Shown here piece by piece: positions 1-64,000 of a stretch of DNA of 64,000 nt. The DNA is from Macrostomum lignano. Its lineage: Eukaryota. Within the stretch, counting starts at the first letter, position 1. Each line of letters begins with the position of its first letter. The DNA is taken from contig NIVC01000974.1 in the NCBI GenBank assembly GCA_002269645.1, forward strand, positions 186,001-250,000, written 5' to 3'. The position numbers and the translations under genes were made by a program. Under the pieces are notes generated by a model. That model ran no database searches. It was given only the letters and a program-made list of their open reading frames with translations, and was not told the DNA's origin.

Positions 1-1108
1 TCGTTCTTCAGTAAGAAGCGGATGGGCACCTGGAAGAAACCGCATAGCAAACGCTGGTGGGAGGTGGGAGGAAGTGTCCGTTTTCTGGTCAATGAGGCCA
101 TCCGCAAACAGTTGTCGCGATCCCGCAATTCTATTCTGGGATCCAGCCAACAAACGGGAAGCCAAGGCCAGGGAGAAAATGTCTTAAGGTCTCCGAGTCA
201 GCTTGAAACAGACTTGGCAGCCAGTCAAGTAACGGCAGACCGACTCGCCAGGACAATGCGGACCATTCTCTCCGCAAGCCATTTGATACTACGAGCAATC
301 AATTTAATACCCTGTGGGACCTGATCTCTGGCCTATCCTCAAATTTTACGTTGTCGAATAATTTTGAATTAGTAAAAGTAAATTTGTAAAAATGTTTCTT
401 CACATCCTTACTACATTCGGAGCAACAACGGATGTTGCAGCGATGAGAATGGTTTCTATTCGACAATAAATGGTAGACTTACGATGACTGCAGCCAATCT
501 ATGAACTTTTCGATACGTTTCTTCTTATCAAATGTTGCGTCATTTCGCTAATTTACACTCCTTTCCTATTTTACCTACGTCATCTCTCTGAAATGACTCT
601 GGGGCGACGCAAGTGACTCAGGGACGCTTCCAGGCCTACGTGCCGTTTTAATCGACTTTACTCATTCCTTAGTTACAGAAACAATTGGATTTCATAAATC
701 GCCAGTCAGGCCTTCGTGTCCGTAGCCAAAGGACCTACCACCCAACAAGACAGTTCAGCACATTCACTGAAGACGACCTGCTCACGAAGTCGTTGACGGG
801 CCTGCGTGGCGGAGAAGTCGCTGGACGCGGTACAATACTTTTTAATATGGATTGTGAAGGAAAATTTACCACTTTCCCAGGTGCAGATTATGCCTTCCCG
901 GGAACAGCAATTGAAGACATCAGTTAAAGGCATGTATTTTACTAAAGGTAAGGATCTCGCGTCAAAAAGTTGAACACCCTGTGTGAGTGCGTGCCTGTAT
1001 GTATATGTGCGTGCTCAGGGGTCAGCGGACTGGGCTGCGAGCCGACTATCGCCTTGACTTACGGCAAAAATAGCAAAGCAGAGAGTTGCAATAGAAATCT
1101 GCACTCAC

Positions 1109-1682
1109 TCCTCCCGGTACTTCTCGGGCAGCAGGAGAACTGGCAGGCCGGGATAAACGTAGGCGATGCACAGCAGCCGCTTTTTCACCTCAGCAGGCAA
1201 ACTCAGCTGCCGCTTTGACGCCGATGCGCTGCACTTTGCCGACTCGACCATGGCGTTGCTGGCGACCCGCAGGCACCGCTTCGAGTCCAAGACGAGCCGA
1301 CCGGACAGCGCCAGGTTGACGGCCACCTCCTCGGCCGAGCTGCGGTCGAACAGGTCCAGCGGAAACGGCTGCTTGTAGAAGATCTCGAAGGATTGGGCCA
1401 AGTGGGCTGGACGCAGAGGCATCGACAGGCGCTCGGCGGCCACGCGCACCAGCTCGACAATCGACTCGACGGCCTCCGCCTGCTTCGCCGAGCGTTCGGC
1501 ATCGCGCTGCCCTTGCAGCTGCAGCTGGCGCTGACGCTCGCGCTCCTCCTCGCGCTTCTGTCTTCGTTGACGTTCGCGCTCCTCGTAGCGCTTGCGCTCG
1601 CGCTGCAGCTGACGCTCAAGCTCCTCCTCGAGCTCCTCGCGCTTCATCTGGCGTTCCTTCTCGCTTATGATTATTTCGTTTG
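1109..1682 (-). CDS. LOTUS-domain gene A (TDRD5/Tejas-like), exon 2: charged coiled coil, LOTUS 2 and start of LOTUS 3; the next exon was not found in 1-1108
   Basis: Acceptor ttttttgtcccatgcAG at 1684-1683 (phase 1, matches exon 1) and donor GTGAGT at 1108 (phase 2). Encodes ESIVELVRVAAERLSMPLRPAHLAQSFEIFYKQPFPL and LPAEVKKRLL...LPEKYRE; nearly identical to an exon of the LOTUS-Tudor gene at 23 kb. Confidence 0.8.
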
Positions 1683-2001
1683 CTGCATGGGACAAAAAAT
1701 TGCACTGCTAGAGCTAATAATTAAATAATAATAAATTAATACCAATAGTTGGTTATTACAAATAGATACGCTCGTAAGAAATAGTCTAACAATTTTATGT
1801 AGACAAAAATTTTAACAATTTCTAATCTTTCATATTTTATTTGCATACATTGGTTGCTCCCATTAGACCGCAACAACGTACGGTTCGCTGGGAGACATTC
1901 TATGGAGTGATGCTTGGCTTGGCTTATAGCCACAGCATAAATACGACGTACGCATTAATTATAAAGTTCTGCTGAAGACACTTAGCAAGTACAAGTTTGG
2001 G

Positions 2002-4094
2002 AGTCACTAAATGTGTCACTAGATGCGTTACTGAATCACTAGATTAGTCACTGAGTGTCACTAGATGCATCACTGGAAGTCACCAGATTAGTCACCGAAT
2101 GTGTCAATAGATGCGTCACTGGAAGTCACTAGATTAGTCACTGACTGTCACTAGATGCGTCACTGAAGTCACCAGATTAGTCACCAAATGTGTCAATAGA
2201 TGCGTCACTGGAAGTCACTAGATTAGTCACTGACTGTCACTAGATGCGTCACTGAAGTCACCAGATTAGTCACTCAACCGAATCGTCACCAGATTAGTCC
2301 GGAGTGTCACTACATGTATATGCATCACTGGAAGTCACCAGATTAGTCACTGAGTGTCGCTAGATGCGTCACTGAAATCACCAGATTAGTCACTGAACTG
2401 ATGTGCCACTAGATGCGTCACTGGAAGTCACCAGATTAGTCACTGAATGTGCCACTAGAAGCGTCACTGGAAGTCACCAGATTAGTCACTGAATGTGCCA
2501 CTAGATGCATCACTAGAAGTCACTAGATTAGTCACTGAACTGAATGTGCCACTAGATGCGTCACTGGAAGTCACCAGATTAGTCACTGAGTGTCACTAGA
2601 TGCGTCACTGAAATCACCAGATTAGTCACTGAACTGAATGTGCCACTAGATGCGTCACTGGAAGTCACCAGATTAGTCACTGAATGTGCCACTAGAAGCG
2701 TCACTGGAAGTCACCAGATTAGTCACTGAATGTGCCACTAGATGCATCACTGGAAGTCACCAGATTAGTCACTGAATGTGCCTCTAGAAGCGTCACTGGA
2801 AGTCACCAGATTAGTCACTGAATGTGCCACTAGATGCATCACTGGAAGTCACCAGATTAGTCACTGAATGTGCCTCTAGAAGCGTCACTGGAAGTCACCA
2901 GATTAGTCACTGAATGTGCCTCTAGAAGCGTCACTGGAAGTCACCAGATTAGTCACTGAATTTGCCACTAGATGCATCACTGGAAGTCACCAGATTAGTC
3001 ACTGAATGTGCCACTAGATGCATCACTGGAAGTCACCAGATTAGTCACTGAATGTGCCTCTAGAAGCGTCACTGGAAGTCACCAGATTAGTCACTGAATT
3101 TGCCACTAGATGCATCACTGGAAGTCACCAGATTAGTCACTGAATTTGCCACTAGATGCATCACTGGAAGTCACCAGATTAGTCACTGAATGTGCCTCTA
3201 GAAGCGTCACTGGAAGTCACCAGATTAGTCACTGAATTTGCCACTAGATGCATCACTGGAAGTCACCAGATTAGTCACTGAATGTGCCACTAGATGCATC
3301 ACTGGAAGTCACCAGATTAGTCACTGAATGTGCCTCTAGAAGCGTCACTGGAAGTCACCAGATTAGTCACTGAATTTGCCACTAGATGCATCACTGGAAG
3401 TCACAAGATTAGTCACTGAATGTGCCACTAGATGCATCACTGGAAGTCACCAGATTAGTCACTGAATGTGCCTCTAGAAGCGTCACTGGAAGTCACCAGA
3501 TTAGTCACTGAATTTGCCACTAGATGCATCACTGGAAGTCACCAGATTAGTCACTGAATGTGCCACTAGATGCATCACTGGAAGTCACCAGATTAGTCAC
3601 TGAATTTGCCACTAGATGCATCACTGGAAGTCACCAGATTAGTCACTGAATTTGCCACTAGATGCATCACTGGAAGTCACCAGATTAGTCACTGAATGTG
3701 CCACTAGATGCATCACTGGAAGTCACCAGATTAGTCACTGAATGTGCCTCTAGAAGCGTCACTGGAAGTCACCAGATTAGTCACTGAATTTGCCACTAGA
3801 TGCATCACTGGAAGTCACCAGATTAGTCACTGAATTTGCCACTAGATGCATCACTGGAAGTCACCAGATTAGTCACTGAATGTGCCACTAGATGCATCAC
3901 TGGAAGTCACCAGATTAGTCACTGAATGTGCCTCTAGAAGCGTCACTGGAAGTCACCAGATTAGTCACTGAATTTGCCACTAGATGCATCACTGGAAGTC
4001 ACCAGATTAGTCACTGAATTTGCCACTAGATGCATCACTGGAAGTCACCAGATTAGTCACTGAATGTGCCACTAGATGCATCACTGGAAGTCAC
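2002..4094. repeat. 46-bp tandem satellite, left arm (about 45 units)
   Basis: Unit gtcaccagattagtcactgaatgtgccactagatgcatcactggaa; period 46 checked (2761 vs 2807); degenerate units at the left edge. Confidence 0.97.
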
Positions 4095-4286
4095 TGTTAA
4101 GTAGGAACAAGCGAGACATTTAGGCACGACAAAACTCTTAAGGCCCAAGTTGGCCAAAGTCAGACTATATATATTGTCAAGTGAAGCGGGTTGAAATATT
4201 GATTCATGCAATGTACAGTGTCGCGTGTACATAGAGCTAGTGTGCATTTTGAATTAAGAAAGAGTTCTAAAACGCGACACACAACA
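4095..4286 (-). repeat. 3' LTR (192 bp)
   Basis: Base-by-base match to 8896-9087; preceded in element orientation by a short purine tract TGGGAGA (4293-4287). Confidence 0.96.
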
Positions 4287-4671
4287 TCTCCCAACGCAAG
4301 AAATAAGTTTGTTAACCGATTACAGTATTAAAGTATTTAGCAAAATCTCCGAACGGAAGCGGAAATAAAAGCAAATTCGAATGGAAGCGGATTTAAAAAA
4401 AACTACAATCTTTGAGTCATGTTGGACTAATAACATTGGCAACATTGATACAAACAATGCACATTAACTTTAATGCAAAGCTCTGGACCGATACAATGCA
4501 ACAATACACTCCTAATCTCTCCACTGTCTAAGAATACAAAGTCGGAAATCAATGCGGAATATAACGCGACCTTACGATTCGCAAGCTCAAACAGTTCTAA
4601 AAAAAAACAGTTCATCAAACTTTAACTCAAATCAGAATCAAGCGTCAACTTATCTTCATCAATACAGCGGC

Positions 4672-7600
4672 TTAACTCGGATGATAGAAAACTGGCGTTT
4701 TGACAACTCGGCCACGCATTGTCCTGTACGGCTCATCTGACTGCTTTGAGGCCGGCTGCACGGAGGCCGGCTGCACGGAGGCCGGCTGCACGGAGGCCGG
4801 CTGCACGGAGGCCGGCTGCACGGAGGCCGGCTGCACGGAGGCCGGCTGCACGGAGGCCGGCTGCACGGAGGCCGGCTGCACGGAGGCCGGCTGCGCAGAG
4901 GCCGGCTGCACGGAGGCCGGCTGCACGGAGGCCGGCTGCACGGAGGCCGGCTGCTCAGCCTCGTCGACATCCTCGCTGTCACAATGGAGAGACTCGCTGA
5001 ATGGCACATCTACCATTCGAGGCCTGATGAAACGGCGATTCCTTCTGAGCAGCTGACCAGTCTCGGTTCGAACCCAGTACGACCTTGGACAATTCTCCAG
5101 CTCGCTGTCGATCTCAGCAGCCACCCAGTCGCGACGACCTCGTTGGAGCCAGACCAGATCACCAGCAGCTAGTCTCCTCAATGGTCGAGCTCCTCGGTTG
5201 TACAACTGCGCTGCCCGAGTGCGCTGCTTCTCAAAGGCCTCTATGCTTGAGTGTAGGTGAATTTCCTTTGGCCGCAAATCTTGAACAGTTGCAGGCAAGT
5301 CGCACCGGAGCTTACGACCGAATGCCATCTCAGCTGGACTCGGAAAGCCGCTGCCGACTGGGGTGTTGCGGTAGTGAAGCAACGCCAGCTCCAGGTTCTG
5401 TCCAGTCTCTGAGCACTTCTTCAGCATATTCTTTGCCGTTTGTACGTAGCGTTCTGCTCTTCCATTTGATTGCGGGTACGTCGGACTTGAAGTTCGGTGC
5501 TCGACCTTGAATTCTGCTATCGTCTGTCGAAATTCCCGAGCGGAAAACTGTGGACCTCCGTCGCTGACGAGTTTCTCTGGCACTCCGAAGTTTTGAAAAT
5601 GGTCCCGAATCACTGAAACGACAGCTGCGCTGGTGGTCGATCTCATTCGAGTGACACTCATCCAGCGACTGTAGGAGTCCACGTACACCAGGTAGGATGA
5701 ACCGCCGAACTCGAACAGGTCTGTGGAGCAATCTTGGAATGGGAAGCTCGGCATGTCCACCGTCATCAGCGTCTCCTTAGACTGGGTTCTCATGTTTCGC
5801 TGACAAGACTCGCAGTCAGTGACGACCTGCTCCACACAGCTCCGCATTCCTGGCCAGTAGAAATAGTCCTTAGCCTTGAGGTGCATTTTCACGATGCCTG
5901 GGTGCCCAGCATGAAGAATTTTGAGCACCTGTTTCCTTGAATCTCCGCTGGGAACATAGATCCGGTCCTTCAAGCACAAAAGTCCGGAAGCATAGGTCAG
6001 GTCATGCCGAACGTCCCAAAACGGCTTCAGGTCGTCTGTCAACCTCGCTCTGTGCTCTGGCCAACCGTCTAGGATGACATTCCGCAACCGCTCGCTCGTC
6101 ATATCTTTGGCTGTTGCATTCTTGATCATGTGCAAGATCTCGCGGTCCCCGCTAAAGCAGCGCTCGACTGATAGGACTTGACCATCGAGGGCTTCTTCTA
6201 GCTGAATTGTGAGGAGATCAGCTGCACCGTGTGCTCGGCTCAATGTGTCGGCTACGTGCAACTCCTTTCCGGGAGTGTACTTGACGCGAATGTCATAAGG
6301 CTGCAACTGGAGCATAAGTCGCTGAATTCGAGGCGTTGTGTCACACAGAGCCTTCTTGAAGATCGCCTCCAACGGCTTGTGGTCGCTCTGGACATGCACT
6401 GTCCGGCCCCAGATGTATCGATGGAACTTTTTGCAGCCATAGACAATAGCAAGAAGCTCTTTCTCGATTTGTGCATATGCTCGCTGGGCACTGGTCATTG
6501 CAGAGGACGCGTATTCGACTGGGCGATGGTCTTGTAGCAGCACTGCGCCAATTCCACTCTTGCTTGCGTCGACTGAAACCGTTACGGGCTTGGCTGTGTC
6601 AAAGGTAGCCAGCACCCGGTTCGAGCACAGATCCGCGATGATTGCATCATACGCCTGGTCGTGCTGATCCAGCCAGCTCCATATGATTTCCTTCTTCAGG
6701 AGATGCCTCAGTGGTTCCGCAGTGGCTGACAGGTGCGGGCAGAATCTTGCCAAGTAGGTGACACAGCCGAGAAAACGCCTCAGTTGCTCTTTCTTTGCGG
6801 TTACGCCTTCCAGAGAGTCGGGTCTTGCTATCTGCTTGATTGCCTTGACCTTCTGCGGATCAGCTCGAATTCCATCAGGGCCCAGAATATCGCCTAAGTA
6901 GTTCAGCTCTGGGGCTCCAACTCGCATCTTGTTCGGATTCAGCGTGACGTTAGCGCGCTTGCACTGCTCCATCAGGCTGCGAACTGCAGTGTCATGTTCC
7001 TCGATGGTGCGCCCCCACACGATAATGTCATCGAAAAAGTTTTTCGAGTTCTTGACGTGACTGGTGACATTCTCCTCCATGCGCTTTTGGAACACTTCGG
7101 GGATCGATGATAAGCCGTACGGCACCCGCTTCCACCTGTAACGGCCGAATGGAGTATGGAACGTAGTGAGGAACGAGCTCTGCTCATCTAGCTTGAGCTG
7201 ATGGAAACTCTCGTTGGCGTCAAATGTGCTGTACACCACGGCTCCAGCAGTCGCCATCCGAACTTCCTCCGCCGTTGGAATCGGGTGATATTCGCGGATG
7301 ATGAACTGGTTCAGGTATGTTGGGTCAAGGCATAGGCGCATCGAGCCGTCCTTCTTCCAGACAATGGTGACGTTTGAAACCCATTGAGTCGGCTCGTCTA
7401 CTCGAACAATTTTCCCATCTCTCTCCAGGCGCTCCAGCTCGCACTTCAAGGGCTGATAGGCCGCGAATGGAACCTTGCGTGGCGGCTGGACTTTTGGAGC
7501 GGCATTTTCTGTTAGCTGAATTGTGTACTGCTGCTTCATGCACCCGACACCTTTGAACACAGTCGGATAGTCTGCTATCAGCTGGCTGCTAGTGATCTGA

Positions 7601-8844
7601 GACTGGTGGGGTTTCTCAACTTTGCTGAGATTGGCTGGGCTCTTGTTTATGGCAAAAAGCTTCCTGATGAGATGCAACTCATGCAGTGCTGACTTCCAAC
7701 CTATGATCGGAGTCGCGTTTTCTCCAACGACTACAAACTGAAGTTTAACGTTTTTCTGACACGGAGACGAAACTGTCAGGTGAGTTAGGCCGACGACATC
7801 CAGCTGCTGTCTGTTGTAGGTAGTGAGTGTCCAGGATGTGGGCTCAATTTCAGCCGCAGGGGCGAACTTGATCAGGCATCGCAGCGGAACAACGTTGACA
7901 TCTGCCCCAGTATCGACCTTAAACTGGAGCATCCGTCCCGAATCCTTCGCCGTGAGATTCACCATCATTGTTGAGTAGTCGTGCAGACGCTGAGCTTCCA
8001 GTTTCTCAACTGTCATGACTGTCGCTGGTTTTGCCTCTTGGTCAGCGTCATCCAGCTGCTGCTTGTCCTCCTGGAGCTCGTTGACTTTCTTTGAGGACCG
8101 GCACATTGACGAGAAGTGGTTCAGACGGCCACAGTTGTTACACTTCCTACCGTAGGCTGGGCATTTTCTCCGCTCGTGCTGCAGTCCGCAGAAGCCACAG
8201 CCGCGGCCTGAAGGCGGTTTTGGTGGGCCAGCTGGTGCTCGGGGTCCACCTTGGACAACATCCACCGTTGACGGCGGAGCTCGGCCGCTCTGAGTTGCCA
8301 GCAGAGCGCTAGCCTGTCGCTTTGACGTCTCCGAAGCCCGTCCCATCTGAATTGCACGGTTGAGTGTCAGGTTGGACTCACGGAGTAGTCTCTCTTTGAG
8401 CGCTGGGTCGCCGACTCCGATCACGATCTGGTCGCGGATGACGCTGTCGCCGACTGACTCGCCGTTGGCTGGTGTCGCGTAGTTGCACCTGGTCACGAGC
8501 TGTCGCAGAGAGGCAACGAACTGATCGAAGTCTTCCGACTCCTTCTGCACTCTGGTTCTGAACAGGTAGCGGTCGAAGGTCTCGTTGCTCATTGGCTCAC
8601 AGTAATTCTTGAATTGATTGAGAACCCCAGCGTATGTCGCCACTTCGGCTGTCGGGAAGGTGGAGAACACGTCTTGTCCTTCTGATCCGAGCGCAGTCAA
8701 CAGTATTGCAATCTTGACCTCTTCGCTCTCCTCCGTTTTCTTGGTTGCCTTCATGTAGAAGTCGATCGCTTTGCTCCATTTTCTCCAGTTATCTGCGCGA
8801 TTGGCATCAAAAACCATCGGCTCTGGAGGCCTCAGTCCTTCCAT
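4672..8844 (-). CDS. Gag-Pol polyprotein, 1390 aa (gag zinc knuckles, protease, RT, RNase H, integrase)
   Basis: CGFCGLQHERRKC and CNNCGRLNHFSSMC knuckles; FKVDTGADV protease; FDANESFHQ and FFDD RT; VDAS...EKELLAI RNase H; HAGH...CESC plus TDLF...SDGGPQF...SNGRAER integrase. Domain order PR-RT-RH-IN is Gypsy type. Confidence 0.97.
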   Translation of the reverse strand: MEGLRPPEPMVFDANRADNWRKWSKAIDFYMKATKKTEESEEVKIAILLTALGSEGQDVFSTFPTAEVATYAGVLNQFKNYCEPMSNETFDRYLFRTRVQKESEDFDQFVASLRQLVTRCNYATPANGESVGDSVIRDQIVIGVGDPALKERLLRESNLTLNRAIQMGRASETSKRQASALLATQSGRAPPSTVDVVQGGPRAPAGPPKPPSGRGCGFCGLQHERRKCPAYGRKCNNCGRLNHFSSMCRSSKKVNELQEDKQQLDDADQEAKPATVMTVEKLEAQRLHDYSTMMVNLTAKDSGRMLQFKVDTGADVNVVPLRCLIKFAPAAEIEPTSWTLTTYNRQQLDVVGLTHLTVSSPCQKNVKLQFVVVGENATPIIGWKSALHELHLIRKLFAINKSPANLSKVEKPHQSQITSSQLIADYPTVFKGVGCMKQQYTIQLTENAAPKVQPPRKVPFAAYQPLKCELERLERDGKIVRVDEPTQWVSNVTIVWKKDGSMRLCLDPTYLNQFIIREYHPIPTAEEVRMATAGAVVYSTFDANESFHQLKLDEQSSFLTTFHTPFGRYRWKRVPYGLSSIPEVFQKRMEENVTSHVKNSKNFFDDIIVWGRTIEEHDTAVRSLMEQCKRANVTLNPNKMRVGAPELNYLGDILGPDGIRADPQKVKAIKQIARPDSLEGVTAKKEQLRRFLGCVTYLARFCPHLSATAEPLRHLLKKEIIWSWLDQHDQAYDAIIADLCSNRVLATFDTAKPVTVSVDASKSGIGAVLLQDHRPVEYASSAMTSAQRAYAQIEKELLAIVYGCKKFHRYIWGRTVHVQSDHKPLEAIFKKALCDTTPRIQRLMLQLQPYDIRVKYTPGKELHVADTLSRAHGAADLLTIQLEEALDGQVLSVERCFSGDREILHMIKNATAKDMTSERLRNVILDGWPEHRARLTDDLKPFWDVRHDLTYASGLLCLKDRIYVPSGDSRKQVLKILHAGHPGIVKMHLKAKDYFYWPGMRSCVEQVVTDCESCQRNMRTQSKETLMTVDMPSFPFQDCSTDLFEFGGSSYLVYVDSYSRWMSVTRMRSTTSAAVVSVIRDHFQNFGVPEKLVSDGGPQFSAREFRQTIAEFKVEHRTSSPTYPQSNGRAERYVQTAKNMLKKCSETGQNLELALLHYRNTPVGSGFPSPAEMAFGRKLRCDLPATVQDLRPKEIHLHSSIEAFEKQRTRAAQLYNRGARPLRRLAAGDLVWLQRGRRDWVAAEIDSELENCPRSYWVRTETGQLLRRNRRFIRPRMVDVPFSESLHCDSEDVDEAEQPASVQPASVQPASVQPASAQPASVQPASVQPASVQPASVQPASVQPASVQPASVQPASVQPASVQPASKQSDEPYRTMRGRVVKTPVFYHPS
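4748..4954 (-). repeat. 15-bp coding minisatellite, 14 copies of QPAS(V), in the integrase C-terminal tail
   Basis: gaggccggctgcacg repeated in frame within the pol ORF. Confidence 0.95.
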
Positions 8845-8881
8845 TAGCTAGCTTGCTTGGCTATTGGGGGAAAGTACTTTA

Positions 8882-8895
8882 TGCTTGCGACGCCA
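8882..8895 (-). other. Primer-binding site TGGCGTCGCAAGCA, possibly for a tRNA-Ser
   Basis: Abuts the 5' LTR and starts with TGG (complement of tRNA CCA). The implied G discriminator base fits Ser; tRNA identity is inference. Confidence 0.7.
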
Positions 8896-9087
8896 TGTTA
8901 AGTAGGAACAAGCGAGACATTTAGGCACGACAAAACTCTTAAGGCCCAAGTTGGCCAAAGTCAGACTATATATATTGTCAAGTGAAGCGGGTTGAAATAT
9001 TGATTCATGCAATGTACAGTGTCGCGTGTACATAGAGCTAGTGTGCATTTTGAATTAAGAAAGAGTTCTAAAACGCGACACACAACA
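8896..9087 (-). repeat. 5' LTR (192 bp)
   Basis: Identical to 4095-4286; contains TATATATA. Confidence 0.96.
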
Positions 9088-10171
9088 GTCACCAGATTAG
9101 TCACTGAATGTGCCTCTAGAAGCGTCACTGGAAGTCACCAGATTAGTCACTGAATGTGCCACTAGAAGCGTCACTGGAAGTCACCAGATTAGTCACTGAA
9201 TGTGCCTCTAGAAGCGTCACTGGAAGTCACCAGATTAGTCACTGAATGTGCCTCTAGAAGCGTCATTGGAAGTCACCAGATTAGTCACTGAATGTGCCAC
9301 TAGATGCATCACTGGAAGTCACCAGATTAGTCACTGAATGTGCCTCTAGAAGCGTCACTGGAAGTCACCAGATTAGTCACTGAATTTGCCACTAGATGCA
9401 TCACTGGAAGTCACCAGATTAGTCACTGAATTTGCCACTAGATGCATCACTGGAAGTCACCAGATTAGTCACTGAATGTGCCTCTAGAAGCGTCACTGGA
9501 AGTCACCAGATTAGTCACTGAATGTGCCACTAGATGCGTCACTGGAAGTCACCAGATTAGTCACTGAATGTGCCACTAGAAGCGTCACTGGAAGTCACCA
9601 GATTAGTCACTGAATGTGCCTCTAGAAGCGTCACTGGAAGTCACCAGATTAGTCACTGAATGTGCCTCTAGAAGCGTCACTGGAAGTCACCAGATTAGTC
9701 ACTGAATGTGCCACTAGATGCATCACTGGAAGTCACCAGATTAGTCACTGAATGTGCCTCTAGAAGCGTTACTGGAAGTCACCAGATTAGTCACTGAATT
9801 TGCCACTAGATGCATCACTGGAAGTCACCAGATTAGTCACTGAATTTGCCACTAGATGCATCACTGGAAGTCACCAGATTAGTCACTGAATGTGCCTCTA
9901 GAAGCGTCACTGGAAGTCACCAGATTAGTCACTGAATGTGCCACTAGATGCATCACTGGAAGTCACCAGATTAGTCACTGAATGTGCCACTAGATGCGTC
10001 ACTCGAAGTCACTGAATGTGCCACTAGATGCATCACTAGAAGTCACCAGATTAGTCACTGAATGTGCCACTAGATGCGTCACTCGAAGTCACCAGATTAG
10101 TCACTGAATGTGCCACTAGATGCGTCACTCGAAGTCACTAGATTAGTCACTTAACCGAATCGTCACCAGAT
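9088..10171. repeat. 46-bp tandem satellite, right arm (about 23 units)
   Basis: Same unit as 2002-4094; resumes in register after the TSD. Confidence 0.97.
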
Positions 10172-10210
10172 GCAGCAACTAACTGCTTCACAGTACAATA
10201 CGCCGCTTAC

Positions 10211-10439
10211 GGTTAGTGAGGACCAGTCGGACGCAGGACTCTCCTTGCCATTCGTACACCTGCATGCCGTCAATGGAGTCTAGCAAGTCTTCCAATGATT
10301 TAAAATTAAACTGTTGCCATCGCAACGGACCAACGCAGCGAGCGTACTCGCTGGCAAGGGCCGCGCAAGTGATATTTTGCTGGCGCTTTAAATTTGGAAC
10401 GCGCATGCATAGGCGCAGATTGACGGCCACCTGCTCCAT
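10211..10439 (-). CDS. LOTUS-domain gene A, exon 1 (N-terminal LOTUS/OST-HTH domain)
   Basis: ATG at 10439; LASEYARCVGPLRWQQFNFKSLEDLLDSIDGMQV fits the LOTUS pattern (L..eY...g.l......F.sLedLL.sipgv). Donor GTAAGC at 10210 is phase 1 and joins in frame to 1682. Confidence 0.8.
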
Positions 10440-11122
10440 CTTAGCGGCTCTGCTGAAAAAAGCAGATCATTTTACTGTTTCTACGTGATTTCGAACTATG
10501 AGCAATCTTAGACAAATTTTGTCTATCGAACCCAGCCAGTGCTAAATTTACTTGAGTACTCGTATCTTTTATTAAAAAATAAAATTTAATAAATTTTAAA
10601 GTGGGTGGTTTTGAACTATTAAAACAGACAGTGCTTACTAATCTGCGTATATTTCAAATTGAACAAATGTTTCAAAAGACTACTGCTCTGCTATAAAAGA
10701 ATATTTATATATAAATATCACAGTCGTTTAGAAGGTGGAGAAGCACTGCAGACTTGGAAGGTGATGCAGTCACATGATGCGCAACGGAGTAAAGTACATT
10801 TTACTAAGGCGAATAGGCACAATATCTAAAATCCAAGTCCGTTTAAAGATAAAGGAACAAGACACTGCGGAGTTCAAGTGGATGCATCTTGCGAGTATAA
10901 AAGTTCGCCTACTGAAGAGTAGCAAAGAACTTTGAACGTGTGTGTCTAGTCGCAAAAATGCGGCGCTTATCTACTCTTTTCAGTAGCAGCTTAGGGTTTT
11001 TTGCCTTTTAATAAGTAGTAAAAGTAAATATTATTCTCAATTTTACAATTATTTTGTTTTTGAAGCTGCAACAATCGCCTTTGGCCTTCTACGAGTACAA
11101 GCAGATAAACTTGGTCTCATTT

Positions 11123-11265
11123 CCTTACTGCTCTCTGATTGGCTGAGCTAGATTGGGCCTGCCTCCTAGACTGAGTTTCGTCCGTCTGATTTTGCCCTCT
11201 CTCCTTACTGCTCTCTCATTGGCTGAGCCATATTGGGCCTGCCCCCTAGACTGAGTTTCGTCCGT
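11123..11265. repeat. Two 63-bp direct repeats, each with two CCAAT boxes on the minus strand
   Basis: 11123-11185 vs 11203-11265, 4 mismatches. Confidence 0.85.
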
Positions 11266-11801
11266 TTTGCGTTCACTTGTGCACATCGAGTTATAAATGC
11301 TTGTTGATCATTCTTAACTCCATATGCTCCGCAAAACCCGAGGAAGAAAAGGCAATTTTAGCTGCCACATTAAATCCAAGTGACAACTGAAAAAGAGTAG
11401 ACTATTTACTTTTTTCACAACTTTAATTGCAGGTGACATCCAGTTATTCTAGTACAGTATCTATGGCTCAACCCCTCCACACTAAATCTCTACCCAATTT
11501 TTTATTGCCCTCCCTCGGTGTTCCAAGCCTAAATCTGCCATGTACATTTCAGATGGCACTGGCTAATGTACATTACGGCTGCACCAATTATCTGATAGAA
11601 AGTTGTTTGCGCCTGCAATTTAAATGTTCGAATACAGAAAATCGTATACTATCTAGTATTTATCTACAGTCCATATTGAAAGCCTTCAGTAATTTTTTTT
11701 AACTCAACAACAATTCTGTTGCTCAATAACCGCTAAAAATGAAACTGCATTTACGCTCATAGTTAATGTGAATAATGGATAGTTTCATTGATTATCTAAC
11801 A

Positions 11802-14077
11802 CTACTCGTCCTTCGAGCTCAAATCCTCAACCAGAAGGCGCACCAGCCGTTTCAGCTCGGCCAGCCGCTCAGGCGGAGTCTCCGGCAGCAGGCCGGCGCC
11901 TACGTTGCACACGTAGCGCTTGGCGCCGAAAGAGCGCAACATCCGTCTGACGTGATCGCGCAGCACCTCGCTGGGCGCATAGGCCAGCAGGGCCGGGTCG
12001 AGGTTGCCCTGGACGGCAACTCCTGCCGCGGCGGCCACCCGACGGCAGTGCTCCGGCCGCATCGTGTGGTCAACGCCCAGCACGTCGAAGCCGCTACAGG
12101 CGAGCTCCTCCAGAACGCTGTGGCAGGAGGGAGCAAACAAAATCAGCGGCACGCCTGGTCCAATCCGGGCGCGAACCTCCGACGCCAGCCGGCGCAGTCT
12201 GGGCAACGCGAACTGGCAGAACAGGTTTGGCGACAGGCGGCCCGCCAGCGGCTCAACCACCTGCAGAGCCTGCGGCATGGGATAGCGCGACATTGCCATG
12301 AAGCACGATTGCCCATCCGCCCAGTCCCATCTCTGCCTAGTCCCATCTGCCTAATCCCATCTGCTCAGTTCCATCTGCCTAATCCCATCTGCTCAGTTCC
12401 ATCTGCCTAATCCCATCTGCTCAGTTCCATCTGCCTAATCACATCTACTTAGTCCCATCCGCCTAATCCCATCTGCTCAGTTCCATCTGCCTAATCACAC
12501 CTGCCTAGTCCCAACTTCTTAATCACATCTGCCTAATCCCATCTGCTCAGTTCCATCTGCCCAATCCCATCTACTTAGTCCCATCCGCCTAATCCCATCT
12601 GCTCAGTTCCATCTGCCTAATCACATCTGCCTAGTCCCAACTTCCTAATCACATCTGCCTAGTCCCATCTACTCAATCCCATCTGCCTAATCCCATCTGC
12701 TCAGTTCCATCTGCCTAATCACATCTGCCTAGTCCCAACTTCCTAATCACATCTGCCTAATCCCATCTGCCTAGTCCCATCTACTCAATCCCATCTGCCT
12801 AATCCCATCTGCCTAATCCCATCTGCTCAGTTCCATCTGCCCAATCCCATCGACTTAGTCCCATCCGCCTAATCCCATCTACTCAGTCCTATCTGCCTAA
12901 TCCCATCTACTCAGTCCTATCTGCCTAATCCCATCTACTCAGTCCTATCTGCTAAGTCCCATCTGCACGACTGCACCATTCATTGAATTCATCCAGTGTA
13001 AAATATGAATAGCATGCTTGGGCGCAACCTAGGGATTCACCCGGCCGTTTCTATTGGCAACACACACATGTAAGTCGCTATTGGACGGAATAGTAATCAC
13101 GTGACTCTCAGCCAATGGCGACTTACATGTGTGTGTTGCCAATAGAAACGGCCGAGTGATTTCCAAGGTTGCGCATGTATGATGAATAGCCTGAGTTACC
13201 CAGTCCTCCACAATCGGTGAGAATCCACAGTAACCCATTCACTTTACATGTAATTCACCATTATCCATTTAGCTTCCAGCCGCTTTACCTGAGCTCCGGC
13301 AGCCACCTGATCAACTAGAAAGTCAACCAGCAGGCCAGTCAGCTTGTCTAAGAGCCTCTCGCACGCTTCTGGCTGACTGTAGAGCCACCCGACGGCCAGC
13401 CCGGGGTCGCCAGCCATGCGAGCCAGCAGCGTCCATGGCGCTCCAGCCAGGCCCAGCAGGACGGCGCGGCCCATTAGCCTACGCCTGGCCAGATTAAGCG
13501 CCTCCAGTACGCAGTGCAGCCGGCCACGAGCGGCCCCAAATTCCAGCGCCAATGCCGCTCTGTCTGCCGGGCCGGTCAGCGGCTCCGACACAATCAGACC
13601 GGCGCGTTGATTGACACCGCCGACGCTTTGCTTAGCAACTAATCCCAAAGCTATTGGTACCAGTATGATGTCTGTGAAGATTGGCGCCGCGTCAAGTTCG
13701 CAACGAGTCAAGGGTAGAACAGTCAGCTCGCTGGCCAGCTCAGGATTTCGGCACAGCTCGGCGTGACCGTGGTGCGCCAGCAGCTGCCGGTATTCGGGCA
13801 GGTGCGGCCCGGCCTGGCGCAACAGCCACAAGGGGACGCGCAGGCCAGTTGCGGGTTCGCCGAAAACGGCGCGCAACAGGATGTCGTTAAGCAGAGGCGG
13901 CAGATCCCCGAAATCGACGACAAAGTCGGCCGAGACGGCTTGGACGCGATTGAAGCCGGACAGACCTTGCTGCTGCTTTTTCTTGTTCCTCTGCTGCTCA
14001 GGCAATGGCTGAGTCCGCCACAGTTGCGATCGAGCCGACTGGCCCGCACTGGAGCTGGGATTCGGCAGGGACAGCAT
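11802..14077 (-). CDS. UROD: Uroporphyrinogen decarboxylase-family protein, divergent active site; exons 14077-13289 and 12269-11802 (418 aa)
   Basis: LNDILLRA, WLLRQAG, LDAAPIFTDI, GLAGAPWTL, QVAAGAQ|ALQV, QGNLDP, RYVCNVGAG are collinear with UROD/HemE. Donor GTAAAG at 13288, acceptor CAG at 12272-12270, phase 0. Confidence 0.9.
12326..12966. repeat. 14-bp tandem array (cccatctgcctaat / cccatctgctcagt) in the UROD intron
   Basis: Alternating 14-bp variants visible directly. Confidence 0.92.
13042..13154. other. Near-perfect inverted repeat (43-bp arms, 27-nt loop) in the UROD intron
   Basis: cggccgtttctattggcaacacacacatgtaagtcgctattgg ... ccaatggcgacttacatgtgtgtgttgccaatagaaacggccg, 1 mismatch. 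Confidence 0.9.
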
Positions 14078-14255
14078 GAAGGCAGCAGGTCATTGAACCA
14101 ATTTCTACTCTAAACTAAGCTAGCCCACTGACACAGCAAACCTATTGAATGTTGCTAGCAGCGTGGCTAGAGGTGTACCTACATACGAGCTCGTAAGTAT
14201 ACCACAATGAGGCAAAGACATACATACTCAGAGACGAAACATATTTAGGGACACA

Positions 14256-17200
14256 GCAGTATACATAACCAGAGACCGGAGACACAGCATACATGCCCAG
14301 AGACCGGAGACACAGCATACATGCCCAGAGACCGGAGACACAGCATACATGCCCAGAGACCGGAGACACAGCATACATGCCCAGAGACCGGAGACACAGC
14401 ATACATGCCCAGAGACCGGAGACACAGCATACATGCCCAGAGACCGGAGACACAGCATACATGCCCAGAGACCGGAGACACAGCATACATGCCCAGAGAC
14501 CGGAGACACAGCATACATGCCCAGAGACCGGAGACACAGCATACATGCCCAGAGACCGGAGACACAGCATACATGCCCAGAGACCGGAGACACAGCATAC
14601 ATGCCCAGAGACCGGAGACACAGCATACATGCCCAGAGACCGGAGACACAGCATACATAACCAGAGACCGGAGACACAGCATACATGCCCAGAGACCGGA
14701 GACACAGCATACATGCCCAGAGACCGGAGACACAGCATACATGCCCAGAGACCGGAGACACAGCATACATGCCCAGAGACCGGAGACACAGCATACATGC
14801 CCAGAGACCGGAGACACAGCATACATGCCCAGAGACCGGAGACACAGCATACATGCCCAGAGACCGGAGACACAGCATACATGCCCAGAGACCGGAGACA
14901 CAGCATACATGCCCAGAGACCGGAGACACAGCATACATGCCCAGAGACCGGAGACACAGCATACATGCCCAGAGACCGGAGACACAGCATACATGCCCAG
15001 AGACCGGAGACACAGCATACATGCCCAGAGACCGGAGACACAGCATACATGCCCAGAGACCGGAGACACAGCATACATGCCCAGAGACCGGAGACACAGC
15101 ATACATGCCCAGAGACCGGAGACACAGCATACATGCCCAGAGACCGGAGACACAGCATACATAACCAGAGACCGGAGACACAGCATACATGCCCAGAGAC
15201 CGGAGACACAGCATACATGCCCAGAGACCGGAGACACAGCAAACATGCCCAGAGACCGGAGACACAGCATACATGCCCAGAGACCGGAGACACAGCATAC
15301 ATACACAGAGACCGGAGACACAGCATACATACACAGAGACCGGAGACACAGCATACATACACAGAGACCGGAGACACAGCATACATACACAGAGACCGGA
15401 GACACAGCATACATACACAGAGACCGGAGACACAGCATATATACACAGAGACCGGAGACACAGCATATATACACAGAGACCGGAGACACAGCATACATGC
15501 CCAGAGACCGGAGACACAGCATACATGCCCAGAGACCGGAGACACAGCATACATGCCCAGAGACCGGAGACACAGCATACATGCCCAGAGACCGGAGACA
15601 CAGCATACATGCCCAGAGACCGGAGACACAGCATACATGCCCAGAGACCGGAGACACAGCATACATGCCCAGAGACCGGAGACACAGCATACATAACCAG
15701 AGACCGGAGACACAGCATACATGCCCAGAGACCGGAGACACAGCATACATGCCCAGAGACCGGAGACACAGCATACATGCCCAGAGACCGGAGACACAGC
15801 ATACATGCCCAGAGACCGGAGACACAGCATACATGCCCAGAGACCGGAGACACAGCATACATGCCCAGAGACCGGAGACACAGCATACATAACCAGAGAC
15901 CGGAGACACAGCATACATGCCCAGAGACCGGAGACACAGCATACATGCCCAGAGACCGGAGACACAGCAAACATGCCCAGAGACCGGAGACACAGCATAC
16001 ATGCCCAGAGACCGGAGACACAGCATACATACACAGAGACCGGAGACACAGCATACATACACAGAGACCGGAGACACAGCATACATACACAGAGACCGGA
16101 GACACAGCATACATACACAGAGACCGGAGACACAGCATACATACACAGAGACCGGAGACACAGCATATATACACAGAGACCGGAGACACAGCATATATAC
16201 ACAGAGACCGGAGACACAGCATACATGCCCAGAGACCGGAGACACAGCATACATGCCCAGAGACCGGAGACACAGCATACATGCCCAGAGACCGGAGACA
16301 CAGCATACATGCCCAGAGACCGGAGACACAGCATACATGCCCAGAGACCGGAGACACAGCATACATGCCCAGAGACCGGAGACACAGCATACATGCCCAG
16401 AGACCGGAGACACAGCATACATAACCAGAGACCGGAGACACAGCATACATGCCCAGAGACCGGAGACACAGCATACATGCCCAGAGACCGGAGACACAGC
16501 AAACATGCCCAGAGACCGGAGACACAGCATACATGCCCAGAGACCGGAGACACAGCATACATACACAGAGACCGGAGACACAGCATACATACACAGAGAC
16601 CGGAGACACAGCATACATACACAGAGACCGGAGACACAGCATACATACACAGAGACCGGAGACACAGCATACATACACAGAGACCGGAGACACAGCATAT
16701 ATACACAGAGACCGGAGACACAGCATATATACACAGAGACCGGAGACACAGCATACATGCCCAGAGACCGGAGACACAGCATACATGCCCAGAGACCGGA
16801 GACACAGCATACATGCCCAGAGACCGGAGACACAGCATACATACACAGAGACCGGAGACACAGCATACATACACAGAGACCGGAGACACAGCATACATAC
16901 ACAGAGACCGGAGACACAGCATACATACACAGAGACCGGAGACACAGCATATATACACAGAGACCGGAGACACAGCAGTATACATAACCAGAGACCGGAG
17001 ACACAGCATACATGCCCAGAGACCGGAGACACAGCATACATGCCCAGAGACCGGAGACACAGCATACATGCCCAGAGACCGGAGACACAGCATACATGCC
17101 CAGAGACCGGAGACACAGCATACATACACAGAGACCGGAGACACAGCATATATACACAGAGACCGGAGACACAGCATACATACACAGAGACCGGAGACAC

Positions 17201-18392
17201 AGCATACATACACAGAGACCGGAGACACAGCATATATACACAGAGACCGGAGACACAGCAGTATACATAACCAGAGACCGGAGACACAGCATACATGCCC
17301 AGAGACCGGAGACACAGCATACATGCCCAGAGACCGGAGACACAGCAAACATGCCCAGAGACCGGAGACACAGCATACATACACAGAGACCGGAGACACA
17401 GCATACATACACAGAGACCGGAGACACAGCATACATACACAGAGACCGGAGACACAGCATACATACACAGAGACCGGAGACACAGCATACATACACAGAG
17501 ACCGGAGACACAGCATATATACACAGAGACCGGAGACACAGCATACATGCCCAGAGACCGGAGACACAGCATACATGCCCAGAGACCGGAGACACAGCAA
17601 ACATGCCCAGAGACCGGAGACACAGCATACATACACAGAGACCGGAGACACAGCATACATACACAGAGACCGGAGACACAGCATACATACACAGAGACCG
17701 GAGACACAGCATACATACACAGAGACCGGAGACACAGCATACATACACAGAGACCGGAGACACAGCATACATACACAGAGACCGGAGACACAGCATATAT
17801 ACACAGAGACCGGAGACACAGCATATATACACAGAGACCGGAGACACAGCATACATACACAGAGACCGGAGACACAGCATATATACACAGAGACCGGAGA
17901 CACAGCATATATACACAGAGACCGGAGACACAGCATACATGCCCAGAGACCGGAGACACAGCATACATGCCCAGAGACCGGAGACACAGCATACATGCCC
18001 AGAGACCGGAGACACAGCATACATGCCCAGAGACCGGAGACACAGCATACATGCCCAGAGACCGGAGACACAGCATACATGCCCAGAGACCGGAGACACA
18101 GCATACATACACAGAGACCGGAGACACAGCATACATACACAGAGACCGGAGACACAGCATACATACACAGAGACCGGAGACACAGCATACATACACAGAG
18201 ACCGGAGACACAGCATACATACACAGAGACCGGAGACACAGCATACATGCCCAGAGACCGGAGACACAGCATACATGCCCAGAGACCGGAGACACAGCAT
18301 ATATACACAGAGACCGGAGACACAGCATACATGCCCAGAGACCGGAGACACAGCATACATACACAGAGACCGGAGACACAGCATACATATAC
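14256..18392. repeat. 28-bp satellite (about 147 units) with higher-order blocks
   Basis: Unit gcatacatgcccagagaccggagacaca; rare variants recur at 728 bp (15241/15969) and 532 bp (15969/16501). Confidence 0.98.
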
Positions 18393-18878
18393 AGGACTCT
18401 AAGCAGGAATAACTGTAAACATAACCACAAAATGTATAAAACATAAAGACAAAGTGCACGGCTGCTAAAACTGCAGCATCAGGAATTGAATATATTATAA
18501 AAAGATGACCAGCAAGTCAACAGTAATGTTTAATGATACAAGCACACTTACTATTAGGTCCGAAATTGAACTTGAAGATGTATTAACACACCGATACTGT
18601 AATGCTTTTGCGCCCTGAGGAAGCCAGATTTTACAAAACTGTTATTCTAGAGATCCATCGGTAAAAGCTCAAATGGACTGAAGGTTTCCTTTTACAGGGA
18701 TATGAAAATGCCAGACTAGCCGATAGTACTAAGAGCGCATAGGCTTACACTAAAATACCAAATGCATAATATCTGTTTAAAGAATACAAAGTACTATTAT
18801 TAACCGGTGTAGGCGCGGCACAAAGTTGCACTGATTAGTTATTAGAAAGTAAACAGATCTCGCCTAGGACGCGCGATC

Positions 18879-20019
18879 TTATTGCTGCCACCAATAATCC
18901 ATCTGATAGATAGAAGCGCCTTGAAAGTTATAAGCATGTTGCTGCTGTAATTGCTGTTGCTGCTGCTGCTGCGGTTGTAAGGCGCCAGTAGACCAGTTGG
19001 CCGGCCAGACTGGCGGCGGCTGAGGCGCGGCCGGCATAAGCGGCCGGACGAACGCCGTCGAGATGCCCATTGCGCCTCTAGAATGGAGCGGCTGTGGCTG
19101 CTGGTGCATAAACAAATGCGGCGGAAACGGCGGCTGTGGTGGAAACGGCGACTGCGGAGGAAACGGCGACTGCGGAGGAAACGGCGACTGCGGCATGAAG
19201 CCTGGCGTGTTTGACGGCCAATTCATCAGTGATGGCGGCGGGCCCATCGGCGGGCCGGCAGAGGACGCGGCGGAACTTTCTGCGGACTGCGAATGCGATT
19301 GCATTGGCAGCAAGGGACGCAGTGGACGAGGCGAAGGTAAAGCAACGATTCGCTGTTGCTCATCCAGCTGCCGCTGCTCTTCATCCAGCTGCCGCTGCTC
19401 TTCATCACGCTGCCGCTGCTCATTAATCTGTTTCGCCGCGAATCGAGGAGGCACAGTGGGAGCAAAGAATGACACAGCGTTTGGATCCAGCGCAGCGGAG
19501 ACAGAGTGCTCTGCAAAGTTAATGATGGGTTGAAACGGCATCGAAGTTTGATTAATATTATTTATCCTTCATATATATATTAATGTATACATGTAAATAA
19601 TATAAAAAACAAACTACATAAACCAACAAAAAGCAGAGAAAACAGAAAGAAACAGGTGTGAGTATGTGCGCAAGCGAGTGAGAAGCTGCTAAACTAGGAG
19701 TAGACGTTGGGGCGAGGCATTGGAACTCACTCTGCTGAGTCTGACAGGGCAAGTCAGACTCGCTGCTGCTGCTGGCATCGGAGCCCTGCTCAGGTTCTTC
19801 CAAGCAGAACAGCTGCAGCTGAACTGAGCAGCGAGTCAGCCTGGCCCTGGCTGAGCTGAGCAGCCCGCTGCAGGCCGGCTGTCGCACCGAGGCCAAATCG
19901 GCTCGGATGCCGGCCAGGGCGCCGGCCGCGAGGGAGACCCTCTGGCGGATGCTGAGTCTGGACTTCTTCATCTGAGCGTCGCTCCGTCTCATGGAATCGC
20001 GATTTGCCGCTGCAAGCAT
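18879..20019 (-). CDS. Uncharacterised protein with PAM2-like motif and P/Q-rich tail; exons 20019-19731 and 19510-18879 (about 306 aa; 5' end uncertain)
   Basis: GC3-rich frames; donor GTGAGT at 19730 and acceptor ttgCAG at 19513-19511 are both phase 1; SAALDPNAVSFFAP resembles PAM2 (LNPNAxxFxP). Confidence 0.65.
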
Positions 20020-20277
20020 TTTTGCAGATTTTACTAAATATGATTTCAGATTACCTTTTTTTCTCCGACTCTTTTGTTGTACCTGCCGCCATAGCCAGGG
20101 GATTTGAATAAAAAGCGAAGGGATTTGGGAATGTTATTTCACAGAAAAATAACGCCAATCTAGGATCAAAAAAGAAACTAAATATACAGATAAATAAAAT
20201 ACATTGCTAGCTGTTTTTCTTAGAACTAAGCCGACCCGACGCAAGAGCGCATTTCAGACTCTTAATCTCTGACTCTG

Positions 20278-20467
20278 CCCCTCTTGTAAATATATTATCG
20301 ATCGGCCCTCAGTTCAACCCCTCTTGTAAATATATTATCGATCGGCCCTCAGTTCAACCCCTCTTGTAAGTTTATTATCGATCGGCCCTCAGTTCAACCC
20401 CTCCTGAACATTTATTATCGATCGGCTCTCAGTTCAACCCCTCCTGTACATTTTTTATCGATCGCCC
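20278..20467. repeat. 40-bp tandem repeat, about 5 copies
   Basis: cccctcttgtaaatatattatcgatcggccctcagttcaa recurring every 40 bp (20281, 20321, 20361, 20401, 20441). Confidence 0.9.
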
Positions 20468-20921
20468 CAAAAAGTCAATCCAACCACACTGGTTCAACCT
20501 TCTTTATCGTTCCATCCACTGGATTTGCCTAGCTCAACTTATCCTCCCTATCTTTGCGACTCTCATTTCGATTGATAATCAGATTTTTATCATAAACTAC
20601 CTGTACTTTCGGCATTGTGCCCATCTGACATCTCCTGTCCTAACCTAAACTAAGTTGCCCTGTTCATATTCATTTCCACTAGTAATAACATATATTTCAT
20701 GAGACTGGTTGAAGTCCAAAGCATAGTCAATTAGATTTAGTCATAAGCACTCCGAAGGTGAGCAGTACCATACTGCATCAAGCTTAACTATGTATTAGGA
20801 ACAAAAACTCCCCTTCCCGTTTGGGAACTTGGAACTCACGAATTCCAATTAAAAACAAACACACACAAACAACAAGACAAAGAACATGCAATGTTGCATA
20901 CTAGAAAGTGTAAAGCTTAAA

Positions 20922-23577
20922 TTATTCCACTTTACAGGCACAATACTTACTCTGTAAATCCGTGGCTTTAACCTGTCTAGCCCGATCACTACACCGGTTT
21001 GCGACCGCAAATGATGATTTTTTTTCGCCTGGGGCTTCATTCATGTTGGAGGTTAGTTTATCGCCGACTTCAGACGGGAATCTTATTGGCTCGGAACACG
21101 GCTGCTCACAACACTGCCGCTCAAAATCCTGCTGCTGCTCATAAGCCTGATGCTGCTCATCATCGGCCTGCGGCTCATAATCCTGCCACTCATTATCAGC
21201 CTGATGCTCATAGCCCTGCTGCTCATAATATTGACGCTCATAGTCCTCCTGCTGCTCATAATCTTGACGCTCATAGTCCTGCTGCTCATAATCTTGACGC
21301 TCATAGTCCTGCTGCTCATAATCCTGACGCTCATAGTCCTGCTGCTCATAATCTTGACGCTCATAGTCCTGCTGCTCATAATCTTGACGCTCATAGTCCT
21401 GCTGCTCATAATCTTGACGCTCATAGTTCTGCTGCTCATAATCTTGACGCTCATTGTCCTGCTGCTCATAATCTTGGTTATGATCATATTCCTGCAGGTT
21501 CTCGTCGAGGCCATCGCCAGCTTCGGGCGTCATGGCGCGGCTGCTGCCCGCTTCCGCATCGGTGCCGACCTCTTCGATGTCGGAGTGGCCGCCGGTGCGC
21601 ACGCTGGCCTCGGGCTCGCATTGAGCGGCTACGGGACCGGGGAATGACAAACATTGTCCGACATTGCAAAGGTAGGCAGAGTTTCAATATAAATCCCCAC
21701 TGAGGCATACAGGCCCAATACAAAACTCATTATTTACCCTTCTTGCCGTCTGGCTTGCAGAGCCTGTCCACCTTGCCCAGCGGTGCGAAAGCCTTCTGCT
21801 TGAAGTCAATCTGAAGTTTCAGCACGAAGCGGTATTATACATTGTCAAGCGCTTTTAACTACCAGCAATCACCTGTACAACAGTAATAAATCACTCACCT
21901 GAATCGGCAGCAGTCCGAGCGACTGTCTGCTGAAAAATTCCAAGAAAGAGCCCATCTCTCCATCCAGATACACAGAGTAGGGCGCGTGCGGCTGAAGAGC
22001 AAAGTTGCAGACCCACCAATCAATTTAATAACTTGCAGATTAAATATGACAACAAAGGAACCAACCTGATCAACTGGGGGCTCAAGATCCACAGTCAGCT
22101 TGAGCAGCACGTCCTGAGTGATTCGGTGGAACTCTTTCACGGCGGCCTCATCAAACTGGGCGGCTCCGCCATTCGGAATCAGAAAGGCCAGTCGGCACAG
22201 AATTGCGTGGGCGGGGACTCCCTCCGCGAACCTCCGGTGCATGCAGCGTAGGTCGGACAAGCCAACAGTCAGCAGCTCTCCGTAGTCGACATCCTCCACC
22301 AGCCGTCGGTCAGCGGAGCCGTCGGCAGCATGACTGACGATTCTCACCCGCCGACAGCCCTGCTTGGTGACGGCCACGCACAGCTGATCAGGCCTGGTGT
22401 ACACCTCCGGCATCGGCGGGTGCTCAGCCGAGTCCAGCTGCTCCATCAGCTTGTCCAGGCGGTTCGACACCTCGCCGTGTGGAATCACGAAGAAGCGGCC
22501 CGGGCCCGAGTTTGAGGCCAGCGGCACCAGCACGTTGTACTGCTGCTGCAGCAGGTAGTGCGCGCTCACTTCGGTGCCAACAGCGGGCTGCCGCGGCCGC
22601 CGCATGCGCTCGACGGGCAGCCGGTAGCCGGGAGGCACGCAGTTCTCGGGAAACGGCGGCGCCTTCGGCAGGTTGGGCAGCCGCGTGCCGTACACGGCGA
22701 TGCGGAGATCCGGGTCAATGGGATTTTTCATCAGCACTATGCCCGGGATTTGGCGCAGCAGATCCAACAGATTGTTGCAGCCCATGCTGGAGAAGCTGGG
22801 CAGCTGGCAGTTGAAACTGCGGGATAAAGGCAGCAGCAGTTTCACTGTGGCGTCCGCAGATAGTTACAAATCAGAGTGGAAAGCGTGAGATTAATGCCGA
22901 ATGAAAGCGGCGTCAATACTAAATATGCGCAAAGAATATTAACAGACGAAAATAATTTAGAAAAATATCAAGGCAAAGTTTATGCCTCTAGGCAAGGCTA
23001 GTTGCACTCACTCCTCCCGGTACTTCTCGGGCAGCAGGAGAACTGGCAGGCCGGGATAAACGTAGGCGATGCACAGCAGCCGCTTTTTCACCTCAGCAGG
23101 CAGACTCAGCTGCCGCTTTGACGCTGATGCGCTGCACTTTGCCGACTCGACCATGGCGTTGCTGGCGACCCGCAGGCACCGCTTCGAGTCCAAGACGAGC
23201 CGACCGGACAGCGCCAGGTTGACGGCCACCTTCTCGGCCGAGCTGCGGTCGAACAGGTCCAGCGGAAACGGCTGCTTGTAGAAGATCTCGAAGGATTGGG
23301 CCAAGTGGGCTGGACGCAGCGGCATCGACAGGCGCTCGGCGGCCACGCGCACCAGCTCGACAATCGACTCGACGGCCTCCGCCTGCTTCGCCGAGCGTTC
23401 GGCATCGCGCTGCCCCTGCAGCTCCAGCTGGCGCTGACGCTCGCGCTCCTCCTTTCGCTGGCGCTCGCGCTCCTCCTTTCGCTGGCGCTCGCGCTCTAGC
23501 TTAGTGTCCTGCTCTGACGGGCACTTTTGATCCTTGATCCGCTCCCAAACCGATTGCTTCATATTTGCTTTTGACAT
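20922..23577 (-). CDS. TDRD5: LOTUS-LOTUS-Tudor protein B (TDRD5/Tejas-like); exons 23577-23012, 22816-22066, 21991-21899, 21810-21738, 21628-20922 (729 aa)
   Basis: All four introns are GT-AG and phase-compatible; total 2190 nt, open frame. Splicing completes a LOTUS (KYRE-D-FNCQLPSFSSMGCNNLLDLLRQIPG). Extended Tudor: LCVAV...RRVRI...VEDVDYGE...LRCMHRRF...PAHAILCRL. Orthology is by architecture only. Confidence 0.75.
21150..21480 (-). repeat. 30-bp coding repeat, QQDYERQDYE x about 9
   Basis: ctcatagtcctgctgctcataatcttgacg units in the last exon of gene B. Confidence 0.93.
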
Positions 23578-24741
23578 GACTAAAACGAACGAGGTCACAT
23601 TTACAGTTTCCTCTGCAATATTATATTAGGCTCAACAGTACTATTAATATATTAAAAATAGATCCTGCAATCTCAGAGTTTCAAGCATTGTATTAGCTAT
23701 CAAAATATATTTATCTGTATCTGTATGTAGATATGGAGTTTCTACAATTTTTGTAGATCAGAGACACATGCAAGCTATACACAACCTCCTAAATTCTATT
23801 GTACAAGCATCTTAGAAGCCTTTGGAAACATAGTTAAGCATTTGCTCTCTCTTTGGTTTGAATTTATTGATGCTCTTTTTTGACAGTTGCTTGTTTTTTG
23901 GTCACTTGTATAAGTTTTTGGTCCTCTTTGTTTCTAGTAAATTGCTTTTGTTTCAAATTTTAAATCATTTTATTAATGCCTACTGGCATCGTGGCTTTTA
24001 ATTTGTTATCTTCAGTTGCAAATTTAATACGTGAAAAACTAGGGTTTAGGTCTAGGCTTGACTATTTTTTACTCAAAAATACATATTGCCACATTAATAA
24101 TAAAAAACAAACATTGATTTTTACCATATAATATCATAATAATAGTAGAAAAACTTTTGAATTGGGTAATTTAAACTATAAATTGTCTTGACATAGCTAA
24201 ATATGCCTTATATTAAATAAGCCATTTTTATAATTTTCATTTCTATAATATATCTTCTACAATATAATTAACTCAATAAATTGTATAAAGCCTAAAAGCT
24301 TGCTTTTTATTACATTAAGGCTTGAAAGTAAGCAATTGAATAGGTAAATTTGCTATAGATTCTTTATATTATAATACATCTAGGAATAAGATCAAAGTTT
24401 ACCTAAATGCTTAGTACATTTTTATATATTTTCATAGGTTTCTATACTTTAAAGGTTTAAGCAAAAAAATGCCAAGTTAAGGATTATTGGGAAAAACAAC
24501 TTTTTATAAAAAGAAAAATAGAAATTTATATTCCTGTTGGGGAGCCAAAGAAATGCAACACACATTTTTTTAATAAGCTACATGTATCCTTGAAATCTTA
24601 AAAAATCTCTTGTCAAACCTTGTAAGCCTTGACATATCAATAATTCCCCCCCCCACAAGCTTTAACATATCAACTTCCCCCCTTGACATCTCAGCAATGC
24701 CTCCAATAAGCCTGGGAAATCTAAAAATATCTGTCAACCTT

Positions 24742-24836
24742 CTAACCCTAACCCTAGCCTAACCCTAGCTTAACCCTAACCCTAGCCCTAGCCTAACCCT
24801 ACCCTAACCCTAACCCTAACCCTAGCCTAACCCTAA
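24742..24836. repeat. Degenerate (CCCTAA)n telomere-like tract inside a region of degenerate gccttgacatctcagc repeats (about 24.6-25.6 kb)
   Basis: ctaaccctaaccctagcctaaccc... seen directly. Confidence 0.75.
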
Positions 24837-25714
24837 AGTATTGACATTTCAGTAATTCTCTCTAAGAGTCATTATAGCACTACTGCAGTATTTATATTGA
24901 TTCCCTGCAAGCCTTGACATTGTAGGGATTCCAAAATGAATCTCTTAACTTCGACATGAAGCTTCTTTTATTTTTTACATTATGCTTTTTTTATCAGCAA
25001 TCCCTCCCCTGAGGAGTCATCAAATAATGTAATAAAAACTTTTCAATAAACTACATGTAGCTTTTGACTTTAGCCTTGAAATCTCATTTATACCCCCGTG
25101 AGCCTTGACATCTCAGCTATTCCCCCCGTAAGCCTTGACATGTCAGTGATGCCCCCCATAAACCTTGAAATCTAAAAAATCCCTTGTTAACCTTGAAACC
25201 CAATAGAATACAACCCTCAACCCACACCTGACCTAAACCTAACTTTAACCCAAGCCTTGAAATCTCAGCAATTCTTCTCCCCTAAGCCTTGACATTTTAT
25301 TGATTCCTTCTTTAAGAATCACAGCACTATAACAATTTCCACCAAGCTTAGACATTGTAGCAATTCCCAAATGAAACTTTTAACTTCGACATGACTTTTC
25401 TTTTATGTATACATAGTGCTACTTTTATTTTTTACATGACTCTTCTTCTATCAGCGCCCCTTGTGGCAAGCCAACAAAGAATGCAATAAAAAATTGAGTA
25501 AAGTACATGAAGTTTGAAGTAGCTTTGCTTTTGCTTTGACATCTCAGAAACCCCCCCCTATAATCTCAGTTATTCTCTGAGAACCTTGACGTCTCAGTTT
25601 TTTCTCCCCAGCACAGCATTATAGCTATATTTAATTTTTACATGACACCCTTCATGTCTGACATGACGCTTCTTTTATTCTACCATGATGCTTCTTAATT
25701 TTTTAAATGACACT

Positions 25715-26190
25715 TTCATTAGTTTTTAAATGAGGCTTCTATGATTTTTTCATGATGCTTTTATGATTTTTTTATGACGCTTCTATGATTTTTTCATGAT
25801 ACTCCTATGATTTTTTTATGACGCTTCTATGACTATTTAGATGACACTTCGATGATTGTTTACATGAGGCTTCTATGATTTTTTACATGGCGCTTCTATG
25901 ATTTTTTACATGACGCTTCTATGATTGTTTATATGATGCTTTTATGATTTTCATATGACACTTCTACGATTTTTTATATGATGCTTCTATGATTGTTTAC
26001 ATGACGCTTTTATGATTGTTTATATGATGCTTCTATGATTGTTTACATGACACTTCTATGATTTTTTACATGACACTTTTATGATTTTTATATGACGCTT
26101 CTATGATTTTTTAAATGTCGTTTCTATGATTGTTTACATGACGCTTCTATGATTGTTTACATGACGCTTTATGATTTTTACATGACACTT
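25715..26190. repeat. Degenerate 21-23-bp tandem repeat (atgacgcttctatgattttttac)
   Basis: Visible periodicity, many substitutions. Confidence 0.85.
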
Positions 26191-26481
26191 CTTTTTAAAA
26201 AGTCTTTTAGTTTTCCTGACGTTGAAAAGCTTTAATTAAAAAAATTATACTCTATGAAAATTTGAATCATTGTTGTTGCATTTAGCAGTTCAGTTTGTTC
26301 ACCTCTCTAGGCTAGCTTTCATCGTTTCAATAACATCAAATTTTGCACTTATATAATTCAACACTTTAAAATCCAAGCATAGAGTAAATCACACGAAGCA
26401 GTTATGATAATCAATTTCTCAGTCAGTCAGTATCAGTTAACAATATGGTTACGCAATTTAAATCAAGTCTGGTGCTGCTGC

Positions 26482-26724
26482 CAGGGTTTTCTTTTTCACC
26501 CAAGACAAGGTGCAAAATTGCACCCTATACTTTCATGGTGCAATTTTAAGGCTCAAAGTGCAATTTCTCTTTTTTCTTATTTAAAGGCAATGCAAATGAG
26601 ACTTAATAGAAAAATAGGTTATAAGACCACTTCTAAACTGCACCTATTTCAATTTCAGGGTGCAATTTTAAAATTTAAGGTGCATACACTGGATACGCAC
26701 ATTTTACACAAAAAATAAACCTAG
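26482..26724. mobile_element. Non-autonomous hAT-type MITE (243 bp)
   Basis: 8-bp TSD GCTGCTGC (26474-26481, 26725-26732); imperfect TIRs CAGGGTTTTCTTTT / AAAAATAAACCTAG. Confidence 0.6.
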
Positions 26725-27039
26725 GCTGCTGCTATTTGTACTTTCTGGCCCAATGGGCAGTTCACAGGAAAATGAAGCACCATAAATCAAATATGTAGGT
26801 GCTTGGTAGCTTTGAATGGCCAGTCAAGTTTTCAATTCTATGAAAATACCAAACACTCAAATTCAGAATATAGTGAAAATTAGAAAAAAAACTTCTTTTT
26901 ATTGATTGTTTTACTAAATGAAAATTTTTTTGAAATACAAGTCTATTAGTTATTTTTGACACTCACTAATATGCACTTTGCTTTCTATAGTCAGCACTTA
27001 TCAATTTTTTACACCCACTGACTAGACCCACAAGGGGGG

Positions 27040-27182
27040 ATAATATCTTCACTTACTCTATGCTACTGCCTATGGTGCTAAAATGAGTATCTGCAACACT
27101 AAAATAAATGCCTATGGCACTATTAGTACAGATACTCATTTTAGCACCGTAGGTAGTAGCATAGAGTAAGTGAAGATATTAT
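27040..27182. other. Long inverted repeat (54-bp arms, 35-nt loop)
   Basis: 27040-27093 pairs with 27129-27182 with 2 mismatches. Confidence 0.9.
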
Positions 27183-29013
27183 TATAAGATTCTTATAATA
27201 ATATCATAATATTATAAGATTATTATAAGCTTATTATAAGAATCAACTTCAACGTTAATTTTTTTCACTTTAGAAGGCTCAAACTAATTTTCGTTTAGAA
27301 AACATAACAAAGTTTATGTTGCTATTTAGTATTAAAAGGCATAATCACTATATGAATATATGCGTAACAATACTGGTATTTTTTACGTTGTCTTGATTAC
27401 CTTCTATTTGAGAACATTGTTGAGAACATTGAGAACAGTGTTGAGAACATTGATGCAGCTGGGCCTCGAATGACGTCAAAGAAGTTTTACAAGTCCTCGA
27501 AGTCGAATTAATGACGTCAAACACGATCGAAAAGCGATCGACGCCAAAAAAATCGAAAATTCGACGTCAAAAGCCCAAGAAGGACGCGTACTACCCCCCC
27601 CCCCCCAACATTGGGGGGGGGGTTTACTGTATATTTTGCCCAGACCAAAAGTCTAGCTGCTTCTGCATTATTGATAACTGCTTACATGTATGTAGGTATC
27701 CCAGTTATAAATGTACATGTACAGTACATGGCACATGATAACCAGAACGTTGCGACCAGTTCCAGCAGCTAGGGACACTTCTTTAACCAGGAATTCATCA
27801 ATCGTCAAATCGCGATATTTCTTCATCGGACTGGCGTTTAACTCTGAACTCAGAAAAATTTTCAAATTCAATTTTCAAAAAATTTAATAAAATATTCATG
27901 CATGTGCTATTTATAATATTTTAGGTTTTATTAAAATTATTATGCAATAATTTCCCTTTTGTTTAAATAGAGCTTGTTGCCATGACGAATTTTTCATTGC
28001 GTACATTTTCTTTAAAACGTTGGTATTTAAGTGTAGCCACTTGCGCTCGATCATTTTCAGTAATCAACCTCAAATTATTAAAGACTACATTCTACAATAA
28101 ATTGGCAATAACAGTAACTAGCTCATTAGCGTTGTAATTGTAACATAAATTTTCGTACTCTCACTGTGCTATGTATCTATGAAACTGTGACATATAAAAC
28201 TATATAAACCACAAGTTGAAAGAATGACTTTATTTTTTCTAAAAATCTGAAATAATTATTGTAAACCTGCACTTTTGACTTTATTTTTTATTAAGTTTTT
28301 GCAATTGTAACTACCTTTGTTTTTTATATCAATAGTCAACTAAAACACTATATGCTGCCAGTGCTACATATAAGTGTTACATAAAATTTAATTTAAAAAC
28401 ACTGAGACACAAATCCCAAGACTCCAAGTTTAATTGGAGTCTGCAATTTTTTACTGTCTCATTATGTTTACGGTTCGTATTATTAATTTGTATCTTATTA
28501 AGCAAGGAAGGCTATGTATTCTCTGCACATTATTTCCTGTGATAAAACGGTTGAAAACTATATCAAATCGATTTTGTTTTCTGTCAACATTTAATCATAT
28601 ATTTACTATTTCTTTGGAAACCTCTTTGCAATGACTTTGGGTTTCAGTGTATTTCCATATGACATCTATTTACTAACAGTTTTTTTTACAGATTTGCCAA
28701 AAATTTACACAATATTTTTAGCTTTTAAAATTAAACTTTATTTGCTTCAAATTTTCTATTCTTCACACTAAAAAATAGCCACTATAAAAAAATTTAAAAA
28801 TTATAAAAGTTAAAAATTTTATAGTATAGAATGTAAGATTAGTGGAAATTATTATCATGTATATAATCATTTTTTTAATTCAGAACCACATACTTGTTTT
28901 CTAATAGACTAGCTGATATGAATGTCTGAAGCACATTTATTAAATATAAATTCTTTGTCTCTCAGAATCAGTTATTTCATACCTTTATAACCATCATCTT
29001 TGCTGCCAACGCA

Positions 29014-29958
29014 ATGGCTAAATTAGCCGCCAATGAGTCACTTGAATCCCAGAGCAAGTCAAAGACTAGCGCAAATCTCACTAACGCCTGGCGCGAGCAC
29101 ATGCAGAGCCGCAGCTTCACCACCGAGCCGCATCACCTGCACAGGCTTGGCATCTTGGCCTACTTCTACTGCCTCCTTGCCACCCCGGCCCTCTTCTTAA
29201 CCCGCGTGCTGCCGCAACTCTCACCAGCTGACAGCGGTTGGTGGGCCGCCGTCTTGGCCACTGCCTTCCTGGTGGCGGAGAATTTTCTCAACTATCGAGC
29301 CTGCATAATTGGGCATCACGAGCACAATGTGGTGCACTGCTTCCACTGCCAGCGGACCAGCCCCGCCGTCCTGGCCTGGCAGGATGGGGGCGACAGGCGC
29401 CAGAGATGCCTCGCCTGCCAGACGGAGTCGCCGCCGCGATCCGAGCACTGCCGCCTGTGCAACCTGTGCGTCATGAGGCGCCACTTTCACTGCTACCTGC
29501 TCTGCTGCTGCATCGGGCACCGGACTCACGGCCACTTCCTTGCGCTATGCCTGTACAGCACCGTCGGCCTGGCGACCAGCTCGCTGGCCTTCGCCATCTA
29601 CGCCGTCGATGTTGGCGGCGGCTGGTCCGGCCTGTTGCTGCCGGCGGCCGCTCTCCGGTTCGCCGCTGGCTCAGCGCCGGCCGCCCTGCCCGCCGCGGTG
29701 TTCAGCCTCTACATCCAGCTGACCTGCCTGGCCATCGCCGCCATCTACGGCTTCCTGCAGTTGCAGCTGCTGTTGCGCAATCAGACTCCGGCCGAGATTG
29801 CCGCCATGGACCGGCGCTACCGCCTGGATAGTTGCTATGACAACCTGCGCGCTTCGCTTGGCCCGGCTCGGTACTGGCCGCTGTTATTACTTTATCCGAT
29901 TAGAATTGAGCCGGACTCTGACGGCTGCAACTGGCGGCTCAGATCAAAGAGAAGTTGA
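29014..29958 (+). CDS. DHHC-family (ZDHHC22/24-like) membrane protein with HFHC in place of DHHC; single exon, 314 aa
   Basis: CLACQTESPPRSEHCRLCNLCVMRRHFHCYLLCCCIGHRTHGHFL matches the DHHC cysteine-rich domain; hydrophobic segments on both sides; NQTPAE resembles the TTxE region. Confidence 0.88.
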   Translation: MAKLAANESLESQSKSKTSANLTNAWREHMQSRSFTTEPHHLHRLGILAYFYCLLATPALFLTRVLPQLSPADSGWWAAVLATAFLVAENFLNYRACIIGHHEHNVVHCFHCQRTSPAVLAWQDGGDRRQRCLACQTESPPRSEHCRLCNLCVMRRHFHCYLLCCCIGHRTHGHFLALCLYSTVGLATSSLAFAIYAVDVGGGWSGLLLPAAALRFAAGSAPAALPAAVFSLYIQLTCLAIAAIYGFLQLQLLLRNQTPAEIAAMDRRYRLDSCYDNLRASLGPARYWPLLLLYPIRIEPDSDGCNWRLRSKRS

Positions 29959-30224
29959 CTAATTATTATAACTAGATACGACTCTCCCCTCCCTGGCAAG
30001 TAATATCGATGCTGCTGCATTAGCTGTAGGCGAAACAGAGACTTAAAAGTACAATAAGTTTATGCAACAATATTCTGCTACTAGTGGTCCTTGCTAATTC
30101 CTTAACTTTCCAAACAAAAATTCCTAAACCCACTAAAAATTCTCATAGACAAACCGAGACAGTTTTTAACATATCCGAGGTGTCGTTTCTGCAGTACTGT
30201 GTCACCATATCTCTGTTTGAGAGC

Positions 30225-31075
30225 TCCCTCTTCTCTCTCCTGACCATTTCTGACCAGTTTCTCAATCTGTCTGTTTGAGATCTCCGTCTCCTCTCTCTTT
30301 CCTGACCAGTTTCTCAATCTGTCTGTTTGAGATCTCCGTCTCCTCTCTCTTTCCTGACCAGTTTCTCAATCTGTCTGTTTGAGATCTCCGTCTCCTCTCT
30401 CTTTCCTGACCAGTTTCTCAATCTGTCTGTTTGAGATCTCCGTCTCCTCTCTCTTTCCTGACCAGTTTCTCAATCTGTCTGTTTGAGATCTCCGTCTCCT
30501 CTCTCTTTCCTGACCAGTTTCTCAATCTGTCTGTTTGAGATCTCCGTCTCCTCTCTCTTTCCTGACCAGTTTCTCAATCTGTCTGTTTGAGATCTCCGTC
30601 TCCTCTCTCTTTCCTGACCAGTTTCTCAATCTGTCTGTTTGAGATCTCCGTCTCCTCTCTCTTTCCTGACCAGTTTCTCAATCTGTCTGTTTGAGATCTC
30701 CGTCTCCTCTCTCTTTCCTGACCAGTTTCTCAATCTGTCTGTTTGAGATCTCCGTCTCCTCTCTCTTTCCTGACCAGTTTCTCAATCTGTCTGTTTGAGA
30801 TCTCCGTCTCCTCTCTCTTTCCTGACCAGTTTCTCAATCTGTCTGTTTGAGATCTCCGTCTCCTCTCTCTTTCCTGACCAGTTTCTCAATCTGTCTGTTT
30901 GAGATCTCCGTCTCCTCTCTCTTTCCTGACCAGTTTCTCAATCTGTCTGTTTGAGATCTCCGTCTCCTCTCTCTTTCCTGACCAGTTTCTCAATCTGTCT
31001 GTTTGAGATCTCCGTCTCCTCTCTCTTTCCTGACCAGTTTCTCAATCTGTCTGTTTGAAATCTCTGTCCCTCTCT
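30225..31075. repeat. 52-bp tandem array, about 15 near-identical copies
   Basis: gtttctcaatctgtctgtttgagatctccgtctcctctctctttcctgacca at 30257, 30309, 30361... Confidence 0.97.
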
Positions 31076-31664
31076 CTCCTCTTTCTCCTTCTGACCAATT
31101 TCTCAATATAAATTTTGAATACATGCCTTCTCTCTAGGTGTAACAAATTTTCTAGATCAATTTTCAATCGTACTAAATTGATTTTTTAATTTAAATTTTT
31201 GCATCTTGAGTTTTCTTTGAATCTTTGCGCAAGACTTAAGCGTCCGCAGCATATTTTTTTAACGTTATCGTTGTGTTTCTAAGAATAGCGCTCCTATAAA
31301 TCCAATAGTTTCCCACAAGCAATTGTATTTAAATTGTACTTATATTTGTTTGTTTCAATGCTAGTCAAAAGTCAGTTTTTGTTTAACTGCACTCTTAATT
31401 TTAAACTTCAATTTAAATTTTTTTCTTTTGTTTTTAGTCCATTTTACTATTAGTGTTATATTACTGTACTGCATCACATTTTCTATCGATTCAATTCCTT
31501 TTGCTTTCTAGTCCGGAAATAAATTCGTTATTGTTGCTGATTATTCATAAACTTCTATTCCTCTCGCAATTGACAGGCTTGCCTAGACTCGGATATAAGT
31601 CTGTCTGAAACAGTGGCTTCTGTAGTTTCTTGCTTTCGTTGCTTCTTACCTTCCTACCCCAATT

Positions 31665-31905
31665 CCCACCCTCCAACCCTAATTCCTATCCTTTCAACCG
31701 AATTCCTACCCCCAACCCCAATTCCTACCCCAAGCTCAATTCCCACCGTCCAACAACAATTCCTACCCCAAACCCAATTCCTACCCCCAACCCCAATTTC
31801 TACCCTCCAACCCAAATTCCTACCCTCCAACCCAAATTCCTACCCTCCAATCCAAATTCCTACCCTCCAACCCAAATTCCTACCCTCCAATCCAAATTCC
31901 TACAC
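31665..31905. repeat. Short C-rich tandem repeat (20-bp cccaaattcctaccctccaa)
   Basis: Seen directly; degenerate on the left. Confidence 0.88.
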
Positions 31906-31964
31906 TCCAACCTCAATGCCTGTCATGCTAACCAGCACATCTGCACTTAAATTAACCGGGGGGG

Positions 31965-32235
31965 GCATCACAAACCCGAAAAATCAAAACTCCGAAAAGC
32001 GCTTTCCATCATAAACCCGAAATAACATAAACCCGAAATATCATAACTCCGAAAGTTCTAGCAATGTCCAACACTATTTTGGTTTTCGGAGTTATGATAT
32101 TTCGGGTTTGTGATATTTCGGGTTTGTGATGGGCGTTGCTATTAATTTCGGAGTTGTAATTTTTCGGGTTTCTGATATTTCGGGTTTATGATGGGAAGTG
32201 CTTTCGGAGTTGTGATTTTTCGGGTTTATGATGGC
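31965..32235. mobile_element. Foldback/MITE-like element with about 60-bp imperfect TIRs built from catAAACCCGAAA / AACTCCGAAA subrepeats
   Basis: Left end gcatcacaaacccgaaaaatcaaaactccgaaa mirrors right end tttcggagttgtgatttttcgggtttatgatggc; inner arms 32027-32057 and 32084-32112. No TSD identified. Confidence 0.6.
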
Positions 32236-32397
32236 GAGCAATAGGTAAAACTATATGTGTTGATTAGTAGTGTTCAAATTACGGAATTCTTCAGACATTT
32301 TAAATTTACGCTGATTTTGACACAAGTGAAGCAACTGCAAAAGCAGATTTAACAAGTTGAGCATCTCATTAAAATGGATTTAAAATCATTTTACATT

Positions 32398-32919
32398 TTA
32401 CACGTTGCTTTCCCGGTCGACAATATTCTCTTCGAAAACCACCTTTCCGTCGGCCTCCTTGTTGTCAGTCTTCTTAACCTGAGGCCGCGCCGCCAGCTCC
32501 AGCTCTCTGGACTCAGACGGCTTGCAGGTGAGAAACGGTCGGCCCTCCAGTGCATCCTGAATGGCGTCGGCGATGCTCTTCGGGTCCGGATAGAAGCGCG
32601 TCTCCAGGCGCGAGTAGACCAGCTTGTGCTGCAGCCGGATCTCGAAGGACCTGTAGCGGCCGGCCAGCCCGGTGACCAGCAGCTGCTTGTGCCGGCCGTC
32701 TCCGGCCAGGCGCTGGTAGATCTCCTTGCGCAGCTGGAGAAACACGGCCCGGCCAATGTAGCGGTCGTACTCTACAGTGACAATTAGCAGCACTGGCCCG
32801 TTGCTCAGGTACTCCTGTCCGAGCGCTTGATCCGACTTCTCGCTGACTGGGCCAGGACCAGGGAGCTCCGGACCAATCACCAGCGACTCTGTAGTGCTCA
32901 TCCTATCCCTATTATACAT
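32398..32919 (-). CDS. Rdx-family (SelW/SelT/SelH/MIEN1-like) thioredoxin-fold protein lacking CxxC/CxxU; single exon
   Basis: IVTVEYDRYIG...GRYRSFEIRLQHKLVYSRLETRFYPDPKSIADAI aligns to VxVEYCxxCG...GxxGxFEIxxxGxLVFSKLxxGxFP. Confidence 0.8.
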   Translation of the reverse strand: MYNRDRMSTTESLVIGPELPGPGPVSEKSDQALGQEYLSNGPVLLIVTVEYDRYIGRAVFLQLRKEIYQRLAGDGRHKQLLVTGLAGRYRSFEIRLQHKLVYSRLETRFYPDPKSIADAIQDALEGRPFLTCKPSESRELELAARPQVKKTDNKEADGKVVFEENIVDRESNV

Positions 32920-33596
32920 TGCTACGCTTCTCAGCTGACCTACTGGGCATGTGTAAAGCTTATTTATTCACTTAGCTTAGCCTAGGGAAAGTGCATGAGA
33001 CATGACTTAGTCAGTCAGCATTTACTATTATTCGACCATAGACAATTGCCAGGCATTGTCAAGTACTTTTGTAACTTTGCTAAATCCCCTAGCTCAATAG
33101 GTTTGATTCCAAGCTGTTGAATACTCTTCTCTCTGTTTAAAAGACAATAAAATAAACAAGAATCGCCTGATACTAGGAGATTCCGAGCGACGCGAGGAGA
33201 TACTGTCTATTGCTCATCTCCTAGTATCAGGCGATTCTTTGTATGTAATCCACGGCATGTGCGACCTGAATATAAAGCCTTATCTCCGCCGGAGATACAT
33301 GTAATGAGTTAACTCCGCTATCGATGTCTATCCATCTCGTTGGTTTGTCTATGGTAGCAGAGTTACGCTACTGATTATCACCGCTCATTTAACACTGGGT
33401 GAATAGACGAGGCGCACAGGTAAATTGGATTACATAGAGAATTTTAAATCAAGCATTCTGGGATTTAATAGGATTATCAACTTCACTTCCCGTCCTAAGT
33501 GATTAAAAAGTCCTTGGCTTTTAATTATCAACTTACGAGTGATTGGCTTCTTTGTCTATGGCCGAGTGCAGTTTATTGGCAGTGGCTGCTTCTTCT

Positions 33597-33833
33597 TCAT
33601 AACGCCCCATGCACCGCAGGAGCGAGAGCCCGGGCCATCCTTAAGGAGGCGCTCGGTGTCGTTCCCGACCAGGCGCCGACCGTCTCCACGGGGCAACGAA
33701 ACAAGACGTGCTCGCTGTCGTCAGCTTCCCCACAGTCCAATAATTGCGGGGAGTCGGTCAGAGCCAGACGATGTCGAATGTCGGCACAGGTCGCCAACAG
33801 CTGTTGCTGCAGCGAATGGGGATGCTCCAACAC
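33597..33833 (-). mobile_element. Probable relic of a non-LTR retrotransposon ORF2 C-terminus (zinc knuckle)
   Basis: HRLALTDSPQLLDCGEADDSEHVLFRCP resembles HR.g..dsp.C.xCg..Et.eHvlfeCP of I/R1-group LINEs; no RT domain nearby. Confidence 0.4.
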
Positions 33834-34521
33834 TCACCAACATTGTCAACTCTCTAGTCACCAACACTCCGTGCCACAACTGCAGTCTACCATTAATAAA
33901 AGCTACGATATAGTTAATAGTTAAGCAGCTGCAGGATCCATGCAACCCCAACGAACATTTGACACGCTCTCAAGACTTAAAAAAGAAACTTCCTGCTGCA
34001 AAAATATTTCTCTCTGCCTCTGTATATTCTGATGGGTTTCGCGCTGCTGCTTTTAGCATAGGAGTCGAAATAATTCGCCAATTATGAAAATATATCGCAA
34101 ACTTGAAAATAAAAACCTTCCGTGCTTTGAGCAAAACTGGGCTGAAAAATTCACAGAACTTCTGGTAGCATTTTAGGTGGCCACCTTAGCGCATAAAAAA
34201 GGAAAAAATAGATCGCACGTTTCTTGGTACACTTTGCAGCAAAATCCTGGCTTATTTTGCCCAAAATTTAAATGATGATATTTTAAAATTTAAATTAGCG
34301 CCAAAAGTTTGTTTGTTTTAGTCAAAAAACTATTATTGAAATTTAAGCTCGCATTCTCTGTATTTTAATTTTTCTTGAACATAAACTTGAATTTAAACTG
34401 CATGGACTTTCATTTAAAACAATGAAACCTTTCTTTCTACCGTAATCTATTTTTGGCGCGAATTCAAAATTCAAGCGAAAGAAAAGCAAGCACGCATGCT
34501 ATATGTCAAATCGCTGGCCGC

Positions 34522-37239
34522 TCACTCCGCTCGGTCGGGCAGCTTGAGGCCGGCCGGGAAGCTGGCAAAGTCGGTCAGCAGCATGCGCACGATCTCGGCC
34601 AGGATGGCGTGAAAATTCACCAGAGCCGGCGCAGTCAGCTGGGGCACATTGTGCCGCATGAAGAACAGCCTCCGGCACAGCTCCTTCAGCTGGCAATGCA
34701 GGCTTTGAGTTGCTCGAAGCATCAAAGGCGTCACTTCTTCCAGCAGCATGCCGTGCGTGTGGCCCGCGCCTCTGTTAGTGAGGCGAGAGGTGCTCCTTCA
34801 TTTCATATACCTGAATCCTTCATTTCATATACCTGAATCCTTCATTTCATATACCTGAATCCTTCATTTCATATACCTGAATCCTTCATTTCATATACCT
34901 GAATCCTTCATTTCATATACCTGAATCCTTCATTTCATATACCTGAATCCTTCATTTCATATACCTGAATCCTTCATTTCATATACCTGAATCCTTCATT
35001 TCATATACCTGAATCCTTCATTTCATATACCTGAATCCTTCATTTCATATACCTGAATCCTTCATTTCATATACCTGAATCCTTCATTTCATATACCTGA
35101 ATCCTTCATTTCATATACCTGAATCCTTCATTTCATATACCTGAATCCTTCATTTCATATACCTGAATCCTTCATTTCATATACCTGAATCCTTCATTTC
35201 ATATACCTGAATCCTTCATTTCATATACCTGAATCCTTTATTTTATATACCTGAATCCTACATTTCATATACCTGAATCCTTCATTTCATATACCCGAAT
35301 TCTACATTGCTCACCTGAACCCTACATTTTTCATCGGAACTCTACATTTCTTACCCAACTTCAGACAAAGCATGAGCTTCTATGGAACCCGAAATCGCTA
35401 ACTTACAAGTGCTACTTAGTCAGTAGTCTATACTGAAAAATCTCCCCACAAAAACAAGAATTCTCATCCCAGCTCACAAATTCGGACAGAGCTGCGTCTG
35501 CACCGCATCGCACTCGTCCGTTTTCGGCTCGCACCACTTGATCTTCCGGCCGCCGCCGCCGCCGCCAGCAGCGGGAGCACCGGTCCGCAGGTGCCGCCGG
35601 CCTCGCCGACGCTGGCCGCCGGTTTTGGCCAACAGGCGCCGGAAGGTGTCCGTCTTCAGCGAGGCGTACGGATTGTCGCCCTGGCAGCCCCTGCGCCCGG
35701 TGGCCCGCAGCCGCTCTGCCTGTTTGGCCGTGGCGTCAGCGCAGGCCGACATCAGGTTGGCCGCCTTAGCCGCCGCCGCAGCCGGTTTTTTATGCCGGAC
35801 CGCCGGCCGGGCTTTCGGCTTGGCCGCATAGATGGCGGCGCTGCCGCAGGCGTCCTTCTTGGAGCAGCGGCCGCCGCTGCCCGGAGTGCTGTTGTTCTCG
35901 CTCTTGTTCAGCTGCCGCAGCTTCGTCGGCGCCGACTGCTGGCTGCTGCAAAAGTTTTATGCAGAAGGACGGGAGACTTGGTTTCTTAGAAAATCTTTTG
36001 AAGGCTGGCTTGCTAAAAGATGAATTTTCTGTCCTATTTAAGTAGTTCTTGTGCAAATCTTGATTTTGGTTCAACTTCAGCTTGACTTCAGCTTAAATTC
36101 AGCTTGGCTTCAGCTGGACTTCAGCTTGGCTTCAGTTTGACTTCAGCTTGACTTCAGCTTGACTTCAGCTTGACTTCAGCTTGACTTCAGCTTGACTTCA
36201 GCTTGACTTCAGCTTGACTTCAGCTTAAATTCAGCTTAACTTCAGCTTAACTTCAGCTTAACTTCAGCTTAACTTCAGCTTAACTTCAGCTTGACTTCAG
36301 CTTGACTTTTAGCTTAAATTCAGCTTGACTTCAGCTTGACTTCAGCTTAACTTCAGCTTAACTTCAGCTTAACTTCAGCTTGACTTTTAGCTTAAATTCA
36401 GCTTGACTTCAGCTTGACTTCAGCTTAACTTCAGCTTAACTTCAGCTTGACTTTTAGCTTAAATTCAGCTTGACTTCAGCTTGACTTCAGCTTGGCTTCA
36501 GTTTGACTTCAGCTTGACTTCAGCTTGACTTCAGCTTGACTTCAGCTTGGCTTCAGCTGGACTTCAGCTTGGCTTCAGTTTGACTTCAGCTTGACTTCAG
36601 CTTGACTTCAGCTTGACTTCAGCTTGACTTCAGCTTGACTTCAGCTTGACTTCAGCTTGACTTCAGCTTGACTTCAGCTTGACTTCAGCTTGACTTCAGC
36701 TTGACTTCAGCGTAATTTCAGCTTGATTTCAGCTTGACTTCAGCTTGACTTCAGCTTGACTTCAGCCTAATTTCAGCTTGATTTCAGCTTGACTTCAGCT
36801 TGACTTCAGCCTAATTTCAGCTTGATTTCAGCTTGACTTCAGCTTGACTTTTAGCTTAAATTCACCTTGACTGCGGCTTGACTTCATCTCCAGGGCAACT
36901 CAGATTTGCTCGGAGAAAAGACAACATTCATAGTGGAATTTTAAAAGCACCACCTGCTTCTATTGCAAACGCTCGTATTTGAACTGATTTATAGAGACCG
37001 ACTCACAAGCAGCTGCCAGCCATGCCAGTGAGAGTGGACGAGCCGCCATAGAGTCTGCTGCTGCTGCTGCTGCTCTGTCTGCTGACTGTCCGGCCAACCT
37101 CTCTGATCTTCCGTTGGACTTGCTTTCTGTCGGAGTGTTTGGGAAAATAGCAGTTGGCATTCACTTTGGCGTGACTTCTGTATTGGTGAATGATTCATCT
37201 TGAGACTTACCCATGCGCCTGCGACACGCTATGACCCAT
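34522..37239 (-). CDS. Uncharacterised 4-exon gene; exons 37239-37211, 37177-37007, 35945-35478, 34771-34522 (305 aa, starts MGHSVS)
   Basis: Donors GTAAGT, GTGAGT, GTGAGC with CAG acceptors, all phase 2; 918 nt open frame; GC3-rich. No family recognised. Intron 1 is only 33 nt. Confidence 0.65.
34795..35300. repeat. 22-bp tandem array (ccttcatttcatatacctgaat) in intron 3
   Basis: Period 22 (34801 vs 34823). Confidence 0.96.
36075..36885. repeat. 11-bp tandem array (cttcagcttga) in intron 2
   Basis: Seen directly. Confidence 0.96.
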
Positions 37240-37725
37240 TGTAGAAATCTTAGCCATACTATAAAAATGTTTTAGATATCTATGACCCATTTTAGACATC
37301 TATGGCCCATTTTAGATATCTATGACCCATTTTAGACATCTATGGCCCATTTTAGATATCTATGACCCATTTTAGATATCTATGACCCATTTTAGATAGC
37401 TATGACCCATTTTAGATGTATATGATCCACTGTAGATATTTATGACCCATTGTAGATATCTATGACCCATTGTAGACATCTATGACCTATTTTAGATATC
37501 TGTGACCTATTTTAAATATATGACCCATTGTAGACATCTATGACCCATTGTAGACATCTATAACCCATTGTAGATATCTATGACCCATTGTAGACATCTA
37601 TGACCCATTGTATACATCTATGACCCATTGTAGACATCTATAACCCATTGTAGATATCTATGACCCATTGTAGACATGTAGACATCTATGACCCATTGTA
37701 GATATCTACGACCAACTGTCGATGT
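37228..37725. repeat. 20-bp tandem array (gatatctatgacccattgta)
   Basis: Seen directly; its leftmost partial unit overlaps the predicted ATG at 37239. Confidence 0.93.
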
Positions 37726-38224
37726 CTATGACTCATAATAGATGACTCACTTCTGTATTTACCTATACTATTCACTTTTGACAATTGCCAACCGCAGAAG
37801 TGCTTAAAAGTGACAGCAATCAAAACATGGTACTTTTTTAGTTCTCACATATAATATGGCGATGAGTTCTGTGCACCAGAATCGCTGGAATAATTGGAAT
37901 TATTTGTTCGACTAGTGCTGCTGCTTCTGCTTCTGCTGCTGCTGCTGTTGCTGCATTCAGGGGTTAGCGAGCTACGGGTCATGTTGCTGGCACTGCTAGC
38001 CTGGGACTTCTTCATTTTTAGTGTTGTCGTGCCTGATACGCTAATTTATTGAGCAATTTAGAGACTAGTTTTGTCGCTTTAATTAGAACCGGTTTATTCG
38101 GGTGCATTTTTATCTTGTCTATGGCAGAATAGCTGTGAAAAACTCATGGCAACCGTATAATGTATTCATGCGGCGTCTTGTACTTACGAGTATTGGCGAT
38201 ATTAGCCCATGGATGAATGCAAGC

Positions 38225-38793
38225 TCTCTCCCTCTCTCTGGTGATGAAGGGAGGCTGGGCTGTCACCCTGTCTCTCTCTCTCTCTCTCTCTCTGGTGATG
38301 AAGGGAGGCTGGGCTGTCACCCTGTCTCTCTCTCTCTCTCTCTCTCTGGTGATGAAGGGAGGCTGGGCTGTCACCCTGTCTCTCTCTCTCTGGTGATGAA
38401 GGGAGGCTGGGCTGTCACCCTGTCTCTCTCTCTCTGGTGATGAAGGGAGGCTGGGCTGTCACCCTGTCTCTCTCTCTCTCTCTCTCTCTCTGGTGATGAA
38501 GGGAGGCTGGGCTGTCACCCTGTCTCTCTCTCTCTCTCTCTCTCTCTGGTGATGAAGGGAGGCTGGGCTGTCACCCTGTCTCTCTCTCTCTCTCCCTCTC
38601 TCTGGTGATGAAGGGAGGCTGGGCTGTCACCCTGTCTCTCTCTCTCTCTCTCTCTGGTGATGAAGGGAGGCTGGGCTGTCACCCTGTCTCTCTCTCTCTC
38701 TCCCTCTCTCTGGTGATGAAGGGAGGCTGGGCTGTCACCCTGTCTCTCTCTCTCTCTCCCTCTCTCTGGTGATGAAGGGAGGCTGGGCTGTCA

Positions 38794-38830
<37 letters not shown>

Positions 38831-39163
38831 GATGAAGGGAGGCTGGGCTGTCACCCTGTCTCTCTCTCTCTCTCTCTCTGGTGATGAAGGGAGGCTGGGC
38901 TGTCACCCTGTCTCTCTCTCTCTCTCTGGTGATGAAGGGAGGCTGGGCTGTCACCCTGTCTCTCTCTCTCTCTCTGGTGATGAAGGGAGGCTGGGCTGTC
39001 ACCCTGTCTCTCTCTCTCTCTCCCTCTCTCTGGTGATGAAGGGAGGCTGGGCTGTCACCCTGTCTCTCTCTCTCTCTCTCTCTGGTGATGAAGGGAGGCT
39101 GGGCTGTCACCCTGTCTCTCTCTCTCTCCCTCTCTCTGGTGATGAAGGGAGGCTGGGCTGTCA

Positions 39164-39195
<32 letters not shown>

Positions 39196-39221
39196 GGTGA
39201 TGAAGGGAGGCTGGGCTGTCA

Positions 39222-39260
<39 letters not shown>

Positions 39261-39283
39261 GATGAAGGGAGGCTGGGCTGTCA

Positions 39284-39320
<37 letters not shown>

Positions 39321-39780
39321 GATGAAGGGAGGCTGGGCTGTCACCCTGTCTCTCTCTCTCTCTCCCTCTCTCTGGTGATGAAGGGAGGCTGGGCTGTCAC
39401 CCTGTCTCTCTCTCTCTCTCTCTCTCTCTGGTGATGAAGGGAGGCTGGGCTGTCACCCTGTCTCTCTCTCTCTCTCTCTCTCTCTGGTGATGAAGGGAGG
39501 CTGGGCTGTCACCCTGTCTCTCTCTCTCTCTCTGGTGATGAAGGGAGGCTGGGCTGTCACCCTGTCTCTCTCTCTCTCTCTGGTGATGAAGGGAGGCTGG
39601 GCTGTCACCCTGTCTCTCTCTCTCTCTGGTGATGAAGGGAGGCTGGGCTGTCACCCTGTCTCTATCTCTCTGGTGATGAAGGGAGGCTGGGCTGTCACCC
39701 TGTCTCTATCTCTCTGGTGATGAAGGGAGGCTGGGCTGTCACCCTGTCTCTCTCTCTCTGATGATGAAGGGAGGCTGGGC
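38225..39780. repeat. Compound array: constant ggtgatgaagggaggctgggctgtcaccctgt plus variable-length (CT)n, about 30 units
   Basis: Invariant core; only the CT run length changes. Confidence 0.96.
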
Positions 39781-40616
39781 TCATTATCAGCATTATTTTT
39801 TAATCAAAAAATTAAGCCAAGAGAAAAGACTTATTTTTTATCGAACAAAACAAAAATCAATGGAAATATACTATTTAGCAGTGCAAATTCTCATGTTGCT
39901 ACTGCATTAACTAGTAGTATATATTTGCACGCGAACCATTGGATGATACAGATGAATACTATATACAAATTGTATAACAATGAGACAAAATCGCATAGAC
40001 ACCCATTAAATATACGAGGCGAGGACATTACAACTGAATCAGACTGACAGCCTGGCCAGGGAAAGTGTGATATTAATGCAGAAGCGATTAACTGTAACGA
40101 GATTAATTTGCTGCTCCTTAGTTTCACAACAAGCTGATTCCGCAGTGTGCTGTGAAATGCGCAAATCAAAGCAGCTGCAGAAATCAGTGGAGGACAGTGT
40201 TAACTCTCTGACAAACAAATATTGCACTGCATGGCCGTGGAATTCATGAATGCCTGAATTGCTAGAATATATGCTGTAATAAAAACACATTTTGATGAGG
40301 ATAATTCTCTTCGAGAACTCGCTGTCGGACGCAGCCGGTTGCTCTGAGGGAGCAGAGGGCCTCGCTGTAAACAGCTTTGAACGCTGCGGTGGGGCCAGAA
40401 GCAGAAATTGGAATGCAATTTTGACAGAACTCCCTAACAGCATGTTTATAATTTGTTAATAATTAGGTGCTCTGATTGCTGGGAAAAACTATTTTAGCGC
40501 TACTAAATTGCCAGGATATACTGCCTGTCCTTTGTAGTTTCAAACACGAGTAGCATCTGGGAACGCGCGGCTGGGTTCAACGGGTGCGGAGTCCGGTGGA
40601 GGCGGGACAGGGGCAG

Positions 40617-41723
40617 TCAGGGTGAGGCGCCGCCGCCGCCGCCGCAGCAGCCGGCTCCGCGATGCTTCGCCAGCAGTCCCATCCGGCTGAAGGTCTTGCC
40701 GCAGGCTTGGCATCGGTACTTCTTCACCTCCGAGTGCGTCTGCATGTGCGCCCGCAGGTTGGACCGGTCGGCGAAGGCCCGCTGGCACACCTGGCACTGG
40801 AACGGTTTCTCCCCCGTGTGCGTCCGCAGGTGGCCGTTGAGCAGCCACATCCGGCTGAAGGCCTTGCCGCACACCCGGCACTGGCACGGCAGGGTGTGAG
40901 TCCTGATGTGCATCTTCAGCGCGCTCAGGCTGCAGTACTCCTTGTGGCAGCGGGTGCAGCTGAATCGGCGAGCCTCGCCGCCGCAGCTGCCGGACTCCAG
41001 GTGCTTCAGCAGGCCGGACGGCGTGGTGTACACCCGGCCGCAGCGGTCGCAAGACAGACCGGACGGCCTCTTGGCCGGCTGCAGGTCAGCGGCCGGGGTT
41101 GGCGGCAGCGAGGCCTGCGGGGACGCCGAAGGAGGCGGCAGGCGGTCGGCCGAGCCGTCAGCGGAGGCGTCGGATGAGCCGAGCGGCGACGAACGGCAAG
41201 ACGACGGGACGATGAGTCGCGGCGGCTGCGGAGGCGGCGGCGGCGGCGGCGGCGGCAACGGAGGAACCGACAGGTGCTGCAGCTGCGGCAGCGACAGCTG
41301 CGAGCTGCCCAGCGCCACGCCTGTCGGCAGCCGGTGAGGGCCCGGGGGCCAACACAGCGGAGGCGGCAGCGGCAGTGGCGGCAAAGTCGATGAGCAGCTG
41401 CCGCCGTCGCTGCCGCCGCCACCGCCACCGACACGATGGCCAGCAGTCTTAGCCAGCTCCTGGGCCTTCGCCATGACGCGCATCTGGAAATCAGCGAACA
41501 GTCCAGGATAGGCGCAGATGTTCTCCAGCGTTGGCTTCATCTCGTCAGGGCGCCAGGCAAACAGCGGCACCAGCGGCAGATGCTGGAGATGCTGGTGCGG
41601 AAGCTGATGATGGCGAGGCAGGCAGCCCGAGGCGGCAGCGGCCGCGGCTGCTGCGGCGGCTGCAGCGAACACGGAATGTGCAGGCGGAAGCTGCTGTGGC
41701 TGTTGTTGCATCTTGCTGCACAA
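40617..41723 (-). CDS. snail: Snail-family zinc-finger transcription factor (5 fingers; true start uncertain)
   Basis: [50 protein letters not shown]...[21 protein letters not shown]...[11 protein letters not shown] is diagnostic for Snail/Slug. Confidence 0.95.
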
Positions 41724-41939
41724 TTAACCTGGGAAATGCATGCAGGTGCAGCGGTCATAATGCTTGCAGACTTTGAGCAAAGATTTTGTTCAATTTCAAA
41801 CAGCAACTGCAGAATGCCGAGTTCAACAGACTTTCCAGCCGTTTAATGCAATGCTCTATGGTAATAATTGGTCTTAATAGGATTGTAGCAGTACGAATAC
41901 ACGTCTGCAGCATTGGTGGCTGGTTGGCGCAAGTTGAGG

Positions 41940-42125
41940 CGCCATCGGGGGGCGCGCCAGCGGGTAGCAAACGGGGCGCCATCGGGGGGCGCCATCGGGG
42001 GGCGCCATCGGGGGGCGCCATCGGGGGGTGTGCCATCGGGGGCGCCATCGGGGGGCGCCATCAGGGGGTGTGCCATCGGGGGGGCGCCATCGGGGGCATC
42101 GGGGGGCGCATAGGGGGGTCCATCA
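41940..42125. repeat. G-rich 13-bp repeat (gggggcgccatcg)
   Basis: About 12 units; G runs allow a G-quadruplex in principle. Confidence 0.88.
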
Positions 42126-44062
42126 GGTGGCAAACAAACAATAATCAAGCAGCAAACTTGCTCAGGAAAAGAGCCATATAACAATGACTAATCAAATGCG
42201 CCTGCAACCTGTTGAGGCAAATCTCAATTCTTAGAATGTGTAAATTCCCCAGCAAATGCTTGTATGGCTTAGCCCACGTGTATACACAAATATGAGCCAA
42301 TGGTTTGATACCAGAAATTATGTATGTTTGGCCCAATACTAAAGTCCCTACACGTTGCCCAACAAAATCATTCCTTGATTCCCCGTGGCGATGGCCCCGA
42401 GCACCTGATGGTTGTTAATTCCCATGGTATATGTTTAGCGATCAACTGGTAGTTCGGCCTTATGCATGGGACATACAGGAATTTAACAATAAATTGTGAG
42501 CGTAGAATGAGTATTAAGTTTTGTTTCTGAGATGTGTAAAGACTGCAGACTATATACAAGAGCCCCACGTGCCTTCGAACTTTTTTGGAGTTCGAATTAT
42601 TAGAATTTTGATGGCCGACTCCATGCGACCGCGCGAGTGTTTAAACTTTTTTTCAGAAACTTTACACGCGGAGCAGAGTAAATCCCCGCAATCCAGATGG
42701 CTCTATCCTGTTGCTACGCTCAAAAATCTAATAATATTAATAATAATTATTATTCTCAATTTCCCGTTTCTTTGAATGTCTCGGATTTTTTCAGGGCGAC
42801 TGGCGGGTGGCTGCGCGGTGCTAGAAACAATAGGGACATTGAAACAACAACCGTAATCTTCCCCCTGTTGCTTTTTTATTCAATAATTTGCCTCGCTTTC
42901 TCTCCTTTGTTTCAACCTTCTGCTCCCTCTCGAATAAAAAAGCATCCCTAGGCTCTAGCAATTTTATTTTTATATTTTATTGAATGCGTAAAATTACTGG
43001 TTAAACTCTCCAAGTCTATGCAGCCTCTGAGCCTCATCAGATGAGGCGCCTGAGGCTGCAGTTTTTAGGCAATCGACAAGAAGTGGCCAGAAGAAGGGGC
43101 CACTTTAAAAAACCCTACTAGACACAAATAAGCTCTTCCTTCTTACCTGATTTCACCACACTTTTGACGCAGTTGCGGGGCAGTATTGCGCTTGCGAAAC
43201 TTCCGCGTTAGTTGCTAGGCTATAGGCGGTGCTGCTTGTCCAGAGAATAATTTTAAGTAGCCAAAGGTGTCTAGGATTCTCTCTCAGTTTGTCTTTAAAA
43301 GGGTTTTTAAGGCCGAGGTCTATTAAAGCTTAAAAATGTAGGGGGTGGCAAAATTGGCGGCCGGGCACCCCCCCCCCCGGCAGCCAGTTCTGCCCCAGCC
43401 AATGGCGTGACAGGCAGCTCCGCTCCATTGGCTGAGACCAACCTGGCTCGGGCTGAGAACTGTAGCCACGAACTTCCCACGCAAATCCATTGCACAGCGC
43501 CCGACCGTCTCCGGGGCTCAATAATGACTTTTCCCACGGGAGAAAATGCAATGCGATATGGGAGACAGGCAAGGGGAGACGGCAGCGGCCATCTGATTAA
43601 CAGTGTCAGGTGGCACTCAAGGATAGCCAGTAGCAGCAATGTTTGTCCACTATGCGCCCGAGCAGCTGCCACCGCTTTGAAGGGTCTGGCTGATGGCATG
43701 TGCTCTGTGCTGTTGTTGTTGAAACACACTGCCGCGTAAGAGCGAATACACTGACTGCCGCGGTCCGAATGCCCGTTGTTGATGCTGATGAGCTGTCAAG
43801 CCTGTTGCTAGGGGGGTTTCCTACAAGTTTTCTTTTCCTGCTTCAGCTGGGCGCTGGCATTGAAGAAGGGCGAATGACGGGGAAGCAGCAGCTGCCGCAT
43901 CCCCTTCATCTCCATTCTTTCAAGTTTCACGATGCCATTTGGTGCGTGCGATATGCCACTGAGGCAAAACACAAGTTGTAGCGCTTCTAATGGGCAAGTA
44001 AGCATAATATTGCCCCCTGCTGGGAATTATGAAAATTGCTGAAAGTAAGTGCTGGAGTGATG

Positions 44063-45590
44063 CAAGGCTAAGGCCAAGGCTAAGGCCAAGGCTAAGGCCA
44101 AGGCTAAGGCCAAGGCTAAGGCCAAGGCTAAGGCCAAGGCTAAGGCCAAGGCTAAGGCCAAGGCTAAGGCCAAGGCTAAGGCCAAGGCTAAGGCCAAGGC
44201 TAAGGCCAAGGCTAAGGCCAAGGCTAAGGCCAAGGCTAAGGCCAAGGCTAAGGCCAAGGCTAAGGCCAAGGCTAAGGCCAAGGCTAAGGCCAAGGCTAAG
44301 GCCAAGGCTAAGGCCAAGGCTAAGGCCAAGGCTAAGGCCAAGGCTAAGGCCAAGGCTAAGGCCAAGGCTAAGGCCAAGGCTAAGGCCAAGGCTAAGGCCA
44401 AGGCTAAGGCCAAGGCTAAGGCCAAGGCTAAGGCCAAGGCTAAGGCCAAGGCTAAGGCCAAGGCTAAGGCCAAGGCTAAGGCCAAGGCTAAGGCCAAGGC
44501 TAAGGCCAAGGCTAAGGCCAAGGCTAAGGCCAAGGCTAAGGCCAAGGCTAAGGCCAAGGCTAAGGCCAAGGCTAAGGCCAAGGCTAAGGCCAAGGCTAAG
44601 GCCAAGGCTAAGGCCAAGGCTAAGGCCAAGGCTAAGGCCAAGGCTAAGGCCAAGGCTAAGGCCAAGGCTAAGGCCAAGGCTAAGGCCAAGGCTAAGGCCA
44701 AGGCTAAGGCCAAGGCTAAGGCCAAGGCTAAGGCCAAGGCTAAGGCCAAGGCTAAGGCCAAGGCTAAGGCCAAGGCTAAGGCCAAGGCTAAGGCCAAGGC
44801 TAAGGCCAAGGCTAAGGCCAAGGCTAAGGCCAAGGCTAAGGCCAAGGCTAAGGCCAAGGCTAAGGCCAAGGCTAAGGCCAAGGCTAAGGCCAAGGCTAAG
44901 GCCAAGGCTAAGGCCAAGGCTAAGGCCAAGGCTAAGGCCAAGGCTAAGGCCAAGGCTAAGGCCAAGGCTAAGGCCAAGGCTAAGGCCAAGGCTAAGGCCA
45001 AGGCTAAGGCCAAGGCTAAGGCCAAGGCTAAGGCCAAGGCTAAGGCCAAGGCTAAGGCCAAGGCTAAGGCCAAGGCTAAGGCCAAGGCTAAGGCCAAGGC
45101 TAAGGCCAAGGCTAAGGCCAAGGCTAAGGCCAAGGCTAAGGCCAAGGCTAAGGCCAAGGCTAAGGCCAAGGCTAAGGCCAAGGCTAAGGCCAAGGCTAAG
45201 GCCAAGGCTAAGGCCAAGGCTAAGGCCAAGGCTAAGGCCAAGGCTAAGGCCAAGGCTAAGGCCAAGGCTAAGGCCAAGGCTAAGGCCAAGGCTAAGGCCA
45301 AGGCTAAGGCCAAGGCTAAGGCCAAGGCTAAGGCCAAGGCTAAGGCCAAGGCTAAGGCCAAGGCTAAGGCCAAGGCTAAGGCCAAGGCTAAGGCCAAGGC
45401 TAAGGCCAAGGCTAAGGCCAAGGCTAAGGCCAAGGCTAAGGCCAAGGCTAAGGCCAAGGCTAAGGCCAAGGCTAAGGCCAAGGCTAAGGCCAAGGCTAAG
45501 GCCAAGGCTAAGGCCAAGGCTAAGGCCAAGGCTAAGGCCAAGGCTAAGGCCAAGGCTAAGGCCAAGGCTAAGGCCAAGGCTAAGGCCAAG
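44063..45590. repeat. Perfect 12-bp array (aggctaaggcca) x about 127
   Basis: No variant unit seen across 1.5 kb. Confidence 0.98.
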
Positions 45591-46147
45591 GTTAAGGAAA
45601 AAATCATTTTTGGCGCGTCTCCCATGCAGGTGTCCAAATCTGAATTGCATCATCACTTGTGGCAAATTTTTGTGGGGATAAATACATGGGACATGGGCGA
45701 GACAGAGAGACTCCCCTGTGGCTGTGTGTTGCGTTCCGCAGACCCGGTCGAGATGGGGCGTTGGGAGGCTGGGCCCGCGTATTCCAGGTGACCTCTCGCC
45801 TATGTAATTTGGCAAAACTGTTGCCCACGTTTTTACTGCGCCTTTAATAATCTCCCAGCTGATCGAATTTCAGTACGGCTTAGCCCAGCCAGCAAGCATA
45901 ATTGATTTATGACAGTAATTGACCCGCAGAAGCAGCTCATCAGCCAGGTGGCCTGAGGCGGGGCTGAACAGAGAAATGCGAGACCTTGAAGCATACTCAA
46001 TATGAGGGAGAAAGCGATTGAGCAGTCTGGGGCTGAATGGCAGTTTAGAGAATTTGGTCGGACGATGCAAAAGTTTACGGAAGCCGTGAGAAACTGCGGG
46101 TTGAGAAAGGCTGGGGCTTCGAGATTGAAGTTTTGGGACTCCTCTGG

Positions 46148-46471
46148 AGGCCAGGAGGTCGTAGATTCTTCAGGGTGAGATGGGATTCTTCAGAGTGAGA
46201 TGGGGTTCTTCAGGGTGAGATGAGGATTCTTCAGGTTGAGATGAGGATTCTTCAGGGTGAGATGGGGATTCTTCAGAGTGAGATGGGGATTCTTCAGAGT
46301 GAGATGGGGTTCTTCAGGGTGAGATGGGATTCTTCAGGTTGAGATGAGGATTCTTCAGGGTGAGATGGGGATTCTTCAGAGTGAGATGGGGTTCTTCAGG
46401 GTGAGATGGGATTCTTCAGGGTGAGATGGGATTCTTCAGGGTGAGATGGGATTCTTCAGGGTGAGATGGGA
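46148..46471. repeat. 20-21-bp tandem array (ttcttcagggtgagatggga)
   Basis: Seen directly. Confidence 0.93.
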
Positions 46472-47319
46472 TTTTACTTCATGCACAGTGAGCAAAGAGT
46501 AATCTATAAAGAGCAATTGAACAGAATTCCGCGTACGCAATAGATGCGCAGACCGATGGAACAAGTGTATGCTGCACCCAAGTCAGTTCCCAGGCAGTGC
46601 TGACCTGCACACTGCATTTATCATTCGCATTCACAAAGCAGCACCGTTGTAAACTGTTAAAAGAAAATTCAGGTGAAATGATGAAGCTGTCTCTGTCTCT
46701 CTCTCAGTCCGCAGCTCGCGCCGCTTTCACCGCAATCAACGGCAAGTGTCGGTGGCCACGGCTTGTATACACCAGACTTGCTCGTGAGCAATCCATCATG
46801 CCGAATCTCTGTAAACATTGGCGACTGGGGGGCTCCGCAACCTGCAACAAGTGCTTCTTCATCGTATTGCCATCCAAGCCTCCCGCCGCTTCCCCTGCGC
46901 ACACTGTTGCCATGGGGGCGGCTTTAAAAAGCGCGACTGCGATTCAGTATATACGAGGTGGAAGGTTGCGATCCAAAGTGACAGATGAGGCAGTTGAGAG
47001 TCTGGCCCCGGATGCTGAGAAAGTCAGAATTTTAATATTGGAACTCTCGGGCACCCCGCTGGGATCTGCAGATCAACTGCCCAGACAGCTGCGGTTGAAC
47101 CGATTCCCTCAATTCCTTTTTAGTGTTGAGTGATTTTGGCATGCAGGTATTTGGCTCCTGTGCGATCGTCTTGGACTGTCGGCCTCGCCCACTTCAGGTT
47201 AAGTTGGATTTCCTGTGGGTCAGGGGGTGATCTGGGTCCGGGCCGATTTCAAACCAACCATTTCCAATTCCACTGTGGTCACCTCGCTTAAACCTGCTTC
47301 TTCCCTATAGTTTCCCCTC

Positions 47320-48300
47320 CCCGTTTCCGCCCCTTACAACTTGTTTCCGCCCATTACAACTCGTTTCCGCCCCTTCTAACTCGTTTCCGTCCCTTCCAAC
47401 TCGTTTCCGCCCCTTCTAACTCGTTTCCGCCCCTTCTAACTCGTTTCCACCCCTTCCAACTCGTTTCCGCCCCTTACAACTTGTTTCCGCCCCTTACAAC
47501 TTGTTTCCGCCCCTTAAAACTCGTTTCTGCCCCATTCCAACTCGTTTCCGTCCCTTCCAACTCGTTTCCGTCCCTTCCAACTCGTTTCCGCCCCTTCCAA
47601 CTCGTTTCCGCCCCTTACAACTCGTTTCCGCCCCTTCCAACTCGTTTCCGCCCCTTCCAACTCGTTTCCGTCCCTTCTAACTGGTTTCCGCCCCTTCCAA
47701 CTCGTTTCCACCCCTTCTAACTCGTTTCCGCCCCTTCTAACTCGTTTCCGTCCCTTCCAACTCGTTTCCGTCCCTTCCAACTCGTTTCCGCCCCTTCTAA
47801 CTCGTTTCCGTCCCTTCCAACTCGTTTCCGCCCCTTCCAACTCGTTTCCGCCCCTTCCAACTCGTTTGCACCCTTCTAACTGGTTTCCGCCCCTTCCAAC
47901 TCGTTTCCGCCCCTTACAACTCGTTTCCGCCCCTTCCAACTCGTTTCCGCCCCTTCCAACTCGTTTCCGCCCCTTCCAACTCGTTTCCGTCCCTTCTAAC
48001 TGGTTTCCGCCCCTTCCAACTCGTTTCCACCCCTTCTAACGCGTTTCCGCCCCTTCTAACTCGTTTCCGTCCCTTCCAACTCGTTTCCGTCCCTTCCAAC
48101 TCGTTTCCGCCCCTTCCAACTCGTTTCCGCCCCTTCCAACTCGTTTGCACCCTTCTAACTGGTTTCCGCCCCTTCCAACTCGTTTCCGCCCCTTACAACT
48201 CGTTTCCGCCCCTTCCAACTCGTTTCCGCCCCTTCCAACTCGTTTCCGCCCCTTCCAACTCGTTTTCGCCATTTCCAACTCGTTTCCGCCCCCTCCAACC
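47320..48300. repeat. 20-bp tandem array (ctcgtttccgccccttccaa)
   Basis: Seen directly. Confidence 0.96.
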
Positions 48301-49524
48301 TCCAAATCCACCTTTTTTGCCCCGTAATTTTCGCCTCATCTGACAGACACAACTTCCAGTCCTCAGTTCACAATTGTCAGTGAAGAGCACACGAAGCATA
48401 ATCTGCGGCCCTCATCAAGTTGCCCTCCCACTAAGCCAGCTTCACACTAATTCAATGCAGCGCATCGAAGCACCTGCAGTTGGTTTTCTCTCACCTGCTC
48501 TATTTCTCTTCTTCTGTCTTCCTGCCCGCCTCTTGGCCTGTCTGCAACAGCAGAGAGAGTCTTTAGAACTCTCGCTAGAAGCAATTGCCAACCAGACGAT
48601 AGGGTGAGTGCCGAAGCGCAATCATGCGCCTTGAGCACACTAAGACTGCGTGTGTGTATGTATGTATGTGTGTCTGTGTGTGTGTGGCACCTCCTTCAAG
48701 CGCCACCAGGTGGGTCGAGGGTGCAGCTCTCACACCTTTTTCGAGCGTGCAAACACACTTGTCCCGTCGGTCTTATCACAATGGACAATACCGAATCGGA
48801 GACTGTGGAGTTACTTAATAAATGCACTGCATCTATGAGGGGTGGGGGAATGGCTCTTAGCTTTTCTCATTCCTGCACACACACACACACACACACACTC
48901 ACACACCTATATCTCTGTGAACCTGCACGCGCACGGTCTAGGGACCAACCTGAGAATCTCGCACAGTTACAGGGGCTATGGAAAAAGCAAAGAAAAGCTA
49001 TTTAAGCTTGTCTGGGACCACCCACCGGATTTCTTCTCATCAGCAAAAAGGGGCAGGGAGGCAGAATGCGTCCAGCTCTGAGGCTCTCTGTGTCGCTCGG
49101 ACACTCCCCGGTGAGACCTGCGGCCCAGCAGTGAAAGCTGGCCTTGGGCCAAGCATAAGCCACTTTCATTGGAGCAGCAAGTGCAGCTGCAGAGAGGCGA
49201 TGAAGCCCCTGGCTGTCAGTCAGTCAGGCAATTATACTGGCAGGTTGAACTCGGCTTCCCACACTTTTGCCACCCGGCGCTGAAGCTTGCCATTTGGCCG
49301 TGTTATTTTTAGCGTGAGAACTGCCTCACTGTTATTAACTAAAATGCGCTTATTTGGGCACACACTGGCTTCAGCTTTTAATAGCATAGTTTTAATAGCA
49401 TTTATGATGCAGATGGCAAGGTGACTGCAGCTCTTTACAGCTGATAATTTATTTTGGGGGTGCTCAAAACAAATTATACTTACACTTGAATGGCATAGTT
49501 TCATCCTTCAGATTAAATACGATA

Positions 49525-51460
49525 CGCTTCAGGTTCAGAATAGCAGCTTCAGGTTCAAAATGGTAGCTTCAGGTTCAAAGTGGTAGCTTCAGGTTCAAAA
49601 TGGCAGCTTCAGGTTCAAAATGGTAGCTTCAGGTTCAAAATGGTAGCTTCAGGCTCAAAATGGCAGCTTCAGGTTCAAAATGGCAGCTTCAGGTTCAAAA
49701 TGGTAGCTTCAGGTTCAAAATGGCAGCTTCAGGTTCAAAATGGTAGCTTCCGGTTCAAAATGGTAGCTTCAGGTTCAAAATGGTAGCTTCAGGTTCAAAA
49801 TGGTAGCTTTAGGTTCAAAATGGTAGCTTCCGGTTCAAAATGGTAGCTTCCGGTTCAAAATGGCAGCTTCAGGTTCAAAATGGCAGCTTCAGGTTCAAAA
49901 TGGTAGCTTCAGGTTCAAAATGGTAGCTTCAGGTTCAAAATGGTAGCTTCAGGTTCAAAATGGTAGCTTTAGGTTCAAAATGGTAGCTTCCGGTTCAAAA
50001 TGGTAGCTTCCGGTTCAAAATGGTAGCTTCAGGTTCAGAATGACAGCTTCAGGTTCAGCATGGCAGTTTCAGATTGAACATGGCAGCTTCAAATTCAACA
50101 TGGCAGCTTCAGGTTCAGCATGGCAGTTTCAGATTGAACATGGCAGCTTCAAATTCAACATGGCAGCTTCAGGTTCAGCATGGCAGTTTCAGATTGAACA
50201 TGGCAGCTTCAAATTCAACATGGCAGCTTCAGATTCAACATGGCAGCTTCAGATTGAATATGGCAGCTTCAGATTGAATATGGCAGCTTCAGATTCAACA
50301 TGGCAGCTTCAGATTGAATATGGCAGCTTCAGATTGAATATGGCAGCTTCAAATTGAATATGGCAGCTTCAGATTCAACATGGCAGCTTCAGATTGAATA
50401 TGGCAGCTTCAGATTGAATATGGCAGCTTCAGATTGAATATGGCAGCTTCAGATTGAATATGGCAGCTTCAAATTGAATATGGCAGCTTCAAATTCAACA
50501 TGGCAGCTTCAGATTGAATATGGCAGCTTCAGATTGAATATGGCAGCTTCAGATTGAACATGGCAGCTTCAGATTGAATATGGCAGTTTCAGATTGAATA
50601 TGGCAGCTTCAGATTCAACATGGCAGCTTCAGATTGAATATGGCAGCTTCAGATTGAATATGGCAGCTTCAGATTGAATATGGCAGCTTCACATTGAATA
50701 TGGCAGCTTCACATTGAATATGGCAGCTTCACATTGAATATGGCAGCTTCACATTGAATATGGCAGCTTCACATTGAATATGGCAGCTTCAGATTGAATA
50801 TGGCAGCTTCAGATTGAATATGGCAGCTTCAGATTGAATATGGCAGCTTCAGATTGAATATGGCAGTTTCAGATTGAATATGGCAGCTTCAGATTGAATA
50901 TGGCAGTTTCAGATTGAATATGGCAGTTTCAGATTGAATATGGCAGTTTCAGATTGAATATGGCAGTTTCAGATTGAATATGGCAGTTTCAGATTGAATA
51001 TGGCAGTTTCAGATTGAATATGGCAGCTTCAGATTGAATATGGCAGCTTCAGATTCAACATGGCAGCTTCAGATTGAATATGGCAGCTTCAGATTGAATA
51101 TGGCAGCTTCACATTGAATATGGCAGCTTCACATTGAATATGGCAGCTTCACATTGAATATGGCAGCTTCACATTGAATATGGCAGCTTCACATTGAATA
51201 TGGCAGCTTCAGATTGAATATGGCAGCTTCAGATTCAACATGGCAGCTTCAGATTGAATATGGCAGCTTCACATTGAATATGGCAGCTTCAGATTGAATA
51301 TGGCAGTTTCAGATTGAATATGGCAGCTTCAGATTGAATATGGCAGCTTCAGATTCAACATGGCAGCTTCAGATTGAATATGGCAGCTTCAGATTGAATA
51401 TGGCAGCTTCAGATTGAATATGGCAATTTCAGATTGAATATGCCAGCTTCAGATTCAAAG
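49525..51460. repeat. 20-bp tandem array grading from tggtagcttcaggttcaaaa to tggcagcttcagattgaata
   Basis: Constant period with a transition zone at about 50040-50260. Confidence 0.96.
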
Positions 51461-52365
51461 CAACATATTAATACGCTTGTATTAAAAATGAGAGTTTGAA
51501 ATAAAAAAATGGCGTCTTCAGGTTACAAATGGCACCGTCTAAATTAAAAATGAAATTAAAAAAGCAATAAAAAGGATATACTTATAAGCAATTAAGAAAA
51601 ACGCTAAAATATTGCAACAATTTAAATTGACGCCAAAAATAATAAAAATTGTCAAATAGTAATAAGATTCTAAAACGCCATTTTTTGACAAATACGGCTG
51701 CCTTTGTTCACCCTCAGCAACCCTAGCAAGTGCCGGAACGGAGGTTTCCGGTCAGATAAATTTGCTCAAGTTTGGCCACAACTGCCAGCGCCTGTGCTCA
51801 CACAGCGGCAGCTCAGCAGAACAAACAGCCTCAGCCGAGCAAGCAGTGGAGCAAACAGTGGAGCAAACACTGCATGCACTGGGGGGTGCACCTCATCGCA
51901 GCACCGCACCAAAGTGTTATGATCATCTGCTGGCCAACTGGCAGAGACAGTTTGAAACACGAATTTCGCGCGCTTTTGCAGGTAACACAGCATGCCTCCC
52001 CCCCCCCCCGGTTCCGTGCTCAATGCGATTTCGTCTGCTCAAACTTTCTTCTCCCTGGCAATTGCTGAGCGGCAATGCATTTTCACTGTTGCGTAACAGC
52101 TTGTCTCTTAATTGCTGCTCAGTTTTTGTAGGCTAAAAAGCATAATTGTGCCTTTCGGGTAATAATGGGGGAATTTTGTCCTGGCTCTTGAATTACACAG
52201 CTCAAGGTGTGTTTCTGCAAATATCAGTATTCGTACCTCTGGACGGATAGGAGCGGGTGGGGCGGATCGGGACGGATAAGAGTGAATCGGGGTGGATGGG
52301 GCGGATAGGGTGGATAGCGCGAATGGGATAGGGCGGATGGGACGGAAAAGGTAGTTTAGGGGCGG

Positions 52366-53947
52366 AATCGGTGGTGTAGGGGCGGAATCGGTGGTGTATA
52401 GGGGCGGAATCGGTGGTGTAGGGGCGGAATCGGTAGTGTAGGGGCGGAATCGGTAGTGTAGGGGCGGAATCGGTAGTGTAGGGGCGGAATCGGTAGTGTA
52501 GGGGCGGAATCGGTAGTGTAGGGGCGGAATCGGTAGTGTAGGGGCGGAATCGGTAGTGTAGGGGCGGAATCGGTAGTGTAGGGGCGGAATCGGTAGTGTA
52601 GGGGCGGAATCGGTAGTGTAGGGGCGGAATCGGTAGTGTAGGGGCGGAATCGGTAGTGTAGGGGCGGAATCGGTAGTGTAGGGGCGGAATCGGTAGTGTA
52701 GGGGCGGAATCGGTAGTGTAGGGGCGGAATCGGTGGTGTAGGGGCGGAATCGGTAGTGTAGGGCATGGAAGAGATTGTGTAGGGGCGGAATCGGTAGTGT
52801 AGGGGCGGAATCGGTAGTGTAGGGGCGGAATCGGTAGTGTAGGGGCGGAATCGGTAGTGTAGGGGATGGAAGAGATTGTGTAGGGGTGGAATCGGTGGTG
52901 TAGGGGCGGAATCGGTGGTGTAGGGGCGGAATCGGTGGTGTAGGGGCGGAATCGGTGGTGTAGGGGCGGAATCGGTGGTGTAGGGGCGGAATCGGTAGTG
53001 TAGGGGCGGAATCGGTGGTGTAGGGGCGGAATCGGTAGTGTAGGGCATGGAAGAGATTGTGTAGGGGCGGAATCGGTAGTGTAGGGGCGGAATCGGTAGT
53101 GTAGGGGCGGAATCGGTAGTGTAGGGGCGGAATCGGTAGTGTAGGGGATGGAAGAGATTGTGTAGGGGTGGAATCGGTGGTGTAGGGGCGGAATCGGTGG
53201 TGTAGGGGCGGAATCGGTGGTGTAGGGGCGGAATCGGTGGTGTAGGGGCGGAATCGGTGGTGTAGGGGCGGAATCGGTAGTGTAGGGGCGGAATCGGTGG
53301 TGTAGGGGCGGAATCGGTAGTGTAGGGGCGGAATCGGTAGTGTAGGGGCGGAATCGGTAGTGTAGGGGCGGAATCGGTAGTGTAGGGGATGGAAGAGATT
53401 GTGTAGGGGTGGAATCGGTGGTGTAGGGGCGGAATCGGTGGTGTAGGGGCGGAATCGGTGGTGTAGGGGCGGAATCGGTGGTGTAGGGGCGGAATCGGTG
53501 GTGTAGGGGCGGAATCGGTGGTGTAGGGGCGGAATCGGTGGTGTAGGGGCGGAATCGGTGGTGTAGGGGCGGAATCGGTGGTGTAGGGGCGGAATCGGTA
53601 GTGTAGGGGCGGAATCGGTAGTGTAGGGGCGGAATCGGTGGTGTAGGGGCGGAATCTGTAGTGTAGGGGATGGAAGAGATTGTGTAGGGGCGGAATCGGT
53701 AGTGTAGGGGCGGAATCGGTAGTGTAGGGGCGGAATCGATGGTGTAGGGGCGGAATTGGTGGTGTAGGGGCGGAATCGGTGGTGTAGGGGCGGAATCGGT
53801 AGTGTAGGGGCGGAATCGGTAGTGTAGGGGCGGAATCGGTGGTGTAGGGGCGGAATCGGTAGTGTAGGGGCGGAATCGGTAGTGTAGGGGCGGAATCGGT
53901 GGTGTAGGGGCGGAATCGGTGGTGTAGGGGCGGAATCGGTGGTGTAG
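52366..53947. repeat. 20-bp tandem array (gtgtaggggcggaatcggta) with a 282-bp higher-order duplication
   Basis: Variant units at 52761/53043 and 52862/53144 are both 282 bp apart. Confidence 0.96.
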
Positions 53948-56900
53948 GGCGGATAGGATGCTCCAAGCAAGTGCGGATGTGTGTGCACAGTGAGGTGTCC
54001 AAGGCCAAATCTGTCCAGGATTTTAAGATCTGTTAAAAGGAGCTTGCATGTGTAGGCATTTGGACATTCAAACATTCTCAAAGTCTGAAAATGCCGCTAC
54101 AATTCCAGCTTGAGCCTCAAGTCCCATCATCCCCAAATTCTCATGCTCTAATGGCGATTTCAGAGGCTGGGAAGTGTGCTCAGTTCGAAGGTGTTAAGTG
54201 TTTGGGTTACTGCCGTTGCGTGTGTGCGGGTGGGGGAAATTCCATTAATTTTAAATGGGATCGCCCGACAGGACAGGAGATGCATGCAAATAAATGCAGC
54301 TAAAAGGGGCGGAGAAGTCAAAAGTTGACAGGACTATGAGGAGATATCTTTTGTTCAAATTAATTTCACTCAACGGACCGTCAGTAAATAGCTGTGCTTA
54401 CTATCTCACACACCCGACCACCCAGCCTCTCCATCGCCTCCCAATCTGACTGGTTGGCAATTCATTTTGCCCAAGCAGTGAGGCGCGAGTGTAAACACAA
54501 GGGATCTGTAAGTAGTTCGCTATCCCCCGGTCTGCAAAAAAAGGAATCCCATTATTATTCTGGGAGCCAAATGTGCAACGCAATTGCATCTTATCAATTT
54601 GAAAGTGACCGATCGCTGACAGTTCACGTTGGCCCGAATCAACATCGAGTTTGAGGAGGCCCTGGGATGATACCTGCTGACAAGTTGAGCAGGCAGTTGT
54701 GAATAAATTTTGTTTGGCTTCAATCTTGACCTGACCAGCTTAGTTAATCCAGCTGTCCAGATTGAAAGCTTAATCCTTGTGCCAGGCGTGACTGACTGAT
54801 GGGGAGGTGAGGCTTCCTAGTCAGCAGCTTGGTTTTTCGGTCAGCAACAGAGTTGCGACACCTCCTCCACTCTGATTGGCATCGGCGCTACACAAAGGAA
54901 ATGCGTGAATTTTGGCACATTTTGGCGCATCGATGTTGAAGCCCGCTGTTTGATAAGAGGAGCTCGGGAGCAGACTTCACGGCAGCGAGCCGAGATCTCC
55001 CGCTGCGAGGGAATCTGTCAGCTTCGGGAGGATCAAGAGAGATAAGAGACAAAGTCTCAATACGATTTTTTAACAACTGCTGAACTCGCTTGCCCCCCAT
55101 ATCGTACATGTAGTTGATGGCGCAACTAGCGAAGATACGCCCCATCCCTGCGGATCTGAAATTACCAGCTTAATAAAATGACTCAAATTAACTGAGCAAA
55201 GTATGGACCGAAGACCAAAACAGCAGAGATAATTTTATTATAGAAAACTTGGCCTGCAACCGGGGCTGCTCTCTCACCTCTGATTTAGCATCTGCATGCG
55301 CAACAAAGGTTTAAATAATCTTTCAAGCTTGTTCATCCGGCCCTAATAAAACAAACTGCGCGGGTGAAAGTGATCTGTGCTGGGCGAGAGGTTCTCCTTT
55401 TTTGGTTAATTGGCCATGCAGTTTTTTAGCATAAAATAGAGATAGCTTAATTAACAGTATTGAGCACTCGCCGCCTTTGCCAAAACTCTTGGGTAGGTGC
55501 GAGTATGATTGTTGTTCCTGAGTCAGTCTCGTGTGTCCTACGCGCATAGCAACTGAGATGCTCATATTGCTCTCCAGACGGTTAATCCCTTATGCCCGTG
55601 CTTTATGACTTTGCATTTGCACAGCTGGGAGACATGGCGCTTTGTCTTAAATAGCATCATCATCACTCCCCCGCTCAACCTCCGAAACATGGCCCGCCTG
55701 CGGTCGGTGTGTAAAATATGAATGCTAGCAGCCACAGTAATATTCTGTATATGGAACAATTGACTCAGACTTTCTACTCAATAAATGACGCATGCAGTCA
55801 CGCAGCGAGGCGTGTTGGCCAGCGCTGTCCAGGCGATCTGCTCGATGGGGTTGAGCAGTTCAGCCCTTTAACTGCGCCACTCTGTTACTTTCCGCTGCTC
55901 CAGCTCTTGTCTGATTTAACTTTTTTATTCCTAAGGATCCGTTAACTGGGCCAGCAGCGCTAATCAGTTCTGGCAGAGTTCCACACAATTCGATGATGAT
56001 GGCCGTTGAGGACCTACCAGGAATTTTAAAAGTTAACATTGTGATGTGCACACATGTACATGAATGAGTGCATGAGGTATGCCGCAAGACATATTGACCC
56101 GTGTCAAAGAGTTGTTTGGTTTAAGTTGACTTTAGATCAACAAAACTACCAATTAATGTTGTTAAACACACTCAAGCGTTCGGTCCACTTAGCCACTGGT
56201 TCTCACTCGTCGAACAGCGCCTGACTAAAGTGCTTTGCTCAATAGGGGAATATTCAAATACTTGATGTTGGGAAGAACGAAAATTGACTGCGAAAGATTT
56301 TGGTTTGGGTTAGGGTTTACGAGCTAAGGAGCTAAGGTTTAGGTTAGGTTTAGGTTTATGAGGTTTGGGCTTGGGTTTCGCCGTCAATCTGTGGCAGCCG
56401 ATTGTCGCAGACCCTCAATACCATCTGTCATTGACCCCCCTGTCTATAGTCCTGACTAGAAAGACGGATGGGATGTTTCGTTTCTTAGAAAATCTTTGAC
56501 AATTGGCTCCGTGCAGAAAAAATTCGGAATTAGGATTTCTCTTTTTTTTCTCTTAAAATTACGACCGGCTTTTATAAGACCAGAGATTAAATCATCTGTT
56601 TAGCATATGCTTTGCCTCTTTTGCTGCTTCATTGGATTCTTTTAAAAGCTTACTTTCTGGGAAATAGCCTTAGCACAACAGTACGTTGGCCCTTGACGCG
56701 AACTAAAATTTATTGCTCTTTTTTAGTGTAAAAACAACATAAATTCATCTAAAGCAAATTAAAAATGCATTTGACTGAATTTATCCTGTGAAAAATCCGT
56801 TTTTATTTTTTGTCAACTGACAAAGATGTATTAGTTGCATGTTCTAAATTTACTACTATCAGTAGAATCTAAATGTTAAATAGCCTAATATTCCAAGTGT

Positions 56901-57408
56901 GCATGAATAATTAATTGAAGCCTAATATGAGGCCTATAATGATGAATTGCTATATTTTCTTAAGTCGATGTCTGCAACAATCAGCGCGCGCGACGGCAGA
57001 AATTTTGTGTATTTGAAAATATCCATAAACTTATACAACTCTGTTGACAGACGTGGCAGCGGAAAGAAAGTAAGGAAAAATACAATGAAAAATTCCAGAT
57101 TCTGCACAGCGAGCACAATAGAACTACATACATGCCAGACCCCGAACAGTCCAACAGCAAATGAAGAGTGCATAAAGAGGTTAAAAAATCTCATTTGGGG
57201 GCGCGCCAATGACAAACATGGATAAAAAATGTGTACTTTATCTATCCCATACCTAGATTTTGATGTCTCATTTCCTCATGAGACAATCGAGTAATTTTGC
57301 TTACGGTATATGCAAAAAGGAAAGCAGAAACAGAAATACGTCTCATATTGTTATTGTGCGGCCTATAGGGCACGAAATAGGCAGGCAGCTTGGACATACA
57401 TCAGTAGA

Positions 57409-58338
57409 TCAGTAGGACATGACGCTCTGTACACTCTTGTAGTTGCTGGAGTTGACAGACCTGGTCACGTTCTGGTGCAGCACCGAAGTCTGAAGTGTGG
57501 TCTTCGGGCCAGAGTTGGGCACGAAGGTCTTGCCGGAACTGTTCACCACTTGCACAGGTCTGGTGAGCGACTTTTTCTGATACTTTTCGCTCGAGTAAGT
57601 CGGGAAGCTGTCGAAGGTTCCCGCCTTCATGCCGCCGTCCTTTTTGCCAGGATTTGACGGCTTGAACGGCCTGGCGATCGGTTCGGCTTTGGCCTCGGAT
57701 TTGGTCAGCGCCGAGCCGCCTTTGTACGGATTGGCGTCGAAGAAGTCAGCCGGGTGAGTGCTCAGCTTGAATGCTCCTTTGCCAGCCACCTTCTGCTTGT
57801 GCTGTTCATTCTCTCGCTTCTGAATGTCCTTGTACTTTTCATAGGTGTCGCTCTTGTAGTCCGGATACTTGTTCAAAGTCACGAAGGCGTAACCGTAGCC
57901 GGTGCCCTTCTTGGGCGGATTTGTCAGAATGTTTTTTCCCTCGGGTGCAGCCTTGCCTTTCGATGACGAGAAGGCATTGAAATATTGTACAGGTCCAGAA
58001 AATGTTCCATAGTGGCTTCCAGTACCGCTGCCTACTTTCGGGAAGCTAGTGGGGTTCCAGCTCCGGGAAAGGTTCCGGGAGCTTGCTTTCTGTCTCTCCT
58101 GACGCCGAGTCTTGATAGGATCAGAGTAGCCTTCGCCTTCAAAAACACGACCAAATTCAGACATGTATCCTTGCGACAAGCCAGACTTCTTTTTTGTTCC
58201 TCCAGGCAGCATTTGTCGACCTTTGTAAGCAGATGTATTAAACTGGAAGTTGCCTGGATTCTTGTAGGGATCGCCAACTGTATGGTAGGACATCTCCTTA
58301 AAGATGCCAATCCGATCCATATCTGATTTTGTTCCCAT
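57409..58338 (-). CDS. CFAP96: Cilia- and flagella-associated protein 96 (C4orf47/UPF0602); single exon, 309 aa
   Basis: KSDMDRIGIFKEMSY.TVGD.Y, QMLPGG, FEGEGY, GS.YGT, TNP.KKGTGYGY, FDANPY, FKPS.PGKK.GGMKAGTFD match the family along the full length. Confidence 0.93.
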   Translation of the reverse strand: MGTKSDMDRIGIFKEMSYHTVGDPYKNPGNFQFNTSAYKGRQMLPGGTKKKSGLSQGYMSEFGRVFEGEGYSDPIKTRRQERQKASSRNLSRSWNPTSFPKVGSGTGSHYGTFSGPVQYFNAFSSSKGKAAPEGKNILTNPPKKGTGYGYAFVTLNKYPDYKSDTYEKYKDIQKRENEQHKQKVAGKGAFKLSTHPADFFDANPYKGGSALTKSEAKAEPIARPFKPSNPGKKDGGMKAGTFDSFPTYSSEKYQKKSLTRPVQVVNSSGKTFVPNSGPKTTLQTSVLHQNVTRSVNSSNYKSVQSVMSY

Positions 58339-59543
58339 CTTTGATGTCTACTAAGTTAAATAGCTACAAAAATGACAGTATTTTACGAATCTGCCAATGA
58401 GAAGCAAACTAATATTTCTTCCAAATGGTGCGAAGAAGATAAGAGCAAATTAATGAGCAAAAGCTTACATTCAAAACAACTTATGTTTCAATGGTGTCCA
58501 TAGAAAAAATGCTTAGCAGCCGTACGCCTTTAATATTAAAAGCATACCAAGCATATTTACTGTATCTTATTTTGATTATAAGCCCGTTATTGTAGCTGTA
58601 GAAGTATTGAAAAATTTATTTTGTTATTTCTCATAAACTTTTTTAAACTGGCACGTTTTCAAACTGTTGACTAAACGGGATCACGTCAAAATTACAAAAA
58701 TAAATAACCAGCTTAATAAGTGCCAGCCGTCCTTCTCATGTTTGCCTATATCAATTGACTTCAGAATCTGGTTGTCAAATTTTATTTAATTTTAACTTAC
58801 AATGCAAGAGCAGCTTTATTATTAGAATTTTAAGTGAGAATATTAGTCTAGTCTATGATTATGAGTTTTAATTAAAAACACGAAATGTTCAGTATTCAGT
58901 ATAAACTTGTCTTAATTAAATTATTCAGGCCGACGTTCTTATTAGTATATTTATATCGCAGTAATAATCGCATGGCTGTTATGATGTTTTAATTATATTA
59001 TATAGCACCTAGCGGCTAATGTATTTTTAGAAGATAGGGGCATACTTTATTTAGGTTTAGAAAAGATCTAGCTAGATATTATAAATTTAAAAGGATCCAA
59101 GATTTTTTGTCACTATCACTATCATATCAGCCTAGCCCTTAATCAATAATAGTATAATATATCACCCCATCAATATCCCTCCTTCACAGCTAAACCAAAC
59201 AATTGTTTAGTTTCTAAATTTATTAGCATAAAGGAATTGATCAAAATTGACTACTATTGAATTTTTTGTAAATTAGGCCTAACTTGCTTGAAATAAATTA
59301 AATGAATATATAAAATATATACTGTTGCTTTATCTTAAAAGTTTTTTGGCTATGTATAGGAGAAACATTTTTTCTTAACCTAAGACTAAGTTATTAGGAA
59401 ATTAATTATCTATTTTAATAGTAAATTAATAATTTTGTTTTATAAATTATATTGAATTGAATTTATTATTCAATAATATTGTTAAAATATAAAATCCTCA
59501 ATTTCCTAGTTTTAAAAAAATATCTAAATCTTAAATATTTGCT

Positions 59544-59726
59544 TAATAGTGCAACCAGAAACTTTTGAAGAGGGGGGGCAGATTCTGGAAAGTAAAGTCC
59601 TAGGAGGGGGCAGAGGGGTGGCTCTGTTTTTGGCAAAAATTTGCTTGGTCCCCCCTTTGATTTTTTTGGGTCTCCGCCTAAGAGGGGGCGATTGCCCCTC
59701 TCCCACCTCCCTTGGTTGTGCCACTA
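59544..59726. mobile_element. Non-autonomous hAT-type MITE (183 bp)
   Basis: 8-bp TSD TATTTGCT (59536-59543, 59727-59734); 13-bp TIRs TAATAGTGCAACC / GGTTGTGCCACTA differing by 4 transitions. Confidence 0.7.
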
Positions 59727-60444
59727 TATTTGCTTTATAAGTTAAGCCTACTTTTTGAGTATTTCTTACTAATATATATAAACTAAACCTATTTTTATAA
59801 ATATAAAAGCTATGCTTTGGCTAGAGGCCATAATTTGGAAAGCAAAATGTCTGCCTGGATCCTAGTATACAACAAGGGTCTTACCATTTTCAGCATACAT
59901 TAGGGTATATCTTGGCATTGTGTCAAATGACAATTTTTTGTATTGGCGCATAAATCCAGCATATAAACAAGGTCTTATCATTTTTTCCAGCATTAAACCC
60001 TGTGTATACTAATATGCAATCAAAACTGTAGGTTATAGGCCTTAGGCTTTTTATAAATTGAATATTAACCTGACTATATTTTTATTTCTAATATCAAATA
60101 AGCAAGCAAGCTAAATTATATATATAATATATTAGAAATTATATTTTAAAAATTAATAAAAAATTAACCTGACCAAAAACCCCTTTAAGTCATTATATAA
60201 ACTCATTTATAATAAATGCAATCAAATTCCTAGTGTTTAAAGTTTCTATTTGTTATTTTTTAAATTTTTCGAAAAGAATATAATTCAATATACATCTAAC
60301 TTGTCTTAGACCAAAGACTAAAAAACAGTTTGCATATTGCCAAATTTTTTATATATTTTGGAATTTCAGCTTCAATCAATCAAGTGTGCTAAAATCAATC
60401 AATTGGTTATTATAAAGATCAAGCATTAATTGCACTGCATAAGC

Positions 60445-62145
60445 ATGCAATTAAATGAGAGCAATGCATCAGCTGATCCACCATCATTGAGCAGTCCAGA
60501 TAAATGCAGTGGTGTCACAGCACCTGTTCAGCTTGTAGCAGCTGCCTCATCTAAGCCAAATTTGTCTGGTTATAACCCACCAGCTAGACAGATTTCTGTG
60601 AAAATTCTTCCAAAATCAACTAGCCAGTCTGCTATAGACAATTCAGAGCAGAACTCTGGCCCTAGTAAGCTGACTCCGCCATCGCCAGGTGCCACTGCTC
60701 TGGAGAGTGGGAGGAAACCAACTAGCGAACAGCCGCCAAAGCCAGTTTTGAAAGTGACCTGCCAGCCAATGCCAACTCCAATTATCCAACCGAAAGTGCA
60801 GTCTGCTCCAGTTTTTAAAGTAACTTCTCAGCCAATCTCGGTGACAGCCCCTCAGCAGCAGCCAGCAAAACCTATTTTCAAAGTTGCCCGTCAGTCATTG
60901 TCAATTGTAAATCCCCAGCAGCAGCAGTCAACAACACCCATAATAAAATTAAACTGCCAGCCAATGACTGTATCGCAGGTGCGGCAGCCTCAGCCACAGC
61001 AGCAAGCAACGCAGTCAGGCAACCCCAGTAAGTTGCCAGACGCTCCACCATCATTTGGTAAGCCCAGCCAGAAGCGGCAGTCAAGAAAACAGCAAGTACT
61101 TGGCCAGCAGCAGTCCCAGCCTCAGGCAGGACAGCGCTCATCTAAAACAGACTCTGCCATTATGTGGAAGCGACTGTCTGCGTCAGAAATGTTGAAGAAG
61201 CAGCAACAGTTAAAGCAGCAGAACAGCAATGAGCTGTTCCCGCCTGGTCCGTGCTCGCACATCTGCTCGGCCGCAGCGCCAGCGCATTCAGTAAGCGATA
61301 GCGGTGCTACATCAAAGCCGTGCGGGCCGCAATGTTTTCCTAGCGGTGCTCTTCCTAGCACAGAGTGCAAGCACTGCTACCTGTTGTTTCACCGGCGCTG
61401 CATCAAGTCCAACGATGCCAAGCGCCAAGGCCTGTGCAATTCGTGCTTGCAGAAGCAGCCAAGCCCAGCTAACAGCAACAGTACGCGCAAGAGATCTCAC
61501 AATAGCAGTGAAAATGAAAAACACGGTGGCACCGAAAAAAAAGAGGACACCGAATCCTGCTCAAGTGCTTCCGCTAGTGCCGATTTTGAGCAGACGCCAG
61601 CAAGCAAAAAAGCCAAAAAGTCACTTAACACTCCCCCAGCTAGTAGCTCCACTAGGCCTCAGGTCTCAGGTGACCTTACTGAACCTGCTCAAACAGCTGC
61701 TAAAAAGCCACTTCAAATCTCCCTAGTCAGAGCCGTCTCCAAAGTGGACGGTAAGAAACCGGCCGACGCCGCTTCGCCGGAGCTAGCTGGCTACGGAAAC
61801 AAAGCCGACTATTTTAGTCAAGTAGGCCTGACTAGCGGCCCTAAACTATCAATTAGTAGTGACTCCGGCAAACAGAAGGAGCAGCAGCAGATTTATAAAA
61901 TCCAACTCAATTCAACTGGCTCGAAGAGAACTTCCACTAATAAAACTAGCATTCCAGAAGCTAATTTGGAGCAAGAATCCGATGCAGATAAGGAAGCTGA
62001 CAGTGCAACGCCGCTGACCCAAAAGAGGAAACCAGAAGTTCAAATGGCGCCCGCCGAGGCCCCTCGTCAAAAGCCGTCCACGCGCACCGTTAAAGTTCAA
62101 GCGCGCTGTCGATTCCGATTGAAAATGTCGGAAAAATTCGCTTAA
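60445..62145 (+). CDS. N-terminal part of a PHD/F-box/LRR gene (FBXL19/KDM2-like architecture): low-complexity region plus PHD-like finger
   Basis: Long open frame; ECKHCYLLFHRRCI...LCNSC gives the C-x2-C-x4-H-x2-C...C-x2-C half of a PHD finger. The junction to the F-box segment is unresolved. Confidence 0.7.
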   Translation: MQLNESNASADPPSLSSPDKCSGVTAPVQLVAAASSKPNLSGYNPPARQISVKILPKSTSQSAIDNSEQNSGPSKLTPPSPGATALESGRKPTSEQPPKPVLKVTCQPMPTPIIQPKVQSAPVFKVTSQPISVTAPQQQPAKPIFKVARQSLSIVNPQQQQSTTPIIKLNCQPMTVSQVRQPQPQQQATQSGNPSKLPDAPPSFGKPSQKRQSRKQQVLGQQQSQPQAGQRSSKTDSAIMWKRLSASEMLKKQQQLKQQNSNELFPPGPCSHICSAAAPAHSVSDSGATSKPCGPQCFPSGALPSTECKHCYLLFHRRCIKSNDAKRQGLCNSCLQKQPSPANSNSTRKRSHNSSENEKHGGTEKKEDTESCSSASASADFEQTPASKKAKKSLNTPPASSSTRPQVSGDLTEPAQTAAKKPLQISLVRAVSKVDGKKPADAASPELAGYGNKADYFSQVGLTSGPKLSISSDSGKQKEQQQIYKIQLNSTGSKRTSTNKTSIPEANLEQESDADKEADSATPLTQKRKPEVQMAPAEAPRQKPSTRTVKVQARCRFRLKMSEKFA

Positions 62146-62180
62146 TACTACTCACCGCTCGGTAACATCTCAACGCTTAG

Positions 62181-62936
62181 TTTCCGCATTCTAGAGCGAA
62201 TATTCGATCAGCTTGAACTGGCCGATCTACTTACCTGTCGCCTTGTCTGCTCTGAGTGGCGCCGTCTAGTTGACTGTCATCGCACCTTTTCCAGCCTGTG
62301 CCTGTCTAGCGACTGTTGCAGTACCATCAACTGGCGCCTGCTAGGCGATCAATTGGCTCGCTGCCAGACCCGCTCGTTGGATCTGCGCAAGCTGAGCGGC
62401 GCAGTCAGCGCCACAGCCGCCAGAGCCGTGCACGAGTCGCTCTGCTCGCGCAGTCTGACCAGCGTCCGGCTGGCAACTCTCGAGTCCGCCACCCTCGCCC
62501 GGCTGCTCAGCCTGGGCCGCCAGCTGGATCTCAGCTGGCTGGAGTTCACCATCAACTGCCTGGTTGACTCCGCCGAGCCGGCCGCTCCAGCCGGCTTCGA
62601 TCTAGTCCAGTGCTTGCAATCCTTGAGCCGGCTCCAGCGCCTGTCTGTTGGTGCCACAGCCGGCCTTCGACTCGACTGTCTGGTGGCCAGTGGCGCCGAA
62701 TTCCCGCTGACCCGACTGGCGCTCCGGAATCTGGCCGCCAATTCCCGGCCGCCGCCGGTGTTGCTGCCGGCGCTGGCCCGGATCACCGTCAGCGGGCAGT
62801 CCGCCTGTCTGGCCGCCTGGGTGGCTGCCGCGGCCGGTCGGGCCTGCCGTCAGCTCAAACTGTTGGGCCCGAGATCCACCGCCGATCTGGCCGACCTGGG
62901 GCTGGCCTGGCGCGAGACTCTGGCCAGTCTGACTGC
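62181..62936 (+). CDS. F-box and leucine-rich-repeat exon
   Basis: ILERIFDQLELADLLTCRLVCSEWRRLV is a clear F-box, followed by LTSVRL / LSWLEF / LQRLSV / LTRLAL repeats; donor GTAAGT at 62937 (phase 2). 5' boundary uncertain. Confidence 0.8.
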
Positions 62937-62984
62937 GTAAGTTCAGCTGCTCTTTGACTGGAGACACTGATGCATGGTCCTCAG

Positions 62985-63110
62985 AACAGGGGCGCATCCT
63001 CTTTGGCAAAGACCTGAAAAAATTAAAGGGGGAACCAAGCGCATTTTCGCCAAAATTCAAACCCACCCCCCTTTTGGGTCTTTATCTTCGAGAATCCACC
63101 CCCCTCTCAA
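62985..63110. mobile_element. Diverged, inverted partial copy of the 59544-59726 MITE
   Basis: Shared core aaaaaattaaagggggaaccaagc..tttcgccaaaa..ccacccc..agaatc.cccccctct. Confidence 0.55.
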
Positions 63111-63354
63111 CAAATATATATGTACATGCATTATCGTTACAGTACCCATCAAGTTTTGCGTATACTAGCTTTATTAAATTGGCTATGCATGGTTGAATTG
63201 GTTTTCAATTCAATTAATTCTCAATTAGACATTTGTTTGCACCAGGTACGATTTCAAATTCTGATACATCAGTTCGATCGGCTTTCGCCGAAATAACTTT
63301 CGCCGAAATGTCTTTTCGCCGATGTGACCTGCACCCGCGCGTAAAAGGTCCTCT

Positions 63355-63812
63355 GGACTGACACATACAGGGTCCTCAGAACTGACACATACAGGGTCCT
63401 CAGAACTGACACATACAGGGCCCTCAGAACTGACACATACAGGACCCTCAGAACTGACACATACAGGACCCTCAGAACTGACACATACAGGACCCTCAGA
63501 ACTGACACATACAGGACCCTCAGAACTGACACATACAGGACCCTCAGAACTGACACATACAGGACCCTCAGAACTGACACATACAGGGTCCTCAGAACTG
63601 ACACATACAGGACCCTCAGAACTAACACATACAGGGTCCTCAGAACTGACACATACAGGGCCCTCAGAACTGACACATACAGGGTCCTCAGAACTGACAC
63701 ATACAGGGTCCTCAGAACTGACACATACAGGGTCCTCAGAACTGACACATACAGGACCCTCAGAACTGACACATACAGGACCCTCAGAACTGACACATAC
63801 AGGACCCTCTGA
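63355..63812. repeat. 24-bp tandem array (ctcagaactgacacatacaggacc) in an intron
   Basis: Seen directly. Confidence 0.95.
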
Positions 63813-63872
63813 ACTCAGAACGACTTAGAAGCTTCTCAAATTGTTCAACCATTGCTCCGCCTCATCCGACAG

Positions 63873-64000
63873 TCTGGAGTCGCTCACCATTGGCGTCGAC
63901 CGGCTGCCGCTGCCGGCCCAGCTGGTGGACTGGCTGCCTGCCGGCCTGCCCAGCCTTATCCTGGCCGTAGCGGCGGCCGCTGGCTGCGACCAGCAGCAGC
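63873..64000 (+). CDS. Next LRR exon of the F-box gene, truncated by the window end
   Basis: Acceptor ccgacAG at 63871-63872, phase 2, matching the donor at 62937; LESLTIGVDRLPLPAQLVDWLPAGLPSLIL. Confidence 0.75.

What the first reader, a model, noticed from the sequence alone, without database searches (positions are those of the whole stretch)
1109..10439. Probable piRNA-pathway gene carries an intact, sense-oriented retrotransposon in an 8.5-kb satellite intron
Seen: exon 1 (LOTUS) and exon 2 join in frame across an intron made mostly of 46-bp satellite and a complete Gypsy element on the same strand. Known: LOTUS+Tudor proteins (TDRD5/TDRD7, Tejas/Tapas) act with Vasa in germ-granule transposon silencing. 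Inference: every pre-mRNA of this gene would contain the element, so silencing the element could down-regulate the silencer, or the LTR could truncate the transcript to a LOTUS-only product. The intron seems to separate the LOTUS core from a following helix (NEIIISEKERQMKR) that may be the eLOTUS extension.
Basis: partly seen in the sequence, partly recalled or inferred. Interest (0 to 1): 0.7.

Follow-up and report, generated by a model that had tools for sequence, protein, structure and literature searches.

The report
Young retrotransposon in flatworm Tudor-gene intron
One of three genomic copies of a flatworm (Macrostomum lignano) LOTUS-like/Tudor gene recently gained an intact retrotransposon in its repeat-filled first intron; in this repeat-rich genome that is an ordinary event, and nothing shows a special regulatory role.

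Summary
Exon 1 (10439-10211, minus strand) and exon 2 (1682-1109) join in frame across a canonical GT-AG intron of 8,528 bp. The intron is 58.5% one LTR retrotransposon and about 33% 46-bp minisatellite. The element (4095-9087, same strand) has identical 192-bp LTRs, a 5-bp target duplication, PBS, PPT and one 1,390-aa gag-pol ORF in Ty3/gypsy order, with no env.

The window is Macrostomum lignano, NIVC01000974.1:186001-250000, not an insect. Two other assembled copies of the locus carry the same exons and the same intronic minisatellite, with introns of 1,850 and 500 bp and no element. The insertion is therefore recent and specific to one copy. A 5'-truncated tandem paralogue also lies in the window.

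The LOTUS call for exon 1 is only partly supported: OST-HTH is the sole Pfam hit (E 0.001, 19.4 bits) but falls below the 23.8-bit cut-off. No homologues were found and the structure models were poor. An extended Tudor exon follows in another copy and in the paralogue.

The silencer-feedback idea has no support here, and TE-free copies buffer any effect. LTR elements make up 21% of this genome and tandem repeats 15%, so the arrangement is ordinary.

The parts
10211..10439 (-). Exon 1 of gene A (first coding exon, 76 codons + 1 nt). It encodes a LOTUS/OST-HTH-like domain.
   Evidence: ATG at 10439 and donor GTAAGC at 10210. Pfam OST-HTH E 0.001, 19.4 bits, below the 23.8 cut-off. 98.3-98.7% identical in two other copies, with 3 synonymous changes and one Ile/Val change. 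The deposited CDS starts at 10343 in this frame.
10453..10461 (-). Candidate 3' splice or trans-splice acceptor (TTTTTTCAG), 13 nt upstream of the ATG. An in-frame TGA lies at 10469-10467.
   Evidence: Read from the sequence. [quoted passage not shown] Its use here is inferred.
1683..10210 (-). Intron 1 (8,528 bp, GT-AG, phase 1).
   Evidence: The same intron is 1,850 bp in L007 and 500 bp in L008.
9088..10151 (.). 46-bp minisatellite, on the exon-1 side of the insertion.
   Evidence: Tandem Repeats Finder: period 46, 23.4 copies, 93% matches.
9088..9092 (.). Target-site duplication GTCAC (copy beside the 5' LTR).
8896..9087 (-). 5' LTR of the element (192 nt, TG..CA ends, TATATATA box, no AATAAA/ATTAAA, no GAAnnTTC).
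8883..8895 (-). Primer-binding site TGGCGTCGCAAGC, directly after the 5' LTR.
   Evidence: The matching tRNA was not identified, and the window holds no tRNA gene.
4672..8844 (-). Single gag-pol ORF of 1,390 aa. Features: CX2CX4HX4C knuckle (aa 236-249), protease DTGA (aa 311), RT (aa 497-651, active site FFDD), RNase H (aa 724-850), integrase (aa 968-1124).
   Evidence: Pfam hits and motifs. There are no internal stop codons.
4748..4954 (-). 15-nt tandem repeat inside the ORF, encoding about 14 copies of VQPAS near the integrase C-terminus.
4287..4295 (-). Polypurine tract (..GTTGGGAGA), directly before the 3' LTR.
4095..4286 (-). 3' LTR, 100% identical to the 5' LTR.
4090..4094 (.). Target-site duplication GTCAC (copy beside the 3' LTR).
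2002..4094 (.). 46-bp minisatellite on the exon-2 side (2320-4094), with a degenerate tail at 2002-2319.
   Evidence: Tandem Repeats Finder: period 46, 38.4 copies, 92% matches. blastn extent.
1109..1682 (-). Exon 2. It encodes an 85-aa Glu/Arg-rich helix, a second LOTUS-like repeat, and the first half of a third repeat that is split by intron 2.
   Evidence: 99.65% identical in L007 and 95.1% in L008. Its 3' ~450 nt are 98.7% identical to paralogue B.
1103..1108 (-). Donor of intron 2 (GTGAGT). If it is not used, the frame stops at TGA 1107-1105. Exon 3 (Tudor) lies beyond the window start.
   Evidence: The same donor in paralogue B is needed to reach the deposited 868-aa product. The Tudor exon of gene A is seen in L008 at 21121-22053. 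Nothing like it lies in window 1-1100.
19558..23571 (-). Paralogue B, a 5'-truncated tandem duplicate that lacks exon 1 and carries the extended Tudor exon at 22816-21895.

Best explanation
The window is Macrostomum lignano (assembly Mlig_3_7), contig NIVC01000974.1:186001-250000. Gene A encodes a protein of about 1,083 aa. Its order is an N-terminal LOTUS-like domain, a long charged helix, two further LOTUS-like repeats, and one extended Tudor domain. This is the TDRD5/Tejas-type architecture.

The gene is present in all three subgenome copies of this neopolyploid genome. It also has a 5'-truncated tandem paralogue (B). Its first intron holds a length-variable 46-bp minisatellite in every copy, roughly 0.25, 1.4 and 2.8 kb.

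In this copy only, a 4,993-bp env-less Ty3/gypsy LTR retrotransposon integrated into that minisatellite. It lies in the same orientation as the gene and duplicated 5 bp of target. The insertion happened after the subgenomes diverged, because the LTRs are still identical. These points are shown.

The following is inferred. Exons, reading frame and all splice signals are intact, so the enlarged intron is most likely still removed. The insertion is probably neutral or mildly lowers output from this one copy. Two element-free copies and the paralogue would buffer any loss. It is best read as an ordinary young insertion in a genome that is 21% LTR retrotransposon and 15% tandem repeat, not as an evolved regulatory device.
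For: Identity of the locus:
- An exact protein look-up places the window's CFAP96 gene on three contigs of GCA_002269645.1.
- L009 from NIVC01000974.1 is the exact reverse complement of window 3244-24053.
- The assembly is M. lignano (protein names).

Element anatomy.

Empty sites:
- L007 and L008 contain exon 1, the first 59 intron bases, the satellite, the 3' intron and exon 2. They have no hit to the LTR or to any internal piece of the element.
- Joining the window's two flanks restores the satellite unit.

Age: there are 0 differences in 2 x 192 nt of LTR. Subgenome SNP divergence is 1.9-2.4% (PMC10733133).

Gene reality:
- Exons are 95-99.7% identical between copies, while the upstream flank is 77% identical to L008.
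- Exon 1 changes are 3 synonymous to 1 conservative.
- Deposited transcript-derived models are 1051, 1116 and 1082 aa. The lengths agree: 1051 + 32 missing codons = 1083, and L008's 1082 = 1083 + 3 - 4. So the same exon structure is annotated on the element-bearing and element-free copies.

Domains.

Genome context:
- 3,077 LTR-retrotransposon copies, of which 1,928 are full length (bioRxiv 10.1101/2024.12.18.629116).
- LTR elements make up 21% of the genome and tandem repeats 15% (PMC5730564).
- The neighbouring UROD gene also has a satellite in its intron.
Against: - No copy-specific expression data were available. The deposited models come from transcripts mapped by BLAT at a minimum identity of 0.8 with near-best hits kept. 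The model on this contig may therefore be a transcript of another copy. Its 5' end (10343) lies just 3' of the three copy-specific base differences, which fits cross-mapping.
- A full-length sense-oriented LTR element is the configuration that most often disturbs host transcripts in other animals (my own knowledge of mouse IAP/ETn alleles). 'Neutral' is therefore an assumption.
- The rest of this copy, from exon 3 onward, is outside the window and was not checked for damage.
- The LOTUS assignment rests on a sub-threshold profile hit.
Confidence: 0.75

Rival explanations
1. The insertion has effectively disabled this copy. Transcripts end or are mis-spliced inside the sense-oriented element or the satellite, or the copy is silenced as heterochromatin. 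The result would be at most an 83-aa LOTUS-only peptide (exon 1 plus 7 read-through codons) or nothing. The copy would then be on its way to becoming a pseudogene.
For: - The element is sense-oriented and full length with a TATA-bearing LTR.
- Each satellite unit on the sense strand carries donor-like GGTGAC and acceptor-like TTCCAG strings (read).
- The intron is about 6 times the genome's mean intron length of 1.1-1.4 kb.
- Unspliced read-through of exon 1 stops after 83 aa.
- The deposited model on this contig is 5'-partial and starts just past the copy-specific differences, as expected if no transcript truly comes from this copy.
Against: - Exons 1 and 2 and all splice sites are intact, and the changes are mostly synonymous.
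- The LTR has no canonical poly(A) signal in sense. The only ATTAAA in the element is at 4474.
- The insertion is too young for decay to be visible, so intact exons say little either way.
Confidence: 0.2
2. One reading: the element makes this silencing gene a sensor. Small RNAs or chromatin silencing aimed at the element also lower the host gene, or the LTR produces a truncated LOTUS-only or exon-1-less isoform. This would create feedback between transposon silencing and the silencer.
For: - The gene has the LOTUS-like plus extended Tudor architecture of germ-granule piRNA factors.
- The element is in sense, so nascent transcripts of this copy contain it.
- The 3' LTR carries a TATA box that could drive an exon-1-less, B-like isoform. 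This last point is conjecture.
Against: - Only one of three copies carries the element, and a paralogue exists. The organism's supply of the protein therefore does not depend on this copy.
- The insertion is very young (identical LTRs) and shows no sign of conservation or selection.
- About 1,900 full-length LTR elements are scattered through a mostly genic genome. A hit in one of many Tudor-gene copies is expected by chance.
- No small-RNA, chromatin or expression data were available.
Confidence: 0.05
3. Exon 1 does not encode a LOTUS domain. It is a lineage-specific N-terminal extension of a Tudor protein, whose role in the piRNA pathway is unproven.
For: - The OST-HTH score of 17-19 bits is below the 23.8-bit cut-off and covers only profile positions 21-61 of 71.
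- phmmer found nothing in 1.84 billion proteins and nothing in the PDB.
- The AlphaFold single-sequence model has pLDDT 63.6, and its fold matches are meaningless.
- Residues 2-14 of exon 1 resemble the end of the second repeat rather than a first helix.
- Pfam does not call the second or third repeat as LOTUS.
Against: - OST-HTH is the only family hit. Its library-wide E of 0.001 corresponds to about 4e-8 for that one model.
- Ten shuffled or reversed controls gave E of 0.013 or worse, and none hit OST-HTH.
- The position at the N-terminus of a Tudor protein is where TDRD5/7 carry their eLOTUS domain (PMC5458760).
- The predicted secondary-structure order of the second repeat (H-H-H-E-E) fits a winged helix.
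Confidence: 0.2
4. The element-in-satellite arrangement is an assembly artefact of a repeat-rich polyploid genome.
For: 36% of the Mlig_3_7 assembly length lies in scaffolds that are chimeric between subgenomes, and copy-number errors are reported (PMC10733133).
Against: Both junctions are base-perfect. There is a 5-bp duplication, TG..CA ends and an exactly restored satellite phase. A mis-join would not produce this.
Confidence: 0.03

Closest known systems
TDRD5/Tejas and TDRD7/Tapas (LOTUS + extended Tudor germ-granule proteins)
   Same: An N-terminal LOTUS-like domain is followed by further LOTUS-like repeats and an extended Tudor domain. Some TDRD5/7 proteins have an N-terminal eLOTUS plus additional mLOTUS domains (PMC5458760). 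A single Tudor domain, as here, is the TDRD5/Tejas pattern (PMC12147562).
   Different: No sequence-level orthology could be shown. The LOTUS score is below Pfam's cut-off. An 85-aa Glu/Arg-rich helix separates the first and second repeats. The Tudor exon of this very copy lies outside the window. Function, Vasa binding and expression are untested.
M. lignano Ty3/gypsy LTR retrotransposons (Mag, CsRN1 and Gmr1 clades; 455 lineages)
   Same: It is a 5-kb element with short LTRs and the order gag-PR-RT-RH-IN. The genome holds 1,928 full-length copies, mostly of the Mag clade (bioRxiv 10.1101/2024.12.18.629116).
   Different: The lineage was not identified. The LTR has no canonical heat-shock element, so it is not one of the heat-induced lineages as defined there. 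Integrase follows RT, which to my knowledge excludes Gmr1. The gag knuckle is CCHC, which to my knowledge differs from the CHCC of CsRN1. Mag is therefore the likely clade, but no phylogeny was made. The RT motif is FFDD, and a VQPAS repeat sits at the C-terminus.
Sense-oriented intronic LTR-element insertions that disturb host transcripts (mouse IAP/ETn alleles; my own knowledge)
   Same: A full-length LTR element lies in sense orientation in an intron of a protein-coding gene.
   Different: No aberrant transcript is shown here. The LTR lacks a canonical poly(A) signal. The host has two element-free copies.
Transposon-in-silencing-gene sensors in plants (IBM1 intronic heterochromatin, ROS1 promoter element; my own knowledge)
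   Same: A repeat or transposon sits inside a gene of a silencing pathway.
   Different: Those elements are conserved and functionally tested. This insertion is young, present in one of three copies, and untested.

Membership tests
LOTUS / OST-HTH domain (Pfam PF12872) | Significant match to the family profile | tested here: inconclusive
   It is the only Pfam hit of exon 1: E 0.001 and 19.4 bits on the domain alone, 17.2 bits on the 268-aa protein. The curated cut-off is 23.8 bits. Residues 23-61 match profile positions 21-61 of 71. Ten shuffled or reversed controls gave E of 0.013 or worse, none to OST-HTH.
LOTUS / OST-HTH domain (Pfam PF12872) | Winged helix-turn-helix fold | tested here: inconclusive
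   The single-sequence AlphaFold2 model of exon 1 has pLDDT 63.6 and pTM 0.44. Foldseek against the PDB gave nothing at E of 0.001 or better and no LOTUS structure. The second repeat scored pLDDT 41.8, though its helix-helix-helix-strand-strand order is compatible.
eLOTUS subclass (Oskar, TDRD5, TDRD7) | C-terminal extension (alpha5) after the core that contacts the Vasa C-terminal domain (PMC5458760) | not testable with these tools
   NEIIISEKERQMKR follows the core across the splice junction and opens an 85-aa charged helix.
TDRD5/TDRD7-type protein | LOTUS and extended Tudor domains in one polypeptide | tested here: inconclusive
   Within the window, gene A shows only exons 1-2. Its Tudor exon is seen in the homeologous copy at L008 21121-22053, 97% identical in protein to paralogue B's exon 3. 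B scores Pfam TUDOR 36-37 bits against a 23-bit cut-off and matches the TDRKH extended Tudor at E 2e-7. The feature is met for the gene family. For this copy it is unseen, and the LOTUS half is sub-threshold.
TDRD5/TDRD7-type protein | Recognisable orthology to TDRD5/7 by sequence | tested here: not met
   The word-indexed searches with the spliced protein and with the repeat-plus-Tudor region found nothing at E of 0.001 or better. phmmer with exon 1 against 1.84 billion representatives found nothing.
TDRD5/TDRD7-type protein | Germline or stem-cell expression and a role in piRNA-mediated transposon silencing | not testable with these tools
   No expression or small-RNA data were available.
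Ty3/gypsy LTR retrotransposon (Metaviridae) | Direct LTRs ending TG..CA, flanked by a short target-site duplication | tested here: met
   The LTRs are 192 nt and 100% identical, running TGT...ACA, with a 5-bp GTCAC duplication.
Ty3/gypsy LTR retrotransposon (Metaviridae) | Primer-binding site after the 5' LTR and polypurine tract before the 3' LTR | tested here: met
   TGGCGTCGCAAGC abuts the 5' LTR, and ..GGGAGA abuts the 3' LTR. The primer tRNA was not identified.
Ty3/gypsy LTR retrotransposon (Metaviridae) | Pol domain order protease - RT - RNase H - integrase | tested here: met
   DTGA at aa 311, RVT_1 at aa 497-651, RNase H at aa 724-850, and integrase zinc finger plus core at aa 968-1124.
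Errantivirus (Drosophila gypsy proper) | Third ORF encoding an envelope protein | tested here: not met
   The only long sense ORF is gag-pol. 385 nt separate its stop codon from the 3' LTR.

The most novel reading that the evidence does not exclude
The sense-oriented, transcription-competent element in intron 1 couples this gene copy to transposon silencing. Silencing directed at the element on nascent RNA lowers output of the only paralogue form that carries the N-terminal, Vasa-recruiting LOTUS domain. Alternatively, the 3' LTR drives an exon-1-less isoform. Either way, the worm would have a dosage sensor for its own transposon defence.
Probability: 0.05. Interest if true: 0.65.

Novelty: new member of a known kind. 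Interest (0 to 1): 0.25.

Why it matters
The value is mostly as a worked example.
- It fixes the organism: M. lignano, not an insect.
- It gives a gene model for an uncharacterised LOTUS-like/Tudor gene family in a regeneration and stem-cell model animal.
- It provides a natural three-way comparison of the same gene: with a young sense-oriented LTR element, without it, and with a 0.25-2.8 kb range of intronic minisatellite.

Three copy-specific bases in exon 1 make allele-specific read counting possible. Public RNA-seq could therefore measure directly what a 5-kb sense insertion costs a host gene in this animal.

If the feedback idea were true it would be notable. The present evidence makes it unlikely.

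Tried and rejected
- **Homologue searches found nothing.** This covers the spliced 268-aa protein, the repeat-plus-Tudor region, and exon 1 by phmmer against 1.84 billion representatives. No alignment-based profile or deep structure model was therefore possible.
- **PDB sequence searches** with exon 1 and with the second repeat gave only chance hits.
- **Single-sequence AlphaFold2** of exon 1 and of the second repeat gave low confidence. Foldseek on the exon-1 model returned eIF4E and other meaningless matches.
- **MAFFT alignment of the three LOTUS-like repeats** was not sensible, so no internal-repeat profile was built.
- **Exact look-ups failed** for the UROD ORF, the exon-1 ORF, the DHHC ORF and the element's ORF. 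The locus was finally reached through the deposited UROD proteins.
- **A Drosophila origin was my first assumption.** I rejected it once the contig was identified.
- **An exon 3 inside window 1-1100** was rejected, because tblastn found nothing there.
- **A heat-shock element or canonical poly(A) signal in the LTR** was not found.

Full report
**What is at the coordinates**

On the minus strand an ATG at 10439 opens a 229-nt exon that ends AAC|GTAAGC (donor at 10210). A second exon begins after TTTTTTGTCCCATGCAG| at 1682 and runs to 1109, where a consensus donor GA|GTGAGT follows. The two exons join in phase 1 and read ...CVRLVLTN-P-NEIIISEKERQMKR... without a stop codon.

The intron between them is 8,528 bp. 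It consists of:
- 59 bp of unique sequence;
- 1,064 bp of a 46-bp minisatellite;
- a 4,993-bp LTR element (58.5% of the intron);
- 1,775 bp more of the same minisatellite;
- 318 bp of degenerate repeat;
- 319 bp of unique sequence.

**The element**

- It has 192-nt LTRs (4095-4286 and 8896-9087) that are 100% identical and end TG..CA.
- It is flanked by a 5-bp duplication, GTCAC. Removing the element and one GTCAC restores the satellite unit exactly, so it inserted into an existing array.
- On the minus strand, the 5' LTR is followed by a primer-binding site (TGGCGTCGCAAGC). The 3' LTR is preceded by a purine tract.
- One uninterrupted 1,390-aa ORF (8844..4672) encodes a CX2CX4HX4C knuckle, protease DTGA, RT, RNase H and integrase, in that order. 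This is the Ty3/gypsy order. There is no env ORF, so it is not a gypsy-type errantivirus.
- Two oddities: the RT catalytic motif reads FFDD rather than YxDD, and the C-terminus carries about 14 tandem VQPAS units from a 15-nt repeat.
- In sense orientation the LTR has a TATATATA box. It has no AATAAA or ATTAAA and no GAAnnTTC heat-shock element.
- The element lies on the same strand as the gene.

I analysed it only in pieces and did not print or assemble it.

**Where the window comes from**

The window's single-exon CFAP96 gene is found, residue for residue, on three contigs of GCA_002269645.1. That assembly is Macrostomum lignano Mlig_3_7 (protein names). Locus L009 from NIVC01000974.1 is the exact reverse complement of window 3244-24053, so the window is NIVC01000974.1:186001-250000.

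The genome is neopolyploid, with three assembled subgenome copies (S, L1, L2) that differ by about 2% in SNPs and far more in long insertions (PMC10733133). LTR retrotransposons make up 21% of it and simple and tandem repeats 15% (PMC5730564). It holds 3,077 LTR-element copies, of which 1,928 are full length, mostly Ty3/gypsy of the Mag clade (bioRxiv 10.1101/2024.12.18.629116).

The window itself is strewn with minisatellites. The neighbouring UROD gene also has a satellite in its intron.

**The other two copies are empty sites**

I reached the homeologous loci through the deposited UROD proteins.

| Feature | L007 (NIVC01002274.1) | L008 (NIVC01002050.1) |
|---|---|---|
| Exon 1 identity to window | 98.7% | 98.25% |
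| First 59 intron bases | 100% | 98.3% |
| 46-bp satellite | about 1.4 kb | about 0.25 kb |
| Exon 2 identity to window | 99.65% | 95.1% (one 12-nt deletion) |
| Intron 1 length | 1,850 bp | 500 bp |

Neither locus has any match to the LTR or to internal pieces of the element. So the minisatellite is a length-variable resident of this intron, and the element is present in one of three copies.

The LTRs show no differences, whereas copies differ by about 2%. The insertion therefore post-dates subgenome divergence.

**Is it a real gene, and what kind?**

Evidence that exon 1 is coding:
- The copies differ in exon 1 by three synonymous changes and one Ile/Val change, and the ATG and donor are kept.
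- The upstream flank is only 77% identical to L008, against 98% for the exon.
- The deposited, transcript-derived gene models start in or next to exon 1, in the same frame, on all three contigs. Their products are 1051, 1116 and 1082 aa.
- The lengths agree. 1051 plus the 32 missing N-terminal codons is 1083, and L008's 1082 equals 1083 + 3 - 4 given its start and its deletion. The same exon structure is thus annotated with and without the element.
- These models come from transcripts mapped with tolerant settings. They support the exon 1-exon 2 junction for the gene, but not for this copy specifically.

Evidence on the protein type:
- Exon 2 ends inside a third LOTUS-like repeat. Its continuation is not in window 1-1100.
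- In L008 an exon 97% identical to the paralogue's Tudor exon lies 5.8 kb downstream.
- The paralogue's exon scores Pfam TUDOR at 36-37 bits and matches the extended Tudor domain of TDRKH in the PDB at E 2e-7. No second Tudor domain was found.
- The architecture is therefore a LOTUS-like N-terminus, a charged helix, two more repeats and one extended Tudor domain. This is the TDRD5/Tejas pattern (PMC5458760, PMC12147562).

**The LOTUS claim itself**

- OST-HTH is the only Pfam family that exon 1 hits. The score is 19.4 bits (E 0.001) against a cut-off of 23.8, over profile positions 21-61 of 71.
- Ten shuffled or reversed controls never hit OST-HTH, and their best chance hit to any family was E 0.013.
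- No homologue was found in 1.84 billion proteins and none in the PDB.
- The single-sequence structure models were too weak to judge.

I rate the LOTUS identity at about 0.8. What can be said is that the core is followed at once by an 85-aa Glu/Arg-rich helix.

**A paralogue in the same window**

At 23571..19558 (minus strand) lies gene B, deposited as 868 aa.
- Its homology to A starts inside the Glu/Arg-rich part of exon 2. It is 98.7% over about 450 nt and stops 9 nt after the donor.
- It resumes 17 nt before exon 3.
- B has its own start and lacks exon 1.
- A search over GT-AG chains reaches exactly 868 aa only when the shared exon-2 donor is used. This supports the donor at 1108 in gene A.

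B is a 5'-truncated tandem duplicate, so the LOTUS-like exon 1 is unique to gene A.

**How it most likely works**

Shown: a young, structurally intact, sense-oriented Ty3/gypsy element sits inside a variable minisatellite in intron 1 of one of three copies of a LOTUS-like/Tudor gene.

Inferred:
- Exons and splice signals are intact, so the intron is probably still removed.
- Any loss from premature termination or silencing would affect one copy out of three, and the element-free copies would buffer it.
- An unspliced or truncated transcript would encode 83 aa, that is exon 1 plus 7 codons.

The insertion is not conserved, the genome carries about 1,900 such elements, and the LTR lacks a canonical poly(A) signal.

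**Verdict**

The arrangement is a new member of known kinds: an intronic LTR-element insertion, and a TDRD5-like gene. Its main use is as a natural with/without comparison that can be read out with copy-specific exon-1 variants.

Noticed in passing
window 19558-23571 (minus strand): Gene B is a 5'-truncated tandem duplicate of gene A. Its exon 2 (3' part) and exon 3 are 98-99% identical to A's. Between them, intron 2 is unrelated except for 9 nt after the donor and 17 nt before the acceptor (195 nt in B, over 5.8 kb in A). B lacks the LOTUS-like exon 1.
   Followed up: partly
window 11805-14068 (minus strand): The UROD gene has two exons (14068..13289 and 12272..11805) with a 28-bp satellite (12312-12966) in its intron. 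It is deposited as a truncated 269-aa product on this contig, against 415 aa on the other two contigs.
   Followed up: partly
window 14249-18388: A 4.1-kb array of a 28-bp satellite (148 copies, 97% matches) lies just upstream of UROD. It produces spurious ORFs of about 1,400 aa in several frames. Many more minisatellites (periods 11-56) fill the rest of the window.
   Followed up: no
window 4672-8844 (minus strand), aa 603-606 and about 1300-1370: The element's RT active site reads FFDD instead of the usual YxDD. The integrase C-terminus carries about 14 tandem VQPAS units encoded by a 15-nt repeat (4748-4954).
   Followed up: partly
window 10373, 10383, 10386 (CDS nt 67, 57, 54): The element-bearing copy differs from both other copies at three clustered exon-1 positions (A/C/G here, G/T/A in the others, listed in order of window coordinate). 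The deposited CDS on this contig starts at 10343, just 3' of them. This would fit a transcript of another copy having been mapped here.
   Followed up: partly
window 10453-10461 (minus strand): TTTTTTCAG lies 13 nt upstream of the exon-1 ATG, with an in-frame TGA 15 nt further up. It could be an SL trans-splice acceptor, which is common in this species.
   Followed up: no
L007 18636-20069 (antisense to gene A): A LINE-like reverse-transcriptase ORF of 477 aa sits in intron 2 of the homeologous copy. Intron 2 of gene A is therefore also large and loaded with transposons.
   Followed up: no
window 10400-10436 versus 1213-1332: Residues 2-14 of exon 1 (EQVAVNLRLCMRV) resemble the end of the second LOTUS-like repeat (EEVAVNLALSGRLVLDSKRCLRV). 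This hints that exon 1 arose by internal duplication.
   Followed up: partly
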